Assembly (NCBI GenBank): GCA_964393375.1
Contig: CAYMTM010000001.1
Location: 258 to 64,257, forward strand
DNA from: an uncultured Rhodospirillaceae bacterium
GTDB taxonomy: Bacteria; Pseudomonadota; Alphaproteobacteria; JAEULC01
Direction of reading: 5' to 3'
DNA length: 64,000 nt
A program made the position numbers and the translations under genes. The notes under the pieces were generated by a model. The model was not told where the DNA came from. It saw only the letters and a list, made by a program, of their open reading frames with translations, and made no database searches. Every line of letters starts with the position of its first letter. Positions within the stretch are counted from its first letter, which is position 1. Below are positions 1-64,000 of the stretch, in pieces.

Positions 1-1115
1 TCGTCATCGGCGGCGGGCTGCATGGCTGTTCGGCCGCCCTGCACCTCGCCCGGCGCGGCATCAAGGCGCTGGTGATCGAGAAGGACCATGTCGGGCGGCA
101 CGCCTCGGGCGTCAATGCCGGCGGCGTTCGGCGGCTGGGCAGGCATCCCGCCGAGATCCCGCTTTCCGTTGCCTCGATGGAGTTGTGGCACCGCATCGCC
201 GAGGTGGTGGACGACGAATGCGGCTTCGAAAGCCACGGCCAGGTGAAGGTGGCGGAGAGCGAGGACGAGCTCGGCGTGCTGCGCCGGCGGGTCGCGGAGG
301 TGCGGGCGCTGGGCTTCGAGCACGAGGAACTGGTCGACCGGCAGGCGCTTCGGGAACTGGTGCCGGCAATATCGGATCACTGCGTCGGCGCCATCGTCTG
401 CCGCCGCGACGGGGCGGCGCTACCCTTCCGCACCACCGTGGCGTTCCGGCGCAAGGCGGAAAGTCTGGGTGCGCGGTTCCTGGAGCAGACGCGCGTGACG
501 GGCCTCAAGCGTGCCGGCACGCTGTGGCGGGTTCAAGCCGGCCGCGAGACGCACGCGGCGCCGGTCGTCGTCAATGCCGCAGGGGCCTGGGCGGGCGAGA
601 TCGCCGCCGCGCTGGGCGAGCCCGTGCCGCTTGAGGTTGTAGCCCTGATGCTGATGATCTCCGCGCCGATGCCGGCGTTCCTGAAGCCGGTGGTCGGCGC
701 GACGGCGCGGCCGCTGTCGTTCAAGCAGTTCCGCAACGGCACGGTCCTGATCGGCGGCGGTTACGAAGGCACGCCCGATCCCAGCACCAATCGCACCGCG
801 CTCGACTTTCGCCGTCTTGCGCTCAGCGCGCAGACGGTCTGGGACCTGTTCCCCGTGATGCGCGGGGCGCAGATCGTGCGCTGCTGGGCCGGCATCGAGG
901 CGCGCATGCCCGACGAGATCCCGGTGATCGGGCCGAGCGCGACCAGCCCGGGCGTCTTGCACGCCTTCGGTTTCTGCGGGCACGGGTTCCAGCTTGGGCC
1001 GATCGTCGGGTCGATCGTCGCCGAGCTCGTCGATACCGGCGCCACCAACCTGCCGATCGCGCCGTTCCGCATCGACCGCTTTGCCGCCGCCCACGCTTCC
1101 CGTGCGCTTGCCTAG
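1..1115 (+). CDS. FAD-dependent oxidoreductase (DAO family; sarcosine-oxidase-beta / D-amino-acid-dehydrogenase-like). The 5' end lies outside the window.
   Basis: The frame is open from base 3 and matches ORF 72..1115. It begins inside the dinucleotide-binding motif VIGGGLHGCSAALHLARRG and ends with GFCGHGFQLGPIVG, typical of the DAO family. Stop is TAG at 1113-1115. Confidence 0.7.
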   Translation, partial: VIGGGLHGCSAALHLARRGIKALVIEKDHVGRHASGVNAGGVRRLGRHPAEIPLSVASMELWHRIAEVVDDECGFESHGQVKVAESEDELGVLRRRVAEVRALGFEHEELVDRQALRELVPAISDHCVGAIVCRRDGAALPFRTTVAFRRKAESLGARFLEQTRVTGLKRAGTLWRVQAGRETHAAPVVVNAAGAWAGEIAAALGEPVPLEVVALMLMISAPMPAFLKPVVGATARPLSFKQFRNGTVLIGGGYEGTPDPSTNRTALDFRRLALSAQTVWDLFPVMRGAQIVRCWAGIEARMPDEIPVIGPSATSPGVLHAFGFCGHGFQLGPIVGSIVAELVDTGATNLPIAPFRIDRFAAAHASRALA

Positions 1116-1163
1116 GCGCCGGGCGCTCCGCCACAATCGGTCCGACAACGCGGGGGAGGGACT

Positions 1164-2774
1164 ATGACCCACGGGATGGTGGTCGCGCCGCAGCCGGAAG
1201 CCGTCGAGGCGGGCTGCGAGATGCTGATGCGCGGGGGCAACGCGGTCGATGCGGCGATCGGCTGCGCGCTGGTGCAGGGCGTCGTCGATCCGCTGATGAC
1301 GGGCATCGCAGGCTTCGGCAGCCTGCAGGTCTATCTGCCGGGCAAGAAGGTCCATACCTGCATCGACTTCCACGGCAAGGTGCCCGGTGCGGCCAGGCCC
1401 GACATGTGGGCGCATCTGATCGAAGGCGAGGCGCGCGACGGGTTCGGCTTCATCCTCAAGGGCCATGTCAACGATGCCGGCTACCAGTCGATCACCGTGC
1501 CGGGCAGCCTGAAAGCCTACGCGGAGGCGCATGGCGAATGGGGCGCGCTGCCCTGGCGCGAGGTGATGGCGCCGGCGATCGCCTGGGCCGAGAACGGCTG
1601 GATCATGCGGCCCGAGGTGTTCCGCTTCATGTTCCAGCGCGAGAACATGGGCCGCGTCGAGAGCGACGAGCGGATCAGGATGTCCGCCACCGGGCGGCGC
1701 CTGTTCGTCGACGAGAAGGGCGAGATCAGACGCCCCGGCTCGAAGATCAAGAACCCGGACATGGCGGCCACGCTGCGCCAGATCGCCGAGCAGGGCGTGG
1801 ACGCGTTCTATACCGGCGAGATCGCGCGCAAGATAGCCGCCGACATGAAAAAGAACGGTGGGCTGCTGAGCTACGAAGACCTGGCGACTTACAAGACCAA
1901 ACGCAACGATCCGCTCCGCGGCAGCTACCAGTCCTGGAACCTTGCGACCAACCGGCCGCCGGGCGGCGGGATCATGCTGGTCGAGATGCTGAACATACTG
2001 GAGAATTTCGACCTTGCGGCGCTGGGGCACAACACGCCGGAATACATCCGCGTGGTATGCGAGGCGATGAAGCGAGCCACCGTCGACAAGGACCAATATG
2101 TCGGCGATCCGGACTTCTTTCCCGTGCCGGTCGATCGCCTCACCGACAAGGAATACGCCCGCACGGCGGCCGAGGCGATCAAGCGCGGCGAGAAGGTGAC
2201 GGTCCCGCGTCTGCAGCAGAAGAAGGAAGCGGCCGACACGACCCATGTCTCGACGGTCGACGAGCACGGAAACTGCGTGACCATGACGCATTCCCTCGGC
2301 ATGCCTTCGGGCGTCATCACCGACGGGCTCGGCTTCATGTACAACGGCTGCATGGGCGTATTCGACCCGCGCCCTGGGCGCGCCGGTTCGATCGCGCCGG
2401 GCAAGAGCCGGTTCAGCTCGGTCTGCCCGACCATCGTGTTCGAGAAGGACCGCCCCCATATCGCCATCGGCGCGCCGGGCGGCACGCAGATCGCGATGGG
2501 CGTCTTGCAGGCGATCCTGAACGCGCTGGATTTCAAGATGACCATGGCCGAGGCGGTCGCGGCGCCGCGCTTTTCGTCCACGAGCGACGCGATCGACGTC
2601 AGCAACCGCATCCCGCACTTCGTGACGCGCGCGCTGGAGAAGATGGGCTACGAGGTGATCCGCAGCCATTACAGCTATGCTTTCGCCGCGGTGCACGGGA
2701 TCATGATCGGCGCGGACGGCGCCTTGAGCGGCGGCGCGGATCCCGGCCGCGACGGCATGGCGCTGGCGGTCTAG
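1164..2774 (+). CDS. ggt: gamma-glutamyltransferase
   Basis: 536 aa. Strong SD GGGAGGGA 5 nt upstream of the ATG. GGT family hallmarks are present: an N-terminal AP(Q)PEA..GGNAVDAA segment and the autoprocessing threonine region TTHVSTVDEHGN. Length and C-terminal motifs fit Ntn-hydrolase GGT. Confidence 0.9.
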   Translation: MTHGMVVAPQPEAVEAGCEMLMRGGNAVDAAIGCALVQGVVDPLMTGIAGFGSLQVYLPGKKVHTCIDFHGKVPGAARPDMWAHLIEGEARDGFGFILKGHVNDAGYQSITVPGSLKAYAEAHGEWGALPWREVMAPAIAWAENGWIMRPEVFRFMFQRENMGRVESDERIRMSATGRRLFVDEKGEIRRPGSKIKNPDMAATLRQIAEQGVDAFYTGEIARKIAADMKKNGGLLSYEDLATYKTKRNDPLRGSYQSWNLATNRPPGGGIMLVEMLNILENFDLAALGHNTPEYIRVVCEAMKRATVDKDQYVGDPDFFPVPVDRLTDKEYARTAAEAIKRGEKVTVPRLQQKKEAADTTHVSTVDEHGNCVTMTHSLGMPSGVITDGLGFMYNGCMGVFDPRPGRAGSIAPGKSRFSSVCPTIVFEKDRPHIAIGAPGGTQIAMGVLQAILNALDFKMTMAEAVAAPRFSSTSDAIDVSNRIPHFVTRALEKMGYEVIRSHYSYAFAAVHGIMIGADGALSGGADPGRDGMALAV

Positions 2775-2775
2775 C

Positions 2776-3573
2776 TCAGGCCGCGGACGTGGCCCGCAGC
2801 GTGCGGTCGGAAGCGACGATGTCGCCGAGCTGGCGCATGAAGTCGCGGTAATACGCCGTCGTGTAATGGAAGGGCTCCAGGCTCCACTTGTGCCCGGCGT
2901 CGCCCAACCGATACTCGGGCCTGGGGCGGATGGTTCGAATCGCCGCTGAATCCGCTTCGATCCTGGCATAGTAGGTCGACAGGACCTCGTTGATCGCGTG
3001 GATTTCGTCGCGGTTCGGGAACTGGACGACCTTTTCCTCGCCGTCGAGGAAGCATTCCGACCACAGCGCTTCGTGCAGGATGGTGCGCTCGGGCGGCACG
3101 ATCGTCCCGAGCCGCCGCATGAAGCGGGGTATGTTCGAAAGCGTCGCCTCCACGACGCGTGGATCGAGCGCGCCGCGCCGTTCGAACCGGCTGGTGTCGA
3201 TGCCGTGGGCCTGGGCCGTGCGCACGAAAGGCACCGAATAGCACAGGCAGGTCTCGCCGGAGACCAGGATCGAGTGGCGCTCGTCGATCAGGTCGACAAG
3301 CAGGTAGTCGAATTCGTGCTGGGCGAGGGTGTCGAATTGCAGCTTCAGCAGGTCGATGGCGACACAACGCTCCTCGAAGGGGCGCCGCTCGACCGTCGGT
3401 GCGATCCGGTCGATCGGCGGCGCCGGTGACAGGCTCGAGTTGATCGTCGTGCGGGCGAGGTAGACCGCGATCGTCCATTCGCCCCGCGGTTCCCCCGATA
3501 GCTCGAACGCATCGCGGGTAACGCAACTTCCGAAGATGCCGAACCGCAAGGCGTTTGCCCCCTTTTTCGTCAT
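2776..3573 (-). CDS. hypothetical protein, DUF6270-like (GSCVxRD N-terminal motif); likely polysaccharide-cluster accessory enzyme
   Basis: 265 aa. The N-terminus MTKKGANALRFGIFGSCVTRDAF resembles the DUF6270 family seen next to glycosyltransferase clusters. It is divergent from the multi-GT gene and shares an AT-rich promoter region with it. Family recalled from memory. Confidence 0.5.
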   Translation of the reverse strand: MTKKGANALRFGIFGSCVTRDAFELSGEPRGEWTIAVYLARTTINSSLSPAPPIDRIAPTVERRPFEERCVAIDLLKLQFDTLAQHEFDYLLVDLIDERHSILVSGETCLCYSVPFVRTAQAHGIDTSRFERRGALDPRVVEATLSNIPRFMRRLGTIVPPERTILHEALWSECFLDGEEKVVQFPNRDEIHAINEVLSTYYARIEADSAAIRTIRPRPEYRLGDAGHKWSLEPFHYTTAYYRDFMRQLGDIVASDRTLRATSAA

Positions 3574-3682
3574 TGCGGCGCCCGGGACCTGGACACCATG
3601 GACAGGTTTATATTGACCTTTATTAAGGGACCGTTAGCCATTCGCGCGTTAGAAAAAGCTCGGCGCAAATGGAGCGAGTTAG

Positions 3683-6600
3683 ATGATAAACTCCTATATT
3701 TTTAAGGACCTTATGACCACACCTCAAACTCTTCATTTGCGCGGCGTCTGTCCTCAATTCGGTGTATTTACGCTTAATTTTATTGATGAGAACGGACTGC
3801 AGCCGCTTCACATGGCCTTCCGGGTCAGCGTCGGCCATATCGCGCTGAACGACAATCTCAAGGGCCATTGGGGTGAGGAACTTGTCATCGACAACGTCGA
3901 GTTCCCGATGGGCCTGCCGTTCGAGATCAGCATCGAACTCCTGGGCCGTCAGCGCATTCGGCTCTCGATGGACGGCTCCGTGCTCGGCGAGTTCCCCTGG
4001 CGCCATGACATCGCGGCGGCAGTACGATTGGACATGGTGGACGTCGAGTTCAGCCTGTTCCGCAACGACACCAGCTTCAAGACCCTTCCCGAGAACGTGA
4101 TTGCGCCCGAAGAAGAGGCAGCGGAGCCGGGGCAGGCGGCGGCGCGGTTCGAGGACGGTTCGGATCAATTAGCGCGGCATTTGCGCGAATTGCGCGCCGA
4201 TTACATGCAGGGGCTCGAACGGCTGGAGAACCGGATCGAGGGGATTTCGGAGGAGCTGCGCGCGCTGCAGAAGGTCGCCTCCGGCATCGCCGCCAGCGTG
4301 CAGGCCCTCATCGCGCTTGACGTGCGCGCGGTGGAATCCGCGCAGCGCCCTGCCGGCGCACCGCGGATCGCGCCGCCGCAGGCATCGCCGCGCGGACTTG
4401 TGGTGGAGGACAAGTTCGTCAAGGGTTGGGGCGACTGGCGTCACCACCAGAAAGTCAAGCTTTCCGACCTGGGCCTGTTCCAGGTGCAGCAGGAGCGCAG
4501 CACGCCCGGCATCGAGCGCAAGGCGCTCGCCGTGGAGCCGGGGTCCTATTACGAGTTCTCGGTGACGGGAAACTTCAAGGTCGCCAATCGCGAACTGTTC
4601 ATCGCCGCCTACGACCCGGACAACGATCTGACGCTGACCGCCGCCCGTTATGCCGAGAAGGAGTCGGGCACCGTCACCGAGACTTTCATGACCACCGCGC
4701 GCACCAAGCGGGTGATCCTGCGCGTCATGGTCGACCAGCCGAAGATCGGCGACGAATGCCGTCTGGAAAGCGCAAGCCTGACCCTGCTTGGGCGCGCCGA
4801 CCTCTACGCGCCGGCGCGCGCGGGAGAAGCGCAGCCAGAGGAGGGCATCTGCGCGTCGATGGCGTCGGTCGCCGGGCGCGAGGCCATGGTGGTCGACGCG
4901 GTGCTGAGCCTCTATCCCTTCGTCGACAAGGTGCGCGTGTACCTCAACAACTATTCCAGCGTGCCCGAGGGCCTGAAGCTGCCGCGCGTCGAGATCGTGC
5001 GGTCGCAGCAATACGGCGACAACGGCGACGCAGGCAAGTTCTTCTGGGTAGAGGACAAGCAATATCCGTTGAATCTGGTCTGCGACGACGACCTGATCTT
5101 TCCGCCGGACTACGTGCCGCAGATGGTTGCCGCGCTCAAGCGGTGCGGGAACAAGGCGGTCGTCGGCATCCACGGGGTGCTGTTGAAGCAACCCTCGCCG
5201 TCCTATTACGACGAGAGGTTCCGCCATGTGCGCCGCTATCCGCACGCCAACCGCGAGGACTGCCAGGTCCATGTGCTGGGCACGGGTGCGGTGCTCTACG
5301 ATCGGCGCACGCTGAAGCTCGAATGGCGCGACTTCCAGTACCGCAACATGGCCGATATATGGCTCATGGAGCAGTGCCAGAAGCAGGGCATTCCGTCGAT
5401 CTGCATCGCCCGGCCGCGCAATTGGGTGATCCAGAACCAGGTCAAGGGCGGCGTGCCTACCATCTATGACGCCTCGCACGGCCGGCAGGGCAACGGCTTC
5501 GACACCGGCGCGGTCCAGACCTATGTGGTCAACAAGAACTGGCCGGTGACACTGAAGCCAACGGTCGTCAACGGCCAACGCCGGCCGAAGGTCGTCCTGT
5601 CGATCACGACCTGGAACCGGTGCGACTACCTGAAGGAATGCATCGAATCGTTCGAGCGTACGCGCTCCACCAGGTACGATTGGGTGCTGATCGTGGCGGA
5701 CGACGGTTCGACCGACGGGACGCTCGCCTATCTCGACCAGCTCGTCCTGCCGCACGAGGTTCACGTCATCCGCAACAAGGGGCGCTATGCCTGCGGACAG
5801 ACGAATACGATTTTCGATTTGTGCCGGAAGATCGGCTTCGACTTCGCCTTCAAGATCGACGACGACATCCTGTTTAAGAAGCGCGGCTGGGACACGCTCT
5901 ATATCGAGGCCGCAGCCGCCAGCGGTTACGACCATCTCTGCCACCGGAATTGGAAGCACTTCACGGGGTTGAAGCGCCGCAACAACCCCAACTACTCGCC
6001 GCCGCCGCCGCATATCGACGCGTCGGGAAAGTGCGAGACGATCGTCGGGGTGTGGGAGTGCGACGGGTGCCTGTTCACCTTCACGCCGACGATGATCGAA
6101 AAGGTGGGTTATTGCGACGAGGCCAATTTCCCGATCCGCGGCCAGTGGCATATCGACTACTCGATCCGGGCCTGCCGTGCCGGCTTCAACGACGCCAAGC
6201 ACTTCTACGACGCGCGCGACAGCAACGCCTATATCGAACTGCAGGCCAACAAGCCGACCTATCGCTGCTCGCTGCCCTGGGGCGACGCGTACAAGAAGAC
6301 CAAGGAACCGGCGGAGCTCGAGCGCCGCGAGCGGGTGATGCGCGACGAGAGCCGTGTCTACGTGGCGCCGGTGAGCGCGCCGGCGCCGCTGCGGCGGCCG
6401 TTGCGGGCGGCGACGTTCTTCGACAAGGTCTACGTGCTGAACCTCGACCGCCGGCCCGATCGGCTGGCGACGGTCAGTGCGCATCTGAAGCGCCTGGGCA
6501 TTCCGTTCGAGCGCTATGCGGCAGTGGACGGCCGCGCCAAGCCGCATATCGACGAGTGGAGCGTCTATCAAAAGCAGCCCCTCGTAACCGCCCCCGAGGG

Positions 6601-7306
6601 CGTACGCAAGCTGACGCGGTCCAAGGACTTCTACCAGAACTACGACAGCCACGTGGCCCGCGTCGCGTTCATGGAGGGCCAGCTGAAGGCCAAGGCGATC
6701 CGTACACCCGGCGCCTGGGGCTACTTGAAGAGCTATATCGGCATCCTCGAAACGGCGCTGAAGGCCGGGTACGAGTCGATCCTCGTGCTGGACGATGACG
6801 CGCTGTTCCACCGCGACTTCGACGCGCTGTTCCAGGCTGCGGCCAAGGAACTTCCGCCGGATTGGGCGATCTTCCAGCTCGGCGCCCTGCAATACGATTG
6901 GGGCGACCAGTGGATCGCCAAGTATTCCGAGCACCTCTATATGTGCAACGGCTCGAGCGTCGGCTCGCATGCCACCGGCATCCGGCGCAGCGTGCTGCCC
7001 GCCCTGCTGCACGAGGCACAGCGCTTCGACATGCCGCTCGACGTCGGTGCGCTGTGCCGGGTCAAGCGGGCCTTTGCGGAGCGCAGCTTCACCGTCCTGC
7101 CGAACTTGGTCATCCAGGACACCAGCGAGAGCGACATCGCGTCCTCCGATGTCCAGCAGGCCGAGGGGATGAAGAAGACGAATATCTATCGCTGGAAGCT
7201 GGAAGACTATCCGGGCGCGATCGTGGAAGCGGACGCCAGGCAGCGCAACCCGCGCCGTCCGGCCGCCAAGCAGGCGCAAGCGGCCGCCATGACGGGTACG
7301 GACTGA
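3683..7306 (+). CDS. 1207-aa multidomain glycosyltransferase: N-terminal galectin-like lectin domain, coiled coil, beta-sandwich, then three GT domains (GT-A with DDD motif, GT2-like, GT25)
   Basis: SD GGAGCGAG before the ATG.
- aa ~40-110: LHMAFRVSVGHIALNDN..GHWGEEL..FPMGLPFEISIEL parallels the galectin CRD motifs HFNPRF / VCN / WGxEE / FPF..F.I.I.
- aa ~150-215: heptad-rich coiled coil.
- aa ~400-600: GT-A fold with LVCDDDLIFPPDY.
- aa ~635-900: SITTWNRCDYLKECIESF..LIVADDGSTDGT (GT2-like).
- aa ~915-1150: FFDKVYVLNLDRRPDRL (the GT25 LPS/LOS galactosyltransferase signature).
The first ~120 nt of the coding region is AT-rich. Confidence 0.8.
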   Translation: MINSYIFKDLMTTPQTLHLRGVCPQFGVFTLNFIDENGLQPLHMAFRVSVGHIALNDNLKGHWGEELVIDNVEFPMGLPFEISIELLGRQRIRLSMDGSVLGEFPWRHDIAAAVRLDMVDVEFSLFRNDTSFKTLPENVIAPEEEAAEPGQAAARFEDGSDQLARHLRELRADYMQGLERLENRIEGISEELRALQKVASGIAASVQALIALDVRAVESAQRPAGAPRIAPPQASPRGLVVEDKFVKGWGDWRHHQKVKLSDLGLFQVQQERSTPGIERKALAVEPGSYYEFSVTGNFKVANRELFIAAYDPDNDLTLTAARYAEKESGTVTETFMTTARTKRVILRVMVDQPKIGDECRLESASLTLLGRADLYAPARAGEAQPEEGICASMASVAGREAMVVDAVLSLYPFVDKVRVYLNNYSSVPEGLKLPRVEIVRSQQYGDNGDAGKFFWVEDKQYPLNLVCDDDLIFPPDYVPQMVAALKRCGNKAVVGIHGVLLKQPSPSYYDERFRHVRRYPHANREDCQVHVLGTGAVLYDRRTLKLEWRDFQYRNMADIWLMEQCQKQGIPSICIARPRNWVIQNQVKGGVPTIYDASHGRQGNGFDTGAVQTYVVNKNWPVTLKPTVVNGQRRPKVVLSITTWNRCDYLKECIESFERTRSTRYDWVLIVADDGSTDGTLAYLDQLVLPHEVHVIRNKGRYACGQTNTIFDLCRKIGFDFAFKIDDDILFKKRGWDTLYIEAAAASGYDHLCHRNWKHFTGLKRRNNPNYSPPPPHIDASGKCETIVGVWECDGCLFTFTPTMIEKVGYCDEANFPIRGQWHIDYSIRACRAGFNDAKHFYDARDSNAYIELQANKPTYRCSLPWGDAYKKTKEPAELERRERVMRDESRVYVAPVSAPAPLRRPLRAATFFDKVYVLNLDRRPDRLATVSAHLKRLGIPFERYAAVDGRAKPHIDEWSVYQKQPLVTAPEGVRKLTRSKDFYQNYDSHVARVAFMEGQLKAKAIRTPGAWGYLKSYIGILETALKAGYESILVLDDDALFHRDFDALFQAAAKELPPDWAIFQLGALQYDWGDQWIAKYSEHLYMCNGSSVGSHATGIRRSVLPALLHEAQRFDMPLDVGALCRVKRAFAERSFTVLPNLVIQDTSESDIASSDVQQAEGMKKTNIYRWKLEDYPGAIVEADARQRNPRRPAAKQAQAAAMTGTD

Positions 7307-7376
7307 CCGCAGGGCGCCGGGACGCGGCCGAGTGCCGCCCAGCGGCGCCCGATCCGGGGCGGGAACGGAGACCCAC

Positions 7377-9989
7377 GTGATCCCCCGAATCCTTCATTAT
7401 GTCTGGGTCGGCGGTCGGCCGCTGCCGGAGAAATCCAGGATCAATATCGAGACCTGGAAGCGGTTCTGCCCGGATTTCGAGATCCGGGCCTGGACCGACG
7501 ACAACGTCGCCTTCGACCGGCCATACCTGGCGCGCTGCCGGGCGCTCGGCCACTGGGCCAACGCGTCGAACTACTTGCGGCTGGAGAAGCTGCTGGAGCA
7601 CGGCGGAGTCTACCTGGACGTCGATATCATGATGCGCCGGACGTTGGCACCTATGCTGCGAAATCGCTGTTTCCTGGGATTCCAGGTCGAGGCCCAGGAG
7701 AACGACTGGGTCAACAATGCGGTCTTCGGCGCCGAGCCCGCCCACTGGTTCGTTGCGCTGTGCCGCGACCGCCTGCTGGCTGAATTCGACGGCGCCGAGC
7801 CGGCGAACCACTCCTCGCCCCGATTGGTGACAAGGCTCCTGCTCGAGCAAGGATTGACCCGCTATCGCCCGGGCGGCGTAATGGTGCGGGACGTCCGTGT
7901 CTATCCGCAGCCGGTATTCTATCCCTACTCGTGGAAGGAGGAGTTCACGCTGGGGGCGATCAGGCCGGAGACGGCGACGGTGCATTTCTGGGAGAAATCC
8001 TGGCACATTGATGCGGCTGCCCGACCGGTCGGCGACGAGGAATTGCGTGCGCGGCTGGCGAGGCTCGAGATCGCGCATCATCGCCTGATCCGCGACGCCG
8101 TGCTGGCGGTCGCGCCGCGGCCCGAGGGTCGGTGGTCGTGGGCGGGACTTCGCTATTGGTTCCAGCGCCTGGGCCGTCCCCGCCGGCACGCGGTCAGGCC
8201 GCTGCTACTGGCGGGCGCGACGTCCTTGTGGGCGTTGCTTGCGTCGCCGGTTCTCGCGGCAGCCGCTTGCGGCCTTTCTTTCGACGATGCCGGCTTGCGC
8301 GCAGGCCCGGTGGTAACCGGCGGGGCGACGGTCAGGCGGGTGGGGTGCGCATCCGACGCCGCCTCTACCCATCATTGTATCGCCATCGTGCTGGAAAGCG
8401 GCGATCGTGCGTCCGTGGCGCGCTTTACCGCCGCCGCCCCGCGGCCGTACCGGCTTTGGCTGCGGGTAGGCACCGATGCGCGGTCGGGCAAGATGCGGCT
8501 GGGACTCAACGACGGCCCGGTGCGCGACTGGTTCGTTCCGCCGACGCAGGCCGGTAACTGGCAGCTTGTTACGCTGCCGGACGGTAGGACGCCCGCGATG
8601 TTCGATCTCAAACCGGGCGAGAACAGCCTGCGTATCGAGCCGCCGACCGATGGCAGGACCGTCGCGGCGGCGGATTGCGCCGTATTGTCGGCCGACCCGC
8701 ATTTCATCCCCACCTTCACGGCCGTGCACGAGCTCGACCGCGCCTGGTCGGGCGTCGGCGTGCTGTTCGACGCCTTGGCCGACGAGCGCAACGTCTATGT
8801 CGGCTATTACAATGCCGAGCGGATGCTGTCGGCGGCATCGTTCGATCGCGACACCAGATCGTGGCGCCGCGTGCCGCTGGCCAGCCGGTTCGAGGGCTGG
8901 GACAACCACAACGCCATCGCTCTGGCGCTCGACAAGGCGGGCAATCTGCATGTCGCCGGCAACATGCATGCCTCGCCGCTGGTCTATGCCCGCACGGCCG
9001 AGCCGCGCCGCCTGGAAACGTTGCAGCTGCTCAACCGCATGGTCGGGTCGGACGAGGCCAGGACGACCTATCCGACCTGGGTGGCGATGCCCGATGGCGG
9101 CTTGGCCTTCATCTATCGCTCGGGCGTTAGCGGGACAGGGCAGCACGTCATCGACGTCCTGGTCGACGGCCAGTGGCGCCGGCAAGGCGACGCGGCGCTG
9201 TTCGGCCAGGCTTCCGGCGGCTTCAGCGCCTATCCGACCGATCCGCTGCGCGGACCGGATGGCCGGCTGCACATGGCCTGGGTTTGGCGGCGGACGTCGG
9301 AGGCGCAGACGACCTTCCAGGTTTCCTATGCGCGCAGCCGGGACTTGGTTCACTGGGAAGACGCGGCCGGCAAGCCGCTCCAGTTGCCGCTGCGGCCGGG
9401 GCCGATGGGCGTGGTCGACAACGTGCCGGAGCGGGCGGGCCTGGCCAACCAGGTGGTCCTTGGGTTCGACGCCGAGGGCCGGCCGATCGTCTCCTACCTG
9501 AAGTTCGACGCCAAGGGCGCGACACAGCTCTACAACGCGCGGCCGACGGCCGCGGGGTCCTGGCAGATCGTCCAGACCAGCGACTGGCAGGACCGTTGGG
9601 AATTCGAAGGCCGCGGCACGATCCAGGCGCTGGTCCGCCTCGAGGCGGCGGCAGTGGACGATGCCGGGGCGCTGGTCCAGGGGGTGCGGCACTGGCGCGC
9701 CGGTCGGTTCGAGTTCGTGCTCGATCCCGGAACGCTGCGGCCCGTGGCGGCGCGTCCGCCCAAGCGCATGCTGCCCTGGGTGCTGACCCAGCCGAGCACG
9801 GACGAGCCCGGCTTCTTCGCGATTGCGATCCCGGTCCGCGACGCGCGGGCCGCCGGCAAGCCGACCGGCTTCGTCCTGCGCTGGGAGGCGCAGAACAGCG
9901 ACCGCGACGCAATGCCTGCCTGCACGCCGCAGCGCCCGCGCGCCTGCGACCCGCCGCCGTCGCTGTTGACGGTGTTGGAGAAACGATGA
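7377..9989 (+). CDS. glycosyltransferase (sugar-binding DXD-region family, GT32/Gly_transf_sug-like) fused via a TM segment to a C-terminal BNR_4-like beta-propeller domain
   Basis: GTG 7377 has SD GGAGA 7 nt upstream; ATG 7332 is an in-frame alternative. The N-terminus has ILHYVWVGG..P and YLDVDIMM (DXD), typical of the sugar-binding DXD GT family. A hydrophobic stretch LLAGATSLWALLASPVLAAAA follows at aa ~280-305. The C-terminal ~550 aa carries repeated His/Trp-rich blades (NLHVAGNMHASPLVY, RLHMAWVWRRT) resembling BNR_4-type propellers. The propeller assignment is tentative. Confidence 0.65.
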   Translation: MIPRILHYVWVGGRPLPEKSRINIETWKRFCPDFEIRAWTDDNVAFDRPYLARCRALGHWANASNYLRLEKLLEHGGVYLDVDIMMRRTLAPMLRNRCFLGFQVEAQENDWVNNAVFGAEPAHWFVALCRDRLLAEFDGAEPANHSSPRLVTRLLLEQGLTRYRPGGVMVRDVRVYPQPVFYPYSWKEEFTLGAIRPETATVHFWEKSWHIDAAARPVGDEELRARLARLEIAHHRLIRDAVLAVAPRPEGRWSWAGLRYWFQRLGRPRRHAVRPLLLAGATSLWALLASPVLAAAACGLSFDDAGLRAGPVVTGGATVRRVGCASDAASTHHCIAIVLESGDRASVARFTAAAPRPYRLWLRVGTDARSGKMRLGLNDGPVRDWFVPPTQAGNWQLVTLPDGRTPAMFDLKPGENSLRIEPPTDGRTVAAADCAVLSADPHFIPTFTAVHELDRAWSGVGVLFDALADERNVYVGYYNAERMLSAASFDRDTRSWRRVPLASRFEGWDNHNAIALALDKAGNLHVAGNMHASPLVYARTAEPRRLETLQLLNRMVGSDEARTTYPTWVAMPDGGLAFIYRSGVSGTGQHVIDVLVDGQWRRQGDAALFGQASGGFSAYPTDPLRGPDGRLHMAWVWRRTSEAQTTFQVSYARSRDLVHWEDAAGKPLQLPLRPGPMGVVDNVPERAGLANQVVLGFDAEGRPIVSYLKFDAKGATQLYNARPTAAGSWQIVQTSDWQDRWEFEGRGTIQALVRLEAAAVDDAGALVQGVRHWRAGRFEFVLDPGTLRPVAARPPKRMLPWVLTQPSTDEPGFFAIAIPVRDARAAGKPTGFVLRWEAQNSDRDAMPACTPQRPRACDPPPSLLTVLEKR

Positions 9990-10831
9990 CCGAGCCGCGC
10001 AAGTTCGACGGGGTGGGCGGTCGCCTCGTCGTACTGGCGGTCACGACGTTCAACCGCCGCGACTATCTGCGCGAATGCCTGGAATCCTGGGCGGCGACGC
10101 GCAACCCCGCCTATCGCTGGCTGGTCGTCGTCGCGGACGACGGCTCGACCGACGGCACGCTGAATTATCTCGAAAAGCCCGACATCCCGGCAGATTGCCA
10201 TCTGATCCGCAATGTCCGACGCGGCGCAGGCGGCCAGACAAACACGATCTTCCAGCTCTGCCGCCGGCTGGACTACGCCATCGGCTTCAAGATCGACGAC
10301 GACCTGGTCTTCAAGCGGAAGGGCTGGGACGACCTTTACATCAATGCCGTTCGCAGGAGCGGCTACGAGCATCTCTGCCACCTGAATCTGCGGCTGTTCA
10401 ACGCCGAGCGTCGCCCGCCGGTGCCGCTCTCGGCGGGCAGGCCGCTGGCCCTCGACCCGTCGGGGAGCTGCGCCGCCTACACCGACGTATACAACTGCAT
10501 GGGCTGCCTGTTCACTTTCACCCCCAGGCTGCTCGCGGCGGTTGGCAATGTCGATGAGTCCAACTTCCCGATCCGCGGCGACTGGCATATCGACTATTCG
10601 GCCCGCGCGGCACGCGCCGGCTTCAACCGCGTCGACACGTTCTTCGACGCCCGCGACAGCGGCCGCTATATCGACATCCAGAACAACCTGAAAAGCGTCT
10701 ATCAGCATACGATCGCGCCGCACAGCGCGCAGATGCGCGCCGTCTCCAGCCCCGCCGAGATCGAACGCCGGCGCAAGGTGGTGCGTGACGAGACCCGCGT
10801 CTTCGTGGAGATGGCAAAAAAGGCGGGCTGA
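9986..10831 (+). CDS. GT2-like glycosyltransferase, paralogue of the middle domain of the 1207-aa protein
   Basis: Its ATG overlaps the upstream stop as ATGA at 9986-9989. The 281-aa product (VVLAVTTFNRRDYLRECLESW..VVVADDGSTDGTL..FKIDDDLVFKRKGWD..CMGCLFTFTP..NFPIRGDWHIDYS) aligns residue-for-residue, at roughly 50-55 % identity, with aa ~635-900 of ORF 3683..7306. The longer 9173 start in the track is an off-frame extension. Confidence 0.75.
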   Translation: MTEPRKFDGVGGRLVVLAVTTFNRRDYLRECLESWAATRNPAYRWLVVVADDGSTDGTLNYLEKPDIPADCHLIRNVRRGAGGQTNTIFQLCRRLDYAIGFKIDDDLVFKRKGWDDLYINAVRRSGYEHLCHLNLRLFNAERRPPVPLSAGRPLALDPSGSCAAYTDVYNCMGCLFTFTPRLLAAVGNVDESNFPIRGDWHIDYSARAARAGFNRVDTFFDARDSGRYIDIQNNLKSVYQHTIAPHSAQMRAVSSPAEIERRRKVVRDETRVFVEMAKKAG

Positions 10832-10873
10832 GCCCCTATAATGCCGGCAGCGAAGCCCGGGAGGAGGGCGGCA

Positions 10874-11290
10874 ATGCCGGTGATTTATGTGGCAAGGAGC
10901 TTGTTGCTGCAGAAGTGGAGCGCCGAGGTGGGGCTCGGCAAGCACGTCTACAAGGTCGGGATCGGCGAGGGCAAGGCAGCCGAGATCGAAGCGGCGCTCA
11001 ATGCGCAGAGCCTGGCCGGAATGACTGACTGGAAGGCATTGAAAGTGCAGAAGCTCGATGAACCGGTCGACGAGGCCGCCGCGCTCGCCCGGCTGGCCGG
11101 GCGCGAGAAGGAGATCGACCCCAATTTCTATCCCCGGATCCGGGGCGCACGCGGCATCTTCAAGGTGAAGGTCGAGAACGTCGCCAATTCATTGCTGGTG
11201 CAGCAGGCGCTCGGCACCGGCGAGCTGAAGATCGACAAGGTGAAACCCGCCGATATAGCCGCCTACCTGATCCGCAACGCAATCGAGTAG
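10874..11290 (+). CDS. small hypothetical protein (possible GIY-YIG/T5orf172-like N-terminal motif)
   Basis: 138 aa from ATG 10874, preceded by SD GGGAGGAGGG. The N-terminus PVIYVARS...HVYKVGIGEG loosely resembles T5orf172/GIY-YIG openings. No confident family assignment. The 10841 ATG is an in-frame alternative. Confidence 0.45.
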   Translation: MPVIYVARSLLLQKWSAEVGLGKHVYKVGIGEGKAAEIEAALNAQSLAGMTDWKALKVQKLDEPVDEAAALARLAGREKEIDPNFYPRIRGARGIFKVKVENVANSLLVQQALGTGELKIDKVKPADIAAYLIRNAIE

Positions 11291-11295
11291 ACGGG

Positions 11296-12258
11296 CTATG
11301 ATCCCGGAAAATGACAGGCCGCGGCCTGGGGCCCGGTCGCGCGCAAGCCGGGCTCTTGCGCTGCGCAGATCGCCTGCGCCTTGGGACAGCGCGTCCGGAA
11401 GCGGCAGCCCGATGGCAGGTTGCCCGGATCGGGCGGCTCGCCCTCCAGCCAGAAATCCCGGGTGACGCGGGCGCCGCCGATCTTGGGGATCGCGGCCAGC
11501 AGCGAACGTGTATAGGGATGCTGCGGCCGGTCGAAGATCGCCTCGACCGGACCGGTCTCGACGATCCTGCCCAGGTACATCACCGCCACGCGCCGGCACA
11601 TCATGCGCACGACCGCAAGGTCGTGGCTGATCAGGATGTAGGTGAGGCTGAATATGCGCCGGAGGTCGGCGAACAGGTTCAGCACCGTCGCCTGCACCGA
11701 GACGTCGAGACCGGAGGTCGGCTCGTCGAGGATCACCACCTTGGGCTGCAGCGTCAGGATGCGTGCCAGGCCGACACGCCGCTGCTGGCCGCCGCTGATC
11801 TCGTGCGGGTAGAGGTCGAGATGCGTCGCGGGCAAGCCGACCGCGGCCATGATCTCGCGCACCCGCGCCTCGCGCGCCGCGGCCGAAAGGTCGGTGTGGA
11901 TGACGAGCGGCTCATGCAACGACGAACGGATTTTCCAGCGCGGGTCGAGCGAGGTGCCAGGGTCCTGGTAGGCGTATTGCAGGTGTCGGCGCAGAGCACG
12001 GCTCTTGCTCGGCTTGACCCCGGCGATCTCGGCGCCCTCGAAGCGGATGCTGCCGGCGTCGGGCTGATGGATGCCCATGATCGTCTTGCCGAGCGTCGAC
12101 TTGCCGCAGCCGCTTTCGCCAACCAGGCCGATGATCTCTCCCGGCATCAGGTCGAACGAGACGTCGTCCAGCGCCTTGATCCAGCCGATGCGCCGGTTGA
12201 AGGCGCCCCGGATGGGGAAGTAGCGGCGCAACCCGCGAATGCTGAGGATCGGTTCCAT
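11296..12258 (-). CDS. ABC transporter ATP-binding protein (oligopeptide/dipeptide DppF/OppF type)
   Basis: Walker A GESGCGKST, signature LSGGQQQRV, Walker B ILDEPTS, and a C-terminal oligopeptide-type extension with Cys residues. Start at MEPILS, 5 nt after the upstream ATPase stop (translational coupling). Confidence 0.85.
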   Translation of the reverse strand: MEPILSIRGLRRYFPIRGAFNRRIGWIKALDDVSFDLMPGEIIGLVGESGCGKSTLGKTIMGIHQPDAGSIRFEGAEIAGVKPSKSRALRRHLQYAYQDPGTSLDPRWKIRSSLHEPLVIHTDLSAAAREARVREIMAAVGLPATHLDLYPHEISGGQQRRVGLARILTLQPKVVILDEPTSGLDVSVQATVLNLFADLRRIFSLTYILISHDLAVVRMMCRRVAVMYLGRIVETGPVEAIFDRPQHPYTRSLLAAIPKIGGARVTRDFWLEGEPPDPGNLPSGCRFRTRCPKAQAICAAQEPGLRATGPQAAACHFPGS

Positions 12259-12262
12259 GGAG

Positions 12263-13258
12263 TCACGCCTGCGGGTGGTAGCAGCGTACGGCATGGCGGT
12301 AGCCGGGCAGGCTGACGGGCGGGCGGTCGCGCCAGCAAGAGTCGTCGGCGCGCGTGCAGCGCGGATGGAACCGGCATCCCTGCGGCGGGTCGATCAGGCT
12401 CGGGACTTCGCCGGGAATTCCCTGCACCTTGCCGTCGGCGCGCGGCAGGCTGGCGAGCAACCGCGCCGTATACGGATGCGCGGGGCGACCGAAGAAGGCG
12501 TCGGTCGGGGCGGTCTCGACCTCCTGGCCGGCATACATCACCGTGATCGCGTCGCAGATCTCGTAGGCCGTGCCGAGATCGTGCGTCGTCAACAACACCG
12601 CCACGCCGCGCTCGGTCGCCAATCGCCGCAGCAATTTCAGGATCTGGGCCTGGATCGTGACATCGAGCGCCGTGGTCGGCTCGTCGGCGATCACCAGCCG
12701 CGGTTCGGGCAGCAGCGCCATGGCGATCATCAGGCGCTGGCGCTGGCCGCCCGACACCTCGTGCGGGTATTTCGCCAGCACTTGGCGCGGCTGCGGCAAT
12801 TGCACGGCGTCGAGCATCGCCAGAACCGCGTCGCGATCGGCGGCCTGACGCGCCCGCGGATAGAGGCGCTCGGTGCCGCCGCGGCGCGGCGACTTCCAGC
12901 GCATGATCTCCATCATCTGCGTGCCGATGGTGAAGACCGGGTTGAACGAGGTGAAGGGATCCTGGGGGATGAACGTAATCGCCCGGCCGCGCACCTCGTC
13001 GTTCAGGACCGCATCGCAGGCCGACAACAGGTCCCTGCCCTCGAAGCGTATCCGGCCGCGGTCGACCGCCACGACATGGCGCGGCAGGACACCCAGTACG
13101 GCGCGGGCCAGGGTCGTCTTGCCGCAGCCGCTCTCGCCGACCAGGCCCATGACCTGGCCGGCCTCGATCGCAAGATTTACCCCGTCCAGCACGCGCGCCA
13201 GCCCGGCATCCGTGCGGAAGCCGAGCGAGAGATCCTCGACGGAGAGCAGTTCAGGCAT
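12263..13258 (-). CDS. ABC transporter ATP-binding protein (DppD/OppD type)
   Basis: GESGCGKTT Walker A, YPHEVSGGQRQRLMIAMAL, ADEPTTALDV. Its start overlaps the permease stop by 8 nt. Confidence 0.85.
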   Translation of the reverse strand: MPELLSVEDLSLGFRTDAGLARVLDGVNLAIEAGQVMGLVGESGCGKTTLARAVLGVLPRHVVAVDRGRIRFEGRDLLSACDAVLNDEVRGRAITFIPQDPFTSFNPVFTIGTQMMEIMRWKSPRRGGTERLYPRARQAADRDAVLAMLDAVQLPQPRQVLAKYPHEVSGGQRQRLMIAMALLPEPRLVIADEPTTALDVTIQAQILKLLRRLATERGVAVLLTTHDLGTAYEICDAITVMYAGQEVETAPTDAFFGRPAHPYTARLLASLPRADGKVQGIPGEVPSLIDPPQGCRFHPRCTRADDSCWRDRPPVSLPGYRHAVRCYHPQA

Positions 13259-14117
13259 TGCGGCCGACCGCGCGTCGGATGCGCGGATCGAGGATGTCGC
13301 GCAATCCGTCGCCCAGCAGATTGAAGCCCATCACCACCATGAAAATCGCGATCCCCGGCGCGGTGGCGTACCACCATGCCTCGGGCAGGAATTCGCGCGA
13401 CTCGGCGATCATCCGGCCCCATTCCGGCGCCGGCGGCGGGGCGCCGAGGCCAAGGAAGCCCAGGGCTGCGGCGGTGAGGATCGTCGCCCCCATGCCGATC
13501 GAGGTGCGCACGATAATCGCCGAGGCGATGTTGGGCAGGATATGCATCACCATCACGCGAAAGGACGAGGCGCCCAGTGCGATGGCCGATTCGACGAATA
13601 CCTCGTTCTTGACCGAGCGCGTCTCCGCATAGACCAGGCGCGCCCAGAACGGCCAGTAGGTGATGCTGAGGGCCAGGATCACGTTCTCGATCGAGGGGCC
13701 CAGGGTCTGCGCGATGGCGATGGCCAGCACGATCTGCGGCACGGCCAGGAAGATGTCGGATATCCGCATCAGAAAATTGCTGGCCCAGCCGGTGTAGAAC
13801 CCGGCGACGAGCCCGATCGGCACGCCGACGACGACTGCGGTCCCGACCGCGATGACCGCGATGGTGATGGTGATGCGTGCGCCGAACAGGATGCGGCTCA
13901 GCAGGTCGCTGCCCATCCGGTCGGTGCCCAGCAGGTTGACCGCGTCGGGCGGCCGCAGGCGATTGGCGGTGTGGAACTCGTAGACGTCCGCCGGGAAGGG
14001 CGAAAGCACCGGCGCGAATACCGCCGCGAGCATCAAGAGCAGGATCAGGCTGGCGCCGAGCATCGCCGCGCGGTCGGCAAGGAAGCGCGCGAGCGTTCGG
14101 CGCCACGCCCCGGTCAT
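13251..14117 (-). CDS. ABC transporter permease (DppC/OppC type)
   Basis: 288 aa with a polytopic hydrophobic profile. Permease motifs of the binding-protein-dependent family are present (ALSITYWPFWARLV..). There is a 4-nt overlap with the upstream permease. Confidence 0.85.
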   Translation of the reverse strand: MTGAWRRTLARFLADRAAMLGASLILLLMLAAVFAPVLSPFPADVYEFHTANRLRPPDAVNLLGTDRMGSDLLSRILFGARITITIAVIAVGTAVVVGVPIGLVAGFYTGWASNFLMRISDIFLAVPQIVLAIAIAQTLGPSIENVILALSITYWPFWARLVYAETRSVKNEVFVESAIALGASSFRVMVMHILPNIASAIIVRTSIGMGATILTAAALGFLGLGAPPPAPEWGRMIAESREFLPEAWWYATAPGIAIFMVVMGFNLLGDGLRDILDPRIRRAVGRNA

Positions 14118-15118
14118 CGCGCCCCCCGCGGGTCGATGACCGAGTGCACGATGTCCACCAGCAGGTTGACCACCACGATCAATCCGCCGGTCCAGATCGT
14201 GAAGCCGATGATCGCCTTGTGGTCGGACTGCAGGATCGACTGCACCGCGAAGCTGCCGAGGCCGGGCCAGTCGAACACGGTTTCGATCACCACGGCATTG
14301 GTCAGCAGCACGCCGAAGATCAGGCCGATCTGTGTGACCGTCGAGATCAGCGCGTTGCGCAGCACATATTTCCAGACGATCAGCCGGGGCGGTATGCCCA
14401 TGGCGCGCTGGTAAAGCACGTGGTTGCTGTTGATGACCTCCAGCACGCCGGCGCGCGCGAAGCGCACGATCGTCGCCGCGGCAGGCAGCGCCAGGGTGAC
14501 GGCGGGCAGGGCGAGATGCGCAAGGGCGCTGCGCAGCGATTCCCAGTCGCGGCTGATCAGGGAATCGAGCACCATGAAGCCGGTTATGGGATCGGGCCCG
14601 AAGCCGTCGATGCGGCCGTTGAGCGGCGCGAGGCGCAGCTTCATCGAGAACAGGAACTGCAGCTCCATCGCCAGCCAGAAGGCGGCGATGGCGAGGCCGG
14701 ACACGCTGAGCACGCGCAGCAGGTGGTCGATCCAGGCATTGCGCTTGAGCGCCGAAACCACACCCAGCGGGATGCCGAGGGCGATCGCCAGGGCAATCGC
14801 GGCCAAGGACAGTTCGAGCGTGGCGGGCAGGCGCTTGGCCAGATCCTCGGAGATCGGCCGCTGGGTGTAGATGCTGACGCCCAGATTGCCGGACAGGACG
14901 TCGCGGAAATGGTTCAGCAATTGAATTGGGATCGGCTTGTCGTAGCCCAGCTTGACGCGCAGCGCCTCGACCTGCTCCACGGTGGCGTTCTCGCCCGCCA
15001 GGATGCGCACCGGGTCGGTCGGGATGACGTTGGAAATCAGGAAGACGATGACGATCAGCCCCGCCATGGTCGGGAAGAACCAGGCGAGCCGCGAAAGCAC
15101 CATTTCCAGACGGCGCAT
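14114..15118 (-). CDS. ABC transporter permease (DppB/OppB type)
   Basis: 334 aa. The N-terminus has FLISNVIPTDPVRILAGENAT, typical of DppB/OppB. A conserved EAA-like loop is present. Confidence 0.85.
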   Translation of the reverse strand: MRRLEMVLSRLAWFFPTMAGLIVIVFLISNVIPTDPVRILAGENATVEQVEALRVKLGYDKPIPIQLLNHFRDVLSGNLGVSIYTQRPISEDLAKRLPATLELSLAAIALAIALGIPLGVVSALKRNAWIDHLLRVLSVSGLAIAAFWLAMELQFLFSMKLRLAPLNGRIDGFGPDPITGFMVLDSLISRDWESLRSALAHLALPAVTLALPAAATIVRFARAGVLEVINSNHVLYQRAMGIPPRLIVWKYVLRNALISTVTQIGLIFGVLLTNAVVIETVFDWPGLGSFAVQSILQSDHKAIIGFTIWTGGLIVVVNLLVDIVHSVIDPRGAR

Positions 15119-15190
15119 GTGATGGCCCCGCTAGAAAGCCGACGGCGGCCCGCTGCCCCGGGCCGCCGTGCGACTATAAGGCAGAAGCGG

Positions 15191-16732
15191 CTACTTGAAC
15201 GAGGCCCAACGCACGTCCTGGCCGCTGCCGATCGGGCAGAAGCGGATGCCCTGGACGTTCGCCGCGTATGGGCCGTACCACTTCGTGTTGTAGACGAAGA
15301 TGCCCATGGCCTCTTCGGTCACCTTGCGCGCCGCCTTCTCGTAGAGCTCCTGGCGCTTCTCCTGGTCGGTGATGGCGAGCGCCTCGTTGATCCACTTATC
15401 GAGCTCGTCATCCTTGTTGTAGGAGTAGTTGCGCGTCCCGAGGTAGCGCGACCCGTAGAGCTCACCCACCCAGTTGTTGGGGTCCACGTAGTAGGTGCTC
15501 TTCCAGAGCGGGACCATGTCGTAGTTCTTCTCGCGGTCCTGCATGCGGCTCTGGACGACCTGCCAGGGGGCCGATTCGATCTTGATCTCGATGCCGATCT
15601 TCTTGGCGGCGTTCTGCAACAGTGTCGCCGCCTGCTCCGTCTCGCTGAAGCCGGCGAGCGTGCCGATGGTGATCGGGCGGATCGGCTCCTTGACCAGCGC
15701 GAGCTCCGCCTTGGCCTTCTCCAGGTCGTAGGTGAAGCCCTTGAGATCCTTGGGCGCGCCCCAAAGGTTGTTCGGGTTCGGCCCCGGATTACGCGCGACG
15801 GCGCCTTTCAGGATGTCCTTGATGAACCCGTCGTAGTCGAAGGCATAGGCAAGCGCCTTGCGGAAATGCACGTCGTTCAGCGGCGAGCGGCCGTTGTGGA
15901 TCGAGAAGTAGAAAACGCGCATCGATTCCTGCTCGAGAATCTGCACGCTCTTCTCCTGCTTCAGCCGCAGGATCTGGTCGTAGGGCAGATAGCCGTCGGT
16001 CCCATGGTAGTCGCCCTTGATCAGGCCCTGGACCCGCGTGTTGGTCTCCAGCACGGTGCGGAACTCGATCTCGTCGAAGGCTTTCGGCCCCCAGCCCGCG
16101 AAATGCTCCTTGAAGCGCTCGCCGATGAAGCCCACGGCCGGATCGTAGCGCTTCAGCTTGAAAGAACCGGTGCTGGCCACGTTCTTCGCGAGCCAGGCCT
16201 GGCCCCAGTCGCCGTCCTTCTCGTTCGCCTTCACCAGCTTGGAGTTGACGATCAATATTTCCGGAATGGTCGAAATGAAGATGGCCGAGGCCTCTTTCAG
16301 GTTGAAGACGACCGTGTGCTTGTCCGGCGCCTTGGTGGAGCCTGGGTCGATGATCGGGATGAACAGCGAGGCCGCGCCCTTTTTCATCGCCAGCATGCGC
16401 TCGATGCTGTAGACCACGTCGTCGGCGGTCATCTCGCTGCCGTCGTGGAACTTGACGCCCTTCTTCAGCTTGAAGGTCCAGGTCTTGCCGTCAGCCGAGG
16501 CGCTGTGGCTTTCGGCCAACCACGGAATCAGCTTGGGCGGGTTGTCGACCCATCGGTAAAGCCCGTCATAAAAATTGATGCGCGAGGCGGCGCGGCCCAC
16601 GTCGAAGATCGCATGGGGATCGAGGTTGTCGTAGCCGCTGTTGTTGGCGTGGACGTATTTGCCCTGTGCGAGCGCGAGCGCCGGCGCCGACGCGGCCAGG
16701 ACGGCGATCAGACCGATCAGTGTTCGCTTCAT
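15191..16732 (-). CDS. ABC transporter substrate-binding protein, family 5 (peptide/nickel/opine type), periplasmic
   Basis: 513 aa. Signal peptide MKRTLIGLIAVLAASAPALALAQG. Strong SD AGGAGGGAGAC before the ATG. Family-5 SBP length and motifs. It is the first gene of the five-gene ABC operon. Confidence 0.85.
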   Translation of the reverse strand: MKRTLIGLIAVLAASAPALALAQGKYVHANNSGYDNLDPHAIFDVGRAASRINFYDGLYRWVDNPPKLIPWLAESHSASADGKTWTFKLKKGVKFHDGSEMTADDVVYSIERMLAMKKGAASLFIPIIDPGSTKAPDKHTVVFNLKEASAIFISTIPEILIVNSKLVKANEKDGDWGQAWLAKNVASTGSFKLKRYDPAVGFIGERFKEHFAGWGPKAFDEIEFRTVLETNTRVQGLIKGDYHGTDGYLPYDQILRLKQEKSVQILEQESMRVFYFSIHNGRSPLNDVHFRKALAYAFDYDGFIKDILKGAVARNPGPNPNNLWGAPKDLKGFTYDLEKAKAELALVKEPIRPITIGTLAGFSETEQAATLLQNAAKKIGIEIKIESAPWQVVQSRMQDREKNYDMVPLWKSTYYVDPNNWVGELYGSRYLGTRNYSYNKDDELDKWINEALAITDQEKRQELYEKAARKVTEEAMGIFVYNTKWYGPYAANVQGIRFCPIGSGQDVRWASFK

Positions 16733-16759
16733 GTCTCCCTCCTTTTCGCTTCCCTTGTG

Positions 16760-17535
16760 CTAGGCGACAGGCCCGCCGGTGACGGGCAGGACCTGGCCGG
16801 TAATCCACGACGCGTAGGGCGAGGCCAGGAACATCACGGCGTACGCGATGTCCCGGGGCTCGCCCAGCCTACGCATGGCGACACGCTCGACCATCGCCTT
16901 CTGGCCTGCTTCGCCGTAGGACTGCCACTGGCGCTCGTAGTCCGGGCTCGTGCGCAAGAAGCCCGGCGCCACGGCGTTGACCGTGATGCCGAACGGTCCG
17001 AGCTCGTGGGCAAGCTGGCGCACCAGGCCGATCTGGCCGGCCTTGGCGGTGGCGTAGGACTGGATGCCGGTCAGGCTGACCGTCAAGCCGGCCCGGCTGG
17101 AGATGACGACGATCCGCCCGGCGGCGGCGCGCTTCATGCCCGGCACCACGGCGCGCACGGCGTAGAAAGCGCTGGTCAGATTGGCGTCCTGAATCGCTTC
17201 CCAGGCCTCGTCGCTGACCGTCTCGACCGGCTGCCTGGTCTGTCCGCGCACTCCCCCCGCGACATGGACCAGCACGTCGATCGCCCCCGTGGCCCGCTCC
17301 GCCTCGCGCGCAAAGACGTTGACATCGTCCGACTGGGCAAGGTCGACGACCCGCGTCTCGACGCCACCGCCGCGGCCCGGCCTCGTGCGCGCTTTCAGCT
17401 TTTCCAGTTCGTCCGCCAGCAGGTCGCAGGCCCACACCCGTGCGCCGCGTTCGGCGAAGGCTTCGACGATACCGCCGCCGATGCCCCGCGCGGCGCCCGT
17501 CACCGCGACCGTCTTGCCCTCGAACCCGATCTCCA
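16760..17535 (-). CDS. SDR-family short-chain dehydrogenase/reductase
   Basis: The Rossmann motif TVAVTGAARGIGGG lies ~10 aa after GTG 17535. That GTG sits 9 nt after the hyuB stop. The 311-aa ORF from 17695 would overlap hyuB by ~150 nt and its extension is Arg-rich junk. Catalytic YxxxK region and NAVAPG are present. Confidence 0.7.
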
Positions 17536-17544
17536 CGTCCGTCG

Positions 17545-19548
17545 CTATTCCGCCGCGCGATGCGGCCTGAGCTGGGGAAACTCCTGGACGGCGGCCGCGA
17601 ATGCGCGACGCACCTCGCTGCCGTCGCCGCGCCGCTCGCCGGCGGGCATCGCTTCGATCTCCTCGAACACGCGCTTCTTGAGGAAGTGCCGCCAATGCAC
17701 GGGCAGGGTCTGCAGCAGGCCGGCCAGCGCCGCGTAATTGGCGTCGGTCCAGATCCGCTCAAATTCGACACGGGTCTCGTTGTAGTTGAAGTGCGCCGGC
17801 TTGCGCTCGGCGGCGGCAAGGCGCGCGCGGGCTACCGCGGTGGCGGCCGCATCGACCGCACCGTCGCGGATCACCACGCCGTAAAAACGCTCCGCCGCGG
17901 CGATGGAAACCTTGCCTTGTTGGACGTCGAACAGAACCTCGGCTGCGTCACGCTCCCAGGGATTGCCCCAGCCGCCGCCGCCGCAGCCCGCGACCAGGAT
18001 CACGTCGCCGGGGTCCAGCGCCACGACGTCGGTATTGCCGAGATCGGCCGCCTTGGCGCTGCCCTTGTTGCGCCAGAAGGCGGAGGTCGCGCCCGGCTCT
18101 CCGCCATTGGCGCCCCAGGCGGCGAAGCGCGTGCGGTCGCGGTTGCGCGCGGTCACCACGGTGTTCGGCGCAAAGACCTGGAACTCCAGGTAGGTGCCCA
18201 GGCCGCCCCGGTGCTTCCCGGCGCCGCCGGAATCGGGGATCAGCCCGTAGCCGCGGACATGGATCGGCACCTCGACCTCGTTGATCTCCACCGGCGTGTT
18301 CTTCAGGAAGCTGGAATTGGCGCCCGAACCGTCGGCGCCGTCGCCGCCGCACCACCCGCCGGCGCCGCCGGTGATCGGGTCGATCGAGGCCATCAGCAGG
18401 CGCCCTGTGCGGTTGTCGATGGTCTTGACGTTCATGATCGCGCTGCTGCCGGCCGGGCCGGCGGGCAGCAGGTCAGGCACGGCCGCCTGGAACGCGCCGA
18501 TGGTCACCCCCTGCAGCCGGCCGCAGGTCAGGCTGCGCATGCCCACGGCGGCGGGGAATTTCGGGTTGAGGATCGTGCCCTCGGGAATGATGCAGCGTGC
18601 CGGCCGCGTGATCCCGCCATTGAGCAGGATCGAAGGATCGATCGAGTAGAGGCAGTAGTTGTAGCCGACCATCAGCAGGATGTGGCGCTCGGCGCCGCCG
18701 GTCGGCACGTTCATCGAGGACAGGAGCTGCGGGTCGGAGCCGGTAAAGTCCAACACCGCCTCGTCGCCGCGGATCTTCAGGTTGAGCGCCAGCCGGACCG
18801 GCAGGCCGCCCGGCGCATCCTCGTCCAGGTAGTCGGCGAAGAAATAGTCGCCGTCGGGGATACGCGAAATCAGGTTGCGCGCCTGCTTCTCCCCGAGGTC
18901 GAGCAGATCCTTCACTCCCTGCTGGAAGATGTCGCCGCCGAATTTGCGGCACATGTCGTGGACCTTGCGCTCGCCGGTGTTCATGGCGGCGATCTGGGCC
19001 TTCAGGTCGCCGTGGTTCTGCTCGGGCATGCGCACGTTGGTCAGCATGATGTCGAGCAGGGCCTGGTTGAGCTTGCCCGCCTCGTAGAGCTTGGCCGGCG
19101 GGATGCGGATGCCTTCCTGGTGGATTTCGGTCAACTGGCGCGACAGCGAGGCCGGCACCGCGCCGCCCACGTCGGTGTTGTGGATATGGCTGACGGCGAA
19201 CGCGACCAGCTTGTCCTGCCAGAAGATCGGCTTCCACATGTGCAGGTCGGGCGTATGGGTGCACACGAAGCCGCTATAGGGGTCGTTGGTGACGCAGATA
19301 TCGCCCGGCTTGTAGTCCTTGATCAGTTTGATGGCGTTGGCATAGTCCAGTCCGATGAACCATGTGGCGCCCAGATCGCGCGGACTGGCGAAGGTCATGC
19401 CGCCCGGCGTGGTCAGCCCGGTCGTGAAATCCTCGGTTTCCTTGACGAAGGTCGAGTGCGCCGTGCGGAACAGCGTGAAGGCCATGCTGTCGGCCGCGGC
19501 CTGGGCATGGTTGGCGAAGATCTGCAGCGTTACCTTGTCGATCGACAT
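17545..19548 (-). CDS. hyuB: hydantoinase B / 5-oxoprolinase (HyuB) family protein
   Basis: 667 aa. The N-terminus MSIDKVTLQIFANHAQAAADSMAFTLFRTAHSTFVKETEDFTTGL is the characteristic HyuB/acetone-carboxylase-alpha opening. It starts 9 nt after the hyuA stop. Confidence 0.85.
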   Translation of the reverse strand: MSIDKVTLQIFANHAQAAADSMAFTLFRTAHSTFVKETEDFTTGLTTPGGMTFASPRDLGATWFIGLDYANAIKLIKDYKPGDICVTNDPYSGFVCTHTPDLHMWKPIFWQDKLVAFAVSHIHNTDVGGAVPASLSRQLTEIHQEGIRIPPAKLYEAGKLNQALLDIMLTNVRMPEQNHGDLKAQIAAMNTGERKVHDMCRKFGGDIFQQGVKDLLDLGEKQARNLISRIPDGDYFFADYLDEDAPGGLPVRLALNLKIRGDEAVLDFTGSDPQLLSSMNVPTGGAERHILLMVGYNYCLYSIDPSILLNGGITRPARCIIPEGTILNPKFPAAVGMRSLTCGRLQGVTIGAFQAAVPDLLPAGPAGSSAIMNVKTIDNRTGRLLMASIDPITGGAGGWCGGDGADGSGANSSFLKNTPVEINEVEVPIHVRGYGLIPDSGGAGKHRGGLGTYLEFQVFAPNTVVTARNRDRTRFAAWGANGGEPGATSAFWRNKGSAKAADLGNTDVVALDPGDVILVAGCGGGGWGNPWERDAAEVLFDVQQGKVSIAAAERFYGVVIRDGAVDAAATAVARARLAAAERKPAHFNYNETRVEFERIWTDANYAALAGLLQTLPVHWRHFLKKRVFEEIEAMPAGERRGDGSEVRRAFAAAVQEFPQLRPHRAAE

Positions 19549-19557
19549 GCTCGCCCC

Positions 19558-21600
19558 CTAGGCCGTCAGGCTCAACAGGATGTTACCGTGCGCGTCGACC
19601 GCGCCGTCGAAGCCGGCCGGGACGCAGATGGTGCTGTCCTCCTGCACGATCACGCAGGGGCTGGCGAAACGGTTGCCGTGGCCGAGATCGGCGCGGCGGT
19701 AGAGCGGCACGCTCTGGCGCTTGCCGTCCATCCAGACCTCGATCTGCTTGGCAGGTTTCGGTGCGTCGGTGCGTTTGTCCTGCAGCGGCAGCTTCGGTTG
19801 GGGCGAGGCGCCCACCACCACCATGCGCAGGCTGATGATCTGGATCGCATCCGCCGAGTCGCTGTGGCCGTAGATGCGGTCGTGCTCCTCGTGGAAGGCC
19901 TGGGCGATGCGCTCCACGTCGCCCGACACGATCCATTCCATCTTCAGAGGGACCTCGATCTCGAAGGACTGGCCGCGATAGCGCATGTCGGCCGACGGCA
20001 GCAGGGCGTGCGGTCCGGCGAACTTCTGCTCCTCGGCGATCCAGGCCTTGGCGCGGCGCGCCAGCGCGTCGAACTCGCGTTTCAGGCGCCCGGTCTCCGA
20101 CGGCTCCAGCATGTAGTAGGCAGTCGAGATGAAGTCGTTCTTGATGTCCGCGATCAACCCGCCGAGCGCCGACAGAACGCCGGGAGCGGTCGGGATCATC
20201 ACCTTGCGCATCCCAAGCTCGCGCGCGAGGAAGCAGCCGAGCATTGGCCCGGCGCCGCCGAAGGCAAGCAACGCGAAGTCGCGCGGGTCGATGCCCTGGC
20301 GCGATGCCAGTTTGCTGACCTCGCGGTACATGCCGGCCACCGCCATCTGGATGACCGCCTCGGCGGCCTGCTCGACGTTGCGCCCCAGCTTGCCGGCGAT
20401 CGTGCCGATCGCCTCGCGCGCCTTGGCGAGGTCGACCGTGACGGCGTCGTAGCCCAGGTTGCCGTGGCCGATGAAGCCGCACACCGCGAAGGCGTCGGTC
20501 ATGGTCGGCCGCGTGCCGCCGCGGCCGTAGCAGGCGGGTCCCGGGGTCGAGCCCGCGCTTTCCGGCCCGACGGTCAACGCGCCGAAGGCGTCGACCTTGG
20601 CGATCGAGCCGCCGCCATCACCGATCGAGGTGACGGACACGGTGGGAATGTAGACCGGAAACTCGCCGACGGTTTCGCCCGTGCCATAGCTGGGCGTGCC
20701 GTCGACAATGACCGCCACATCGGCCGACGTGCCGCCGATATCCAGGCTCATCACCCGGTCGAGCCCCGCCTGGCGCGCGGCGAAGCCGGCGCCGATCACG
20801 CCGGCCGCGGTGCCCGACAGCAACATCTGCAGGCAGGATTGCTTGCCAAGCTCGGCGGTCATCACGCCGCCGTTGGATTTCGTCACCATCGCCTCGGCCT
20901 TGACGCCGGCGTGTCGCAGGGCCGCCTGGAGCGAGGTCAGGTATTGCGTGATGCGCGGCTGGACGTATCCGTGGATCACCGCGGTGGTCGTGCGCTCGTA
21001 TTCGCGGATGATCGGCCACACGTCGCTGGAGCAGTAAACCGGCAGCTCCGGCGCCCATTCGCCGATCAGCCGCTTCACCTCGCGCTCGTGCGCGGGATTG
21101 CGGTAGGAATGCAGCAGGGCCACGACGATGCCCTCGGCACCAAGCGCGCGGGCGCGGTCGAGCGCCTTACGGACGCTGTCTTTGTCCAGCGGATCCTTGA
21201 CTGTGCCGTCCGCCAGCATGCGCTCGCGCACGGGGATCACGCGGTCGCGAGTCACCAGCGGCTGCGGGCGCGACGACATCAGGTGATAGGGGTCGGGCAT
21301 CTTCAGGCGCGCCAGTTCCAGCACATCGACGAAGTTCTCGGTGGTGAACAGGCAGAGCCTGATGCCCTTGCGCTGGATCACCGAGTTGATGCCGACCGTC
21401 GTGCCGTGCGTGAAATAGGACACATTGCCCGGCTGGATCGCGAACCGCCGCTCCAGTTCGCTCAGGCCCGTGATCACCTCGCGCCCGGGCTCGGCCGGGG
21501 TCGAGAGGACCTTGAGGGTCGACAGTTGCCCAGTGCTTTCGTCCAGCGCGCAGAAATCCGCGAACGTTCCACCGATATCGACGCCGATGCGATAACCCAT
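19558..21600 (-). CDS. hyuA: hydantoinase A / N-methylhydantoinase A (HyuA) family protein
   Basis: 680 aa. MGYRIGVDIGGTFADF (ASKHA-fold N-terminus) and the internal DIGGTSAD motif typical of HyuA. Confidence 0.85.
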   Translation of the reverse strand: MGYRIGVDIGGTFADFCALDESTGQLSTLKVLSTPAEPGREVITGLSELERRFAIQPGNVSYFTHGTTVGINSVIQRKGIRLCLFTTENFVDVLELARLKMPDPYHLMSSRPQPLVTRDRVIPVRERMLADGTVKDPLDKDSVRKALDRARALGAEGIVVALLHSYRNPAHEREVKRLIGEWAPELPVYCSSDVWPIIREYERTTTAVIHGYVQPRITQYLTSLQAALRHAGVKAEAMVTKSNGGVMTAELGKQSCLQMLLSGTAAGVIGAGFAARQAGLDRVMSLDIGGTSADVAVIVDGTPSYGTGETVGEFPVYIPTVSVTSIGDGGGSIAKVDAFGALTVGPESAGSTPGPACYGRGGTRPTMTDAFAVCGFIGHGNLGYDAVTVDLAKAREAIGTIAGKLGRNVEQAAEAVIQMAVAGMYREVSKLASRQGIDPRDFALLAFGGAGPMLGCFLARELGMRKVMIPTAPGVLSALGGLIADIKNDFISTAYYMLEPSETGRLKREFDALARRAKAWIAEEQKFAGPHALLPSADMRYRGQSFEIEVPLKMEWIVSGDVERIAQAFHEEHDRIYGHSDSADAIQIISLRMVVVGASPQPKLPLQDKRTDAPKPAKQIEVWMDGKRQSVPLYRRADLGHGNRFASPCVIVQEDSTICVPAGFDGAVDAHGNILLSLTA

Positions 21601-21614
21601 GATCTCTCCGTTGT

Positions 21615-22382
21615 TCAGGCCGCCCGCCGGTATCCCAGCCGCTGGCTGAGCGTGGCGGCCGCGCGCACGACCGCCGCAATGATCCGGCGCTTTGCCTGCG
21701 GGTAGCGCGAGGAGACGGTGCCGACGTTAAGGGCGGCGATCACCGTCCCGTCGCGATGAAAGACCGGCGCGGCCGTGGCGGAACCGCCCAGCACGTATTC
21801 CTGGTCGAGCACGGCATGGCCGTCGTGGCGAACCCGCGCCAGGATCGCCCTGAGCTTCTGCGGATCGGTCACGGTATGTGGCGTGTAAGCCTTGAGCCTG
21901 GTGCGCGTCAGGTAGGACTCGGTCGAGACCGGATCCCAATACGCAAGCAGGACCCGGCCCATCCCGGTGCAATAGGCGGGGCGCAGGCCGACGAGATCTG
22001 CGTCATAGCGGATCGGCGCGCGGCTGGCGGCCTTGCCCAGCGCCTTGACGTCGCCGCGCGCGCCGCGCACGCCGAGGAACACCGTTTCGCCGAGCTCGTC
22101 GCGCAACTGGTCCATGATCGGCTGGGCGATCGCCAGAAGCTGGGCCTCGGCGCCGCCGAAACGGCCCGGCCCCTGCCGGAACGACTCGTGCAGCGCATAG
22201 CGCTCGGTGGAGTCCCGTTCGGCATAGCCGCGCGCGACCAGCGTCTGCAGCAGGCCGTGGGCGCTGCTCTTGGGGATGCCGAGGGTGGCGACGACATCCT
22301 TCAGCGCGATCGGCGCCGTACAGCGGCCCAGAAGCTCCAGCAGCTCCAGCACGCGCGCGGCCGACTTGACTTCGCTGTTCAT
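21615..22382 (-). CDS. IclR-family transcriptional regulator
   Basis: Start taken at the internal ATG 22382 (MNSEVKSAARVLELLELLG..., 255 aa). It has an IclR-type N-terminal HTH (GIPKSSAHGLLQTLV) and a C-terminal effector domain. The 398-aa upstream extension is GC-rich junk. Its stop is 14 nt from the hyuA start, so it is probably co-transcribed. Confidence 0.8.
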   Translation of the reverse strand: MNSEVKSAARVLELLELLGRCTAPIALKDVVATLGIPKSSAHGLLQTLVARGYAERDSTERYALHESFRQGPGRFGGAEAQLLAIAQPIMDQLRDELGETVFLGVRGARGDVKALGKAASRAPIRYDADLVGLRPAYCTGMGRVLLAYWDPVSTESYLTRTRLKAYTPHTVTDPQKLRAILARVRHDGHAVLDQEYVLGGSATAAPVFHRDGTVIAALNVGTVSSRYPQAKRRIIAAVVRAAATLSQRLGYRRAA

Positions 22383-22511
22383 GGATATGAACGCCGTTCT
22401 TTCCCTTAAACAGCCTAGGAAGGGCAGGCTCTCCGAGTCAAGCGGGCTCTCTTGTTCCGACGGCCAACCTGTTTCAAGCTGCGAAATCGGTAGCCGATAG
22501 GACATTCCAGC

Positions 22512-22898
22512 ATGCTGAGACCGCATACGCCGCCTACCATCGCTCCGCCGGCCGCGCTTTACGTCCACGGGATGGAAGTGCCGTCCAACGCGCGCTGGCT
22601 GTTCATCTCGGGCCAGGTGGGGGTGCATCCGGACGGCACGGTCGGCCGCGATGCGCAAGAGCAGGCGGAGATCGTCTGGGCGAATATCCGGAGCATCCTG
22701 CAAAGCGCCGATATGCGGCTCCGGGACATCGTGAAGCTCACGACCTATGCGGTGGGCCGCGAACACTTGCCGGCCCTGCGGGCGGTGCGTGAGCGCGTGC
22801 TGGCGGGGCATCAGCCGGCGTCCACGCTGTTGGTCGTCGCCGGGCTGGGGCAGCCGTCGTGGCTGGTCGAGGTCGAGGCCTATGCCGCGCGGACATGA
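22512..22898 (+). CDS. RidA/YjgF/TdcF-family enamine/imine deaminase
   Basis: 128 aa. The Rid-family length and a C-terminal motif (PARSTLLVVAGLGQPSWLVEVEAYA) are present. It is divergent from the IclR gene. Confidence 0.8.
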   Translation: MLRPHTPPTIAPPAALYVHGMEVPSNARWLFISGQVGVHPDGTVGRDAQEQAEIVWANIRSILQSADMRLRDIVKLTTYAVGREHLPALRAVRERVLAGHQPASTLLVVAGLGQPSWLVEVEAYAART

Positions 22899-22902
22899 AC
22901 CG

Positions 22903-23706
22903 ATGAAGGCGCTGCGTCGCTATTGGCAGGACATGACGACCGAGGACTTCGCCTCCCTGTCGGCCGACCAGGTCGTTGCCGTTCTGCCGGTGGCCGCCAT
23001 CGAGCAGCACGGGCCGCATTTGCCGGTCGTGGTGGATGCCTGCATCGTCGACGGCATCGTCGCCAGGACGCTGGAGCTGATGCCGACGGATCTGCCGGTG
23101 ACGGTGTTACCGACCCAGGCGATCGGCAAGAGCAACGAACACCTGGCTTTTCCGGGCACGCTGACGCTGTCGGCCGAAACCCTGGCGCGGGTGTGGACGG
23201 AGATCGGCGAATCCGTCCATCGGGCCGGCATCCGCAAGCTGGTGTTTTTCAATTCCCATGGCGGCCAGCCGCAGGTGGTGGAGATCGTGGCGCGCGAGCT
23301 GCGCGTGCGGCTGGGAATGATCGCCGTGGCGGCGAATTGGTATTCGTTCGGCGTCCCGGACGGGCTGTTTCCGGCCGGGGAGTTGCGCCACGGCATCCAT
23401 GGCGGCTCCGTGGAAACCTCGATGATGATGCACCTGCGGCCCGACCTCGTCCGGCGCGACCAGCTGCGCAATTTCCAATCGCTCGGCCAGCGCATGGCGG
23501 GGGAATACCGGCTGCTGGGGCCGACGGGCACGGCCAAACTCGCCTGGCAGACCCAGGACCTCAATCCGGCCGGCGCTTGCGGCAATGCGCGCGACGCGGA
23601 CGCCGAACGCGGGGCCAAGGTGGTCGACCATGCGGCGCGGCAGCTCGTCGTGTTGCTGCAAGAAGTATCCCGCCTGCCGTTGTCGACCATCCGCAACGAC
23701 AAATAG
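22903..23706 (+). CDS. creatininase-family amidohydrolase (creatinine amidohydrolase-like)
   Basis: Start at ATG 22903 (MKALRRYWQDMT...), 4 nt after the RidA stop. LPVAAIEQHGPHLP is the creatininase metal-binding signature. ~267 aa. Confidence 0.8.
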   Translation: MKALRRYWQDMTTEDFASLSADQVVAVLPVAAIEQHGPHLPVVVDACIVDGIVARTLELMPTDLPVTVLPTQAIGKSNEHLAFPGTLTLSAETLARVWTEIGESVHRAGIRKLVFFNSHGGQPQVVEIVARELRVRLGMIAVAANWYSFGVPDGLFPAGELRHGIHGGSVETSMMMHLRPDLVRRDQLRNFQSLGQRMAGEYRLLGPTGTAKLAWQTQDLNPAGACGNARDADAERGAKVVDHAARQLVVLLQEVSRLPLSTIRNDK

Positions 23707-23848
23707 ACGGTGAAACATGGCGGTAACGGCCGGCAGCTAATGTCGCGCCTCAAGTTGCCAAGCCTTCCCGGTACGGCATATGGTTTGCTTCGCAGGACAC
23801 GGGGCGATCCCGGCGGGTTGGCGATCGCGGTTGCAGGGGGAATTGACG

Positions 23849-24847
23849 ATGGATCGACATGGAATTTCGGCCCTGGCCGGCGTGCTGGCCGTGCTGGCCG
23901 TGCCGGCAGCGGCGCAGGACAAGGTGACCTTCGCCACGAATTGGAAGGCCGAAGCCGAACATGGCGGCTACTACCAGGCGATCGCCGACGGCACGTTCAG
24001 AAGGTACAACCTCGACGTCACCATCCGCCCGGGCGGACCGCAGAGCAACGAGCGCGCGCTGTTGCCGGCGGGCCGCATCGAGTTCCTGATGGGCGGGAAC
24101 ATGATCCAGGCCTTCAGCGCGGTGAGGGAGGGCATCCCCACCAGGGTCGTGGCGGCGGCCATGCAGAAGGACCCGCAATGCTTCATGACCCATCCCGGGC
24201 AGGGGCTCGACACGTTCGAGTCGTTGAAAAAGACGACCTTGCTGGTGGGCAAGGGCGGGTTCGCCAGCTTTTACCAGTGGATGATCGCCGAATACGGCTT
24301 CACCGAGGGGCAGGTGAAACCGTACACCTTCAATCCCGCACCGTTCCTGGCGGACAAGAGGCTTGCGCAGCAGGGCTACGTGACGGCGGAGCCGTTCGAG
24401 ATCGAGCGCCAGGGCAAGTTCAAGCCCAATATCTTCCTGCTGGCGGACTATGGCTTCGACACCTACGCCACGACGGTCGAGACCCGCGTGGACCTGATCG
24501 AAAAGAACCCCGACCTGGTACAGCGCTTCGTCGATGCCACGGCGATCGGCTGGTACAACTACCTTTACGGCGACAACAAGGCGGCCAACGAATTGATCAA
24601 GAAAGACAATCCCGAGATGGACGACGCCCAGATCGCCTTCACCATCGCCAAGATGAAGGAGTACGGCATCGTCGACTCGGGCGATACGCTGAAGCTCGGC
24701 ATCAATGCGATGACCGAGGCGCGGCACAAGAGTTTCTTCGACAAGATGGTCAAGTCGAAGGTGATCGACGCCAGCCTGGACTACAAAAAGGCCTACACGC
24801 TGCAGTTCGTGAACAAGGGCGTGGGGCTGAACCTGCGCAAACCCTAA
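23849..24847 (+). CDS. ABC transporter substrate-binding protein, NitT/TauT (NMT1/THI5-like) family
   Basis: ATG 23849 with SD AGGGGG 8 nt upstream. Signal peptide MDRHGISALAGVLAVLAVPAAAQ. NMT1-like fold residues (KVTFATNWKAEAEHGGYY). Confidence 0.75.
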   Translation: MDRHGISALAGVLAVLAVPAAAQDKVTFATNWKAEAEHGGYYQAIADGTFRRYNLDVTIRPGGPQSNERALLPAGRIEFLMGGNMIQAFSAVREGIPTRVVAAAMQKDPQCFMTHPGQGLDTFESLKKTTLLVGKGGFASFYQWMIAEYGFTEGQVKPYTFNPAPFLADKRLAQQGYVTAEPFEIERQGKFKPNIFLLADYGFDTYATTVETRVDLIEKNPDLVQRFVDATAIGWYNYLYGDNKAANELIKKDNPEMDDAQIAFTIAKMKEYGIVDSGDTLKLGINAMTEARHKSFFDKMVKSKVIDASLDYKKAYTLQFVNKGVGLNLRKP

Positions 24848-24850
24848 TGG

Positions 24851-25669
24851 GTGGCGCAAACGGTGAATGACAGTGCCGCCGGGCGCCGTGGCGCCGGGGT
24901 GAATGCACCGGCACGCCCGCTGGTGCGTCTGCGCGGGGTCGGCAAGCGCTTCGGCAACGGCGTTCTGGCGCTCGAAGGCCTCGACCTCGACATCGCCGAG
25001 CATGAATTCCTGAGCCTTCTGGGCCCGTCGGGCTGCGGCAAGAGCACGGCGCTGCGCCTGATCGCCGGCCTGGGCGATGCCACGGCCGGCGCGATCGGAT
25101 GGGGCGCGGCGCACGGCAAGGGCGACATCGGCTTCGTGTTCCAGGAGCCGACCTTGATGCCTTGGGCCACGGTCTTCGACAATGTCTACCTGCCGCTGCG
25201 CCTGCAGGGCTTGGGGCGCGGTTCCGCCACGGGCGACGTCCGGGCGGCGATCGCGATGGTCGGCCTTCAAGGGTTCGAAAAGGCCTATCCGCGCGAGCTG
25301 TCGGGCGGCATGAAAATGCGCGTGTCGATCGCCCGCGCGCTGGCAACCAAGCCCCGGCTGCTGCTGATGGACGAGCCCTTCGCCGCGCTGGACGAGATCA
25401 CGCGCTTCAAGCTCAACAACGACCTGATCGAGCTGTGGCGCAAGCAGAGCTGGACCGTGGTGTTCGTGACCCATAGCGTCTACGAGTCGGTCTACCTGTC
25501 CAGCCGCATCGTCGTGATGGCGCCGCGCCCCGCGCGCGTGGTCGCCGAGCACCGGATCGACGCGCCCTATCCGCGCAGCGACGAGTTCCGCACCTCGCCG
25601 GTCTACAACGATCACTGCCGCATCGTCTCGCGCAGCCTCGCCCGGGCGATGCAGGGCCAGCCGGCATGA
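24851..25669 (+). CDS. ABC transporter ATP-binding protein (NitT/TauT family)
   Basis: GTG start 3 nt after the SBP stop. Walker [10 protein letters not shown], signature [15 protein letters not shown], Walker B LLMDEPF. Confidence 0.85.
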
Positions 25670-26490
25670 CCGACGAAGCCCGCTCTCCGCGCGACCGGTC
25701 GGAGCGCATCGAGCGCGCGTTGCGCATCGTGCTGCCGGCGGTGATCGCCGTGCTGGCGATAACCGCCTGGGACTTGGTGGTCAGGATCAACCAGATCCCG
25801 CACTACATCCTTCCCGGCCCGCTGCTGGTGGCCAAGACCTTCGTCAACGACTGGCACACGCTGTGGCCGGCCTGGTTGGTGACCTTGCGCTTCACCTTCA
25901 TGGCGCTTGCGGTGGCGGTCGTCGGCGGGGTTGGGCTGGCGTTGCTGTTCGCGCAGTCCAAGTGGATCGAGTTCAGCTTCTTTCCCTATGCCGTGATCTT
26001 GCAGGTCACGCCCCTGATCGCGATCGCGCCGCTGATCCTCATCTACGTCGAGAGCACGCATATAGCCCTGCTGATCTGCGCCTGGATCGTCGCTTTCTTC
26101 CCGATCCTTTCCAACACCACCCTAGGCCTCAACAGCGCCGACCATAACCTGGTTAACCTGTTCCAGCTCTACGGCGCCAGTCGCTGGCAGGTGCTGCGCT
26201 ACCTGCGCATCCCCTCGGCCATGCCGTACTTCCTCGGCGGGTTGCGCATCGCCGGCGGCCTGTCGCTGATCGGCTCGGTCGTCGCCGAGTTCGTGGCCGG
26301 CACGGCGGGGCAGGGCTCGGGGCTCGCCTACCGCATTCTCGAGGCCGGCTATCGCCTCAACGTGCCGCGCCTGTTCGCGGCCCTCGCGATGATCTCCGCG
26401 ACGGGCATCCTGATATTTGCGCTTTTCAGCGCGGTCTCGCATTTCTCGCTGCGGCGTTGGCACGAGAGTGCGATGAAGCGCGAGAACTGA
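25666..26490 (+). CDS. ABC transporter permease (NitT/TauT family)
   Basis: ATGA overlap with the ATPase stop. 274 aa with six predicted TM segments. Confidence 0.85.
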
Positions 26491-26493
26491 GCC

Positions 26494-27807
26494 ATGCGTC
26501 GCTGGCCGCCGGTGTTCCCCGCCGACGGGCGCTTCGTGCTGCGCGATGCGCGCGTGCCGGCCTGCCTGGTCGACGTGCTGCCCGCGGGCGCCCGCGCCGA
26601 CGGCGAGGGGCTGGCCAGGCTCGACATCGCCGTCGCCGATGGTCGGATCGCGACAGTGCGCCCGGCTTCGTCGCAGACCGGTCAGCAGGACATCGACCTT
26701 GCCGGGACCCAGGTCTGGCCCTGCTTCGTCGACATGCACACGCATCTCGACAAGGGCCATATCTGGCCGCGCGCGGAAAACCCGGACGGCACGTTCGACG
26801 GCGCGATCGACACCGTCATGCGTGACCGCGAGCAGAACTGGTCGGCCGAGGACGTTGCGGCGCGGATGGACTGGGGCCTGCGCGCCTCCTACGCCCATGG
26901 TACCGCCGCGATCCGCACGCATATCGACTCGCAGCCGCCCCAAGCCGCTGTTTCCTGGCGGGTCTTTGCGCGGATGCGCGAGGAATGGAAGGGGAGGGTC
27001 GAACTGCAGGGCGCCACGATCATCCTGCTGGAGAACCTGCTGGGACCCTATGGGGAAGAGCTGGCCGACTTGGTGGCGCGGCATGGCGGCCTGCTGGGCG
27101 GGGTCGCCGCATGGTCGCAGGATATAGATGCCCATCTGGATCGCGTATTCGCGCTGGCGGGCGCACGCGGTCTCGATCTCGATTTCCATGCCGACGAAAG
27201 CGATGACCCTCAAGGGGCGAGTTTGCGGGCGATCGCTGCGGCCAAGCTGCGCCATCGGTTCACCGGCCGAGTCAATGTCGGGCATTGTTGTACGCTGGCT
27301 TTGCAGGCCCCGGCGGAGGTCGACCGGACGCTCGACCTCGTGGCGCGAGCCGGCCTGTCGGTCGTCAGCCTGCCGATGTGCAATCTCTATCTGCAGGACC
27401 GTACCTCGGGCCGGACGCCACGCTGGCGGGGCGTGACGCTGCTGCACGAGATGCGCGCGCGCGGCATTGCCGTTTCCGTCGCGAGCGACAATTGCCGCGA
27501 TCCGTTCTACGGTTACGGCGACCACGACGGGCTGGAGGTCTTCGCCCAGGCCGTGCGCATCGCGCATCTCGACCGGCCGATGGGCGGCTGGCCTTCGGCT
27601 ATCACGCGCACGCCGGCCGCTGTCATGGGGCTGCGGGCCGCCGGGCGCATCGCCGTGGGCGGACCGGCGGACCTGATCCTGTTCGACGCGCGCGGCTACA
27701 GCGAATTGCTGTCGCGGCCCCAGGCCGACCGCGTGGTGCTGCGCGCGGGAAGGCCGATCGACACGACGCTCCCCAGCTACCGCGAACTGGACGCACTGTA
27801 CGCATGA
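26494..27807 (+). CDS. metal-dependent amidohydrolase of the cytosine/creatinine deaminase (CodA-like) family
   Basis: 437 aa. The HTHLDKG metal ligands, a downstream HADE motif and a C-terminal Asp align with CodA-type deaminases. Confidence 0.75.
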   Translation: MRRWPPVFPADGRFVLRDARVPACLVDVLPAGARADGEGLARLDIAVADGRIATVRPASSQTGQQDIDLAGTQVWPCFVDMHTHLDKGHIWPRAENPDGTFDGAIDTVMRDREQNWSAEDVAARMDWGLRASYAHGTAAIRTHIDSQPPQAAVSWRVFARMREEWKGRVELQGATIILLENLLGPYGEELADLVARHGGLLGGVAAWSQDIDAHLDRVFALAGARGLDLDFHADESDDPQGASLRAIAAAKLRHRFTGRVNVGHCCTLALQAPAEVDRTLDLVARAGLSVVSLPMCNLYLQDRTSGRTPRWRGVTLLHEMRARGIAVSVASDNCRDPFYGYGDHDGLEVFAQAVRIAHLDRPMGGWPSAITRTPAAVMGLRAAGRIAVGGPADLILFDARGYSELLSRPQADRVVLRAGRPIDTTLPSYRELDALYA

Positions 27808-29204
27808 GCGGCATCGATGCCCTGCTCGGCGACCTGGGCGCGATCAGGACCATCGTCGACCGCGCACAGGTCAAGCTGCGCAGCCGCGACTTTTACTGGT
27901 ACAGCCCGATCCTGAAGAAGCAACTGAAGGACGTGACCGCCGATCTGGTCGTCCTGCCGGCGAGTGAGGATGAGCTGATCCAAACCCTGCGCGCGTGCCA
28001 TGCGCGTCGCATCCCGGTCACGCCGCGCGGCGCCGGCACGGGAAACTACGGACAGGCCATGCCCGTGCGGGGCGGCGTGGTGCTCGACCTGTCGCTGCTG
28101 ACCAAGGTGGAGCTGCGCGATCACGGCGTGCTGCGTGCCGCCGCCGGCGCCAAGCTGTGCGACATCGACCAGCAGGCGCGGGCGGCCGCGGGGTTGGAAC
28201 TGCGCATGCACCCCAGCACATGGCGCACCGCGACCATCGGGGGCTTCGTGTGCGGCGGATCCGGCGGTGTCGGCTCGGCCACCTGGGGCGGCCTGCGCGA
28301 CCGCGGCAATGTCACCGGCCTGCGTGTCGTCACCATGGAAGCGAAACCTCGCATTCTCGATCTCCGCGGCGACGACGTGCAAAAGGTGATCCACGCCTAT
28401 GGCACGACCGGGATCGTGACCGCGGTCGAGATGCCCCTGGCGCCGGCCCATGCCTGGATCGACCTGGTGGTGGCGTTCGACGACTTCGCCGAGGCGGCGC
28501 GTTTCGGCCACGTTCTGACGGCCCAGGATGCGCTGTTGAAGAAGCTTGTCACGCCGATCGCTGCGCCGATTCCGCGGCTGTATTTCCGCCAGATGCGCGA
28601 TATCGCGCCGCCCGAGTCCGCCCTGGTGCTGGCGATGATCGCACCCCAGGCGATGGAAGCGTTCCTGGCGCTCCTGTCGGGCTGGCGGGCGCAGCTTGTC
28701 TATCGCTCCGACACGACCGGGCGCGCTTCGCTGCCGCCGATCTACGAGTTCTCGTGGAACCATACGACGCTGCAGGCGCTGAAAGTCGATCGCACGGTCA
28801 CCTATCATCAGGTGCTCTATCCGCCGCCCGACCATCTCAGCCGTGTCGCGCGTCTGCGTGGCCGACTGGGCGACGACGTGCTGGATCACTTGGAATTCGT
28901 TCGCTACGACGGTCAAGTCGGGTGCTTCGGCCTGCCGCTGATCCGCTTCGCGGGCGCCGCGCGCCTGGCGGAAATCGAGGCGATCTATGCCGGCGAAGGC
29001 TGTCCCACCTTCAGCCCACACGCCTATACGCTGGAGGAGGGGGGAATGAAGAAGGTCGACCCGGTCCAACTCGCCTTCAAGCGCGAAACCGACCCTGACG
29101 GGCTGTTGAATCCAGGCAAGATGATTGCGTGGGACCGGCCGGACTACGACGACACGACGCAGAGGACGCATCTTTTCCCTGCGACCAACGCGGAGGCGCA
29201 ATAG
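27804..29204 (+). CDS. FAD-binding oxidase (FAD_binding_4 / GlcD-D-lactate-dehydrogenase-like)
   Basis: ATGA overlap with the upstream stop. The 27285 start in the track is an out-of-context extension. It has a PCMH-type FAD domain (PASEDELIQTLRACHARRIPVTPRGAGTGNYGQA). Confidence 0.75.
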   Translation: MSGIDALLGDLGAIRTIVDRAQVKLRSRDFYWYSPILKKQLKDVTADLVVLPASEDELIQTLRACHARRIPVTPRGAGTGNYGQAMPVRGGVVLDLSLLTKVELRDHGVLRAAAGAKLCDIDQQARAAAGLELRMHPSTWRTATIGGFVCGGSGGVGSATWGGLRDRGNVTGLRVVTMEAKPRILDLRGDDVQKVIHAYGTTGIVTAVEMPLAPAHAWIDLVVAFDDFAEAARFGHVLTAQDALLKKLVTPIAAPIPRLYFRQMRDIAPPESALVLAMIAPQAMEAFLALLSGWRAQLVYRSDTTGRASLPPIYEFSWNHTTLQALKVDRTVTYHQVLYPPPDHLSRVARLRGRLGDDVLDHLEFVRYDGQVGCFGLPLIRFAGAARLAEIEAIYAGEGCPTFSPHAYTLEEGGMKKVDPVQLAFKRETDPDGLLNPGKMIAWDRPDYDDTTQRTHLFPATNAEAQ

Positions 29205-29211
29205 ACCCGCG

Positions 29212-29796
29212 ATGCGCTGCCTCGTCGTCTATGCGCACCCTGTCGCGGAGAGCTACTGCGCGGCGCTGTGCGACCGCGCCGTTGGCGCTTTGAAGGAAGC
29301 AGGGCATGAGGTGCGGCTGGTCGACCTCTATGCCGAAGGCTTCGCGCCTGCGCTGTCGCGGGCCGAGCGCTTGACCTATCACACGCCTGGGGACAACGAG
29401 CAGACGGTCCGCGACCACATCGACCACATCAAGTGGGCCGAAGCCCTGATCTTCGTCTATCCGACCTGGTGGTACGGGCTGCCGGCGATGCTCAAGGGCT
29501 GGTTCGACCGTGTGTGGGTGCCTTTCGTCACCTTCACGCTGCCGAAGCAGGGACCGATCCGCGGCCTGATGGGCAATATCGTCCGGCTGGTGGTTATCAC
29601 GACCGCGGGTTCGCCCCGCCTGTGGTTAACGTTGATGGGCAATCCCGGACGGCATACGATCATGCGCGGGGTGCGTGCTTTGTGCCATCGCCGCTGCCGG
29701 CGCATATGGCTGGCGCATTACCGCATCGACCATTCGACCCCGGAAAGCCGCGCGGCGTTTCTCGACCGCGTCGCAAGGCGATTGAGGCGGCTCTAG
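29212..29796 (+). CDS. flavodoxin-like fold NAD(P)H:quinone oxidoreductase-type protein
   Basis: ATG 29212 (MRCLVVYAHPVAESYCAAL...). The motif YAHP...LIFVYPTWWYGLPAMLKGWFDRV is typical of the Flavodoxin_2 / NQO1-like family. Confidence 0.7.
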   Translation: MRCLVVYAHPVAESYCAALCDRAVGALKEAGHEVRLVDLYAEGFAPALSRAERLTYHTPGDNEQTVRDHIDHIKWAEALIFVYPTWWYGLPAMLKGWFDRVWVPFVTFTLPKQGPIRGLMGNIVRLVVITTAGSPRLWLTLMGNPGRHTIMRGVRALCHRRCRRIWLAHYRIDHSTPESRAAFLDRVARRLRRL

Positions 29797-30863
29797 CCGA
29801 GATCGAGACGCAGGAAATCGAAGAAGGCGTAGCTCTCCATCAGACGGTCGGGATCGATCTTGAGGAAACTTGCGGCCGGCAGCGGGGAAGAGGTGTCCCC
29901 CTGCGCTTTGATCGGCGGCGGGCCTTTGGCGAGTCCGCCCAGCAGATCATGGGGGCTGCTCTGCGAGGCGGCTTGGACATGCACTGGCCCGCAAGCAAAG
30001 GGCGCGTAACCATGCGCCTGGAACCGATGCCGGATCCAGTCACGGCTGTTGAGACGTTCCTCGCCCAGGTTCTGATACAGGAACAGGCCTACATCCGAGT
30101 CCTCGAGGACCAGCTTGGCGAGATGAATCAGGTAGCGCGCGGCGAACGGGTCCATCTCGCCCATCGCCGCATCGCAAACCACGACGTCCGCCTTGATGGG
30201 CGTCGATCGAAACAGCTCGGCGAAATGCCACCACGGGATCAGTGCGGCGCGTCCGGGAGGGAATGCGGCCGGCGGCGTGTCGGAGACGGCATAGTCCGTC
30301 AGATCGCCGCGCGCGATCCAGCGAAACAGGCGGTGCTGCCAAAGATACAACGCCTGGGTATTGTCGATCCCGACATAGCGATGGCCGCGCAGGAGACAAT
30401 AGGCGCCGAGGAACCCCGAGCCGGGTCCGACCTCGAGGACGCGCAGCCGGCGCCCGCGATGCGCGGCCGCGGCCTCGATCAGCCGGAGGATCGGCAGGGG
30501 CGGGAACAGGCACATCAGCGGCTGGACCGGCCGCCGGAAGAGTCTTGCCGTGAGCGTCTCGACCTCGCCCCGCAGAGTCAGGATGGCGTCCTGTTCGGCC
30601 CGCGACCATTCCAGGCGATTCAGCCAGTGGTCGCGGTCGAGGAGCTCGTACATGATGTCCGCGTAGCGGCGTAGCTCCGATTCCTGTGACACCTGCGTTG
30701 GGAAACCCACTTGCGCGAACGCAACGGGCGCGAACGACCGGATTGCGGGATAGGTCGCGCGTGCACGGGCGGCCGCCTGGCGGCGGTCGTACTCCTCGAT
30801 CGACAGGACGGGCAGCGCGGCATCGCTGGGCGGCGCAAGCGTTGCGAAAGGGTCCGGTGTCAT
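29793..30863 (-). CDS. class I SAM-dependent methyltransferase
   Basis: 357 aa from ATG 30863 (MTPDPFATL...). Motif I is LEVGPGSGFLGAY. The ATGA overlap with the upstream MT stop indicates coupling. The 729-aa ORF in the track fuses this gene with antisense junk. Confidence 0.7.
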   Translation of the reverse strand: MTPDPFATLAPPSDAALPVLSIEEYDRRQAAARARATYPAIRSFAPVAFAQVGFPTQVSQESELRRYADIMYELLDRDHWLNRLEWSRAEQDAILTLRGEVETLTARLFRRPVQPLMCLFPPLPILRLIEAAAAHRGRRLRVLEVGPGSGFLGAYCLLRGHRYVGIDNTQALYLWQHRLFRWIARGDLTDYAVSDTPPAAFPPGRAALIPWWHFAELFRSTPIKADVVVCDAAMGEMDPFAARYLIHLAKLVLEDSDVGLFLYQNLGEERLNSRDWIRHRFQAHGYAPFACGPVHVQAASQSSPHDLLGGLAKGPPPIKAQGDTSSPLPAASFLKIDPDRLMESYAFFDFLRLDLG

Positions 30864-31891
30864 CGCATGCCGACGGTTCTGGCCGCGCGGCCGAGCACGC
30901 GCCGCCACAGGGGACGGCGACGCGCAACGGGCGTCGGCATGGGGGTGGGAGGCGGCGGACGCCGTGCCGCGCCATCGAGCGGCGCAACGCCTTCCATCCG
31001 CTGGATCGGGGCGCGCAGCTTTTGCTCGCGCATCGGCTTGGCCAGGGCGACAAACATAAGATCGAACACGAAGCAAAGATGATGCCGCTCGGCCGGATAG
31101 GTGGCGTCGCCGGCGTCCCCGGGCGATAGGGATTCGAGGACCGCCCGTGTCTCGCCCGATAAGATGTTGGCGTGAAACCGGCGGACGACCTTCGTCATGA
31201 ACGTCTGCGTGTCTTCCATGTCGTGAAGCTGAATCGGCAGCCCGTCGAATTCGAACCGGCACGGCGGTCGCTCGGCTTGCAGCTTCTCGCGCACGAACAT
31301 GTTGTCGACATAGGAGAAGTCGAGCAGGCGATAGCCGTTGGCGCGGGCGAACTCGACGAACAGGTTGGGATTCGGCGTATAGAAACCGTGATTGGAAAAA
31401 GCAAAGGCCGGCACCACATGGAGCGCGACGCCGCCCGGCTTCAGCAGCGCATGCATGGTCTCGAAGACCCGCGCGATGTCGTAGACATGTTCTGCGGTGC
31501 CGAAGTCGGTAACGATGTCGAACTGGGGCAAGCCCTCGGCCGCGCGGTTGAGGTCGAGCTTGTAGGTGGCGCGATCGTCGTCCAGATCGGCGGAGCAGTA
31601 CTTCTCGACACCGAACAGCGCATAGTAGGCGGCCTGCCCGTCGCGTCGCGGCGTTTGCCCGTCGTACACCGCGGCGGCACCTACGGCGGCCGCGCCGCCC
31701 AGCGCCTGCTGCGCACGCGCCTCGAGATAGGCGCGCGGCACTTGGATGTCCTGCGGCCCAAGGTCGATCAGGCTGGCGCCGGCCGGCAGGAAACTCCGCC
31801 CATGCAGGCGGAACATCCACTCGGTATGCACGCATCCTATGGCCATGAACGCCGGTTCCGGCTGGTTGGCGCCGATTGACCGGCCTTGCAT
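30860..31891 (-). CDS. class I SAM-dependent methyltransferase (Methyltransf_11/12/23-like)
   Basis: Conserved DIVTDFGTAEHV / LLKPGGVALHVVP core. It has a low-complexity Pro/Arg tail. The start is uncertain (ATG 31891 or 31846); I chose 31891 to avoid overlap with the FkbM gene, which ends at 31948. Confidence 0.6.
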   Translation of the reverse strand: MQGRSIGANQPEPAFMAIGCVHTEWMFRLHGRSFLPAGASLIDLGPQDIQVPRAYLEARAQQALGGAAAVGAAAVYDGQTPRRDGQAAYYALFGVEKYCSADLDDDRATYKLDLNRAAEGLPQFDIVTDFGTAEHVYDIARVFETMHALLKPGGVALHVVPAFAFSNHGFYTPNPNLFVEFARANGYRLLDFSYVDNMFVREKLQAERPPCRFEFDGLPIQLHDMEDTQTFMTKVVRRFHANILSGETRAVLESLSPGDAGDATYPAERHHLCFVFDLMFVALAKPMREQKLRAPIQRMEGVAPLDGAARRPPPPTPMPTPVARRRPLWRRVLGRAARTVGMR

Positions 31892-31947
31892 ACAAGGCGG
31901 TCCAGCAGCGGTCAACGGCAGGTCGGTGGCGGGATGTCCGCGCAGGT

Positions 31948-33753
31948 TCAGAAGGTCGAGCTGCCGCGCACCGGCGCCGCATCGCCGCGGTAAAGAGCCG
32001 CGGCCGTATCGACGGCAGCCGTCAACGCGGCGGCTTGCGCCTGATCGCCGGCGGCGCGGAGGCGGGCGGCAAGCCATTGGCTGACTTCGAACGCGAATTC
32101 CACCTGCCCGAAGACTTCGGCGATCACTGCAAGCTTGATGGTTTGGTTCGTGTCAAGGGCCGTGAGCCCGCTGCTGCCGTCCGCGTCGACGGGATCACGC
32201 AAATACAGCGAATGCCCCTCGATCAGTTGGCCCCAGCTCGACACGAGTTGGCCCAGGCGGCCCACGAAGCCCGGCAAATGCTGGACGACGACCGGCGCCG
32301 CGGCACGCCCGACATAGTGATGGGCGACCAGGTCGAAGAAGGTGAATCCGGCGCGACGCAGGAAGGCGTCGATGTCGGAGAAGAACGGCCGCGCGAGATA
32401 GGATTCGACGAAGGCGGTCTCGGCCAGCACGCCCAGCATCCCGTCGAGGCATGGGCCGGCGGCTGCCAGAATGTCCAGCTCGGCACCTTGCACGTTGAGC
32501 TTGCAGAAATCGATCGCGGGGACGCCGGCGGATGCGGCCCATCGCGCGATCGAGGTGACCGGCATGTCCACGGTGCGCTCGGGCCGGAAAATCTCGCGCG
32601 CAAGCGACGTTTGGTGCGGGTTCTCGAACCGCCACCGGTCCGTGACCTTTGTGTTCTGATCGAGAAACGAACTGCCGCCGCTTGCCTTGTTGACGTGAAA
32701 GGGCAGCCTGCCGTCGTCCTTCCAAAGGCCGACCGGATAGTAGGCGCCCTGATAGCCGAGGTCGCGCAGGGTGCGGTTGAGGCGCTCGCATTCCGGCGGG
32801 TCCGGCTCGAAGCCGTGGAAGGAAAGGCGGTCCGCCGGCAGCTCGCGCCAGCGCGGATCGGCATGGGCGTCGCGCGCGCCTCCATCGAGCACGACAATCC
32901 GTTCGCCGCGCGGCAGCATTGCCAGGAGTCCCGGCGCAAGGCGCAGCCGCGGCTCCGGCTGGCGCGTTGGCGCGGCAGGGTTAGCCGTCCCGGCGCCGTC
33001 GGCCTCTCCAGCTCCGTCCAGATAGCTCGCCACTTGCCGCGCGATCTCGCCGATGTTGCGGCTGCCCGTCTGCTGGCGCGCCAGGTGGACCACGGCTGCC
33101 CATCCGCCCTCGTTGGAGGGATCGCGGCGCAAGAGGCCCTGGAAGACCCGCGCGGAGTCGGCGAAGCGGCCCAAATGGGCAAGCACCTGGCCCAGCGTGG
33201 CGCGCGCCGTGAGGTTGGCGGGATCGAGCGCGATCGCTTCCTCGAAGGCGGCAAGCGCGTCGTCGTAGCGCCCAAGCCGGGCATGGATGCTGCCGAGCTG
33301 AAACCAGGTATCGGCGCGGCGCGGCGCGAGCGCGCTTGCCACCCGGGCAAGGCGCTCGGCCTCGGCGGGATGGCCGGCATCGACGGCAGCGACGGCCGCC
33401 CCGAGAGCCGCGTCCGGATCGGAGACGCGCTCGATCAACGCCGAGAGTTCCGCCGCGCGCCCCGCCCTTACCAGCGATCCAAGCAGTTCCGTCTGCGCGA
33501 GCCGGCCCGCGCCGCGGCCAAGCCCATCCTGCAAGGCAGCGATTTTGAGCGGCAGTCCGCCGTGCACTTCCAGGAACCTGCCGAGGGCGGCCCAGGATTC
33601 ATCCGAGTCCGGCACGAGGCGCACGGCACGCGCATAGGCCCACTGTGCGTCGTGGAAACGACCGCGCCGGGCCAGGTAGGTCGCTTGCAGGCGCCCCAAC
33701 AGCCCAAACCGATGGCGGGCCGCGGAGACAAGCCGTTTCAGGTGCTGCTTCAT
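31948..33753 (-). CDS. TPR-repeat protein fused to an FkbM-family methyltransferase domain
   Basis: N-terminal TPR-like Ala/Leu repeats (AEAERLARVASALAPRRADTWFQLGSIHARLGRYDDALAAFEEAIALDP). The C-terminus has the FkbM signature (FHGFEPDP...IDFCKLNVQGAELDIL). The start at ATG 33753 is uncertain because there is no clear SD. Confidence 0.7.
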   Translation of the reverse strand: MKQHLKRLVSAARHRFGLLGRLQATYLARRGRFHDAQWAYARAVRLVPDSDESWAALGRFLEVHGGLPLKIAALQDGLGRGAGRLAQTELLGSLVRAGRAAELSALIERVSDPDAALGAAVAAVDAGHPAEAERLARVASALAPRRADTWFQLGSIHARLGRYDDALAAFEEAIALDPANLTARATLGQVLAHLGRFADSARVFQGLLRRDPSNEGGWAAVVHLARQQTGSRNIGEIARQVASYLDGAGEADGAGTANPAAPTRQPEPRLRLAPGLLAMLPRGERIVVLDGGARDAHADPRWRELPADRLSFHGFEPDPPECERLNRTLRDLGYQGAYYPVGLWKDDGRLPFHVNKASGGSSFLDQNTKVTDRWRFENPHQTSLAREIFRPERTVDMPVTSIARWAASAGVPAIDFCKLNVQGAELDILAAAGPCLDGMLGVLAETAFVESYLARPFFSDIDAFLRRAGFTFFDLVAHHYVGRAAAPVVVQHLPGFVGRLGQLVSSWGQLIEGHSLYLRDPVDADGSSGLTALDTNQTIKLAVIAEVFGQVEFAFEVSQWLAARLRAAGDQAQAAALTAAVDTAAALYRGDAAPVRGSSTF

Positions 33754-34083
33754 CCGAGCGATCGAACTTGCGGAGGGGCGAAGGGCCGCAGAGTAGCGGG
33801 TTTCTGTTCGCGCGAGTAGGCCCCTTCGCCACGCGACCGGAGGCCCGGTGCACCCGGTTGCCCGCATGGCGCAGCCAGCGCGGCGCGAGCCGTGCGGGCC
33901 AAGCGTGACAGTCGGCATCGCGATAGATATATAGGGCCGTCGCTGAGCGTCCATGACGGCGAAGGGCGAAACCGGAGTAGGGGCTAGGACAACCAGTCCG
34001 AAGACTGCTTTGGCGCAATCTGGCTACTCCTGAAGACGTGACAGATAAAGAGGGGCGCGTGGTCCAATGCGCCAGGAGCGATT

Positions 34084-35403
34084 ATGCGCGTTGCCGTGTT
34101 TGGTTTGGGTTATGTAGGTGTCGTTTCGGCTGCTTGCTTGGCCGAAGGAGGGCATGACGTCATCGGGGTCGACGTCAACCCCGTCAAGGTCAAGATGGTC
34201 TTGGACGGAACGTCACCAATCCTCGAAGATCGCATCGAGGACCTTGTGAAGGCGGCGGTCGCCGCCGGGAAGTTGCGCGCCACGGGCAGCGCCGAAGAGG
34301 CGGTCGCCGGCTCCGACATTTCGCTGATCTCCGCGGGGACTCCCTCGGGCCCCACCGGCGCTCCGATGCTCGACGCCGTCGACGCCTGCGTCGAAGCGAT
34401 CGGGCGGGCCATTCGCAGCGGCAATCCGAACAACCACACGGTCATTGTCCGATCGACAATTCCGCCGGGGACAACGGAGAAGCGCTTGCGGCCGATACTC
34501 GAGAAAGCCAGCGGGCGCACGATCGGCAACGGCCTCGACCTTTGCTTCAATCCGGAATTCCTGCGCGAGGGCTCGTCCGTTCACGATTTTCATCATCCGC
34601 CGCAGACGATCATCGGCTCGTTCACGGCCGAGGGACACGAGGCCGTCGAGCGGCTCTATGCCGGGATCGAGGCGCCCGTCGTCCGCACCAACTGCACGCT
34701 CGCAGAGTCAGTCAAGTATCTTTGCAACGCGTTTCACGCGGTGAAGATCGGCTTTGCCAACGAAGCCGGCGCTGTCCTGAAAGCGATGGGCGTCGATGCC
34801 CGAGACGCGCTGTCGGCGCTATGCAACGACACCGTGCTGAACATTTCGCCCGCCTATCTTCGCCCCGGCTTCGCGTTCGGCGGTTCCTGTCTACCGAAAG
34901 ACCTGAAGGGATTTCTTTACGCTGCCCAGCAGCACAATGTTCGCCTGCCATTTCTGGGACATTTGCTGGAAAGCAATCAGGCGCATATCGACCGCGCGTT
35001 CGACATGATAGCGCGGCTCGGCAGGCGCAAGGTGGCCCTGTTCGGCCTGGCGTTCAAGCCCGGGACGGACGACTTGCGGGAAAGCCCGCTCGTGACACTG
35101 GCAGAACGGTTGATCGGCAAGGGGTACGAACTCGCGATCTACGACCGCTACGTGGATGCAAGCCGCCTGCTGGGGAAGAACCGTGAGTTCATCGATCGCG
35201 AAATTCCGCATTTCGAGCGGCTTCTTGCCGCGAGTGCGGAAGAAGCGATAGCGCGATCCGAGACGATCGTGGTCGGTCATGCCGATCGGGCAGCACAGGC
35301 GGTGATCGCATCGGGCCATGGCGGCAGGCCGGTGATCGACCTGCAGGGGTTGCGCGCGCTGCAGACAGCGGAGGGCATGCGCTACGAGGGCATCTGCTGG
35401 TGA
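34084..35403 (+). CDS. algD: GDP-mannose 6-dehydrogenase (AlgD-type nucleotide-sugar dehydrogenase)
   Basis: 439 aa with SD AGGAG. The alignment with Pseudomonas AlgD (sequence recalled from memory) is nearly colinear: MRVAVFGLGYVGVVSAACL / NPEFLREGSSVHDF / YLRPGFAFGGSCLPKD / FKPGTDDLRESPLVTLAERLIGKGYELAIYDRYV. This is clearly not the UDP-glucose type, which is represented separately at 55924. Confidence 0.85.
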   Translation: MRVAVFGLGYVGVVSAACLAEGGHDVIGVDVNPVKVKMVLDGTSPILEDRIEDLVKAAVAAGKLRATGSAEEAVAGSDISLISAGTPSGPTGAPMLDAVDACVEAIGRAIRSGNPNNHTVIVRSTIPPGTTEKRLRPILEKASGRTIGNGLDLCFNPEFLREGSSVHDFHHPPQTIIGSFTAEGHEAVERLYAGIEAPVVRTNCTLAESVKYLCNAFHAVKIGFANEAGAVLKAMGVDARDALSALCNDTVLNISPAYLRPGFAFGGSCLPKDLKGFLYAAQQHNVRLPFLGHLLESNQAHIDRAFDMIARLGRRKVALFGLAFKPGTDDLRESPLVTLAERLIGKGYELAIYDRYVDASRLLGKNREFIDREIPHFERLLAASAEEAIARSETIVVGHADRAAQAVIASGHGGRPVIDLQGLRALQTAEGMRYEGICW

Positions 35404-36638
35404 GCCGCCGCCGGCTTCTGTTCGTCTCGCCCCAGTTCCTGTTCCCGACGGATGCCGGCGGCAAGATCCGCACCGCGAACATCCTGCGGGGAATGAAGGG
35501 CCGGGAATTCGACATCACCCTCGTTTCGCCCGCTGTCGCTGGCGCAGCCGAGGCCTGGCGGAACGAAATCGCCAAGGTCGCCGACCACTACGCCACATGG
35601 CCGGACCCGACGAAGGGGTTGAGTGGCAAACTGCGGCGCATCTTGAGTGTGCTGCACCGATTGCCGGTAACCGTCGCCGTCGACGTGTCGCGCGCAGGCT
35701 GCGCATTGGTCGGGCGCGCACTTGCGGACCGGTTCGACGTGGTCGTCTTCGACTACGTCCATTCCGCGATATTCAAGCCGGCGCGGTGCCCGACGCCTTC
35801 GGTGTGCCTGACGCACAACGTGGAGGCCGAGATACTCCTGCGGCATGCCAACGTGGAGCGCCGCGCCGCCATGCGACTTCTCTGGCGAAGTCAGCACGCA
35901 AAGATGCAGCGTTTCGAGCGCAAGGCGTTGGCCGGCTTCGACGTGGTGGTCGCAGTTTCCGAGCGGGACGCGCGGATGTTCCGCGATGAGTACGGGCTCT
36001 CGAACGTTGCCTCGATCCCGACTGGGGTAGATTTGGACTATTTCGGCTACGCCGAGCCTTCTGGAACCGTCGCGGATCGACCGCTGGTCGTATTCACAGG
36101 TTCGATGGATTCGCGCGCCAATGTAAACGGTGTCGAATGGTTCATCGATGCAATCTGGCCGCGGGTCGCCAAGGCACATCCTGGCGCGCGCTGCGTCATT
36201 GTCGGGAAGAATCCACCGGAGATGCTGGTTCTGCGGGCGCGGGCGGGGGGGCACGACATTACGTTCACCGGCTTCGTGGACGATGTCCGTCCCTACATGC
36301 GCGGGGCCGATGTTGCGGTTATCCCTCTTCTGGTGGGCGGCGGGACGCGCATCAAGGCATACGAGGCCATGGCGATGGGCGTCCCGATCGTGTCGACCGC
36401 ATTGGGGGTGGAGGGGCTGCCGGTGCAGGACGGCGAGCATCTCCTGGTCTCGGACGATGCCGTGGGGTTCGGCGACCGGGTAGTGGAACTCATAACGAAG
36501 CCTGAACGGCGCTTGGCGATCGCGGCGGCTGCCCGAAGGTTGGTCGAAGAGAATTTTGGGGCAGCGGGCGTCGCCGAGCGGTTCGAGGGCATTTGTCTGG
36601 ATGCAATAGAGAATCATGCAGCAACAGCGCACGTATAA
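35400..36638 (+). CDS. glycosyltransferase family 4 (GT-B, Glycos_transf_1)
   Basis: GTGA overlap with the algD stop. The C-terminal GT4 motifs are present (VGKNPPE...ADVAVIPLLVGGGTRIKAYEAMAMGVPIVST..EG). Confidence 0.8.
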   Translation: MSRRRLLFVSPQFLFPTDAGGKIRTANILRGMKGREFDITLVSPAVAGAAEAWRNEIAKVADHYATWPDPTKGLSGKLRRILSVLHRLPVTVAVDVSRAGCALVGRALADRFDVVVFDYVHSAIFKPARCPTPSVCLTHNVEAEILLRHANVERRAAMRLLWRSQHAKMQRFERKALAGFDVVVAVSERDARMFRDEYGLSNVASIPTGVDLDYFGYAEPSGTVADRPLVVFTGSMDSRANVNGVEWFIDAIWPRVAKAHPGARCVIVGKNPPEMLVLRARAGGHDITFTGFVDDVRPYMRGADVAVIPLLVGGGTRIKAYEAMAMGVPIVSTALGVEGLPVQDGEHLLVSDDAVGFGDRVVELITKPERRLAIAAAARRLVEENFGAAGVAERFEGICLDAIENHAATAHV

Positions 36639-36742
36639 AAGGCCGATTGCAGCGCCGCGCTGAATTTCCTTGTGCGCCATTCAAACGGATGGTGCCCAAG
36701 GACGATCACAGGGGCGGAGAGGCGTGCGCATCGAGGACGCTC

Positions 36743-36771
36743 CCGCGCCGCCGCAGGCGGCGCGGGGTTTG
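36743..36771. terminator. GC-rich hairpin between the convergent GT4 and RTX genes
   Basis: CCCGCGCCGCC-GCA-GGCGGCGCGGG is a perfect 11-bp inverted repeat, followed by GTTT. It sits 105 nt after the GT4 stop and 10 nt after the RTX stop. Confidence 0.45.
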
Positions 36772-36780
36772 GAAACCTCC

Positions 36781-39700
36781 CTACCCGAATACGAACTGTT
36801 GTGCGGCGAGTTGGGCGATGGTGGTGTTCTGGAGGAGGATGGAATTGTTGGCGTCGAAGGCGATGGTGACGCCGGCGGCGCTCTGGGACATGTGGGCCTG
36901 GAGTTGGGCGAAGGTGGAGATGCCGTAGAGGTTGGCGTCGTTGAGCAGGATGGTGTCGCCCTGGGATGGGGTGAAGTCGGCGATGGTGTCGCGGCCGCCC
37001 GAGAACTCCCAGACGAACTGGTCGGCGCCCGCCCCGCCGGTCAAGGTGTCGTTGCCCATGCCGCCGGTGAGGAAGTCGTTGCCGTTGCCGCCCTGCAGGA
37101 TGTCGTTGCCCGAGTTGCCGTAGAGGTAGTCGTTGCCGTCGTCGCCCTGGACCAGGTCGTCGCCGGCGCCGCCGAACAAGAGGTCGATGCCGCCGCCGCC
37201 GGCGATGGTGTTGTTGGCGGTGCCGCCGTAGACCAGCTCGTTCTTGGCGCTGCCGGTGTAGTTGGCGCCGGCGCCGGTCTGGACCAGGATGTCGCCGCTG
37301 TCGAGGTAGCTGCCGTCGGCGAGCTTGGGCGTGACGTTCCACAGCGGGTTGTCCTCGAACGACCCCTTGGCGAGGTTGAAGGTCTGGGCGATGACGTAGC
37401 CGTAGGCCTCGACCGCCTGGGCCGAGCCGGTGGCGCTGACCAGCGTGGCCATGGCGGCGCGGGCCTGGGCGGCGTAGCCGCCGGACCAGTCGGGATAGCC
37501 CTCCATGGTCATGGTGGCGGAGGCGGTGGCGGGGTCGTAGCCGGAGGCCTGGTAGGCCTCGGCCCAGGTGTCGAGATAGTTGCCCTGGGCGTCGCGGATG
37601 GCGAGGTTATAGGTCGGGCCGGCGGCGGGGTTGTAGCCGAGCTCGCCGCTGGTGAACCGCCCGGCGGAGAAGTTCTCCATCCAGGCCAAGAGCGTGCCGG
37701 CGTCGGCGTAGCCGCGGCTGTAGGCCTCGCCGAGCACGGTGATCAGGTAGTCCTGCTGCCAGGGGGCCATGATCGTGCCGCTGCCGTCGCCGTAGTAGGA
37801 ATCGATCCAGCCCTCGAGCTGGCCGGCGGCGTCGTTCCTGCCGCCGGTGACGTAGGTCTGGACCAGGTAGGCGAGGTTGGATTTGACCAGCCCGTCGAAG
37901 TAGGCCTTCATCGGATCGCCGTTGGGGGTGATGTAGGCGGCGTCCATCAGGTCGCGCAGGGTCCAGGCCAGCGCGCGCAGCTGCTCGGCGCCCGGCGACA
38001 TCACCCCGCCGCCCTCGGTGTAGTAGGGGTCGCGCATGGCGATCTCGGTGGCGGCCTGGGCCTGCAGCTCGTCGAGATAGTAGTGGCTGCCGGTGAAGAG
38101 ATAGGGCAGGTAGCTGAGCGCCGGCGGGTGGGCCAGGTCCGGCGTCCAGCCGGCCAGGCTGGCGCCGCTGGGATAGTCCGGGATGCTGCCGGCGCCGGTC
38201 CCGCGCGAGTCGATCCACAGGTTGGGGTGCTGGTCGACGCGTACCGGGTTAGAGGTCGCCTCGTCGGTGTAGTGCCAGGGCACCGCCCCGGCGGCGTCGG
38301 CCTGGGCCAGCATGACGTCGAGCGCGCGGGCGTCCTGGGTCAACAGATAGCGCGCATACCATTCCGGGATCGGGCCGATATCCGGCCGGCCGCCGGTCTG
38401 CGGCATGTACTGCAGCACGAAGGCCGCGCCCAGCGGGCCGGTGTCGGCCGCCGCCAGCGCGGCGTAGTCGCCCGCCACCGCGGCCGCGTCGACCCCCTGG
38501 GCGGTGTCGAGCGCCGGCACCGCGCCGGTCTTGATCAGGTAGTCGACGTCGCGCTGCACGTTGATCGAAGGCTCGCCCTTCAGCCACGCCTCGACGTGCC
38601 AGGTCGAATTGGCGTGGTGGAACATGTTGGCTTCGCTGTAGACCACCGTGGCGCCCTGCTTGACCGCCACGTCGTAGGTGAAGGAGTTGATGCCGGGCGT
38701 GAAGGTCGAATCGTTGGCCAGGATCACGTCGGTCATGACGTTGCCGTCGGCCGTCACGCGGATGTCGAAGATCGCCTTCAGGCCCGTCGTCAGCGTGGTC
38801 TGGACGCGGAACTCCGAGGCCTGGCTGCCGCTCATCCAGGTCTCGACCGTGCCGTTGGCGATCGAGCTCTGCAGCAGCTGGGCGACGTTGACCGACTTCA
38901 GGGTGGTGGTGCCGTTGGCGTTGTGCAGGTTGACGTCGAGCGTCACGTTGAGGCCCTTGGCGATCGCGTCCTGCGCGGTCAGGACGGCGCCGCCCGCGGC
39001 CGCCGCGTGCTTCAGCATCACGTCGACCTCGCCGTTGCCGGCCAGCGCCGGCGCCTGCAGGGTCAGGATCGCGTGGCGCACCGAGCCGTCGGCGTTGAGC
39101 GCCTTGACGTCGATCTGCACCGGCACCGAAACGCCGTTGATCGCCGCCACCAGCCCGGTCCCCGGCATCAGGTCGCCGGCTTTGAACACCTGCCCGAACG
39201 AGACGATCGCCGCCGCCTGGGCCGAAGCCGAGGTGTTCTGCAGGGTCATGCCCACCAGATCGCCCGCCGCGCTCGCCGCCGGCACGTCCGGCACCGCGAT
39301 CAGCCCCGTCGTGCTGCCCCCCGTGGAGCCGCCCGTGGAGCCGCCGGTGGAGCCGCCCGTGGAGCCGCCCGTGGAGCCGCCCGTGGACCCGCCGGTGGTG
39401 GTCCCGCCATTGGTCAGGTCGATCACCCGGTCGGCGAACCTGGCGTACTCCACCGAAACCAGGTGGTCGCTGCCCTCGGCCAGCCCGGCGCCGGCGGTGC
39501 CGGTGATCTGCCACGACCCGTCGGCCAGCTTCGCCACCGTGTAGTCGGCGTAGTTGCCCTGGAACACCGCCGTGTCGCTGCCCGTGCCGCCGTCCAGCCA
39601 GTCGTTGCCGCCCCCGCCTTTCAGCGTGTCGTCGCCCGCCATCCCCAGCAGCGTGTCGCCCCCCGACCCGCCGGTGATCGTGTCGTGCCAGCCCGCCCCC

Positions 39701-42700
39701 TGCAGCGCCGAAATCCCCGTCAGCTTGGTGGCGGAGAAGTCCAGCACGCTGCCTTCCCACGACCCCACCACCGTGACGTTGGCATAGCCGCCCGCCGAGA
39801 CCTCCTCGATCCCGCTCGCGGGCGCGAAGTTGCGCAACTGGATCGTCGTGCCGGCCTGCGTCGCCAGGATGATGTCGTAGCCCGCCGTCCCGGTGTCGAC
39901 GATCGTGTCGATGCCGTCGGCGGTACCCCCCACCAGGTAGGTGTCGCTGCCCTGGCCGCCGTCCATCGTGTCGTCGCCGCCGCCGCCGCGGATCACGTCG
40001 TTGCCGGCCCCGCCCCAGATCGTGTCGTGCCAGCCCCCGCCGTTGATCGCCACGATCCCCGTCAAGGTCGTGTTGCGGAAGTCCAGCACGCTGCCGCTCC
40101 ACCAGCCCTGGATCGTCACGTTGGCGTAGCCGTTGGCGGTGATCTCCTCGATCCCGCTCGCGCTCTTGAGCCCGATCGCCGTGCCGGCCTGCGTCGCCGC
40201 GATCCGGTCGAAGCCGGAGGTGCCCGTATCGGCGATCGTGTCGTAGCCGTCCCCGGTGCCCCCCACCAGGTATATGTCGCTGCCCTGGCCCCCGTTCAGC
40301 GTGTCGTCGCCGCCCGCCCCGCGGATCACGTCGTTGCCCGCGGTCCCGTTCAGCACCTCGCCCGAAGCCGTGCCCACGATCGTCGGCGTGTACGTCACCG
40401 TCCCCGCCGAAACCGGGTCCACCACCACGCTCAAGCTTGCCGTCGCCGTCGCCGTCGCGCCCCCGTTCGACTCCGTCGACGTCGCCCTGACCGTCAGCAC
40501 GAAATCCGCGTCCGAGTTCGCCGGCGGCGTGATCTTCAGCCCCGACAACTGCGAAGCCGTCAGCAGCCACGTCCCGTTGCCCTGGTTCGTCCCCGCCGAA
40601 AGCGTCGCCCCCGCCGGAACCCCGGAAATCGTCACCGACAGGCTCTCCGAACCGTCCAGGTCCGTCAGCGCCGCCGAAATGTTCAACCCAATCGCCGTGT
40701 TCACCAGGCCCTGCGCCGGCGAAACCGACAGCGTCGGCATCGACGCCGTCGTGTCGACCGCCGGCAGCGTCACCGGCAGGATCGCCGTGGTCGTCGCCGT
40801 AGATCCGCCGGTCGCCTCCGTCGACTTCGCCGTCACCGTCAGGCTGAAGCTGCTGGAGTTCGCCGGGGGCGTGATGGTCAGGCCGGAAAGCTGGGCCGGC
40901 GTCAGCAGCCACGTGCCGCCGCCCTGGTTGGTCCCCGCCGACAGCGTCGCCCCGGTCGGCACTCCGGCGATCGTGATGGACAGTGACTCCGACCCGTCCG
41001 TGTCGGTCAATGCCGCCGCTATGTTGAGCGGCACCGCCCCGGAGCCCGATCCCGACGCCGGCGACAGGGTCAGGCTCGGCGCGTCGGCCACCGCCGCGAC
41101 CGTCACCGGCAGGCTTGCCGTCGTCGTCGCCTTGGCCCCGCCGTTCGATTCGGTGGACGTGGCCGTCACCGTCAGCGCGAAGTCTGCGTCCGAATTGGCC
41201 TTCGGCGTGATCGTCAGGCCGGAAAGCTGCGCCGGGGTCAGCAGCCACGTGCCGCTGCCCAGGTTGGTGCCGGCCGACAACGTGGCGCCGGCCGGAACGC
41301 CGCTGATCGCGATCGACAGCGTCTCCGACCCGTCGAGATCCGTCAGCGCCGCCGCGATGTTCAGCGCGATCGGCTTGTCCTCCTGGCCAGAGGCGGCCGA
41401 AACGCTGAGCGTCGGCTTCGACGCGGTGATGTCGCCCGACAATCCGCCCGAGGCGAGCTGGCTGACCGCGATCGTGGTGTCGGCGAAGCTGATGAAACTG
41501 ATACCCTGCAGCAGGTCGGTACCGTCGCCGCCCACGTTGTCGCGCACCGTCACGTTGCCGTTGGCCGCAAGGGTCACGGAATAGTTCGCCGCGGCGCCCC
41601 TGAAGACGGCCGTATCGACGCCGCCGCCGCCGATCATCGTGTCGTTGCCGCCGCCGCCGGAAAGGGTATCGTTGCCGGCATTGCCCCTCAGCGTGTTGGC
41701 CAGCGCGTTGCCGGTCAGCGATGCGCCCGTGGTAAGACCGATATTGCCCCACTCGACGTTCGCCGCCAGCGTATAGGCCTGGATGAACGTGCCGACGCCG
41801 TCGTTTCCGCCGCCGGCCGCCTCGATCACCACATCGTTGGCGCTGTAGATGCCGTAGATGTCGTCCCCGGCGCCGCCGATCAGCGTGTCGCCGCCGCCCA
41901 TGCCGAGCAGCACGTTGTTGCCCGCGTTGCCGACCAGCGTCTCGCCGCCACCAGCCGTGCCCCATCCGGTCAGATTGCCGGTGCCCCCGAGTTCGAGGAT
42001 CTCCACGTTCGCCGCGATGGTCGTGTTATCGACGAACGTAATCATGCGGTCGGCCGTGCCCTGGCCCGCCGCCTCGATCACCACGTCGCCGGATTGGTCG
42101 ATATAGTAGGTGTCGTTGCCGGCACCTCCCGACATCGCGTCGGCGCCGGCGCCGCCGTTCAGGACGTTGTCGCCGCTGTTCCCGTAGAGCGTATCGTTGC
42201 CGGCGCTGCCGGCGCCCGCCAGGTTGCCGCTGCCGGTCAGCCGCAGCACCTCGACATTGGCGGAAAGCGTGTAGCTGACGCTGGAATAGATCGTGTCGAT
42301 GCCTTCGCCGGCGTTCTCGGCCACCACGTCGCCGGACGAATCGACGAAATAAGTATCGTCCCCGGCCCCGCCGATCATCGTGTCGTTGCCGGCGCCGCCC
42401 GTCAGCGTATCGTTGCCGGCATTGCCCCTCAGCGTGTTGGCCAGCGCGTTGCCGGTCAGCGATGCGCCCGTGGTAAGACCGATATTGCCCCACTCGACGT
42501 TCGCCGCCAGCGTATAGGCCTGGATGAACGTGCCGACGCCGTCGTTTCCGCCGCCGGCCGCCTCGATCACCACATCGTTGGCGCTGTAGATGCCGTAGAT
42601 GTCGTCCCCGGCGCCGCCGATCAGCGTGTCGCCGCCGCCCATGCCGAGCAGCACGTTGTTGCCCGCGTTGCCGATCAGCGTCTCGCCGCCGCCGGCCGTG

Positions 42701-44418
42701 CCCCAGGCAAGATTGTTGCCGGTGCCGCCGAGCTCGAGGGCTTCCACGTTCGCAGTTAGGTAGTTGTTGAACGCGAAGCCGATGATCTTGTCGGCCGTTC
42801 CCCCGCCGGCCTGCTCGATCACCACGTCGCCGGAATCGTCCACATAGTACGTGTCGTTCCCGGCGCCGCCGATCATCGTGTCGGCGCCCTCGCCGCCGTC
42901 CAAGATATTGTCGCCGCTATTGCCCACGAGGACATTGACGCCGGCATTGCCGGTGCCGGTCAGGTTGCCGCTGCCCGTCAGCTCGAGCCGCTCGATGTCG
43001 GGCGACAGCGTATAGCTGACGCTCGCGCGAACCGTGTCGTAGCCCGCGCCCGGCTGCTCGGCCACGATGTCGCCGGCCGAATCCACGACATACACGTCGT
43101 CGCCGGCACCGCCGGCCATCGAATCGCTGCCGGCGCCGCCGTCCAGCGTGTCGTTGCCGGCATTGCCATAGAGCGTGTTGTTAAGCGAATTGCCGGTCAG
43201 CGTGGCTCCGGCGGTAAGGCCGATAGAACCGAGCTCGACATTGGCCGCTAGAGTGTAAGACTGCAGATAGGTCGCAACCCAATCTGTACCGCCCCCCGCC
43301 GCCTCGGTGACGACATCGCTGGCGTCATCGACCAGGTAAATGTCGTTGCCGGCGCCGCCGATCATTACGTCCGCGCCGCCCATGCCGAGCAGCACGTTGT
43401 TACCCGCGTTGCCGATCAGCGTATCGTTGCCGGCACCGCCCCAGGCGGTCAGGTTGCCGCTCCCGCCGAGTTCGAGAATCTCGACGTTCGCCGCGATCGT
43501 CGTATTGTCGAGCGTGGTTACGATCCGGTCGGCCGTCCCCTGGCCCGACGCCTCGACGACAACGTCGCCCGCGTTGTCGACGTAATAGGTGTCGTTACCG
43601 AGACCGCCGACCATCAGGTCCGCCCCGGCGCGGCCGTCAAGGATATTGTTGCCGCTGTTGCCGTAAAGCGTGTCGTTGCCCGCGGTCCCGGTCGCCATCA
43701 GATCACCGGTCCCCGTGAGTTGCAGCACTTCCACATTGGCAGCCAGCGAGTAGTCGACGCTGGCCAGTACCCGATCAAGCCCATCACCCGGATTCTCTAC
43801 CACCACATCGCCGGTTGAGTCGACGACATAGGTATCATCGCCGGCCCCGCCTGCGGTTGTGTCATTTCCGAGGCCGCCGTCCAGCGTGTCGTTGCCGGCA
43901 TTGCCGTAAAGCGTGTTGGCGAGCCCATTGCCATCGAGGCGAGCGCCGGTGGCAAGCCCGATGGAGCCCAGCTCGACATTGGCCGCCAATGCATAACTCT
44001 GCAGATAGGATGCCACCCAGTCGGTGCCGCCCCCCGCCGCCTCGGTGATGAGATCGCCCGAGTTATCCACAACATAAATGTCGTTGCCGGCTCCGCCGAT
44101 CATGACGTCTGCGCCGGCTCCGCCGATCAATACATTGTTGCCGGCATTGCCAATAAGCGTGTCGGTGCCGGCGCTACCCCAGGCAGTGCCGTTGCCGGAG
44201 CCGCCAAGCTCGAGGATCTCGACGTTCGCCGCGATCGTTGTGTTGGCAACGGTCGACACCATGCGGTCCGCCGTACCCTGGCCCGCCAACTCGACCACCA
44301 CGTCGCCCGCGTCGTCGACGATGTAGGTATCGTTCCCGGCGCCGCCGGCCAGATAGTCCGGGCCCGCCCCGCCATCCAGGGTATCGGTGCCCGTCGTGCC
44401 GAATAAGGTGGTGTTCAA
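36781..44418 (-). CDS. 2545-aa secreted RTX (hemolysin-type calcium-binding repeat) protein with Ig-like repeats and a large central putative polysaccharide-lyase/glycanase-like domain; probable type I secretion substrate
   Basis: TTG start with SD GAGGAT 6 nt upstream.
- aa 1-~1000: dense GGxGxDxUx nonapeptide blocks organised as four or more tandem ~247-aa modules.
- aa ~1000-1400: three ~105-aa repeats (..[48 protein letters not shown]..).
- Then two ~110-aa RTX-containing modules.
- (GGST)7 linker.
- ~680-aa Trp/Tyr-rich non-repeat domain.
- C-terminal RTX block, ending ..QQFVFG. Confidence 0.85.
39325..39410. repeat. tandem 12-nt repeat (ggagccgcccgt)x7 encoding a (GGST)n linker inside the RTX gene
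   Basis: The repeat is seen directly in sequence 39325-39410. It translates on the minus strand as [12 protein letters not shown]... Confidence 0.8.
41640..41970. repeat. internal direct repeat copy A (~270-bp perfect core) of a ~741-bp module in the RTX gene
   Basis: Sequence 41667-41937 is identical to 42408-42678 (tatcgttgccggcattgcccctcagcgtgttggccagcgcgttgccggtcagcgatgcgcccgtggtaagaccg...). Diverged copies of the same module occur near 43140 and 43880. Confidence 0.85.
42380..42710. repeat. internal direct repeat copy B of the same RTX module
   Basis: Offset of 741 bp (247 codons) from copy A. It is perfect over ~270 bp. Confidence 0.85.
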
Positions 44419-44689
44419 AGCAGCATCCTCGCGAAGGCTTTGGCTTCCTAGGCGCCGTCTACCTTTGCGGGCATGCCCTTGGGCCGCATGCCGCGCCCAC
44501 TTCGCGGGGCGCTGGGACCGCTTCAGACGACGCGCCGACCCGTCCGTGCTGTGGTTTTGCCCAGGTCGGACCGACGCTTAATGGTGTGGATAACTCTCTT
44601 AAGGAAAACCTAAGTGTAATGATGAAGCGTTTACTAATGCTTCCAATTTTCGCTGATCTTGAAGCAAGTTAAACGGCAGAAAACACAAC

Positions 44690-44731
44690 GGCCCGGCAGG
44701 TTTAGCCGCCGGGCCGTTAGTCTTTACTTTT
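44690..44731 (+). terminator. intrinsic terminator-like hairpin after the mini-ORF / downstream of the convergent phasin gene
   Basis: Stem GGCCCGGC (44690-44697) pairs with GCCGGGCC (44708-44715) around a 10-nt loop, followed by GTTAGTCTTTACTTTT. A second hairpin CCCCCCTGGCGCGGGGG lies at 44733-44750 and could serve the minus-strand phasin. Confidence 0.5.
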
Positions 44732-44762
44732 AACCCCCCTGGCGCGGGGGCCTGTGACCTTT

Positions 44763-45296
44763 TTAGGCCGCGATCGGCTTGGTCAGCTTTTCGACGGCGA
44801 GGTTGACGCGCGCTTGGATCGGCGCGATCGCGTCGTTGGTCACCTTGAACGACATTTCCGACAGCTTGGTGCCCTCGGCAACCAGCGAGTCGAAATTCGA
44901 GCGCGCGAAGTCGGCCTGCAGGTCGATCACGTCGCGCAGGGTCTTGCAACCCATCAGCGCCTTGGCAGTCGACACCGAGCTCTGCATCGAGCTCTGGGTC
45001 AGCGCCATCACCTGCTTGCTGATCTGCTCGGCGCCCTTGGCGAAGATGGTGCTCGCCTGCACGAAGGCCTCGACGTTCTCCTTGCCGAAGCCCTGGATGT
45101 CCTCACAGCCCTTGATGAAGGCCGAATTGGCCTTCGCCACCTGCTCCTGGGTCATCTGCACGGCCTGCTCATAGCCCTTGGCGGCAGCCTCGTTGCCGGC
45201 CTTCACGAAGGCGTCGAAGGTTTGCTTGCCTGCCTGGACCGCCTCCTCGAACGGCTTCGCGGCAGCCTTGCTGGTGTAGGTCTTCTTCATAGCCAT
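44763..45296 (-). CDS. phaP: phasin (PHA granule-associated protein) family
   Basis: Start at ATG 45296 with SD GAGAGG (MAMKKTYTSKAAAKPFEEAVQAGKQTFDAFVKAGNEAAAKG...). 177 aa, Ala/Lys/Gln-rich amphipathic helices typical of alphaproteobacterial phasins. The 5' extension in the track is rejected. Confidence 0.8.
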   Translation of the reverse strand: MAMKKTYTSKAAAKPFEEAVQAGKQTFDAFVKAGNEAAAKGYEQAVQMTQEQVAKANSAFIKGCEDIQGFGKENVEAFVQASTIFAKGAEQISKQVMALTQSSMQSSVSTAKALMGCKTLRDVIDLQADFARSNFDSLVAEGTKLSEMSFKVTNDAIAPIQARVNLAVEKLTKPIAA

Positions 45297-45433
45297 GATA
45301 CCTCTCATTTCGGGGAGCATTTCGCTTTGCTGCAATGCAGCATGAGGGCAATTTGGCATATGTCCGCCGTTTGTCAAGGGTTTTTGTGCGCCGCAACATG
45401 GGTTGCTTCGGCAGCGCAGCGACACCTGATCGT

Positions 45434-45454
45434 CAATGTTATGTTATTACATTG
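45434..45454. promoter_or_regulatory. candidate Zur box (imperfect palindrome CAATGTTATGTTATTACATTG) upstream of the znu genes
   Basis: The left half CAATGTTATG matches the reverse complement of the right half at 8 of 10 positions. It has the ATGTTAT core of Zur operators. It lies in the phaP / znuC intergenic region. Confidence 0.5.
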
Positions 45455-45525
45455 ACCTTCCGGTGCCATTGCGTTCATCTAATACGCCAACCGGATCGCT
45501 ATAGCCCGCATCGCCATCACACGCG

Positions 45526-45720
45526 GTGAGCCGAATGGACCAGCCAGACAACCATGCGCCGGCGCGAGCGCCAGCAGGGGAGCCGCACGCGCCTGGCCAT
45601 GCCGGGCGGCGCTGGTCGGCGCTGGCGAGCGATGCCCGCGGGCGCCTGCTGCGGGTCGGTGCGCTCGTCGCGGTGCTGTGGCTGGCGGTCGGATGGGCGC
45701 TTGGCGTGGGGGCGCCGTGA
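45526..45720 (+). CDS. possible small membrane protein upstream of znuC (speculative)
   Basis: 64-aa ORF with a C-terminal hydrophobic helix LLRVGALVAVLWLAVGWALGV. Its TGA overlaps the znuC ATG. It lies between the Zur box and znuC. The only support is position and GC-frame. Confidence 0.25.
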   Translation: MSRMDQPDNHAPARAPAGEPHAPGHAGRRWSALASDARGRLLRVGALVAVLWLAVGWALGVGAP

Positions 45721-46466
45721 TGCAATCCGCGGCCATCCGCATCCACGACCTCACGGTCGCCTATGACCGGCATCCCGCCATCCACCACGTCTCCGGCGAG
45801 TTCAAGCCGGGCAGCCTGACCGCGGTCGTCGGCCCGAACGGTGCCGGCAAGACCACGTTGATTAAGGCGATCGTCGGCCTGCTGCAGCCCACCGCGGGCC
45901 ATGTCGAGCTGGTCGGCGTGGAGCGCCGGGACATAGCCTACCTGCCGCAGCAGGCCGAAATCGACCGCAGCTTTCCCATCAGCGTGATCGACGCGGTCCT
46001 CACCGGCCATTGGCGGCGCGTCGGCGCATTCGGCGGCGTGCCCGAGCGGCTGCGCGCGGAGGCCCTGCGCACGCTCGATGGCGTGGGCCTGGGCGGTTTC
46101 GAGAACCGCCCGATCGGCACGCTGTCGGCCGGGCAGTTCCAGCGCGCGCTGTTTGCGCGGATGATGCTGCAGGACGCGCCGCTGATCCTGCTCGACGAGC
46201 CGTTCAACGCGATCGACGCGCGCACCACGCACGACCTTCTCGATCTCGTGCGCCGCTGGCACGGCGAGAATCGCACGATCGTGACCGTGCTGCACGACAT
46301 GGAGATGGTGCGCGCGCATTTCCCCGATTGCCTGATGGTGGCGCGCGAGTGCGTGGGCTGGGGCCCCACGCCGGAGGTGGCGACGCCAATGAACCTGCTG
46401 CGCGCGCGGCAGATGTCGGAGGCATGGGACGACGAGGCCGAACGCTGCCTGCGGCACTCGGCGTGA
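45720..46466 (+). CDS. znuC: zinc ABC transporter ATP-binding protein
   Basis: ATG 45720 (MQSAAIRIHDLTVAY...). Walker A GPNGAGKTT, LSAGQFQRALFARML, LLDEPFNAID. Its position is directly upstream of the ABC-3 permease and a ZnuA-like SBP. Confidence 0.8.
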   Translation: MQSAAIRIHDLTVAYDRHPAIHHVSGEFKPGSLTAVVGPNGAGKTTLIKAIVGLLQPTAGHVELVGVERRDIAYLPQQAEIDRSFPISVIDAVLTGHWRRVGAFGGVPERLRAEALRTLDGVGLGGFENRPIGTLSAGQFQRALFARMMLQDAPLILLDEPFNAIDARTTHDLLDLVRRWHGENRTIVTVLHDMEMVRAHFPDCLMVARECVGWGPTPEVATPMNLLRARQMSEAWDDEAERCLRHSA

Positions 46467-47341
46467 TGCGCATGCTTTACGACCTGCTGATCGGTCCTTT
46501 CGTCGAATTCGCGTTCATGCGCCGGGCGCTGGTCGCCTCGCTGGCGCTGGCGATGGGATGCGGGCCGGTGGGCGTGTTCCTGGTCATCCGGCGCATGAGC
46601 CTGATCGGCGACGCCATGTCGCACGCGGTCCTGCCCGGCGCCGCGCTGGGATTCGTCATCGCCGGCCTGTCGCTGCTCTGGATGAGCCTGGGCGGATTCC
46701 TGGCCGGGCTCCTGGTTGCCCTTATGTCGGGCCTCATCTCGCGCGCCACGACCTTGCGCGAGGACGCCAGCTTCGCCGCCTTCTATCTGATCTCGCTGGC
46801 GACGGGCGTCGTGCTGGTGTCGACCCACGGCAGCAATATCGACCTGATCCATGTACTGTTCGGCACCATCCTTGCGGTCGACGACGCGGCCCTGCTCCTG
46901 GTGGCGACGATCAGTTCGGCCACGCTGGCGATCCTGGCGCTGGTCTATCGGCCGCTGATCATCGAATGCTTCGATCCGGGCTTCCTGAGCGCCGCCGGGG
47001 TACGCGGCGGGGCGTATCACGCGCTGTTCATGGTGCTGGTCGTGGTCAACCTGGTCGCCGGGTTCCAGGCGCTGGGCACGCTGATGGCCGTGGGCATGAT
47101 GATGCTGCCGGCGACCGCCGCCCGGTTCTGGGCGCGCGAGATCTGGCCCTTGTGCACCATTGCGGTCGCCATCGGCGCAGGGTCGGGTGCGGTCGGGCTG
47201 CTGATCTCCTATCACGTCGATCTGCCCTCCGGGCCGGCCATCGTGCTGACCGCGGGCGCCGCCTATCTGGCCTCGATGGCGTTCGGCTCGAACGACTCCC
47301 TGCTCGCCCGCTACCTGCCCCGCGCCCATCTGCGGGCTTGA
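46466..47341 (+). CDS. znuB: zinc/manganese ABC transporter permease (ABC-3 family)
   Basis: The ATG overlaps the znuC TGA (MRMLYDLLIGPFVEFAFMRRALVASLALAMGCGPVGVFLV...). It has a polytopic ABC-3 profile. The 443-aa ORF from 46010 in the track is off-frame over znuC and is rejected. Confidence 0.8.
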   Translation: MRMLYDLLIGPFVEFAFMRRALVASLALAMGCGPVGVFLVIRRMSLIGDAMSHAVLPGAALGFVIAGLSLLWMSLGGFLAGLLVALMSGLISRATTLREDASFAAFYLISLATGVVLVSTHGSNIDLIHVLFGTILAVDDAALLLVATISSATLAILALVYRPLIIECFDPGFLSAAGVRGGAYHALFMVLVVVNLVAGFQALGTLMAVGMMMLPATAARFWAREIWPLCTIAVAIGAGSGAVGLLISYHVDLPSGPAIVLTAGAAYLASMAFGSNDSLLARYLPRAHLRA

Positions 47342-47377
47342 TCTCGTTCGACAGGTCCGGAGAAAGGAGACCTCCGA

Positions 47378-48337
47378 GTGGTTATGTTATTTCGTTGCAT
47401 TACGGCGGTGTTCTTCTTATCCGCCCTCTGCGGCCCCAGCGCAGCGCAGAGCCCGATCAAGGCGGTCGCCACGTTCAGCATTCTGGGCGACATAGTGAAG
47501 AATGTCGGTGGCGAGCGGGTCGCGGTGACGACCCTGGTCGGGCCGGACGGCGACGCCCATGTCTTCCAGCCCTCGCCCGCCGATGCCAGGGCGGTGGCGG
47601 ATGCCAGGGTCGTCTTCATCAACGGTCTCGGCTTCGAAGGCTGGATCGAGCGCCTGACCGAGAGCGCCGGCTATAAAGGCACGGTCGTCACCGCCACCGC
47701 CGGTATCCAGCCGCAAAAAATGGCGGTGGAGGAACAGGGCGGCGGCCATGCGCATGCCCACGGCCATTCCCACGCGGGCAAGGAGAAGGGTGCGCACGCG
47801 CACGGCGCGATCGATCCGCATGCCTGGCAGGATCTGCGCAATGCCCTGGTCTATCTCGACAACATCGCCGCCGGGCTGGCAGCGGCGGACCCGGCCGGTG
47901 CCGCGACGTACAAGGCGAACGCCGAGGCTTACAGGAAGCAGCTGACGGAACTCGACGCCTGGGTGAAAGCAGAGATCGGCCAGGTGCCCAAGGCCAAGCG
48001 CCGCGTGATCACTTCGCACGACGCCTTCGGGTATTTCGCGACAGCCTATGGAGTGAGGTTCGTGGCGCCCGTGGGCATGAGCACCGATGCCGAGCCTTCG
48101 GCCAGGCAGGTCGCGGCGCTGATCCGCCAGATCAAGAAGGAAAAGATCACCGCCTTGTTCGTCGAGAACATCACCAACCCCAGGCTGATCGACCAGATCG
48201 CCAAGGAGACCGGCGTGAAACCGGGCGGCGCGCTCTACTCCGACGCGCTCTCCAAGCCGGGCCAAGGCGCGGACACGTACATCAAGATGTTCCGCCACAA
48301 CGTCCAGATGCTGAAGGCGGCGATGATGGGGAACTAG
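47378..48337 (+). CDS. znuA: periplasmic zinc-binding protein (ZnuA/TroA family) with His-rich loop
   Basis: SD AAAGGAGA. Signal peptide. His-rich loop GGGHAHAHGHSHAGKEKGAHAHG. Conserved metal ligands HVFQP / DPHAWQ. Confidence 0.8.
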   Translation: MVMLFRCITAVFFLSALCGPSAAQSPIKAVATFSILGDIVKNVGGERVAVTTLVGPDGDAHVFQPSPADARAVADARVVFINGLGFEGWIERLTESAGYKGTVVTATAGIQPQKMAVEEQGGGHAHAHGHSHAGKEKGAHAHGAIDPHAWQDLRNALVYLDNIAAGLAAADPAGAATYKANAEAYRKQLTELDAWVKAEIGQVPKAKRRVITSHDAFGYFATAYGVRFVAPVGMSTDAEPSARQVAALIRQIKKEKITALFVENITNPRLIDQIAKETGVKPGGALYSDALSKPGQGADTYIKMFRHNVQMLKAAMMGN

Positions 48338-48378
48338 GGGAGCGGGCGGCGCATCCGCCTGCGAGCCGGCATCGAATA

Positions 48379-48396
48379 GAAATGTTATAACGTTTC
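48379..48396. promoter_or_regulatory. candidate Zur box GAAATGTTATAACGTTTC
   Basis: Near-perfect 18-bp palindrome (8 of 9 half-site matches). It sits 21 nt upstream of the ATG at 48417, overlapping the likely -10 region and just 5' of the SD AGGAGGA. Confidence 0.55.
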
Positions 48397-48416
48397 ATAT
48401 AAGAGGAGGACTGGGG

Positions 48417-49847
48417 ATGAATCCTCGAACGGAGTCCGGGCGCCATGGGCGCCGATCGTCCAGCCGGCCTTGGGCCACCTGGTTGGGCGCGGTCGCGGTG
48501 GGCCTGTTCGCGGCAACGGCAACGCAGGCCCAGACCCTCGCCGACTGCGATGCGGCGATCACAGGGCTGCGCGCCGGCATGACCGCGACGCGGAACGAGG
48601 TCGGCCGCGCCGGGGCGCAAGGGCATTTGCGGGCGGCCGAGCGCGAGCACGAGGACCAAAACGTGGCGGCATGTCTTGCGGAGGTGACGGCAGGGACGGC
48701 GGCGCTGGGCGCTGGCGAATTCCAGCCCACCGTGACGGGCGTGCTGCATCTCGACCTGCAAAACGACTACACCTATCGTCGGCGCGGCGGCCGCGCCACG
48801 AACGACCTGCGTTCGGACAGCGAGTTCGAGATGGCGGTCAACCTGACGCCGTTCTTCTCGATCGTCTCGCTGCTGCACTCCGAGCCGGTGCGCGAGCCGC
48901 CGGACGGCGACCGGTTCCTGACCGACAACGCGCTGTGGTTGGAGGAGCTTTACGGCCGCTTCGACTGGCAGCGCGGCGGCATCCGCGTGGGCAAATTCAA
49001 CCCGGCCTTCGGCAAGGCCTGGGACGAGCATGTTGCGCCCGGCATCTATGGCCGCTTCTTCGCCGAGGACAGCTACAAGCTGACCGAAGGAATGGGCTTC
49101 AACCCCTATCTGCGCTTCGACGGCGGACCGGCCGGCAAGGTGACCGCGGGCGCCAGCGTCTTCAAGTTCGACAACACCTGGCTCAGCAATTCGGCGTTCG
49201 TCAGCCCCCGCTTCGACGAGGATCGAACCGAGCGCGTGGGCCGCAACCGCGTCCGTTTTGGCGGCCCGGGCAACACGGCCTGGCCCACCTCGCTCGCGGC
49301 GACGGTCGAGGGCGAGAACCTGCTTGGCGTCGCCGGCCTCGGCTGGAACATCGGGGCCGAGCGTCTGGCGCGCGGGCGGGCGGCGGGCGACACCTCGCAA
49401 TACGGCGCCGTAGCCGGGCTCACCTATGACGGCCCGATCGCGCCGCTGTGGGACCTGAGGGCGGTGGCGGAAGTCGCCTATCTGCGCCGGTTCGAGGGTG
49501 CGCGGCACGACAACCTGGTTGCGACCGTTGGCGCCGAGGCGACCTACGACAAGACCTGGCGCTTCTTCGCCCACTACGCCCAGGCCCGACGGCAGAGCGA
49601 GCGTACCCTGACGAACCCCATCCAGGTCGAGGACGAGGACGGCAACCTGGTGGACGATGTCGAGCAGTTCGACCTGCGGGAGACCGCGATCGACCGAATC
49701 TACAGCGTGGGCGTCGGCTACAGCTTCGATTTCGGGCTGAACCTCGACCTGGCCTGGGTGCGCCGAACCGGCGACCGCGAGGCGCTGGTGCGCGACACGG
49801 CGCGCGACGGCATCGGATTTCGCGCGCATTACGCGTTTACGTTCTAA
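48417..49847 (+). CDS. putative outer-membrane beta-barrel protein, probably Zur-regulated
   Basis: 476 aa. N-terminal signal region (..WLGAVAVGLFAATATQAQT). Alternating amphipathic beta-strands. The C-terminus ..RAHYAFTF ends with an aromatic residue, typical of OMP barrels. It is preceded by a Zur-box-like palindrome. Confidence 0.5.
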   Translation: MNPRTESGRHGRRSSSRPWATWLGAVAVGLFAATATQAQTLADCDAAITGLRAGMTATRNEVGRAGAQGHLRAAEREHEDQNVAACLAEVTAGTAALGAGEFQPTVTGVLHLDLQNDYTYRRRGGRATNDLRSDSEFEMAVNLTPFFSIVSLLHSEPVREPPDGDRFLTDNALWLEELYGRFDWQRGGIRVGKFNPAFGKAWDEHVAPGIYGRFFAEDSYKLTEGMGFNPYLRFDGGPAGKVTAGASVFKFDNTWLSNSAFVSPRFDEDRTERVGRNRVRFGGPGNTAWPTSLAATVEGENLLGVAGLGWNIGAERLARGRAAGDTSQYGAVAGLTYDGPIAPLWDLRAVAEVAYLRRFEGARHDNLVATVGAEATYDKTWRFFAHYAQARRQSERTLTNPIQVEDEDGNLVDDVEQFDLRETAIDRIYSVGVGYSFDFGLNLDLAWVRRTGDREALVRDTARDGIGFRAHYAFTF

Positions 49848-49994
49848 ACGCGCCGGGAGCGCCACGCTCCCCCTCAGTAGCCAACCCCTGCCCGCTTTGT
49901 TAGGGTCCGCCGCCGCCGGGGCGCCCCTTGGCTCGCCGTGTGGCGCGCCCTATCTAGGGGTCATCCCGGCCGAGGGTTGGAGATCCGCAGAACC

Positions 49995-51062
49995 ATGTCG
50001 CAAGCAGTGCCCGTCACCGTGCTCACCGGCTTCCTGGGGGCCGGCAAGACCACCTTGCTCAACCGCATCCTCACCCAGCCGCACGGCAGGAAATACGCGG
50101 TCATCGTCAACGAGTTCGGCGAGCTGGGCATCGACGGCGACCTGGTGGTCGGCGCCGACGAGGAAGTGTTCGAGATGAACAACGGCTGCATCTGCTGCAC
50201 CGTGCGCGGCGATTTGATCCGCATCATCTCGGGCCTGATGAAGCGCAAGGGCAAGTTCGACGCCATCGTGATCGAAACCACGGGCCTGGCGGACCCGGCG
50301 CCGGTCGCGCAGACCTTCTTCGTCGACGACGAGGTCAAGGACCGCGCCAAGCTCGATTCGATCGTGACTGTCGTCGACGCCAAGCACCTGCCGGCGCGGC
50401 TCAAGGACAGCCGCGAGGCCGAGGAGCAGATCGCCTTTGCCGACGTGATCCTGCTCAACAAGACCGACCTGGTCTCGCCGCAGGAACTTAAGGACGTCGA
50501 GGCGACGATCCGTGCCATCAACCGCTTCGCGGCGATCCATCGCACGCGCCAGTGCGACGTGGACATCGCCAAGCTGCTCGACCGCGGCGCCTTCGACCTC
50601 GACCGCATCCTTGCGATCGAGCCGGACTTCCTGGATCGCCGGCCAGAGGACCACAACCACGCGCACGATCACGACGATCGCGACGACCACCACGGCCACG
50701 AGCACGGCCATGATCACGCGCACGAGCACGACCATGGCGCCACGGCCGGCGTGCTGCGCCACAACCCCGAGGTGACCAGCGTTTCGCTGCGGCTGGACAG
50801 GCCCCTGTCGGTCGAGAAATTCGAGAACTGGATTCGCCACCTGCTGGCCGCCAAGGGCCAGGACATCCTCCGGATGAAAGGCATCCTCAACATGGCCGGC
50901 CAGAACCAGCGCTATGTCGTTCACGGCGTGCACATGCAGATCGACGGCAAGCCGACCAGCCCGTGGCGCGAGGGCGAGAAGCGCGAGAGCCGGATCGTCT
51001 TCATCGGCCGCAAGCTGGACGCCGAGGCGCTGAAGCAGGGCTTCGAGGGCTGCGCCGCCTGA
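49995..51062 (+). CDS. COG0523 / CobW-family G3E GTPase metallochaperone (ZigA/YeiR-like) with His-rich insert
   Basis: Start is ATG 49995; the 49938 ORF start in the track is an upstream extension. GFLGAGKTTL P-loop, CxCC metal motif (NGCICCTVRGD), and a His/Asp-rich stretch HNHAHDHDDRDDHHGHEHGHDHAHEHDHG. Confidence 0.85.
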   Translation: MSQAVPVTVLTGFLGAGKTTLLNRILTQPHGRKYAVIVNEFGELGIDGDLVVGADEEVFEMNNGCICCTVRGDLIRIISGLMKRKGKFDAIVIETTGLADPAPVAQTFFVDDEVKDRAKLDSIVTVVDAKHLPARLKDSREAEEQIAFADVILLNKTDLVSPQELKDVEATIRAINRFAAIHRTRQCDVDIAKLLDRGAFDLDRILAIEPDFLDRRPEDHNHAHDHDDRDDHHGHEHGHDHAHEHDHGATAGVLRHNPEVTSVSLRLDRPLSVEKFENWIRHLLAAKGQDILRMKGILNMAGQNQRYVVHGVHMQIDGKPTSPWREGEKRESRIVFIGRKLDAEALKQGFEGCAA

Positions 51063-51065
51063 GCG

Positions 51066-52094
51066 ATGGCCACGCTGGAAGAAACCGCCGTCGCCTGGGA
51101 ACTGGGCGGGCCGGTCGGCGCGCTGGCGTTCGACCGCGCGGGCAAGACACTCGCCTTCGCGCTCGGCGACGGGTCGCTGGCACTGGCCGACCCGCGCACG
51201 CGCGACGCGCCGCGCCGTATTGCCGCGCATGACGGCGCGATCCTCTGCCTGGCGGCGGACGGCGACGAGCCCGCCTTCCTGACCGGCGGCGACGACGGCA
51301 AGCTCAACCGCGTCGCCGCGGACGGCGCGGTCGCCGCCATCCACGCCTGGAAGGGCAAATGGGTCGAGCATGTGCTGGCGCCCGCGGGCGCGCCGTTCCG
51401 CGCCGCCGCGGTCGGCAGATGCGCCTACCTGTTCCAGCGCAAGGGCGCGGAGGCGCCGGCGGAACTGCAGCATCCCAGCACCGTGGGCGGCATCGCGGCC
51501 AACCCCAAGGCCAAGCGCCTGGCGGTCGCGCATTACAACGGCGTCAGCCTGTGGTGGACGCATGGGCGCGAGCAGAAGCCGAAGCTGCTCAAGTGGTCGG
51601 GCTCGCATATCGGCGTGACCTGGAGCCCGGACGGCGAATATGTCGTATCGATGATGCAGGAGAATGCGCTGCACGGCTGGCGTTTGAGCGACGGCCAGGA
51701 CATGCGCATGTCGGGCTACCCGACCAAGGTGCGCTCGGTCGCCTGGTCGCCGCAGCCCTATTTCCTCGCCACCGCGGGCGCCGATCGGATCGTGTGCTGG
51801 CCGTTCTCGGGCTCGGGGCCGATGGGCAAGCCGCCGGTCGAGCTTGGCTATGGCCGTGATGGCATGGTTGCGACGGTGGCGGCGCATCCCAAAGGCGACA
51901 TGATCGCCGCCGGCTATACCGACGGCGCCGTCGCGCTGGCGCGCATCTCCAACAACGCCGCCGGCTTCGCCAAGCCGCCGGGCGGCGGCCGGGTGGCGGC
52001 GCTCGCCTTCGGCCCGGACGGCAAGTGCGTCGCCTACGGCACCGAGGACGGGCTGGCCGGCGTCATCGACCTGCAGGCGCTGGCGCAGGCTTAG
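51066..52094 (+). CDS. WD40 / beta-propeller repeat protein
   Basis: 342 aa with repeated blade motifs ending in GxDG / W (LTGGDDGKLNRV, AHYNGVSLWW, SVAWSP, ATAGADRIVCW). It starts 4 nt after the COG0523 stop. Confidence 0.7.
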   Translation: MATLEETAVAWELGGPVGALAFDRAGKTLAFALGDGSLALADPRTRDAPRRIAAHDGAILCLAADGDEPAFLTGGDDGKLNRVAADGAVAAIHAWKGKWVEHVLAPAGAPFRAAAVGRCAYLFQRKGAEAPAELQHPSTVGGIAANPKAKRLAVAHYNGVSLWWTHGREQKPKLLKWSGSHIGVTWSPDGEYVVSMMQENALHGWRLSDGQDMRMSGYPTKVRSVAWSPQPYFLATAGADRIVCWPFSGSGPMGKPPVELGYGRDGMVATVAAHPKGDMIAAGYTDGAVALARISNNAAGFAKPPGGGRVAALAFGPDGKCVAYGTEDGLAGVIDLQALAQA

Positions 52095-52786
52095 AAGTTC
52101 GGCACGCGCCCGACCACGCCGCCGTCATCCAGCCGCACGTCGAAGGCGGGCTGGGTGTCGAGCTTGCTCTGGTTGCCGCTGCGCGCGCGCATCCGTTCGC
52201 CGGCATCGACCGGGCGCGGCTTGTTGACCGGCACGCCGGTGCCGTCGCGCGCGAACAGCAGCACGGGAAAGCGCAGCGCCGCGAACCGCGGCGTGGGATG
52301 GAGCCAGCCCTGGATGTCGAATGTGCCGCCCAGGCAGCCGCTGACGATCCAGTAGAACCCGTCCGAGGGCAGGGTCAGCCCCTTGGGCACGGGGTCGGTC
52401 CAGCCGTCGGCGATCAAGGCAGCCACCAGCGCCTCGGCGCCCGGGGGGTCGACCGCCGCGTCGAAGACGTGGTCGCGCGAGCCGAAGATCAGCTCGCCGA
52501 TCGTGAAGCTCGCGAAATTCGGCCGCGTCAGCACGCGCGACCGCAAGCTCGCCGGCGCGCCGGGCGCGGCACGGACGAACTCGTAGACCCTGATCTGCTC
52601 CCGATAGACGGCGTTGTAGACGAAGCGCAGCCGGTCGGGCGCGCCGGGCACGCAGCCCTCGCGCAAATCCTTGCCGTCGAGGAATCCGAACCACGTGAAG
52701 CCGCGCAGAAGGAAATTTTCGGCCTGTGCCGAGCCGGCGGCCAGCGCGCCGGCCGTTGCGATCGCCAAGATGGTGCGCCGGTTCAT
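52091..52786 (-). CDS. secreted hypothetical protein
   Basis: Start at ATG 52786 with SD GAGGGA (MNRRTILAIATAGALAAGSAQAENF...). 231 aa, no recognised family. It is convergent with the WD40 gene and overlaps it by 4 nt. Confidence 0.5.
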   Translation of the reverse strand: MNRRTILAIATAGALAAGSAQAENFLLRGFTWFGFLDGKDLREGCVPGAPDRLRFVYNAVYREQIRVYEFVRAAPGAPASLRSRVLTRPNFASFTIGELIFGSRDHVFDAAVDPPGAEALVAALIADGWTDPVPKGLTLPSDGFYWIVSGCLGGTFDIQGWLHPTPRFAALRFPVLLFARDGTGVPVNKPRPVDAGERMRARSGNQSKLDTQPAFDVRLDDGGVVGRVPNF

Positions 52787-52954
52787 GGTCCCTCGATAGC
52801 GCCCGCGCGTGGCGGCACCGTGGCAAGGCGGTGACTCCCTGACTCGAAACGGAAAATTCGGCTTCACGCTGCAATCTCCGTTGGACAGCGAATCGTCATT
52901 TTACTAGACTTCGCGCCGTTTTGCGGGCTGTGGCCCAAAATCTGGTGGAGAGTC

Positions 52955-54298
52955 ATGCGCCAACCTGCCCTGGTCCGGACCTTCCGCAGCCCCGCTTCCG
53001 TCTTCTCCTGGCTCTTCCTGGCGCTCCTGGCCGCCACGACCGCGGGCGCGCCTGCCGCCGCCGCCAGGAAGCCGGTCTACGCTTCGATCGTGGTCGACGC
53101 CAATACCGGCGAGGTCCTGCACGCGGTCAACGCGGACACGCGGACCTACCCCGCCTCGACCGCCAAGATCATGACGCTCTACCTTTTGTTCGAGGCGCTG
53201 GAGCGCGGCAAGGTGAGGATGGACACGCCGCTGCGCGTTTCCGACCGCGCGGCATCGCAGGCGCCCTCGAAGCTGGGCATCGAAGCCGGGCGCACGGTCA
53301 GCGTGCGCGACGCGATGCTGGCGCTGGTGACGAAATCGGCCAACGACATGGCGGTGGTCGTCGCCGAGGCGCTGGCGGGCAGCGAGGAAGCCTTCGCCGA
53401 GCAGATGACCCGGCGCGCCCGCGCGCTGGGGATGCGCGCCACGCGGTTCAGGAACGCCTCCGGCCTGCCCGACCCGGACCAGGTGACCACCGCGCGCGAC
53501 CTTGCGATCCTCGGCATGGCGGTGCTGCGCGACTTCCCGCGCCAGTACCAGGTGTTCTCGGTGCACGACTTCGTCTACGAAGGCGCCGTCCACAACAACC
53601 ACAACAAGCTGCTCGGGCGCTACCCGGGCGTCGACGGCATCAAGACCGGCTATATCCGCGCCTCGGGCTTCAACCTGGTCGCCTCGGCCGAGCGCGAAGG
53701 GCGCCGGCTGGTGGCGGTGGTGCTGGGCGGCAACGCGCCGGGCTGGCGCGACGTGCACATGATGCAATTGCTCGACAAGGCCTTCGACAAGCGCCCGCCG
53801 GTGCAGGTGGCCAAGGCCGAAGCCCGGCAGCCGGCGCCGATCGCGCGCGAGCTCAAGCGCCGCCCGGGACAGCCCGCGCCCGAGCCGGTGATCGCGACGG
53901 CCACGCCGCAGCCGCCCGAACCGGCCTACGCCGAAGACCTGGACATGGATCAGCCCACCATCGCCGACCTGATCTCCGACGACGCCGCCGAGGCGATCGC
54001 CGCCTCCGGCAACTGGGGCGTGCAGGTCGGCGCGTTCAAGCAGGCGGACAACGCCAGGCGCGCGGCCGACGACGCGCGGCGCCTGCTGGGCGGCGCGCTG
54101 AACGGCGCCAGGCCGGTGGTCGAGGAAACCCGTTCGCGCGCCGGCAGCCTCTACCAGGCACGCCTGGTCGGCATGACCGAGGGCGAGGCGCGCGCGGCCT
54201 GCCGCGAGTTCAAGAAGAAGAAGCTCGCCTGCCTGGCCGTGCCGCCGGCGGTGCCGAACGGCAAGACCGCGCAGCAGTCGGCGCAGGGGTCGAAGTAG
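52955..54298 (+). CDS. D-alanyl-D-alanine carboxypeptidase (peptidase S11, PBP5/6-type) with C-terminal SPOR domain
   Basis: Signal peptide. SxxK motif in STAKIMTLYLLFEAL, then SGN and KTG (GIKTGYI) motifs. A Pro-rich linker, then SPOR-like NWGVQVGAFKQADNARRAADDARRLLGG...YQARLVG. Confidence 0.8.
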   Translation: MRQPALVRTFRSPASVFSWLFLALLAATTAGAPAAAARKPVYASIVVDANTGEVLHAVNADTRTYPASTAKIMTLYLLFEALERGKVRMDTPLRVSDRAASQAPSKLGIEAGRTVSVRDAMLALVTKSANDMAVVVAEALAGSEEAFAEQMTRRARALGMRATRFRNASGLPDPDQVTTARDLAILGMAVLRDFPRQYQVFSVHDFVYEGAVHNNHNKLLGRYPGVDGIKTGYIRASGFNLVASAEREGRRLVAVVLGGNAPGWRDVHMMQLLDKAFDKRPPVQVAKAEARQPAPIARELKRRPGQPAPEPVIATATPQPPEPAYAEDLDMDQPTIADLISDDAAEAIAASGNWGVQVGAFKQADNARRAADDARRLLGGALNGARPVVEETRSRAGSLYQARLVGMTEGEARAACREFKKKKLACLAVPPAVPNGKTAQQSAQGSK

Positions 54299-54301
54299 GC
54301 G

Positions 54302-54757
54302 CTACGCCGCCGGGCGGCTCCGCTTGCGGCGCGTGCGCGCCGCGGCGGCCGGCCTGAACTGCCTGCCCCACCCGCTCAGCGCCAGCGCCACGTCGCGGAA
54401 GCCGCGACCGACCTCGGTCAATTCGTAGGCCACGCGCACCGGAGGCCCGGGTTCGACCCGGCGCAGCACCAGGCCGCGCGATTCCAGCTCCTTCAGCCGC
54501 TCCGACAGCATGCGGTCGCCCATCGCGCTCAAGCCCGCGCGCAGCTCGCTGAACCGCAGGGCCCCCTTGGTCTGCAGCATCGCCATGATCAGCCCGTTCC
54601 AGGGCCTGGACAGGACGTCCATCGCGGTCTGGAACCAGGGGCAGAGATGCTCGCAGTGGGGATGCTTCACGGACGATCGTCTCGCATTTGTGAACGAATC
54701 ATTATGCGGCCGGCGACGGGAAAAGGGAAGAAGCGCTTGTTTCTGTGGATAAGCCAC
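54302..54757 (-). CDS. HxlR-family transcriptional regulator
   Basis: CEHLCPW..VLSRPWNGLIMAMLQTKGALRFSELRAGL is the HxlR-type winged HTH. The start is uncertain (ATG 54757 or GTG 54670). It is divergent from the GST gene. Confidence 0.7.
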   Translation of the reverse strand: MAYPQKQALLPFSRRRPHNDSFTNARRSSVKHPHCEHLCPWFQTAMDVLSRPWNGLIMAMLQTKGALRFSELRAGLSAMGDRMLSERLKELESRGLVLRRVEPGPPVRVAYELTEVGRGFRDVALALSGWGRQFRPAAAARTRRKRSRPAA

Positions 54758-54868
54758 ACAAAAAGCTGTTGCTTCCTTTTATATAGTTTGACAAGGTACC
54801 GGCGGTTCGGATCGCGGCGGCCGCGCGGCGCCCCCGGGATCCGGTTGCTGCACCGAAGGAGACGTCCG

Positions 54869-55486
54869 ATGAAGCTCTACTACATGCCCGGCGCCTGCTC
54901 GCTTGCCTCCCACATCGCGCTTCGCGAGGCCGGCCTTCCCGTCGTCCTGGTCAAGGTCGATGGCAAGACCAAGAAGACCGAGACCGGCGCCGACTTCAAC
55001 GCGATCAACCCCAAGAGCTACGTGCCGGCGCTGGAACTCGACAACGGCCGCGTGCTCACGGAAGGCGCGATGCTCCTGCAATACATCGCCGACAAGAACC
55101 CCGCCGCCAAGCTGGCGCCGCCGGCGGGCAGCGAGGCGCGCTACGACCTGCAGGAATGGCTGACCTTCATCTCCGGAGAAATCCACAAGGGGACCGGACC
55201 GCTGTTCAACCCGCAGATCCCGGCGGACTGGAAGAAGGTCGTCCTCGACAGGCTCGCCCAGCGCTACGACTACCTGAACAAGCACCTGGAAAAGAACCAG
55301 TACGTGATGGGCAACGCCTACAGCGTGGCCGACGCCTACCTATTCACGGTGCTGAACTGGACCAATTTCGTCGGCATCGATCTCGGCAAGTGGCCGGCGC
55401 TGAAAGGCTACCAGGCGCGCATCGCCGCCCGCCCGGCGGTCCAGGCCGCGCTCAAGGCCGAAGGCTTGTTGAAGCAGGCGGCATAG
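54869..55486 (+). CDS. glutathione S-transferase
   Basis: SD AAGGAGA. MKLYYMPGACSLASHIALREAGLP is the beta-class / GstA-like N-terminal thioredoxin-fold. 205 aa. Confidence 0.85.
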   Translation: MKLYYMPGACSLASHIALREAGLPVVLVKVDGKTKKTETGADFNAINPKSYVPALELDNGRVLTEGAMLLQYIADKNPAAKLAPPAGSEARYDLQEWLTFISGEIHKGTGPLFNPQIPADWKKVVLDRLAQRYDYLNKHLEKNQYVMGNAYSVADAYLFTVLNWTNFVGIDLGKWPALKGYQARIAARPAVQAALKAEGLLKQAA

Positions 55487-55916
55487 CCCCGCCGGCGGAG
55501 AGGCCGCGCAGGACGCGCGGCTTCTCCGCACGCTGCCAGGGTTCGAGTTCCCAGGGCTCGTTGCTCGGCTTCAGCGCGCCGGCCCGGGCAAGGAAGACCA
55601 GCCCCGTCGCCGCCTTGCCGCCGGCAAGGCGCAAAGCCACGCGCTCGAGCGCGTAGTGCGGCCCCTCGTAGGCGACCAGCCGCGCGATCTCCGCATGGCC
55701 GAAGCCCGCGGCCAGCACGCCGTCCACCGTGTCGCCGGCCAGGCCCGGCACCAGCATCGGGAACCACTTCCCCACCACCCGCACGCGGCGGTAGCCCGCA
55801 AGCATCGCGGGCGTAACCGCCGCGTCCGGCACGGCACGACCGACGACGATGCGCCGGACGTCGGCGTCGAGCAGCGTGCCGTAGAAGAAGAATTTCGTCG
55901 AAGGTCCGAGCTTCAC
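55452..55916 (-). CDS. gamma-glutamylcyclotransferase-like (GGCT/AIG2 fold) protein
   Basis: The FFYGTL motif near the N-terminus (MKLGPSTKFFFYGTLLDADVRR) is the GGCT-like signature. Its 3' end overlaps the convergent GST gene by ~35 nt, so the true C-terminus is uncertain. Confidence 0.6.
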   Translation of the reverse strand: MKLGPSTKFFFYGTLLDADVRRIVVGRAVPDAAVTPAMLAGYRRVRVVGKWFPMLVPGLAGDTVDGVLAAGFGHAEIARLVAYEGPHYALERVALRLAGGKAATGLVFLARAGALKPSNEPWELEPWQRAEKPRVLRGLSAGGAMPPASTSLRP

Positions 55917-55923
55917 CGCAGCA

Positions 55924-57246
55924 TCACCCGGCCGGCGCGAGCGAGGCGCGGCCGATCGAGTGGTAGGTGAAGCCCTGGGCCGCCATGTCGGCGGGATTGT
56001 AGACGTTGCGCAGGTCGACGATCAGTTTCCGGCGCAGGAGCTGGCGCATCCGGTTCACGTCGAGCGCGCGGAACTCGTTCCACTCCGTGACGATCACCAG
56101 GCAGTCGGCGTCGGTCATGGCGTCGTAGGCATTTTCGCACCACGCCACGCCGTTCAGCAGCTTCCTGGCTTCCTTCATGCCCTCGGGATCGTAGACGCGC
56201 ACCGTGGCGCCGGCCTTGACGAGCGCCGGCACGATGTCGAGCGAGGGCGCGTCGCGCATGTCGTCGGTATTGGGTTTGAACGTAAGGCCCAGGACGGCCA
56301 CCGTCTTGCCCTGGACCGACCCGCCGCAGGCCTTGACCACGCGCCCGGCCATGGATTTCTTGCGCGCGTCGTTCACGGCGATCGTGGTCTCGACCAGCTT
56401 GAGCGGCGCGCCGAAATCCTGGGCGGTTTTGGCGAGCGCGAGGGTGTCCTTGGGGAAGCACGACCCGCCGTACCCGGCGCCGGCGTGCAGGAACTTGCGG
56501 CCGATGCGCCCGTCCAGACCGATCCCGCGCGCCACGTCGTTGACGTCGGCACCGACCTTCTCGCACAGGTCCGCCACCTCGTTGATGAAGGTGATCTTGG
56601 CGGCCAGGAAACTGTTGGCGGCGTACTTGATCAGCTCGGCCGTCTCCAGGCCGGTGAAGACGATCGGCGTCTCGATCAGGTAGAGCGGCCGGTAGAGCGC
56701 GCGCATCACCTCGCGGGCGCGGTCGCCGTCGGCACCGATCACCACGCGGTCGGGGCGCATGAAATCGCCGATCGCCGAGCCCTCGCGCAGGAATTCCGGG
56801 TTCGAGACCACGTCGAACTGGGCATCCGGCCGCTCGGCCTTGATGATCTTGTGCACCTCGCGTCCGGTGCCGACGGGCACGGTCGACTTTGTGACCACCA
56901 CGGTGTAGCGCCGGATCGACTGCGCGATCTCCTTGGCGGCGGCAAACACGTAGCTGAGGTCGGCATGCCCGTCGCCGCGCCGGCTGGGCGTGCCCACGGC
57001 GATGAACACCGCGTCGGCCTCGGCCACCGCCGGCCCCAGCTCGGTCGAGAAGCTGAGCCGCCCCGCGCGCACGTTGTTTGCGACCAGCGTGTCGAGGCCG
57101 GGCTCGTAGATCGGCATCTCGCCGCGCTTCAGTCCCTCGATCTTCGCCGCGTCCTTGTCGACGCAGGCGACATGCACGCCGAACTCCGAAAAGCAGGCGC
57201 CGGAAACGAGGCCGACATAGCCGGTTCCGATCATCGCGATGCGCAT
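55924..57246 (-). CDS. ugd: UDP-glucose 6-dehydrogenase
   Basis: Start at ATG 57246 with SD AAGAGG (MRIAMIGTGYVGLVSGACFSEFGVHV...). GGSCFPKD catalytic Cys. 441 aa. The upstream 630-aa extension in the track is rejected. Confidence 0.9.
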   Translation of the reverse strand: MRIAMIGTGYVGLVSGACFSEFGVHVACVDKDAAKIEGLKRGEMPIYEPGLDTLVANNVRAGRLSFSTELGPAVAEADAVFIAVGTPSRRGDGHADLSYVFAAAKEIAQSIRRYTVVVTKSTVPVGTGREVHKIIKAERPDAQFDVVSNPEFLREGSAIGDFMRPDRVVIGADGDRAREVMRALYRPLYLIETPIVFTGLETAELIKYAANSFLAAKITFINEVADLCEKVGADVNDVARGIGLDGRIGRKFLHAGAGYGGSCFPKDTLALAKTAQDFGAPLKLVETTIAVNDARKKSMAGRVVKACGGSVQGKTVAVLGLTFKPNTDDMRDAPSLDIVPALVKAGATVRVYDPEGMKEARKLLNGVAWCENAYDAMTDADCLVIVTEWNEFRALDVNRMRQLLRRKLIVDLRNVYNPADMAAQGFTYHSIGRASLAPAG

Positions 57247-57287
57247 GAACTCATACCTCTTGGATCCGGAACCGGCGCGCCGGCCGG

Positions 57288-58163
57288 CTAGTTGCCGGCG
57301 TAGGTCCTGACGATCGCCTTGACGTCCTTGGCCATGTCCGCGCGCGCCAGGGCATAGGCGACCTGGGCCTCGAAGAAGCCGATCTTGTCGCCGCAGTCGA
57401 ACCGCTTGCCTGCGAAGCGCAGCCCGTGGAACGGGTAGCGGCCGATCATCTTGGCCATGGCGTCGGTCAACTGGATCTCGCCGCCGGCGCCGCGCTCGGC
57501 CGCGCCCAGGTGCCGGAAGATTTCCGGCAGCAGGATATAGCGGCCGATGATCGAGAGGGTCGAGGGCGCCTTGTCCGGCGCCGGCTTCTCGACCAGGCCC
57601 CTGACTGCGGCAAGGCGCCCGTCGTCGGTCATCACATCGAGCACCCCGTAGCGCCTGGTGTGCTCGCGCGGCACGTCCATGACGGCCACCATGTTGCCGC
57701 CGGTATAGACATGGGCGTCGACCATCTGCTTCAGGCACGGCGTGTCGGCCAGCACCAGGTCGTCGGCGAGAAGGATCGCCACCGGCTCGTCGCCCACCAG
57801 GTTGCGCGCGCACCACACCGCGTGGCCCAGCCCCAGCGGCTCCTGCTGGCGGATATAGGCGACCTGGCCGGGCTTCGGCAGCATGGCGTGGATCGCCTCG
57901 AGTTCGACCTGCTTGCCGCGCTCCGACAGGGTCGACTGCAATTCGTAGCTGACGTCGAAATGATCCTCGATGGCCGACTTGCCGCGGCCGGTGACGAAGA
58001 TGAACTGCTCGATCCCGGCGGCCTTCGCTTCCTCGACCGCGTACTGGATCAGCGGCTTGTCGACGACCGGCAGCATCTCCTTCGGCATCGACTTGGTGGC
58101 CGGCAGGAACCGCGTGCCCAGGCCGCCGACGGGGAAGATCGCCTTGCGGACGGGTTTAAACAT
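57288..58163 (-). CDS. galU: UTP--glucose-1-phosphate uridylyltransferase
   Basis: MFKPVRKAIFPVGGLGTRFLPATKSMPKEMLPVVDKPLIQY is the canonical GalU N-terminus. 291 aa. Confidence 0.9.
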   Translation of the reverse strand: MFKPVRKAIFPVGGLGTRFLPATKSMPKEMLPVVDKPLIQYAVEEAKAAGIEQFIFVTGRGKSAIEDHFDVSYELQSTLSERGKQVELEAIHAMLPKPGQVAYIRQQEPLGLGHAVWCARNLVGDEPVAILLADDLVLADTPCLKQMVDAHVYTGGNMVAVMDVPREHTRRYGVLDVMTDDGRLAAVRGLVEKPAPDKAPSTLSIIGRYILLPEIFRHLGAAERGAGGEIQLTDAMAKMIGRYPFHGLRFAGKRFDCGDKIGFFEAQVAYALARADMAKDVKAIVRTYAGN

Positions 58164-58401
58164 GGGAGCGCATCACTTTTTTCGAGGGACAGCCGGAACC
58201 TGGCGGATCGCGCGGCGCGCGCCTGTCTGCCATAGCGCCTGCCGCGACGCAACATTCCAAAGCTCTGCTTAACAATGACTTAACCGCGCCGTCCCGTGAT
58301 CGAGGACACAACGCTAGCGTGATGGCCGGCACAGGTCGACCAACGCAATTCGCGTAAAACCGAGTGGCTAGTTCAACCAACGCCGACAGGGAGTCAGCGT
58401 C

Positions 58402-59061
58402 ATGTTCAGGAAGATCGTCCTCGCCGCGTTCGTTTCCATCTTCGCCCTTGCCGCCGTCACCGGCACCGCCGAAGCGCGGCCCGGCGGCGTGCTCGGCGGC
58501 GGGCATGGGCCCGGCGCGCTGGCCGGCGGCCCAGGCGGGCATGGCGGCGGCAGGATTGGCGGCGGGCCCTTGGCCAACGGGCCGCAGGAAGTCGGGCCCT
58601 CGGGAAAGCTCGGCAAGAAGCAGGGCGGGCCGCTGGCGCAGCGCCAGGGCCAGGGCAGCGGCCCGGCCAATCAACTCGCCAATACCCAAACGTCCCCCGC
58701 CGCCGTGACGAACAACGCGGCGAACACGGCGAGCGGAACCGCGACCGGCACCTATGCCGGCGGCAACGCGGCGACCGTCAGCGGAAACACCGTCAGCGGC
58801 AACACGACCGCCAGCAACAACCAGGTCAGCGTCTACGGCAACCAGGCTGCGGCCACCGGCACGGCGTATCCCTACCCGTACCCGTCGTACCCGTCGCTCG
58901 TGGTGGCGCCGACCGCCGGCACGTCGACCAGTTCCTCTTCGGGCACGACGACGACGTCCGCTGCGGCGCCCGCTCCCCAGTGCCCTGCCGGTACGTCGCT
59001 GCAGTCCGCGACCGTCAGCTCGACCGGCCAGACGACGATCGTCTGCGTGGCCGCGAAGTGA
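58402..59061 (+). CDS. secreted Gly/Ala/Thr-rich low-complexity protein
   Basis: Signal peptide MFRKIVLAAFVSIFALAAVTGTAEA, then GGxG and NT/SG repeats, with two Cys near the C-terminus. No family recognised. Confidence 0.45.
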   Translation: MFRKIVLAAFVSIFALAAVTGTAEARPGGVLGGGHGPGALAGGPGGHGGGRIGGGPLANGPQEVGPSGKLGKKQGGPLAQRQGQGSGPANQLANTQTSPAAVTNNAANTASGTATGTYAGGNAATVSGNTVSGNTTASNNQVSVYGNQAAATGTAYPYPYPSYPSLVVAPTAGTSTSSSSGTTTTSAAAPAPQCPAGTSLQSATVSSTGQTTIVCVAAK

Positions 59062-59215
59062 CGCGCCCATAGGCACGACCGCGACGCGCCGCGGTCGCGC
59101 GCGCGAAGGGAAAATGCCGGCCTGACCGCTAATTCCTCTTGCAATGTGAGGGGTTTTGCCCCATGTGAAGCGCCGCGTTTTCACTTCTGGGTCATCTGCT
59201 GGTTAGGATTGGAAG

Positions 59216-59701
59216 ATGGTGGAAGACATCACTTCCTTCCAATTGGGGATCGACTTGGACATCAAGCCAAGCAAAGCCCAAGCGGAAGTCGGTGCTGCGC
59301 GCGTCAACGAATTCGCGGCGGAGGATGCCAGCGACCATTTCGTCACGCGCGACGGAATGACGTTCGCCGGCACGCATCTGCTGGTCGACCTTTGGGGCGC
59401 CGAACGGCTGAGCGACCTTGCGCATGTCGAATCCGCGCTGCGCGAGGCGGTGACGGCGTCGCGCGCGACCCTGCTGCACATCCATCTGCACCACTTCACC
59501 CCGAACGGCGGCGTCTCGGGCGTGGCGGTGCTGGCGGAATCGCACATCTCGATCCACACCTGGCCCGAGCGCGGCTATGCGGCGCTCGACATCTTCATGT
59601 GCGGCGAGGCCGACCCGCAGGCGGCGGTGCCGGTGCTGGATCGCGCCTTCAAACCCTCGCGCATCGAGGTCGAGGAACTGCGCCGGGGCCGGGTGAAGTG
59701 A
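59216..59701 (+). CDS. speH: S-adenosylmethionine decarboxylase proenzyme (pyruvoyl-dependent, SpeH/SpeD bacterial type)
   Basis: Self-processing motif AESHISIHTWPE and the THLLVDLWG core. ATG 59216 has a good SD (AGGATTGGAAG) but gives a ~47-aa N-terminal extension relative to typical ~115-aa SpeH. An alternative start at ATG 59357 is possible. Confidence 0.75.
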   Translation: MVEDITSFQLGIDLDIKPSKAQAEVGAARVNEFAAEDASDHFVTRDGMTFAGTHLLVDLWGAERLSDLAHVESALREAVTASRATLLHIHLHHFTPNGGVSGVAVLAESHISIHTWPERGYAALDIFMCGEADPQAAVPVLDRAFKPSRIEVEELRRGRVK

Positions 59702-60549
59702 CGGAGTGGTTCGACGAAACGCTTTACAGGGACATAGGCCAGCGTTTCGCCGTTTCCAAGGTCATCTTCCGCGAGCGCACCGAGCATCAGGACCTGGTGA
59801 TCTTCGAGAATCCGGTGATGGGCCGGATGCTGGCGCTGGACGGCGTGATCCAGACCGCCGAGGGCGACGAGTTCGTCTATCACGAAATGCTGACCCATGT
59901 GCCGATCCTCGCGCATGGGGGCGCGCGGCGCGTGCTGATCGTGGGCGGCGGCGACGGCGGCATGGCGCGCGAGGCGCTGAAGCACCGGGCGGTCGAGCGC
60001 GTGACCATGGTCGAGATCGACCGCGGCGTGGTCGACCTTTGCACGACCTACCTTCCGTCAATCGGCGCCGAGGCGTTCAAGAACCCGCGGCTCGACCTGG
60101 TGATCGCCGACGGCGCGGCCTACGTGAAAACCTGCCAGGACCGGTTCGATGTCATCATCATCGACTCGACCGATCCCCAGGGACCGGGGGCCGTGCTGTT
60201 CACGCGCGAATTCTACGCGGACTGCAAGCGGTGCCTGGCCCCGGGCGGCATCCTGGTGACGCAGAACGGCGTGCCGTTCCTGCAGCCGGACGAGCTGCGC
60301 AACACGGCGCAGCGCCTGGGTTCGCTGTTCGCCGACACGGCCTTCTATGTGGCCGCCGTGCCGAGCTACTACGGCGGCTTCATGGCCTTCGGCTGGGGAT
60401 CGGACAACGCCGAGCCGCGCCGGGTCGGTCCGCAAGAGATCGCCAGGCGCTTCGCCGCCGCCGGGATCGCGACGCGTTACTACACCCCCTCGCTGCATGC
60501 CGCCAGTTTCGCCCTGCCGCGGTTCATCGAGAAGCTGACGGCGACGTAG
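59698..60549 (+). CDS. speE: spermidine synthase
   Basis: GTGA overlap with the speH stop. HEMLTHVPILAHGGARRVLIVGGGDGGMAREALKH and DVIIIDSTDPQGP are the canonical SpeE motifs. Confidence 0.85.
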   Translation: MTEWFDETLYRDIGQRFAVSKVIFRERTEHQDLVIFENPVMGRMLALDGVIQTAEGDEFVYHEMLTHVPILAHGGARRVLIVGGGDGGMAREALKHRAVERVTMVEIDRGVVDLCTTYLPSIGAEAFKNPRLDLVIADGAAYVKTCQDRFDVIIIDSTDPQGPGAVLFTREFYADCKRCLAPGGILVTQNGVPFLQPDELRNTAQRLGSLFADTAFYVAAVPSYYGGFMAFGWGSDNAEPRRVGPQEIARRFAAAGIATRYYTPSLHAASFALPRFIEKLTAT

Positions 60550-60895
60550 GTCGCGCTGTGGGCGCGAGGCGCCGCGCGCGTCCCGCCGGGCGGCACCGTC
60601 GACCAATCCGGTTGCTCCAATTGCGCCCCCGCAGGGGATTCCTCACGGGCTGGGACAAGCCGTCCGGCGATGATCGAGGCGCGCCAGGGCCGCGACGAGG
60701 CGGTTGAGCCGCGACCGTTGACAAAGTGGGCCGAAATCGCTTGTTATCAACACCTTAGAGCCAACGCTCGGGCTAGGCGGCGGCTCTTTGCCATTTCTTA
60801 ATGTGAGCCAAATCACGGGCTTGACCGCCGCACTGTGGTAGTCTGTCCGGCGTGAAATGTATTTCGCGCGGGCAACCGCGCGGGCGAGGTCGGCC

Positions 60896-63433
60896 ATGCG
60901 CACTCAGGGTTTGATACTATTGGCTGCAAGCCTGCTTGCCGCGGCTCCGGCCGACGCCCAGGTGGGCGTGCAGTTCGGCGGCGGCAGCCATCAGCGCGGC
61001 GGGGTGCTGTTCAACCCCGGCAAGGGCCGCGGCCAATTCCTGCTGGAGCCGACCCGGCCGTCGGACATGCGGCTGTGCGAGCAGGAGTACGGCCAGCGCG
61101 CGGTCGATGCCTGCTCCCAGGTCCTTGGCCGCGACCGCAACAACGCCAAGGCGCATCGGCTTCTGGCCGACGCGCTGCTGGCGACGGGCCGGCCGGACGT
61201 GGCGCTGGTCGAGTACAACGAGGCGCTGCGGCTCGATCCCGACATGGATGAAGCCAAGCGCGGCCGCGAGATGGCGCAGCGCTACCTGGCCGGCAGCCAG
61301 CCGCCGCCGTCGCCGCCAGCGCCCTACGTCGCGCAGCCCGCCCCGGTCCCGGCCTCGACGCCAACGCCTACGGTCGCCGCGGGCCCGCAGGACGGCGAAT
61401 GGTCGGGCCGGATGCTGCGCCAGTGCACCGGGTTCAGCGACGAGGGCGCATCTTCGGTGATGGTCTCGGGCAACCAGTTCTCGGGCGTGTTCTTCTCCGG
61501 CGGCGGCGGACGCGATCTGCGCGGCACGATCGCGCCGGACGGCACGGTCGAAGCCGCGGGCAAGGACACCGCGGGCAACCCCGTCGTCGTCAAGGGCAAG
61601 CTGCTCAGCGCGCAGACCCTGGTCGCCGAGGGCTACGCAGCCAATTGCAAGATGACGCTGGCGCTGGGCCGCGCCGGCGCGCCGGTGGCGCTGCCGTCCG
61701 CGACGGCCGCTTCCGCCGCGCCGCTTCCGGCATCCGCACGCGGCGGCTCGCCCTTCGATGGCGAGTGGTCGGGCACGCTGACCGGGCGCGCAGGCCACTT
61801 CCCGGTCACCGCCAACGTTGCCGACGGCAAGATGGTGATCCAGCAGGAACGCATGGGTTCGCGCATCGCGGCCCGCGGCGAGGTCGACGCCGGCGGCCAG
61901 GCGTCGCTGAGCGGGTCGGCCGGCGACGCCGCGACGCGCGGCGACAGCATGGAGATCAAGGGCACCTTCTCGGGCAACCTGTTCGTCGGCCAGGGCCGCG
62001 TCGGCGACAAATGGGCCGAGATGCGCCTGACGCGCGCCTCGCCGCCGCCCGCAGCACCGCAGGGCCCCGCGACGGCAGTGGCCCAGGCGGCGCCGCAGCC
62101 GGCGCCCCTGGCAGCCCCCAGTGCTCCACCCGCGCAGAGCCTGGCGGCGAACGCCGCGCCGATCGCCAGCCCGCAGGCCCCGGCGCCCGCGCCGACGGCT
62201 GCGCCCGCCACGAAGACCGCGGCGGCCGAACCGGCGCCGGCGCCAAAAACCTCCGCGGCGGAGCCCGCGCCGAAGCCGGCGCCGGCCGCGGCGCCCAAGA
62301 CCCAGACCGCCGCCACCACCGTCGCCCCCACGCCCGCGCCGATGGTCGACAAGCAGCCGCCGGCGATCACCGCCCCGGCGAAGCTCGAGACCGACGGGCC
62401 CGTGGTCGAATTGACCGGCAAGATCGCCGACGCCTCGGCCATCATCGAGTTCTCGGTCAACGGCCAGCCCGTGCCGATCGGCGCCGGCGGCGCGTTCAGC
62501 GTGAAGCGCGGCGTGCCGGTCGGCGCCAGCGAGCTGAAGCTCGCGGCGGTCGACGAATGGGGCAACATGTCCCAGAAGACGATCAGCGTGACCCGCCGCG
62601 CGCCACAGCCGACGACGCAGACCGCGACGGCGCCGACCGCCGACGAGCCCAAGGAAAAGCCGGTCCAGGTCGCCAGCATCGCCGACCAGCTGCGCAAGAT
62701 CGAGTTCGGCACCTACCGCGCGCTGGTGATCGGCAACAACAGGTACGCCAAGATCCGGTCGCTCGAGACCGCGCAGAACGACGCGCAGGTGGTCGGCAAG
62801 CTGCTGCGCGAGCAGTACGGGTTCCAGGTGACCACCCTGATGGACGCCACGCGCCAGCAGATCATGGAGGCGCTCTACAAGATGCGCGCCGAGCTGAGCG
62901 AGAAGGACAACCTGCTGGTCTACTACGCCGGCCACGGCGTGCGCGACGACCAGACCGGGCGCGGCTACTGGCTGCCCGTGGACGCCGATCCGGACCTGCC
63001 GACCAACTGGGTGCCGACGACCGACCTGACCGACGTGATCAAGGCGATGCGCGCGCGGCACATCATGGTGGTGGCCGACTCGTGCTACTCCGGCACGCTG
63101 GTGCGCAGCGTCACCGCCGGCATGCGCAGCGCCAAGGACGCGGACATCTCGGCCTGGGTTCGCCGGATCCTGGAGAAGCGCTCGCGCACCGTCATGAGCT
63201 CGGGCGGGCTCGAGCCGGTCATGGACGGCGGCGGCGGCGGCCACTCGGTGTTCGCCAAGGCCTTCATCGACGCGCTGCGCGAGAACCCGGACGTGATCGA
63301 CGGCCAGGGCCTGTTCGCCTCGATCCGCCGGCCGATCGTGCTCAACTCCGACCAGACCCCGGAATACTCCGACATCCGCCAGGCCGGGCACGACGGCGGC
63401 GACTTCCTGTTCGTCAAGCGCACGCCGAAATAG
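60896..63433 (+). CDS. secreted multidomain protein with C-terminal caspase (peptidase C14) domain
   Basis: ATG 60896 (MRTQGLILLAASLLAAAPADAQ signal).
- TPR-like segment (AKAHRLLADALLATGRPDVALVEYNEALRLDPD).
- Two homologous ~150-aa modules starting DGEWSGRM../DGEWSGTL..
- Long Ala/Pro-rich linker.
- Ig-like segment.
- Caspase core YRALVIGNNRY..YYAGHG..VVADSCYSG (His/Cys dyad). Confidence 0.75.
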   Translation: MRTQGLILLAASLLAAAPADAQVGVQFGGGSHQRGGVLFNPGKGRGQFLLEPTRPSDMRLCEQEYGQRAVDACSQVLGRDRNNAKAHRLLADALLATGRPDVALVEYNEALRLDPDMDEAKRGREMAQRYLAGSQPPPSPPAPYVAQPAPVPASTPTPTVAAGPQDGEWSGRMLRQCTGFSDEGASSVMVSGNQFSGVFFSGGGGRDLRGTIAPDGTVEAAGKDTAGNPVVVKGKLLSAQTLVAEGYAANCKMTLALGRAGAPVALPSATAASAAPLPASARGGSPFDGEWSGTLTGRAGHFPVTANVADGKMVIQQERMGSRIAARGEVDAGGQASLSGSAGDAATRGDSMEIKGTFSGNLFVGQGRVGDKWAEMRLTRASPPPAAPQGPATAVAQAAPQPAPLAAPSAPPAQSLAANAAPIASPQAPAPAPTAAPATKTAAAEPAPAPKTSAAEPAPKPAPAAAPKTQTAATTVAPTPAPMVDKQPPAITAPAKLETDGPVVELTGKIADASAIIEFSVNGQPVPIGAGGAFSVKRGVPVGASELKLAAVDEWGNMSQKTISVTRRAPQPTTQTATAPTADEPKEKPVQVASIADQLRKIEFGTYRALVIGNNRYAKIRSLETAQNDAQVVGKLLREQYGFQVTTLMDATRQQIMEALYKMRAELSEKDNLLVYYAGHGVRDDQTGRGYWLPVDADPDLPTNWVPTTDLTDVIKAMRARHIMVVADSCYSGTLVRSVTAGMRSAKDADISAWVRRILEKRSRTVMSSGGLEPVMDGGGGGHSVFAKAFIDALRENPDVIDGQGLFASIRRPIVLNSDQTPEYSDIRQAGHDGGDFLFVKRTPK

Positions 63434-63509
63434 CCGCAAGCGATTGACAGCGGCCGCCGCGCGACGGAATCTCCCCTCTCGGAAAACGCCAGGAACGGGG
63501 GCACGCACC

Positions 63510-63845
63510 ATGGCGCATTGGAATCGGACGGCGGCGGTCGCGCTCGCGACGATGGCGTTCGGGGCGTCGGCCGCGCTGGCAGACACCATGACCTACAAGA
63601 ACATGCCGGCCGACAAGGATATCGTGCTGTACCAGAGCGGCGACCGCGACGTGCGCTCGCGGGTGGCCCTGTGCTTCTGGTTCAAGGCCGAGCAGGGCAG
63701 CTTCAAGATCAGTTCGGAAAAGTTCCGCGAGCCGATCGAACTCGGCGGCGCCGACAAGCCCGAGCAGCGCGTGGTCTGTGGCGCGATCATCACCGTTCGC
63801 GCCGTGGGTGCGGAGAACGCGCTGCAGTATGCGGTGGTGAAGTAA
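63510..63845 (+). CDS. small secreted hypothetical protein
   Basis: 111 aa. Signal peptide MAHWNRTAAVALATMAFGASAALA. Two Cys. It lies downstream of the caspase-domain gene on the same strand. Confidence 0.45.
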   Translation: MAHWNRTAAVALATMAFGASAALADTMTYKNMPADKDIVLYQSGDRDVRSRVALCFWFKAEQGSFKISSEKFREPIELGGADKPEQRVVCGAIITVRAVGAENALQYAVVK

Positions 63846-63877
63846 AGCCGTCGCCCTTCGACGCTGCGCGACCGCCT

Positions 63878-64000
63878 CACGCCCAGAGGCGTTCCTTCTC
63901 CAGGCCCTTGTAGAGGTCGGCCACGTAGTCCGCGTAGCCGTTGAACAGCAGGGTCGGAATCTTTTCCTGCGTGCCGATGTCCGTCTCCATCGCCTGGCTC
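63878..64000 (-). CDS. 3' end of an unidentified CDS (continues beyond window)
   Basis: The minus-strand frame stays open to the window edge and ends ..IPTLLFNGYADYVADLYKGLEKERLWA* with a TGA at 63878-63880. There is too little sequence to name it. Confidence 0.35.

Follow-up and report, generated by a model that had tools for sequence, protein, structure and literature searches.

Some operons for polysaccharide biosynthesis also encode a periplasmic enzyme that cleaves glycans. Examples of such enzymes are AlgL (alginate), BcsZ (cellulose), PslG, PelA and ExoK. They are separate polypeptides, and their operons carry a synthase or an exporter. Fused proteins are also known in this field: AcsAB is a fusion of BcsA and BcsB, and the cyclic-glucan synthase Cgs combines GT84 with GH94. 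LtaS, in turn, is cut by signal peptidase.

The propeller lyases of PL42, PL24 and PL25 have no known role other than the catabolism of plant and algal glycans, and the known PL42 members are free secreted proteins. The retaining glycosyltransferases of family GT32 include Och1, A4GALT (Gb3 synthase) and A4GNT. The eukaryotic members are type II proteins of the Golgi, anchored at the N-terminus and with the catalytic domain in the lumen.

The window analysed here (the whole stretch of 64,000 nt) contains a gene in which both types of domain are joined. The architecture from the N- to the C-terminus is GT32, a weakly hydrophobic segment, a CBM6/35-like beta-sandwich and a seven-bladed BNR_4 propeller (Table 1). 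As with AlgL, BcsZ, PslG, PelA and ExoK, a predicted periplasmic degradative enzyme is co-encoded with polymer-making glycosyltransferases. Unlike in those systems, the lyase belongs to PL42, is covalently joined to a glycosyltransferase predicted to lie on the other side of the membrane, is dispensable and has no linked exporter. The likeness to AcsAB, LtaS and Cgs is that functions are fused or split depending on the genome, that making and cutting or binding domains share one polypeptide and that release by signal peptidase is possible. The families are different, however, both Cgs domains are cytoplasmic, and none of the three pairs a GT32 domain with a PL42 propeller. In contrast to the known free PL42 enzymes, the propeller lies in a biosynthetic operon. 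In contrast to the eukaryotic GT32 enzymes, the catalytic domain is N-terminal and predicted to be cytoplasmic, with the segment following it.

Table 1. Features of the fusion gene and its neighbours in the window
Feature	Position	Strand	Basis or remark
Fusion gene (GT32 – signal/anchor segment – CBM-like – PL42-like propeller), 870 aa	7377..9989	+	GGAG and homologue starts
GT32-type glycosyltransferase domain, predicted cytoplasmic, aa 1–215	7377..8021	+	Pfam matches, invariant DXD
DXD motif D81-V-D83 of the GT32 domain	7617–7625	+	
Variable, helix-rich, Arg-rich linker, aa 216–271	8022..8189	+	AF2, alignment
Single hydrophobic segment, signal-anchor or internal signal peptide, aa 272–297	8190..8267	+	Hydropathy, charge bias, alignment
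CBM6/35-like beta-sandwich, aa 298–452, four invariant Cys (298, 324, 334, 434)	8268..8732	+	
PL42-like (BNR_4) seven-bladed beta-propeller and C-terminal extension, aa 453–870	8733..9986	+	Pfam, AF2/Foldseek, PDB matches
Catalytic-set codons H511, H531, Y565	8907–8909, 8967–8969, 9069–9071	+	
Catalytic-set codons R581, Y619, R638	9117–9119, 9231–9233, 9288–9290	+	
Cys pair in the C-terminal extension (codons)	9921–9923, 9945–9947	+	
Upstream operon gene, 1207-aa multi-GT protein, no TM segment	3683..7306	+	Beside the GT32 gene in every related locus
Downstream operon gene, 281-aa GT2	9986..10831	+	ATG overlaps the stop of the fusion gene (ATGA)
Small hypothetical protein, 149 aa (138 aa from internal start)	10841..11290	+	Conserved only in closest relatives
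Divergent DUF6270 gene	2776..3573	-	Only in closest relatives; membership of the unit doubtful

The open reading frame 7332..9989(+) described in the initial annotation is present and comprises 885 aa counted from GTG 7332. As a start, this codon is probably 15 codons too far upstream. The likely start is the in-frame GTG 7377, because a GGAG lies 6 nt ahead of it (7367–7370) and all eight homologues begin with MIPRI at this position. All motifs quoted in that annotation were found: HYVWVGG (aa 7–13), DVD (aa 81–83), NLHVAGNMHASPLVY (aa 523–537), RLHMAWVWRR (aa 630–639) and WQIVQTSDWQ (aa 729–738). The GC3 of the frame was 0.85 and of coding type throughout. As GC3 was alike across the domains of the fusion gene and the neighbouring genes, there is no compositional sign of a recent foreign origin. 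A tRNA scan of the window found no genes. The promoter/terminator scan returned 0 promoter-like sites and fewer terminator-like sites than the shuffle mean.

The N-terminal part is a GT32/DXD glycosyltransferase, as had been proposed. Gly_transf_sug (PF04488) matched aa 17–99 with 38.9 bits (Pfam cut-off 23), and Gb3_synth matched aa 120–209 with 23.4 bits (cut-off 22.3). D81 and D83 were invariant among the eight fusion homologues. The domain shares the IP-x-I-H-x-x-W-x-G motif, the DXD and the Gb3_synth C-terminal region with GT32 enzymes and with GT-A toxins (TcdA/B, SetA). Its PDB matches were weak and short, were to toxin glycosyltransferases and SetA, and were confined to the N-terminal and DXD motifs. 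The AF2 model of aa 1–215 was poor (pLDDT 30–80), because the homologue searches had yielded only eight proteins and the alignment was shallow. In the linker, helices were predicted at 220–244 and 255–264 with low pLDDT, and the alignment was variable there.

Exactly one hydrophobic segment follows the glycosyltransferase, from aa 272 to about 297–303, with a Kyte–Doolittle 19-mer peak of 1.83. It lies at the same place in all eight homologues (peak 1.5–1.9). Five K/R occur in the 15 residues preceding it and two after it; across the homologues, the numbers were 2–6 before and 0–2 after, which is a positive-inside bias. Six of the Cys that are invariant across the eight fusion proteins lie after the segment and one before it. 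In the part after the segment (aa 298–870), whose Cys include 849 and 857 in the C-terminal extension, three disulfides are expected. Together with the signal peptides of unfused relatives, the single segment, the charge bias and this Cys distribution point to an N-in/C-out bitopic topology.

The segment had been called a membrane anchor. That it is single was borne out, but its role as an anchor is less clear. The hydrophobicity was weak: the best 19-mer gave a crude Hessa-scale sum of +1.9 to +5.2 kcal/mol, and the apolar run comprised 16–28 residues. AXA-like motifs were kept, and in the window the segment ends ...LAAAA directly before the invariant Cys298. In position, it is homologous to the signal peptides with which the unfused relatives L022, P0009 and L011 begin. 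By a crude test, 83 of 137 BNR_4 relatives had a signal-peptide-like N-terminus. As the segment is marginally hydrophobic and retains an AXA-type motif, it may be cut instead of anchoring the protein. A lipobox at Cys298 was rejected: residue -3 is Ala, where a lipobox would have Leu, Val or Ile, and the Cys of five homologues sits 4–5 residues past the AXA-like motif.

The remainder had been described as a propeller of ~550 aa. A BNR_4 propeller is there, but it accounts for ~420 aa, and the preceding ~155 aa form a separate module with the beta-sandwich fold of CBM6/CBM35. No Pfam family matched aa 299–471 at E≤0.1, so the module is classed only as having a CBM6/35-like fold.

The propeller itself was supported by BNR_4 (PF15892) on aa 474–737 (E 2.2e-64; 217.9 bits, cut-off 27.3) and by a seven-bladed AF2 model with a pLDDT of about 70–90. 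The best Foldseek matches were 5MUM, 4IRT, 5MVH and 5MUK (E about 1e-18, target-normalised TM-score 0.66–0.70). After these GH145/PL42 structures came 7ESK and the PL25 and PL24 lyases, and seven-bladed propeller lectins (PLL, PHL) were also among the fold matches. In PDB sequence searches, BT3686 (5MUK) was matched with 1e-31 by the single sequence and 4e-42 by the profile, and FoRham1 with 1e-14 by the profile. The BNR-like propeller can hence be specified as PL42-like: its closest solved relatives are the PL42 (formerly GH145) rhamnose-alpha-1,4-glucuronate lyases. Shared with FoRham1 (7ESK) and Bacteroides BT3686 (5MUK) are the BNR_4 family, the seven-bladed fold and the anterior residues considered below. 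The identity to these two proteins is only about 20–25%, and the propeller differs from them in having a CBM-like module before it and a C-terminal extension with a Cys pair.

On the anterior face of FoRham1, His85 is the base/acid, His105 the helper and Arg166 the neutraliser; the +1 (GlcA) subsite consists of Tyr150, Ser170, Tyr202, Arg220 and Asn275/Gln276, and the -1 (rhamnose) subsite of Tyr26, Arg331 and Glu381 (PMC8377490). The three catalytic residues aligned with H511, H531 and R581. The +1 residues aligned, in the same order, with Y565, S585, Y619, R638 and N691/Q692. All of these were invariant in the eight fusion proteins except N691, which is Thr in P0008. In the alignment with more distant relatives, the six core residues of the catalytic set, H511, H531 and R581 among them, were likewise invariant. 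The alignments cover FoRham1 chain residues 51–315 only, and the -1 subsite could not be mapped. As the full PL42 lyase catalytic set is present, the propeller is probably not just a binding domain, and a PL42-type lyase activity is predicted.

Assignment to the GH145-type alpha-L-rhamnosidases was not supported. The NCBIfam BT3686 equivalog NF052497 scored 141 bits, below its cut-off of 700, and no His equivalent to the posterior His48 of BT3686 was found in aa 452–476. This residue would fall ~8 residues before the YY motif (477–478), and His451, the one His close by, is replaced by Tyr in P0007.

The fusion is rare, and the architecture is unusual, as had been suggested. It was found in 8 clusters among 5.8 billion proteins and as one representative among 1.84 billion proteins. 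Word-indexed searches with the single sequence and with the eight-sequence profile returned the same eight proteins only. The frame was uninterrupted in all eight clusters (52–100% identity) from independent NCBI, JGI and Logan assemblies, and the fusion was also found in two GTDB MAGs. A tblastn search of plasmids gave no fused homologue, and no description of a GT–PL42 fusion was found in the literature. The fusion is thus real but rare, and it is made of known parts.

Related operons carry the two enzymes in other forms. In L022, they are separate genes: the stop of the GT32 gene and the ATG of the lyase overlap as ATGA, and the lyase has an N-terminal signal peptide. The operons of L009 and L010 lack the lyase, L009 being the closest relative when ranked by GT2 identity (84%); apparently, the lyase was lost at least twice. 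The genome collection was scanned with GT32-derived patterns only, which find GT32 relatives, including lyase-less operons, but not lyase relatives. As sister operons have the lyase unfused or absent, the lyase part is accessory.

The conserved unit consists of three genes: the 1207-aa multi-GT protein, GT32(-lyase) and the small GT2. This order was kept in seven lyase-bearing loci of six lineages (the window, L002, L005, L006, L008, L022 and a decayed copy in L011), and GT32 and lyase were adjacent or fused solely within this operon. The 1207-aa protein comprises a galectin-like domain (aa 11–116), a KfiA/PmHS2-like GT45 domain (385–586), a GT2 domain (641–769) and a GT25 domain (914–1086), and the 281-aa GT2 is a paralogue of its GT2 domain. 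Residues 385–586 matched PmHS2 (8VH7; 4.6e-24) and KfiA (5Z8B; 1.4e-14) and contain a DDD motif. KfiA is the alpha-GlcNAc transferase of heparosan synthesis. Its product linkage is GlcNAc-alpha-1,4-GlcA, and the KfiA-like domain would fit the lyase, since this is the type of bond that PL42 enzymes cut. Unlike KfiA and PmHS2, the domain is one module of five, in a protein that also has galectin-like, GT2 and GT25 parts, and there are no kps-type export genes nearby.

No flippase, ABC exporter, Wzx/Wzy, synthase or UDP-glucose dehydrogenase was found near the operon in any lineage (±10 kb; ORFs of the window scanned). Hence, the link from the operon's product to the substrate of the lyase is indirect. 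The initial annotation had hinted at synthesis-coupled export or trimming. Of this, trimming is plausible, while the export half is unsupported.

On balance, we consider it probable that the gene encodes a cytoplasmic glycosyltransferase together with an accessory periplasmic lyase, which processes a glycan that the operon makes and that contains glucuronate. The product would be a bitopic inner-membrane protein, N-in and C-out. Inside the cell, the DXD-dependent GT32 domain would work with the two other glycosyltransferase proteins. The three proteins have five predicted GT domains, one of them KfiA-like, and would build a glycan or glycoconjugate, probably with glucuronic acid. Housekeeping machinery encoded elsewhere would move it across the membrane. 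There, the CBM6/35-like module and the PL42-type propeller would bind it, and the propeller would cut it by beta-elimination where a sugar is (1→4)-linked to glucuronate. The outcome may be trimming, uncapping or clearance, like that of AlgL, BcsZ, PslG and ExoK on their polymers. The fusion probably arose in frame from two adjacent, translationally coupled genes, with the former signal peptide of the lyase becoming the 'anchor'. Signal peptidase I may still cut it, leaving a soluble periplasmic lyase and a C-terminally anchored glycosyltransferase.

Several other explanations were weighed. That the segment is a fully cleaved internal signal peptide, with two independent mature proteins and a fusion for co-expression only, is somewhat unlikely. 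The segment aligns with the signal peptides of the split forms, it has small -3/-1 residues (AAA|C, AEA|C, AGA|C, ALA|W) with Pro or Gly a few residues upstream, and its short apolar run and positive crude insertion energy fit as well. However, the -3/-1 motifs of P0006 to P0008 are poorer, and cutting after an internal signal behind a folded domain of 270 aa is uncommon in bacteria. As the glycosyltransferase would gain a C-terminal tail anchor, full cleavage would refine and not exclude the favoured account. That the fusion stems from a sequencing or assembly error, or is a pseudogene created by a frameshift at the junction of two genes, is effectively refuted. The split and fused forms do differ by a frame change at the ATGA overlap, and one near-identical variant of P0002 has a frameshift in the linker. 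Against this, the frame is intact in eight clusters from independent assemblies and in the two GTDB MAGs, with coding-type GC3 throughout.

The lyase could also be a nutrient scavenger that acts in the periplasm on Rha-GlcA or ulvan-like glycans of foreign, plant or algal origin, its adjacency or fusion to a glycosyltransferase being accidental. We regard this as unlikely. The enzymes of PL42, PL24 and PL25 that have been characterised are without exception catabolic (PMC8377490), BNR_4 relatives are found together with GH-like, ThuA and Laminin_G domains and next to TonB-dependent receptors, and the lyase is gone from L009 and L010 while the glycosyltransferase operon stays. Yet the pairing was kept down to about 50% identity of the lyase part and over at least five genomic neighbourhoods, both fused and ATGA-coupled. 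Moreover, it occurs only inside this operon and is not accompanied by genes for uptake or catabolism of the products. Less likely again is that the propeller and the CBM-like module form a non-catalytic periplasmic lectin, guide or sensor for the glycosyltransferase, as BcsB does for BcsA. Propeller lectins among the fold matches and the CBM-like module would suit such a role, and BT3686-type proteins showed no lyase activity in vitro despite conserved residues (PMC8377490). Here, however, the two catalytic His (base/acid and helper), the neutralising Arg and the residues of the +1 subsite are invariant over about 50% divergence, which is hard to explain without catalysis.

An intact PL42 catalytic set lies inside a glycosyltransferase operon of uncultured Alphaproteobacteria and is joined to a glycosyltransferase in some lineages. 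A lyase within such an operon suggests that the bacteria make a glycan of their own with a sugar-1,4-glucuronate linkage and that this lyase family has a processing role in biosynthesis. The propeller could have a new lyase specificity, and heparosan-like or Rha-GlcA glycans are obvious candidate substrates. The fused and split forms are 'Rosetta-stone' evidence for both enzymes in one pathway. With the lyase-less operons, they are a natural experiment on how a signal peptide becomes an internal signal-anchor. The join is a new architecture of a known theme, and it suggests that a single operon makes an acidic glycan and also trims it.

A more speculative idea, to which we give little credence, is a make-and-break cycle on one polypeptide. 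An alpha-retaining transferase (the GT32 domain or the neighbouring KfiA-like domain) would add an alpha-1,4 cap to glucuronate inside the cell. After translocation, the PL42 domain would remove the cap by beta-elimination, so that the surface glycan would end in 4,5-unsaturated glucuronate. If true, the cycle would amount to a transmembrane quality control on the principle 'cap for export, uncap outside', and the lyase family would have a biosynthetic and not a catabolic role.

A metagenome scan with lyase patterns yielded 80 loci. L022 was the sole one with the operon, and its glycosyltransferases were found near none of the 79 more distant BNR_4 loci (0/79). A secreted BNR_4 protein with 36% identity lies in a cluster of glycosyltransferases and methyltransferases in Methylosinus OB3b. 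Its N-terminal extension was rejected as a second enzyme–lyase fusion, because the annotation had merged the remnant of an IS6 transposase into the protein. Some BNR_4 relatives occur in catabolic contexts, e.g. beside TonB-dependent receptors in Asticcacaulis.

The reading frame reported in the initial annotation (7332..9989) is present on the (+) strand of the window with a coding-type codon composition (GC1/2/3 = 0.69/0.53/0.85), and the quoted sequence motifs were all found in its product. The start at GTG 7332 was revised. GTG 7377 is the probable start because GGAG lies 6 nt ahead of it (7367-7370) and all eight homologues begin with MIPRI at this position; the protein would thus have 870 aa rather than 885 aa. 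Three Pfam families scored above threshold. Gly_transf_sug and Gb3_synth, together with an invariant DVD, confirmed the predicted sugar-binding DXD-type glycosyltransferase (GT) at the N-terminus. The single hydrophobic segment was recovered as well (aa 272-303 by Kyte-Doolittle, peak 1.83), and BNR_4 and the structure model agreed with the C-terminal BNR-like propeller.

Features of the fusion protein (aa numbering of the 870-aa form) and of the two other operon proteins
Feature	Position	Strand	Remarks
Gly_transf_sug	aa 17-99		Pfam 38.9 bits vs threshold 23
Gb3_synth	aa 120-209		Pfam 23.4 bits vs threshold 22.3
BNR_4	aa 474-737		Pfam E 2.2e-64
GT32 domain	aa 1-215		D81-V-D83 invariant (homologue alignment)
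Linker	aa 216-271		variable, Arg-rich
Hydrophobic segment	aa 272-297		
Propeller	aa 453-870		model and structural matches
1207-aa protein	window 3683-7306	(+)	no TM segment; galectin-like N-terminal domain, KfiA/PmHS2-like, GT2, GT25
Small GT2, 281 aa	window 9986-10831	(+)	ATG overlaps fusion gene stop (ATGA)

The mean pLDDT of the full-length model was 67 (70-90 in the C-terminal part). The best structural matches of the propeller were GH145/PL42 proteins (E about 1e-18; target-normalised TM-score 0.66-0.70), followed by FoRham1 and then by PL25 and PL24 ulvan lyases. Among proteins of solved structure, those nearest in sequence were BT3686 (5MUK; 1e-31 with the single sequence, 4e-42 with a profile) and the PL42 lyase FoRham1 (1e-14, profile).

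In FoRham1, His85 is the base/acid catalyst and His105 its helper, Arg166 neutralises the glucuronate carboxylate, Tyr150, Ser170, Tyr202 and Arg220 line the cleavage site and the +1 subsite that takes GlcA, and Asn275/Gln276 touch rhamnose; BT3686 keeps His90, His110 and the Arg (PMC8377490). In HMMER alignments, the FoRham1 residues fall on H511, H531, R581, Y565, S585, Y619, R638 and N691/Q692. All were invariant across the eight fusion proteins except N691 (different in one), and H511, H531, Y565, R581, Y619 and R638 stayed invariant once relatives at 31-62% identity joined the alignment. Two motifs quoted in the initial annotation include residues of the active site, NLHVAGNMHASPLVY with H531 and RLHMAWVWRR with R638. 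The posterior-face His48, which makes BT3686 a rhamnosidase, has no counterpart in the aligned fusion protein, and the NCBIfam BT3686 equivalog score was far under the cut-off (141 vs 700). A BT3686-type hydrolase was rejected on these two grounds. Combined with the retained PL42 catalytic residues, they lead us to read the propeller as a presumably active PL42 relative of the lyase type.

The fusion, whose topology had been called unusual, is rare: a word-indexed search of 5.8 billion sequences found only eight full-length clusters with identical architecture (52-100% identity), from NCBI, JGI and Logan assemblies. When 1.84 billion 50%-identity representatives were searched exhaustively with HMMER, there were 8236 hits. 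Among the best 150 of these, the only full-length fusion was the representative P0004, and the remainder cover the lyase half alone or the GT32 half alone. Two GTDB MAGs carried the fusion (one Rhodospirillales, one Rhodospirillaceae), no plasmid in PLSDB did, and all carriers are uncultured Alphaproteobacteria. An artefact might be suspected from P0162, a near-identical variant of the homologue P0002 with a frameshift in the linker. As the same unbroken frame recurs in eight clusters across this divergence, an artefact is practically excluded. In P0162 (JGI contig, 4.3 kb), the frameshift falls right after the linker Gly run (…EPGPPGGG) and leaves a GT32-only product of 287 aa; a sequencing error could explain it, as could natural on/off variation in the lyase part.

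Operon states were drawn from ORF maps and from tblastn searches of related loci (L numbers) with the operon proteins. The gene order was common to three states: 1207-aa multi-GT, GT32, lyase where present, and 281-aa GT2. The lyase was fused in the window, L002-L004, L005/L007, L006 and L008, split in L022 and L011, and absent from L009 and L010. In L022, the GT32 gene ends with ...LWRRLGALLQ-TGA and the lyase ATG overlaps that stop (ATGA). The lyase gene opens MRPAMIARRTPALLVFAVASGLISSIALAAQPSTCGQ..., and its predicted N-terminus is a classical signal peptide, ahead of the conserved Cys, the CBM and the propeller. A stand-alone protein of this kind is P0009 (54% identical), and the split lyase gene of L011 has a decayed appearance. 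The L009 GT32 protein (285 aa) ends in a hydrophobic stub; that of L010 (279 aa) lacks a hydrophobic tail, and the stop of its gene overlaps the GT2 gene start. In identity matrices, the lyase-less L009 was the window's nearest relative by GT2 (84% vs 81% for the fused L002), and the lyase-less L010 was nearest to the split L022 (76%). The simplest reading would be at least two losses of the lyase and at least one switch between the fused and split states. Since sister lineages do without it, the lyase is an accessory module, not the core of synthesis. Between the window and L005, the lyase part shared about 52% identity and both glycosyltransferases about 71%; the lyase part evolves faster.

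Several features point to an N-in/C-out topology. The fusion protein has no N-terminal signal, and a nucleotide-sugar enzyme has to face the cytoplasm. The homologues carry 2-6 Lys/Arg before the hydrophobic segment vs 0-2 after it. Six invariant cysteines follow the segment (298, 324, 334, 434, 849, 857) and only one precedes it, a pattern suggestive of three disulfides formed under oxidising conditions outside the cytoplasm. Aligned on the invariant Cys, the segment takes the exact position of the split-form signal peptide, and 83 of 137 BNR_4 relatives have signal-peptide-like N-termini (crude test). The segment is weak (Hessa sum of the best 19-mer +1.9 to +5.2 kcal/mol, position-independent), its apolar run spans only 16-28 residues and small residues are kept at -3/-1 ahead of the conserved Cys region, making cleavage by signal peptidase I a live possibility. 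Cleavage would release a soluble periplasmic CBM-lyase and leave the glycosyltransferase tail-anchored. An internal signal peptide that is fully cleaved is possible but doubtful, and would refine the best explanation rather than rival it.

The conserved unit comprises three genes, and its flanks are unlike in every lineage: opine/sarcosine-oxidase-like genes, gamma-glutamyltranspeptidase and an Opp-type transporter in the window and L002; MarR, a response regulator, GMC oxidoreductase and a dehydratase downstream in L005 and L006; other genes again in L008 and L009. In L005/L007 (Rhodospirillales MAG), a phage-type integrase and a DUF5906 protein (2922-4205, (-)) lie directly upstream of the operon (4833-11950), which hints that the module is mobile. 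A DUF6270 gene (window 2776-3573, (-)) is divergent from the operon and conserved in the closest relatives only (L002, L003).

Residues 385-586 (GT45-type) of the 1207-aa protein match PmHS2 heparosan synthase (8VH7, 4.6e-24) and KfiA (5Z8B, 1.4e-14). Its GT2 domain weakly matches chondroitin synthase and is 52% identical to the 281-aa GT2, a within-operon paralogue. For a bacterial cytoplasmic multi-glycosyltransferase, the galectin fold is already unusual. In heparosan synthesis, KfiA acts as the alpha-GlcNAc transferase, and its product is GlcNAc-alpha-1,4-GlcA. The bond cut by PL42 enzymes is sugar-alpha-1,4-GlcA (PMC8377490). As KfiA makes a bond of the type that PL42 cuts, the operon product may contain 4-substituted glucuronate, the bond type the fused lyase should cleave; the argument is circumstantial but coherent.

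We propose, with moderate confidence, that the cytoplasmic GT32 domain and the other two GT proteins jointly assemble, on the inner face of the membrane, a glycan or glycoconjugate that contains glucuronate. After translocation, it would be bound by the periplasmic CBM-lyase and cleaved by beta-elimination, for trimming, uncapping or clearing. The other operon proteins have no TM segment, and no flippase, ABC polysaccharide exporter, Wzx/Wzy or synthase was found near the operon or among the window ORFs scanned; therefore, any export must rely on machinery encoded elsewhere. Of the earlier suggestion of export or trimming, trimming is plausible, and export has no exporter gene in or near the operon to support it.

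A mere lectin, or any other non-catalytic propeller with a binding or guide role, is quite improbable given the conserved PL42 catalytic residues. We consider a nutrient-scavenging lyase with only incidental linkage rather unlikely; in its favour, another BNR_4 relative lies beside TonB-dependent receptors on an Asticcacaulis plasmid. A Methylosinus trichosporium OB3b plasmid encodes a secreted BNR_4 protein (36% identical, same C-terminal Cys motif) among methyltransferases and multi-domain glycosyltransferases. Between them, these two relatives place the wider family in both settings, biosynthetic and catabolic. In the OB3b locus (L102, pOB3b2), the annotated 663-aa "BNR-4 repeat-containing protein" (8251-10242) consists of an IS6 transposase remnant run together in frame with the secreted BNR_4 gene; the remaining genes make up a glycan cluster with methyltransferases and multi-GT proteins, and one GT there contains WsaF_N.

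Each part belongs or is related to a known family (GT32, CBM6/35-like fold, PL42). A degradative enzyme within a biosynthetic operon is familiar from AlgL, BcsZ, PslG and ExoK, which the fusion lyase resembles in this respect, and AcsAB are likewise partner proteins known in fused and split forms. No description of a protein linking a GT32 through the membrane with a PL42-type lyase was found in the literature. This predicted architecture appears new, as does the putative biosynthetic setting of a family whose known lyases are all catabolic.

Elsewhere in the window, a 2598-aa protein (36784-44577, (-)) carries RTX calcium-binding nonapeptide repeats in 15 stretches and is a probable substrate of type I secretion. 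A 691-aa protein (31951-34023, (-)) joins TPR repeats to an FkbM-type methyltransferase domain, and an 863-aa protein (60842-63430, (+)) combines TPR repeats, a glucodextranase-B-like domain and a caspase (Peptidase_C14) domain. ZnuA, a 506-aa protein (no Pfam match), a CobW-type GTPase and a WD40 beta-propeller protein form a run at 47342-52091 (+); the cluster may be related to zinc, with the WD40 protein as an unusual member.

Follow-up and report, generated by a model that had tools for sequence, protein, structure and literature searches.

A putative mosaic glycan-decoration island pairing a methyltransferase operon with an AlgD-type dehydrogenase cassette in an uncultured Rhodospirillaceae bacterium

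The 64,000-nt stretch of DNA analysed here (the window), from an uncultured Rhodospirillaceae bacterium, contains a five-gene sugar-modification island that is real but fairly ordinary. With moderate confidence, we read the region as a mosaic glycan-decoration island composed of two independently evolving modules, and not as a stand-alone polysaccharide pathway. The first module would be a conserved operon of a TPR-FkbM methyltransferase and methyltransferases A and B, which may place O-methyl groups on surface-glycan sugars, perhaps on the terminal ones, by analogy with ABC-transporter-dependent O-polysaccharides. The second module, divergent from the first, would be a swappable sugar cassette, here consisting of a GDP-mannose 6-dehydrogenase (GMD) and a translationally coupled GT4 glycosyltransferase. 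GMD is predicted to convert GDP-mannose to GDP-mannuronate, and the GT4 would most likely transfer a single alpha-linked mannuronosyl residue to an acceptor glycan, because GT4 is a retaining family, for which an alpha linkage is expected. The genes for synthesis and export of the acceptor's backbone would lie elsewhere in the genome. A giant RTX enzyme encoded next door may have this glycan, or one related to it, as its extracellular substrate. In this scheme we infer the donor, the acceptor, the linkage, the methylation target, and the RTX link.

Gene content and layout of the island

All the genes that an earlier note described in this region are present, and they are arranged as follows.

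29793..30863, (-) strand: methyltransferase B, 356 aa, of a rare family that has no Pfam model
30860..31891, (-) strand: methyltransferase A, 343 aa, Pfam Methyltransf_23 and Methyltransf_11
31948..33753, (-) strand: TPR-repeat and FkbM-family methyltransferase, 601 aa, TPR_16/TPR_2, Methyltransf_21, TIGR01444
33754..34083, no strand: intergenic region separating the divergent methyltransferase operon and GMD-GT4, within the replaced cassette interval
34084..35403, (+) strand: GMD, AlgD-type, 439 aa, three UDPG_MGDP_dh domains
35400..36638, (+) strand: GT4 glycosyltransferase, 412 aa, Pfam Glyco_trans_1_4 and Glyco_transf_4
36781..44418, (-) strand: giant RTX protein, 2545 aa, convergent with GMD-GT4, HemolysinCabind
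37234..39306, (-) strand: PcRGLX/PL26-like two-domain module inside the RTX protein, aa 1705-2395

The three methyltransferases reported to precede GMD do exist, but they lie on the opposite strand and are divergently transcribed, and they do not precede it in one operon. The GC3 of the island is 0.76-0.80, versus 0.84-0.91 in most neighbouring genes. The divergent intergenic region (33754-34083) contains no consensus sigma-70 promoter, and scanning the divergent and convergent intergenic regions for promoters and terminators gave no signal above background. An AGGAG sequence lies upstream of the ATG of GMD.

A 729-aa ORF at 29793-31982 was considered as one gene and rejected, as it spans two frames and two genes. 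The codon-position GC profile switches frame near 30860, and metagenome gene calls split the region into genes of 343 and 356 aa, with a 4-bp overlap between the stop of methyltransferase A and the start of methyltransferase B. The methyltransferase A ortholog in a close relative (contig L012) begins at the MAIGC residues, which correspond to 31846 here, and the ATG at 30818 may be the true start of methyltransferase B.

The dehydrogenase and its coupled glycosyltransferase

Judged by sequence, 34084-35403 encodes a genuine AlgD-type GDP-mannose 6-dehydrogenase (EC 1.1.1.132). PF03721, PF00984, and PF03720 are all present in the three-domain UDPG_MGDP_dh architecture, and residues 1-439 align to residues 1-436 of the P. 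aeruginosa GDP-mannose 6-dehydrogenase (1mfz; E=2e-124, 419 bits). The score of 419 bits against AlgD compares with 219 bits for the best UDP-glucose dehydrogenase and 142 bits for a UDP-ManNAcA dehydrogenase, and the global identity to AlgD is 45%. The catalytic Cys268 is kept, together with Lys210, Asn214, Thr124, Glu157, Glu161, Asp272, and Lys324. The group-specific GMD residues His217, Ala263, Arg122, Cys213, and Leu126 (Freas et al. 2016, PMC4794789) are also kept except for Leu126, which is replaced by Pro at a position that is Leu in only 35 of the 45 GMDs. In a neighbour-joining tree, GMD falls into a clade with AlgD (bootstrap 100, 50 replicates), outside which lie the UDP-glucose dehydrogenase of the window and a UDP-ManNAc-dehydrogenase-like paralog. 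As an internal control, a second dehydrogenase at 55924-57246 scores 640 bits against a solved UDP-glucose dehydrogenase and 202 bits against AlgD. The colinearity and orthology with AlgD put forward in the earlier note are thus upheld by the bit scores, the residues, and the tree, and the dehydrogenase does not group with the UDP-glucose or UDP-ManNAc enzymes. Because GMD clusters with P. aeruginosa AlgD, GDP-mannuronate is a likely precursor in the host, as had been proposed. The accompanying claim that such an enzyme is rare outside alginate producers does not hold, since homolog surveys and records from Shinella, Rhizobium, Streptomyces, and Rhodovastum show that GMD is widespread outside alginate systems. 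Organism-level conservation is drawn here from metagenome contigs and plasmid records; the genome-contig scan with the GMD protein gave one locus only (L007). The homologs that carry organism names suggest an alphaproteobacterial host.

The GT4 gene starts at a GTG within the GMD stop, which confirms the reported GTGA overlap and the position of a GT4 after GMD in place of alg8/alg44. The GT4 scores 182.8 bits against TIGR03087 (stp1; PEP-CTERM/XrtA glycosyltransferases), below the curated cut-off of 316.65, and the GMD-linked partner GT4s tested score 169-200 bits, which indicates that the GMD-linked GT4s are a sister group of this family and not members. The best solved relatives of the GT4 are the GDP-mannose-dependent PimB' and PimA. 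GT4 orthologs (52-68% identity) lie directly downstream of GMD (63-79%) in L005, L007, L008, L009, and L011, and the 4-bp overlap is found in all four of these loci with gene calls (L005, L008, L009, and L011). Around the pair in L005, L009, and L011 are found, singly or together, an exosortase, Wza/Wzc-type exporters, and genes for exosortase-linked asparagine synthase and acyl-ligase; exosortase EpsH/XrtA adjoins it in L005 and L009. The layout of L007 matches that of L009, while L008 is a short contig whose neighbours are only glycosyltransferase and sugar-oxidoreductase genes. In the contexts examined, the pair elsewhere always lies amid other glycan-synthesis genes, mostly in large multi-glycosyltransferase EPS loci. 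These results show that GMD and the GT4 form a coupled unit.

The nearest relatives of both proteins, in the same order, are found in exosortase-type EPS loci of Burkholderiales and some Alphaproteobacteria. Those loci mostly carry an exosortase, Wza/Wzc-type exporters, a flippase, several glycosyltransferases, or an exosortase-linked asparagine synthase/acyl-ligase, whereas the window has none of this equipment, and neither exosortase EpsH/XrtA nor its associated export genes were found in the 64 kb. Conversely, the methyltransferase trio is absent from the exosortase-type EPS loci that carry the GMD-GT4 pair. The literature searched offered nothing relevant linking GMD with exosortase, PEP-CTERM with mannuronic acid, or GDP-mannuronic acid with a methyltransferase.

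Compared with AlgD and the alginate operon of P. aeruginosa and Azotobacter, the likeness lies in an AlgD-type enzyme of the same length and three-domain layout, with 45% identity and the catalytic Cys268. The partner there is Alg8, an inverting GT2 that makes beta-1,4-mannuronan, whereas the partner here is a retaining GT4. An alginate-like system was considered and rejected, because no alg8, alg44, algK, algE, algG, algX, algL, algIJF, or algA turned up when nearly all large ORFs of the 64 kb were scanned with Pfam. On Shinella and Rhizobium plasmids and in Streptomyces and Rhodovastum, a GMD-like gene (45-56% identical) adjoins a GT4 and overlaps it in three of four records, but none of these GT4s is orthologous to the one in the window. 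The Shinella and Rhizobium pairs are followed by an alginate-lyase or heparinase-family gene, which parallels the GMD-GT4 pair and the PL26-like RTX protein here; the Rhizobiaceae lyases belong to the alginate-lyase or heparinase II/III family, whereas the domain here is RTX-linked and PL26-like. Further genes in the Shinella and Rhizobium Wzx/Wzy EPS loci specify a flippase, an O-antigen-ligase/Wzy-family protein, and GumC, and those in the Streptomyces locus specify a priming sugar transferase and Wzz-family proteins.

If the decoration reading is true, GDP-mannuronate would be routinely used outside alginate, and GT4 enzymes of the retaining type would attach alpha-mannuronate to heteropolysaccharides one residue at a time; this use would extend to more than 150 protein clusters (50% identity) from several phyla. 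The literature searched contained no papers on such additions by GT4 enzymes. Current understanding is not overturned by these findings, which are an annotation and glycobiology lead and not a new kind of system.

The methyltransferase operon and cassette replacement in a close relative

The methyltransferases show the Rossmann-like methyltransferase fold and the glycine-rich SAM-binding motif I of class I SAM-dependent enzymes. The FkbM methyltransferase scores 43.5 bits against PF05050 (Methyltransf_21; cut-off 22.7) and 42.4 bits against TIGR01444 (cut-off 37.7). Methyltransferase A passes only narrowly as a methyltransferase, with 28.4 bits against Methyltransf_23 (cut-off 27) and 21.5 bits against Methyltransf_11 (cut-off 21.2). 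The trio occurs at the same site in L012/L013 without GMD (75-79% identity, with orthologs of methyltransferase A and TPR-FkbM in L012 each 75% identical), and L014 encodes all three enzymes (47-54% identity) beside a Wzm/Wzt-type ABC transporter. In L014, L019, L020, L021, and L023, homologs of methyltransferase A either adjoin a methyltransferase B homolog or are no more than a few kb away from it, and an FkbM domain occurs together with methyltransferase B in L014, L040, L050, and L053. Recurrent neighbours of the methyltransferase homologs include UDP-galactopyranose mutase, ABC2 transporters, and carbamoyl-, sulfo-, and acyltransferases. Since the homologs are located in glycan loci, the trio are plausibly sugar methyltransferases; it is from genomic context alone that we infer sugars, not lipids, proteins, or small molecules, as the methylation target.

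The accessory glycosyltransferase and methyltransferase operons that serve ABC-transporter-dependent O-polysaccharides (E. coli WbdD; P. aeruginosa pa5455-pa5459, common polysaccharide antigen) differ in that the island has no adjacent Wzm/Wzt or backbone glycosyltransferases. A TPR domain is present here, and no kinase or coiled-coil ruler domain of the kind found in WbdD-type chain terminators; in structure, the resemblance to WbdD does not exceed that to generic methyltransferases like UbiG.

In the relative L012, positions 1488-15453 align to window 33758-19804 with 80.6% nucleotide identity over 14 kb, the homology stops at window 33758, and positions 2-89 align to the 3' end of the RTX gene (window 36874-36787). 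Between the alignments lies a single stp3-like GT4 that is 28% identical to the window's GT4, and no GMD; the contig ends 122 bp past this GT4 and covers the RTX 3' end, not the full gene. The GMD-GT4 cassette has been replaced, and the two modules are independent of each other. A comparison of the cassette's flanks for repeats that might mark a mobile element gave only short matches at chance level. Because the close relative has a different single GT4 in the same slot, the slot probably sets a strain-variable sugar. The precise swap between two close relatives is a clean natural experiment on the origin of surface-glycan diversity, with constant methyltransferases and a variable sugar step. 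The locus is therefore not conserved as a unit, a result that the earlier note had named as refuting its reading: L012 retains the trio and the RTX 3' end with another GT4 and no GMD, and GMD orthologs or copies of the window's GT4 occur in 0 of the 85 other loci with methyltransferase B homologs.

The same observations bear on an unlikely alternative, in which GMD-GT4 feeds an EPS encoded elsewhere (for example of the exosortase type), the trio modifies another glycan such as O-antigen, and the adjacency, that of the RTX gene included, is accidental. The two modules never occur together elsewhere, and their other homes fit separate roles, those of GMD-GT4 being EPS loci with their own machinery and those of the methyltransferase families being loci of the ABC-transporter type. 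However, the host and its relative carry unrelated single-GT4 cassettes, each divergent from the trio in the same orientation, which is more typical of one variable-sugar locus, and the lower GC3 than the surroundings is common to the whole island.

Pathway completeness and the RTX protein

The island encodes one glycosyltransferase. Scanning covered nearly all large ORFs of the 64 kb, and next to the island it turned up no genes for a priming transferase, a polymerase, a flippase, an ABC exporter, Wza/Wzc, or type I secretion. The decoration role proposed here is suggested by the absence of acceptor-glycan genes within the 64 kb. The methylated mannuronate EPS or capsule pathway suggested earlier is not borne out, given the one glycosyltransferase, the lack of adjacent priming, polymerase, flippase, or export genes, and the lack of conservation as a unit. 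In a self-contained pathway, which we consider improbable, GDP-mannuronate would be polymerised by the GT4 and the product methylated by the trio, with the RTX enzyme remodelling it extracellularly. GMD is genuine, a uronate-lyase-like domain is encoded next door, GMD-GT4-lyase sets are known in Rhizobiaceae, and single glycosyltransferases can elongate homopolymers, as ManT does for the mycobacterial methylmannose polysaccharide (PMC9883506). The GT4 might itself be processive, building a homopolymer unaided. Against this, besides the gaps among the scanned ORFs, the GMD-GT4 pair is elsewhere embedded in glycan-synthesis loci, a relative with the methyltransferases and the RTX 3' end has no GMD, and the GMD-methyltransferase combination is unique among the 85 methyltransferase-B loci.

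The methylmannose polysaccharide cluster (ManT, MeT1, MeT3, MmpH), which comprises one glycosyltransferase, several methyltransferases, and an (alpha/alpha)6-barrel glycan-cleaving enzyme, shares with the island a compact gene logic and the lack of export genes (PMC9883506). In contrast, the cleaving enzyme here is part of a probably secreted RTX protein and would act outside the cell, and the sugar is a uronic acid; PDB sequence searches with the methyltransferases and the GT4 gave no significant homology to solved methylmannose-polysaccharide enzymes. A self-sufficient polymethylated alpha-mannuronan system, whose cleaving enzyme makes primers or remodels the polymer, is very doubtful. Such a polymer could be the uronic-acid counterpart of the mycobacterial methylmannose polysaccharide, and in that case the relative's slot swap would change which sugar is polymerised; to our knowledge, no such polymer has been described.

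Under the decoration reading, the RTX protein is the gene product whose connection is only suggested. The earlier note correctly recognised a convergent giant RTX protein with a candidate polysaccharide-cleaving domain, and the fold points to a polysaccharide-lyase-like domain. From the N terminus, the protein comprises RTX-containing repeat modules, three cadherin-like repeats, a (GGST)n linker, the PL26-like domain, and C-terminal RTX repeats, with 17 HemolysinCabind stretches in all and a GGxGxD C-terminal block at aa 2407-2470. The non-RTX globular domain (aa 1705-2395) consists of a beta-sandwich and an (alpha/alpha)6 barrel and resembles the PL26 exo-rhamnogalacturonan lyase PcRGLX, to which it is 8-11% identical, with a score for the Pfam N-terminal domain (PF19501) of 18.4 bits, below the cut-off of 22.1. 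The RTX protein is probably secreted by a type I system and would cleave glycans through its PL26-like domain, although no cognate type I secretion genes (ABC transporter, membrane-fusion protein, TolC) were found in the 64-kb window. Its proposed role as the system's own remodelling enzyme is less secure: the link to a mannuronate polymer is unproven, because the GMD-less L012 retains at least the RTX 3' end at the same site.

It is highly improbable that the GT4 and the methyltransferases, with the TPR repeats as a protein dock, decorate the RTX or another secreted protein. In favour are the fusion of TPR repeats with the FkbM methyltransferase, the presence of the RTX gene (3' end seen) beside the island in the relative, and the Ser/Thr-rich linkers of the RTX protein, but methyltransferase A/B homologs occur in classical polysaccharide loci without RTX genes, no oligosaccharyltransferase or known O-glycosylation signature was found, and RTX proteins leave the cytoplasm unfolded via type I secretion.

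An AlgE-type mannuronan C5-epimerase was also considered and rejected, as no RTX segment gave a Beta_helix/NosD-type match and the globular domain is a beta-sandwich with an alpha-barrel. Rhizobial RTX-type secreted EPS glycanases (ExsH, PlyA/PlyB) have GH16 or other folds, unlike the PL26-like domain here. This domain, often RTX-fused, is a family lacking a proper model; one homolog (L017) lies beside type I secretion genes and a GH16, and another (L018) lies beside Wzy, a priming transferase, an MBOAT, and a 49% homolog of the relative's GT4.

Gene layout of the island and identity of the dehydrogenase

The G+C content of the window is about 67%, so long spurious ORFs are frequent. The island at 29793-36638 was divided into five genes by codon-position GC, Pfam and NCBIfam scans, and the metagenome gene calls of four contigs with an identical locus.

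Genes of the island and the convergent RTX gene
29793-30863, - strand, methyltransferase B, 356 aa
30860-31891, - strand, methyltransferase A, 343 aa
31948-33753, - strand, TPR-FkbM methyltransferase, 601 aa
34084-35403, + strand, GDP-mannose dehydrogenase-like protein (GMD), 439 aa
35400-36638, + strand, GT4 glycosyltransferase, 412 aa
36781-44418, - strand, RTX protein, convergent with the island, 2545 aa

The five genes described in an earlier note are present in the sequence, as is the GTGA overlap, in which the GTG start of the GT4 gene lies within the GMD stop codon. The genes for methyltransferases A and B also overlap by 4 bp; a 729-aa ORF at 29793-31982, considered as one gene, is an artefact that spans two reading frames. 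The methyltransferases had been described as preceding GMD. They lie on the opposite strand and are transcribed divergently, so the trio does not stand ahead of GMD within one operon. Genes of unrelated metabolism flank the island, upstream (creatininase, ABC importer, amidohydrolase, FAD oxidase, and flavodoxin-like reductase) and downstream (including phasin, ZnuABC, and CobW). GC3 is 0.76-0.80 in the island genes and 0.84-0.91 in most neighbours, which hints at a foreign origin of the island.

Among all solved structures, the best match of the 34084 protein, the GMD product, is GDP-mannose 6-dehydrogenase of P. aeruginosa (419 bits, E=2e-124), compared with 219 bits for the best UDP-glucose dehydrogenase and 142 bits for a UDP-ManNAcA dehydrogenase. 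The alignment with AlgD runs end to end, including the C-terminal EGICW, at 45% global identity. The catalytic Cys268 is kept, as are Lys210, Asn214, Thr124, Glu157, Glu161, Asp272, and Lys324. Freas et al. (PMC4794789) defined five GMD-specific residues, four of which are retained (His217, Ala263, Arg122, and Cys213), and the fifth and least conserved, Leu126, is replaced by Pro. A second dehydrogenase in the window served as an internal control for this orthology.

UDP-glucose dehydrogenase locus
55924-57246, - strand, canonical UDP-glucose 6-dehydrogenase, 640 bits to 4a7p (a solved UDP-glucose dehydrogenase)
57288-58163, - strand, GalU-like nucleotidyltransferase, adjoining the UDP-glucose 6-dehydrogenase gene

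The 55924-57246 product, listed among the ORFs as 630 aa owing to a spurious N-terminal extension, scores only 202 bits against AlgD and shares 34% identity with the 34084 product. A small NJ tree places the 34084 protein together with its homologs and AlgD in one clade (bootstrap 100, 50 replicates) that leaves out the window's UDP-glucose dehydrogenase and a UDP-ManNAc-dehydrogenase-like paralog. By scores, residues, and tree, the 34084 product is an AlgD ortholog, as had been proposed, and does not cluster with the UDP-glucose or UDP-ManNAc-type dehydrogenases.

Distribution of the GMD-GT4 pair and of the methyltransferases

The expectation that GMD would be rare outside alginate producers is contradicted by its distribution. 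A word-index search with GMD returned at least 8000 matches, and the best 120 clusters of these (90% identity) are all full length and 60-87% identical to GMD; those with names come from Burkholderiales-type MAGs, such as Piscinibacter, Rhizobacter, Albitalea, and Rhodocyclaceae. An exhaustive search of 50%-identity cluster representatives found at least 150 distinct clusters at 300-480 bits, mostly aligned end to end. Cultured Rhodovastum, Streptomyces, Shinella, Rhizobium, Deinococcus, Chondrinema, and roseobacters also carry full-length homologs, 39-56% identical, on plasmids or chromids.

GMD is directly followed by an ortholog of the GT4 in five independent contexts (L005, L007, L008, L009, and L011), where GMD is 63-79% and GT4 52-68% identical to those of the window, and the 4-bp overlap is repeated in all four loci with gene calls (all except L007). 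Three of these contexts, L005, L009, and L011, belong to EPS loci of the exosortase type; their genes, taken together, include exosortase EpsH/EpsI, Wza-like and Wzc-like exporters, a flippase, several glycosyltransferases, polysaccharide deacetylase, FemAB-like acyltransferases, asparagine synthase, and acyl-CoA ligase/ACP genes. L007 has the layout of L009, and on the short L008 contig the neighbours are only glycosyltransferase and sugar-oxidoreductase genes. The methyltransferase trio is absent from all five loci. GMD and GT4 form a unit that elsewhere belongs to large EPS loci. In L005, where GMD is 70% identical, the pair is flanked by two blocks (1-9924 and 15567-19055): one looks like a pathway for sphingolipids or acyl-amino acids (acyl ligase, ACP, class I/II aminotransferase, epimerase/reductase, and CDP-alcohol phosphatidyltransferase), and the other carries exosortase EpsH/EpsI and asparagine synthase.

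Against TIGR03087 (stp1, a PEP-CTERM/XrtA-type glycosyltransferase family), the NCBIfam scores of the window's GT4 and of the four orthologs tested are 169-200 bits, under the cut-off of 317, which places them in a sister subfamily and not in the family itself. Among solved proteins, the GT4 is closest to PimB' and PimA, both GDP-mannose-dependent, a kinship weakly consistent with a GDP-sugar donor. The Streptomyces, Shinella, and Rhizobium plasmids have Wzx/Wzy-type loci in which a GMD-like gene overlaps a GT4 gene that is not orthologous to the window's. In the two Rhizobiaceae, Shinella and Rhizobium (L101 10539-12500 and L102 10775-12572), genes of the alginate-lyase or heparinase II/III families, and one of the cellulase family, come directly after GMD and GT4; these sets look like uncharacterised clusters for mannuronate-containing heteropolysaccharides in culturable bacteria.

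The methyltransferases keep different company. All three recur in L014 at 47-54% identity, adjoining a Wzm/Wzt-type ABC transporter, a carbamoyltransferase, and a sulfotransferase-like gene, and other homologs neighbour UDP-galactopyranose mutase, ABC2 transporters, MBOAT, acyltransferase 3, TylF, sulfate-activation genes, and GDSL lipases. We screened 85 loci, of which 80 came from a metagenome scan and the other five from contexts already collected; of these five, three have a methyltransferase B homolog. None of the 85 carries a GMD ortholog or the window's GT4. In the closer relatives, methyltransferase A adjoins or lies near B, and several loci have an FkbM domain nearby. These neighbourhoods mark the methyltransferases as a module separate from GMD-GT4 and tied to glycan loci. 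No Pfam model covers the methyltransferase B family, which comprises only 85 clusters (90% identity) among 5.8 billion proteins; with 13 invariant positions in its alignment, including Y25, D69, E73, R127, G148, and W212, it may warrant a family definition of its own.

Cassette replacement in a close relative and the reading of the island

L012, a contig of a close relative, is colinear with window positions 33758-19804 at 80.6% nucleotide identity across 14 kb, and its first 89 bases match the 3' end of the RTX gene (36874-36787) at 91%. Between both anchors there is no GMD, and a single 392-aa GT4 (123-1301) is oriented as the window cassette. It is stp3-like, and in the C-terminal domain it shares only 28% identity with the window's GT4. 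L012 thus keeps the trio (75-79% identical) but has another GT4 in place of GMD-GT4, so the locus is not kept whole in relatives, an outcome that the earlier note had named as refuting its reading.

The best-supported reading, to which we give about an even chance, is a mosaic glycan-decoration island in which a conserved methyltransferase trio stands beside a swappable one-sugar cassette. The cassette here would be GMD-GT4, the pair known from exosortase-type EPS loci, and would yield GDP-mannuronate. Glycosyltransferases of the GT4 family act by a retaining mechanism, and an alpha-mannuronosyl residue would then most likely be added to a glycan that is assembled and exported by genes elsewhere. 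That the trio and the pair are simply two unrelated neighbouring modules fits their separate distributions and is possible but rather doubtful, since the persistence of a lone GT4 in this slot, next to the trio, speaks for a single locus whose sugar step varies and not for pure coincidence. The earlier note's observation is confirmed and its interpretation holds in part (AlgD orthology, but neither rarity nor unit conservation); the self-contained methylated mannuronan pathway that it read here is improbable, because the pair otherwise lies mostly in large EPS loci and L012 lacks GMD. Protein glycosylation is highly improbable.

In its logic, the mosaic island comes nearest, among characterised systems, to the accessory glycosyltransferase/methyltransferase operons that serve ABC-transporter-dependent O-polysaccharides, such as WbdD (PMC3482155) and pa5455-pa5459 (PMC3560663), and the mycobacterial methylmannose polysaccharide cluster (PMC9883506) is a looser one. 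The parts belong to known families, and their combination, though unusual, looks like ordinary glycan-locus mosaicism.

The RTX protein and other features of the window

The N-terminal part of the RTX protein, about 960 aa, is made up of repeated RTX-containing modules. Three cadherin-like repeats of 112 aa each follow, then two more repeated modules, a linker of the (GGST)n type, a non-RTX domain of 690 aa, and a C-terminal RTX block. The 690-aa, PL26-like domain matches PF19501 (PcRGLX N-terminal) below threshold only; many of its 149 homologs carry PF19501, and some are fused to beta-helix and RTX modules. In L017, one homolog adjoins genes for a type I secretion ABC transporter, for a membrane-fusion protein, and for a GH16; in L018, another lies beside Wzy, a priming transferase, and MBOAT. 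These matches and neighbours make a glycan-cleaving role of the predicted RTX enzyme plausible. L018, fetched solely for its PL26-like domain homolog, also encodes a GT4 (19061-20239) 49% identical to the stp3-like GT4 of L012, a hint that the glycanase domain and this GT4 type may travel together and that the RTX enzyme may be tied to the neighbouring glycosyltransferase slot. Of the remodelling role proposed earlier, glycan cleavage thus stays plausible, but the role is not narrowed to mannuronate, since the GMD-less L012 keeps at least the RTX 3' end in place.

Two repeat arrays lie inside the RTX gene and are the likely cause of breaks in related contigs within it or at its end.

39316-39398, 12-bp tandem array encoding the (GGST)n linker
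40435-41367, 336-bp repeat, 2.7 copies, encoding the cadherin-like modules

Some 20 kb upstream of the island, the window encodes two back-to-back giant multidomain glycosyltransferases, unusual in architecture, with an adjoining DUF6270 gene; elsewhere it encodes a caspase-domain protein.

2776-3573, - strand, DUF6270 gene
3683-7306, + strand, 1207 aa, galectin-like N-terminus with GT2 and GT25 domains
7332-9989, + strand, 885 aa, GT32-like DXD domain and BNR_4 domain
60857-63433, + strand, 858 aa, TPR repeats, Glucodextran_B-like domain, and caspase (Peptidase_C14) domain

Follow-up and report, generated by a model that had tools for sequence, protein, structure and literature searches.

A 268-bp identical tract in the N-terminal array of an alphaproteobacterial RTX gene points to recent intragenic gene conversion

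How do two segments within an array of diverged tandem repeats, inside a single coding sequence, come to be identical at the DNA level? The locus that raises this question lies in a 64,000-nucleotide stretch of DNA from an uncultured Rhodospirillaceae bacterium (hereinafter designated the window), and a sequence-only reading of it had offered very recent duplication or ongoing gene conversion as the cause and a phase- or size-variable surface protein as the consequence. Self-comparison of the window finds a letter-exact direct repeat of 268 bp at an offset of 741 bp (Table 1), which is the only exact direct repeat of at least 40 bp within 6 kb anywhere in the window. The pair had been described as perfectly identical between 41667-41937 and 42408-42678; it is real, with the small correction that these 271-bp segments contain one mismatch, at position 41934, and not several. 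The near-identical flanks are also present, with eight mismatches in the 338-bp blocks surrounding the exact tract, as are the diverged sister copies, which belong to a 300-nt family starting at 41612, 42353, 43094 and 43832 (spacings 741, 741 and 738; identities 97%, 73% and 67%). The exact run is far beyond chance. The two modules involved (modules 3 and 4, below) differ at 57 of 498 alignable nucleotides, for which a mismatch-free run of 268 nt has P <= 6e-20, and the estimate for such a run falls to ~1e-39 if the 71.5% identity of the neighbouring 165 nt is taken as the baseline.

The repeat lies, as had been proposed, inside an RTX gene. The 2545-aa product carries tandem GGxGxDxUx calcium-binding nonapeptide repeats, matched by Pfam PF00353 (HemolysinCabind) in 17 stretches (E = 2e-129; 421 bits vs a cut-off of 23). 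The gene starts at a TTG codon (44418-44416) with GAGGA 7 nt upstream and stops at 36781, and the upstream region contains a terminator following a phasin gene. No sigma-70-like site was found there in a promoter scan, a result that is uninformative for an alphaproteobacterium. Two opposite-strand ORFs (40256-41584 and 42094-42759, both on the plus strand) were rejected as high-GC shadow ORFs, in view of the high GC3 and strong Pfam match of the minus frame. Exact look-up of the full 2545-aa protein returned nothing on record.

Parsing on G[ND]D[TIV]Y anchors, which are spaced 81-84 aa apart, divides the N-terminus into 11 units of ~82 aa in the order A-B-C, corresponding to 3.67 super-modules of 247 aa (hereinafter designated M1 to M4). 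The three 112-aa repeats outside this array are without long exact runs and give a weak match to Cadherin_5 (E = 0.01). At the other end of the protein, the final 169 residues can be aligned with the RTX block and tail at the C-termini of known type 1 secretion system (T1SS) substrates; phmmer searches of the C-terminal region against the PDB match CyaA (1e-42), Pseudomonas lipase (residues 491-613 of 617; 9e-16), serralysins (residues 318-455 of 471) and AlgE R-modules, and NCBIfam alignments reach the profile ends, all at scores below cut-off.

Table 1 Features of the RTX gene, its N-terminal array and the identical tract (positions are those of the window).
Feature	Position	Strand	Description	Evidence
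RTX protein gene, complete	36781..44418	-	2545 aa	ORF list; GC3 0.91; Pfam PF00353
C-terminal RTX block and tail	36781..37242	-	T1SS-substrate type	phmmer vs PDB
Beta-sandwich then (alpha/alpha)6 barrel	37243..39312	-	690 aa; distantly PL26 (PcRGLX)-like; putative polysaccharide lyase/epimerase/hydrolase	
(GGST)n linker	39313..39393	-	12-bp tandem repeat, ~6.9 copies	TRF 39316-39398, period 12, 92% matches
Second RTX-containing region	39394..40371	-	two ~130-aa units	Pfam PF00353 E = 2e-23; translation
Ig/cadherin-like repeats x3	40369..41391	-	~112 aa each; 336-bp period, 2.7 copies, 62-76% identical	
Super-module M4, truncated (array end)	41623..42120	-	aa 767-932; A4 and B4 only	anchor parsing; identity; alignment
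High-identity block, module 4	41627..41964	-		mismatch list; sliding identity; alignment
Exact tract, lower copy	41666..41933	-	aa 829-918; tail of unit A4 and nearly all of B4	exact match at offset 741; codon-level alignment
Super-module M3	42121..42861	-	aa 520-766; units A3, B3, C3	anchor parsing; DNA identity
High-identity block, module 3 (partner)	42368..42705	-		mismatch list; sliding identity; alignment
Exact tract, upper copy	42407..42674	-	aa 582-671; tail of A3 and nearly all of B3	exact match; codon-level alignment
Super-module M2	42862..43599	-	aa 274-519; units A2, B2, C2	anchor parsing
Super-module M1	43600..44337	-	aa 28-273; units A1, B1, C1	anchor parsing

The array as such is old: units of the same type have diverged at 30-64% of synonymous sites, M1 and M2 are 73% identical in DNA, and the module pairs other than M3-M4 are 69-75% identical overall and 53-88% identical throughout. 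M3 and M4, compared in 60-nt windows, are 82, 62, 75, 98, 100, 100, 100 and 92% identical. B3 and B4 accordingly have a pS of 0.06 and a pN of 0.02, whereas every other same-type unit pair has a pS of 0.30-0.64. In gene orientation, identity falls to 62-82% beyond the 5' edge of the module 4 block; the 3' edge falls where the array ends, which leaves only one of the two edges as a clean homology-to-homology breakpoint. A block of near-identity that includes synonymous sites, lies within diverged paralogues and has abrupt boundaries is the pattern expected of a gene-conversion tract. Purifying selection alone as the keeper of the identity was rejected, the synonymous sites being identical as well.

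Of the two origins offered in the sequence-only reading, the data fit gene conversion but not very recent duplication: near-identity covers only 268-338 of the 741 bp, the rest being 62-82% identical. Duplication of the whole 741-bp module by unequal crossing-over, with the identity as its not-yet-diverged part, agrees with the regular period of the family, and the array evidently did grow by duplication of three-unit blocks, because its dominant protein period is 247 aa and not the 81 aa of its relatives. Such an event would, however, make all 741 positions identical, whereas exactness here extends over 268 and near-exactness over 338 of them, and over their first 180 nt M3 and M4 are 62-82% identical. 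Between module nucleotides 61 and 120, A4 is closer to A1 (78%) and A2 (77%) than to A3 (62%), indicating that M4 did not arise recently by copying of M3, and C3 is without a recent partner, with a pS of 0.41-0.59 against C1 and C2. We therefore consider a fresh whole-module duplication very unlikely. The mosaic of one 338-bp block, sharp edges and a diverged remainder instead fits a conversion tract, and the identical 268-bp segments were probably left by a recent gene conversion within the gene, between modules 3 and 4 of the 741-bp repeat.

Such a conversion would have been a non-reciprocal homologous recombination between the third and fourth copies of the three-unit 741-bp (247-aa) repeat, in which the A tail and nearly all of unit B of one module were copied over the paralogue one period away, presumably erasing all differences between them, synonymous ones included. 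As the mechanism we infer RecA-type recombination between tandem paralogues. Neither the pre-conversion state nor the donor is observed, as the searched collections contain no outgroup array. The protein homologue search took the catalytic domain alone as its query. Among genome contigs, the best match reaches 49% identity over the catalytic domain, and the N-terminal array is present in none of the 25 loci. Array relatives in metagenome contigs reach at most 52% identity in the searched collections. The best whole-gene relative (L029; 72% identical) carries the same Ig/cadherin-like repeats, inside which its contig stops, before the array.

The sequence-only reading had also marked the locus as a classic site for short-read assembly collapse, at which the true copy number may be higher; other samples bear out that short-read assembly breaks here. 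An independent JGI contig (L118) spans the whole array at the same length as the window, with both copies identical and at the same spacing, and differs from the window by three SNPs, all outside the RTX gene, and no gaps. In two further samples, the JGI contigs L111 and L114 end at 41792, 127 nt into the tract and equal to the last distinguishing base (41665) plus one 127-mer, and another contig, L119, starts at 42407, the exact edge of the tract. These break points are the expected de Bruijn-graph signature of the repeat. Reproduction of the structure in L118, together with breakage of the other contigs at the tract, indicates that the repeat is real and that it breaks short-read assemblies. 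The earlier claim of a real, recent and recombinational identity is supported.

Could the assembled structure nevertheless hide additional 741-bp loops, each consisting of the tract, C3 and the 5' part of A4, or a join that is chimeric between strains? All of the assemblies appear to be of short-read origin and such assemblies demonstrably fail here; as a 127-mer is shorter than the 268-bp tract, no new k-mers would arise from extra loops or from a deletion allele, and additional identical loops would yield the same sequence. Under-representation of repeat numbers in assemblies has been described (PMC7493085; PMC6868369). Against this, L118 and the window contig, two independent assemblies, show the same base at every position of the array, and the break points in the other samples fall exactly where the assembled structure predicts, making an assembly effect unlikely. 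Even a collapse would still need conversion, because the minimal structure already holds the tract twice around non-duplicated sequence. At k = 127, short-read assemblies of this organism are documented to break at the 268-bp repeat, and module counts from short reads are therefore minimum values.

The 268-bp identity may now allow recombination to add or remove one 247-aa super-module without disturbing the frame. Phase variation, part of the earlier proposal, does not follow from it: the 741-bp unit (3 x 247) lies inside the ORF and its gain or loss keeps the frame, so that on/off switching is not predicted. The designation as a surface protein is likewise unsupported, because no N-terminal retention module or other adhesin-type anchor was detected; at the N-terminus, the RTX repeats start at about residue 8 and no other Pfam or NCBIfam domain was found. 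Neighbourhood contigs were recovered from six JGI metagenome samples and from two Logan sequencing runs; over the parts that they cover, they are gap-free and share >=99.93% identity with the window. Variation in size is plausible from the mechanism, but no length polymorphism is seen among them, which is weak negative evidence given the few samples, their short reads and the fact that L118 alone spans the array besides the window.

Is the identity maintained so that recombination varies the length of the exported protein, in the manner of a contingency-type, size-variable surface antigen? An identity of 268 bp is ample for RecA-dependent recombination, and in some RTX adhesins the number of repeats is reported to vary among strains (PMC7493085). 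Yet the sibling contigs are gapless where they cover the window and L118, which covers the array in full, matches it in length, the in-frame unit makes on/off switching impossible, the identity is confined to a single pair and does not extend to a homogenised array, no adhesin retention module was found, and no recombinase or invertase is encoded nearby. Programmed or selected variation is, in our view, highly improbable, and the conversion would be a by-product of the repeat architecture, not a programmed switch.

Long exact intragenic repeats (>=40 bp) are found in 41 of 109 related RTX-array loci. The exact repeat is 343 bp with a period of 348 in L004 and 443 bp with a period of 1056 in L081, and L033, L047 and L051 have exact runs of 65-101 bp at periods of 729-735. 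The present locus is one more case of concerted evolution in a tandem-repeat RTX gene, the behaviour to be expected of such genes.

What might the protein do? Its architecture looks like that of an exoprotein of the T1SS type that is fully secreted and carries an enzyme-like domain; the genes of the type 1 system that probably exports it would lie elsewhere in the genome. No T1SS components were found among the scanned ORFs of the 64-kb window or the gene calls of the sibling contigs, the only ABC genes found being those of a Znu-type importer and a peptide importer; cognate ABC transporter, membrane-fusion and outer-membrane genes near a T1SS substrate are common but not obligatory. The beta-roll array would serve as a spacer folded by Ca2+ or as a secretion ratchet. 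The RTX gene adjoins genes for a nucleotide-sugar dehydrogenase and a glycosyltransferase, and the protein family comprises at least 242 homologues, mostly from soil and freshwater Alphaproteobacteria. In a tentative and rather doubtful scenario, these homologues form an uncharacterised family of T1-secreted enzymes with a PL26-like beta-sandwich and (alpha/alpha)6 barrel, of which the present protein would be the first to be described; the enzyme would cut or epimerise a uronic-acid exopolysaccharide made by the neighbouring dehydrogenase and glycosyltransferase. The three-unit RTX array would have been acquired in this lineage, and ongoing conversion would keep it recombinogenic, so that the length of the Ca2+-folded stalk could vary in 247-aa steps. 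The protein belongs to a widespread family of unannotated RTX exoproteins whose putative carbohydrate-active domain is distantly PL26-like; encoded here beside exopolysaccharide genes, it could merit biochemical study.

Among known systems, the RTX adhesins MpIBP, LapA, SiiE and Legionella RtxA are likewise giant T1SS-type proteins with a C-terminal RTX block and internal tandem repeats, which can be 100% identical in DNA, are recombination-prone and strain-dependent in number, and are under-represented in assemblies (PMC7493085). Their repeats are Ig-like extender domains of ~100 aa, whereas the present repeats are ~82-aa RTX beta-roll units arranged by threes into a higher-order repeat, and the only extender-type candidates are the three 112-aa repeats with the weak Cadherin_5 match. 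The present protein further differs from the adhesins in having one module pair with an identical tract, in lacking an N-terminal retention module, and in its cargo, which is an enzyme-like domain in place of ligand-binding adhesion domains.

Conversion has homogenised the entire array in bacterial surface proteins such as the streptococcal alpha C protein and the repeat proteins of staphylococci, for which length variation has also been demonstrated. By analogy, the present gene would share with them in-frame paralogous repeats that are homogenised at synonymous sites as well and may offer a substrate for in-frame expansion and contraction; it differs in that a single tract lies in an old, diverged array and no length variation is seen.

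The catalytic domain is nearest to the PL26 exo-rhamnogalacturonan lyase PcRGLX (PDB 5xq3 and 5xqo), at 8-11% identity, a TM-score of ~0.3 and a Pfam match below cut-off; PcRGLX is fungal, whereas the protein described here is a bacterial RTX fusion. The mannuronan C-5 epimerases (AlgE) of Azotobacter vinelandii are, like the present protein, secreted, Ca2+-dependent, modular RTX proteins acting on a uronic-acid polysaccharide, a substrate that is putative here, and the R-modules of AlgE4 and AlgE6 match its C-terminal RTX region. Their catalytic A-module is a right-handed beta-helix, in contrast to the beta-sandwich and (alpha/alpha)6 barrel of the present enzyme-like domain. The AlgE family, too, was built by module duplication and recombination.

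The RTX gene (GC3 0.91) opens with a plausible start, GAGGA-N7-TTG, and since the phasin gene upstream of it is closed by a terminator-like hairpin, it probably has its own promoter. Parsing on a G[ND]D[TIV]Y anchor resolves the N-terminus of its protein (aa 28-932) into 11 units, each 81-84 aa long and arranged A B C A B C A B C A B; three such units make a 247-aa super-module, of which the array holds 3.67 (designated M1 to M4, M4 comprising only its A and B units). Self-comparison of the protein peaks at a period of 247 aa (454 matches, with 321-343 for periods of 81-83 aa), whereas the 81-aa base unit usually dominates in 30 related RTX-array proteins, indicating that the array grew through duplication of a three-unit block, yielding a higher-order repeat. 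For aa 520-1010, an AlphaFold model built on a shallow alignment (pLDDT 70.9) shows a short strand at intervals of roughly 9 residues along the whole array; this pattern is as would be expected for a continuous beta-roll and is taken as indicative only.

Features of the RTX gene, its neighbourhood and related loci (window positions unless marked otherwise)
Feature	Position	Strand	Description
RTX ORF	36781-44418	minus	2545 aa; holds both 268-bp copies
Module copies	starts 41612, 42353, 43094, 43832		repeat finder; spacings 741, 741, 738
Three Ig/cadherin-like 112-aa repeats	40369-41391	minus	336-bp period; downstream of array in protein
Second RTX region			RTX protein, downstream of array
(GGST)n linker	39316-39398		12-bp tandem repeat, 6.9 copies, 92% matches; between second RTX region and enzyme-like domain
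690-aa domain	aa 1703-2392		RTX protein, downstream of array
C-terminal RTX block			end of RTX protein
T1SS substrates matched by last 169 aa			CyaA; lipase (residues 491-613 of 617); serralysins; AlgE R-modules
1207-aa protein			polysaccharide set; galectin-like, GT2 and GT25 domains
885-aa protein			polysaccharide set; DXD glycosyltransferase region and BNR_4 / rhamnosidase-like domain
Longer exact repeat, L004	14697-15390 (L004)		RTX or repeat-protein gene, intragenic
Longer exact repeat, L081	7751-9250 (L081)		RTX or repeat-protein gene, intragenic

Base-by-base comparison at an offset of 741 shows that 41666-41933 and 42407-42674 are identical over 268 bp. The sequence-only reading had placed the identity at 41667-41937 and 42408-42678; the identity itself holds, and the span does not, being interrupted by a mismatch at 41934. 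The block around the tract is nearly identical as well (41627-41964 versus 42368-42705, 8 mismatches in 338 bp). The diverged sister copies described in that reading are recovered by a repeat finder, which returns four module copies with identities to the first of 97%, 73% and 67%, in order of position. Across the window, no other exact direct repeat within 6 kb reaches 40 bp. Given the 57 mismatches between M3 and M4 over 498 alignable nt, a mismatch-free run of 268 nt has P <= 6e-20, and taking instead the 71.5% identity seen in the neighbouring 165 nt, P is about 1e-39.

In successive 60-nt windows, M3 and M4 are 82, 62, 75, 98, 100, 100, 100 and 92% identical before the array ends, while every other module pair shows 53-88% per window and 69-75% overall. 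At module nt 61-120, the A unit of M4 is 78% identical to that of M1, 77% to that of M2 and 62% to that of M3. Codon-based counts for all same-type unit pairs except B3-B4 (the B units of M3 and M4) give pS of 0.30-0.64 and pN of 0.11-0.26, indicating that the array is old and under purifying selection; B3-B4 gives 0.06 and 0.02. On these comparisons, aa 582-671 and 829-918, comprising the A tail and nearly all of B, have recently been homogenised, synonymous sites included. Of the two origins first proposed, recent duplication or ongoing gene conversion, a fresh tandem duplication would leave all 741 positions identical, and M3/M4 identity is instead a mosaic. Selection on the protein cannot account for the identical synonymous sites. 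The simplest explanation is gene conversion between tandem paralogous modules. The 112-aa Ig/cadherin-like repeats, 62-76% identical in DNA, lack long exact runs, so that recent homogenisation is confined to the beta-roll array.

Exact-sequence look-ups found contigs nearly identical to the window in several JGI metagenomes and Logan assemblies. One of them, L118 (JGI 3300037465, 17,859 bp), aligns collinearly over 41066-58442 of the window with no gaps and three SNPs, none within the gene, and carries both 268-bp copies, mutually identical and spaced 741 bp apart. Two others, L111 (JGI 3300037501) and L114 (JGI 3300043177), both stop at 41792, which is 127 nt beyond 41665, the last base that tells the copies apart, and the first base of L119 (JGI 3300037501) falls on 42407, precisely at the upper copy's edge. 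These end points match what a k = 127 de Bruijn assembler yields at a two-copy repeat, and they show independently that the same branch is present in those samples. The repeat is therefore real and reproducible, and the predicted short-read assembly hazard materialises in these three breaks. The true genome might run more than once through the loop formed by the tract, C3 and the 5' portion of A4, since the k-mer is shorter than the tract and extra loops or a deletion allele would add no new k-mers. Other contigs stop near the 3' terminus of the RTX gene: two JGI contigs 113-117 bp into it (L112/L116, a single contig, at 36893 and L113 at 36897) and the Logan contig L110 at 36800. No repeat is visible at 36800-36897; polymorphism between strains, or the presence of a second, similar sequence in the samples concerned, is a possible cause.

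RecA-dependent recombination between repeats is well established; mechanistically, recombination across the 268 identical bp could plausibly delete or add a 247-aa super-module in frame. Because the unit is 3 x 247, such changes keep the frame and no on/off switching is predicted, contrary to the phase variation originally envisaged. None of the sibling contigs aligned to the window has gaps, and L118, the only one spanning the array, has the same length; no recombinase lies near the RTX gene. The 12-bp (GGST) repeat is slippage-prone, in frame and more classical than the 741-bp module, and shows no length difference in the siblings L111, L114 and L117.

Pfam detects only HemolysinCabind in the protein (RTX nonapeptides; E = 2e-129, 17 stretches), and NCBIfam yields RTX-region matches only, all sub-threshold. 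The last 169 aa align to C-terminal regions of T1SS substrates. The 690-aa domain is confidently modelled (pLDDT 93.5) as beta-sandwiches leading into an (alpha/alpha)6 barrel; further matches to it include (alpha/alpha)6 epimerases, unsaturated glucuronyl hydrolases and GH76, Pfam gives PcRGLX_1st alone, sub-threshold, and its homologues, at least 242, are nearly all unnamed, many being fused to RTX repeats. The gene is adjoined by nucleotide-sugar dehydrogenase and GT4 glycosyltransferase genes; a polysaccharide gene set surrounds it (3683-9989 and 34084-36638), the window holds additional glycosyltransferases, and no T1SS genes occur in it. An adhesin-type N-terminal retention module was not found in the protein, leaving its earlier description as a surface protein unsupported. 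We infer, as the best reading, a polysaccharide-active exoenzyme that is exported by type 1 secretion and bears a long beta-roll array binding Ca2+. An 858-aa protein at 60857-63433 (plus strand) has TPR repeats and a glucodextranase-B-like domain, with a caspase (Peptidase_C14) domain at its C-terminus.

None of the 25 genome relatives examined carries the N-terminal array. The closest relative, L029 1-1280 (JGI 3300062796), has an enzyme domain 72% identical and the same architecture downstream; its contig begins within the Ig-like repeats, and its frame is broken in the second RTX region, with gene calls split at about 1276-1279, which could reflect a frameshift or misassembly of repeats. 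Among 109 loci homologous to the catalytic domain or the array, 41 contain exact direct repeats of at least 40 bp and about a dozen have repeats of at least 100 bp; two exceed 268 bp, L004 (343 bp, period 348) and L081 (443 bp, period 1056), and exact-repeat periods of 729-735 bp occur in three loci (L033, L047 and L051). Repeats of RTX adhesins can reach 100% DNA identity, their number is strain-dependent (PMC7493085), and assemblies under-represent it (PMC7493085; see also PMC6868369). The frequency of repeats in relatives, together with this literature, indicates that the phenomenon is known and common in such genes, and the present array is an ordinary case of concerted evolution within an RTX gene rich in repeats.
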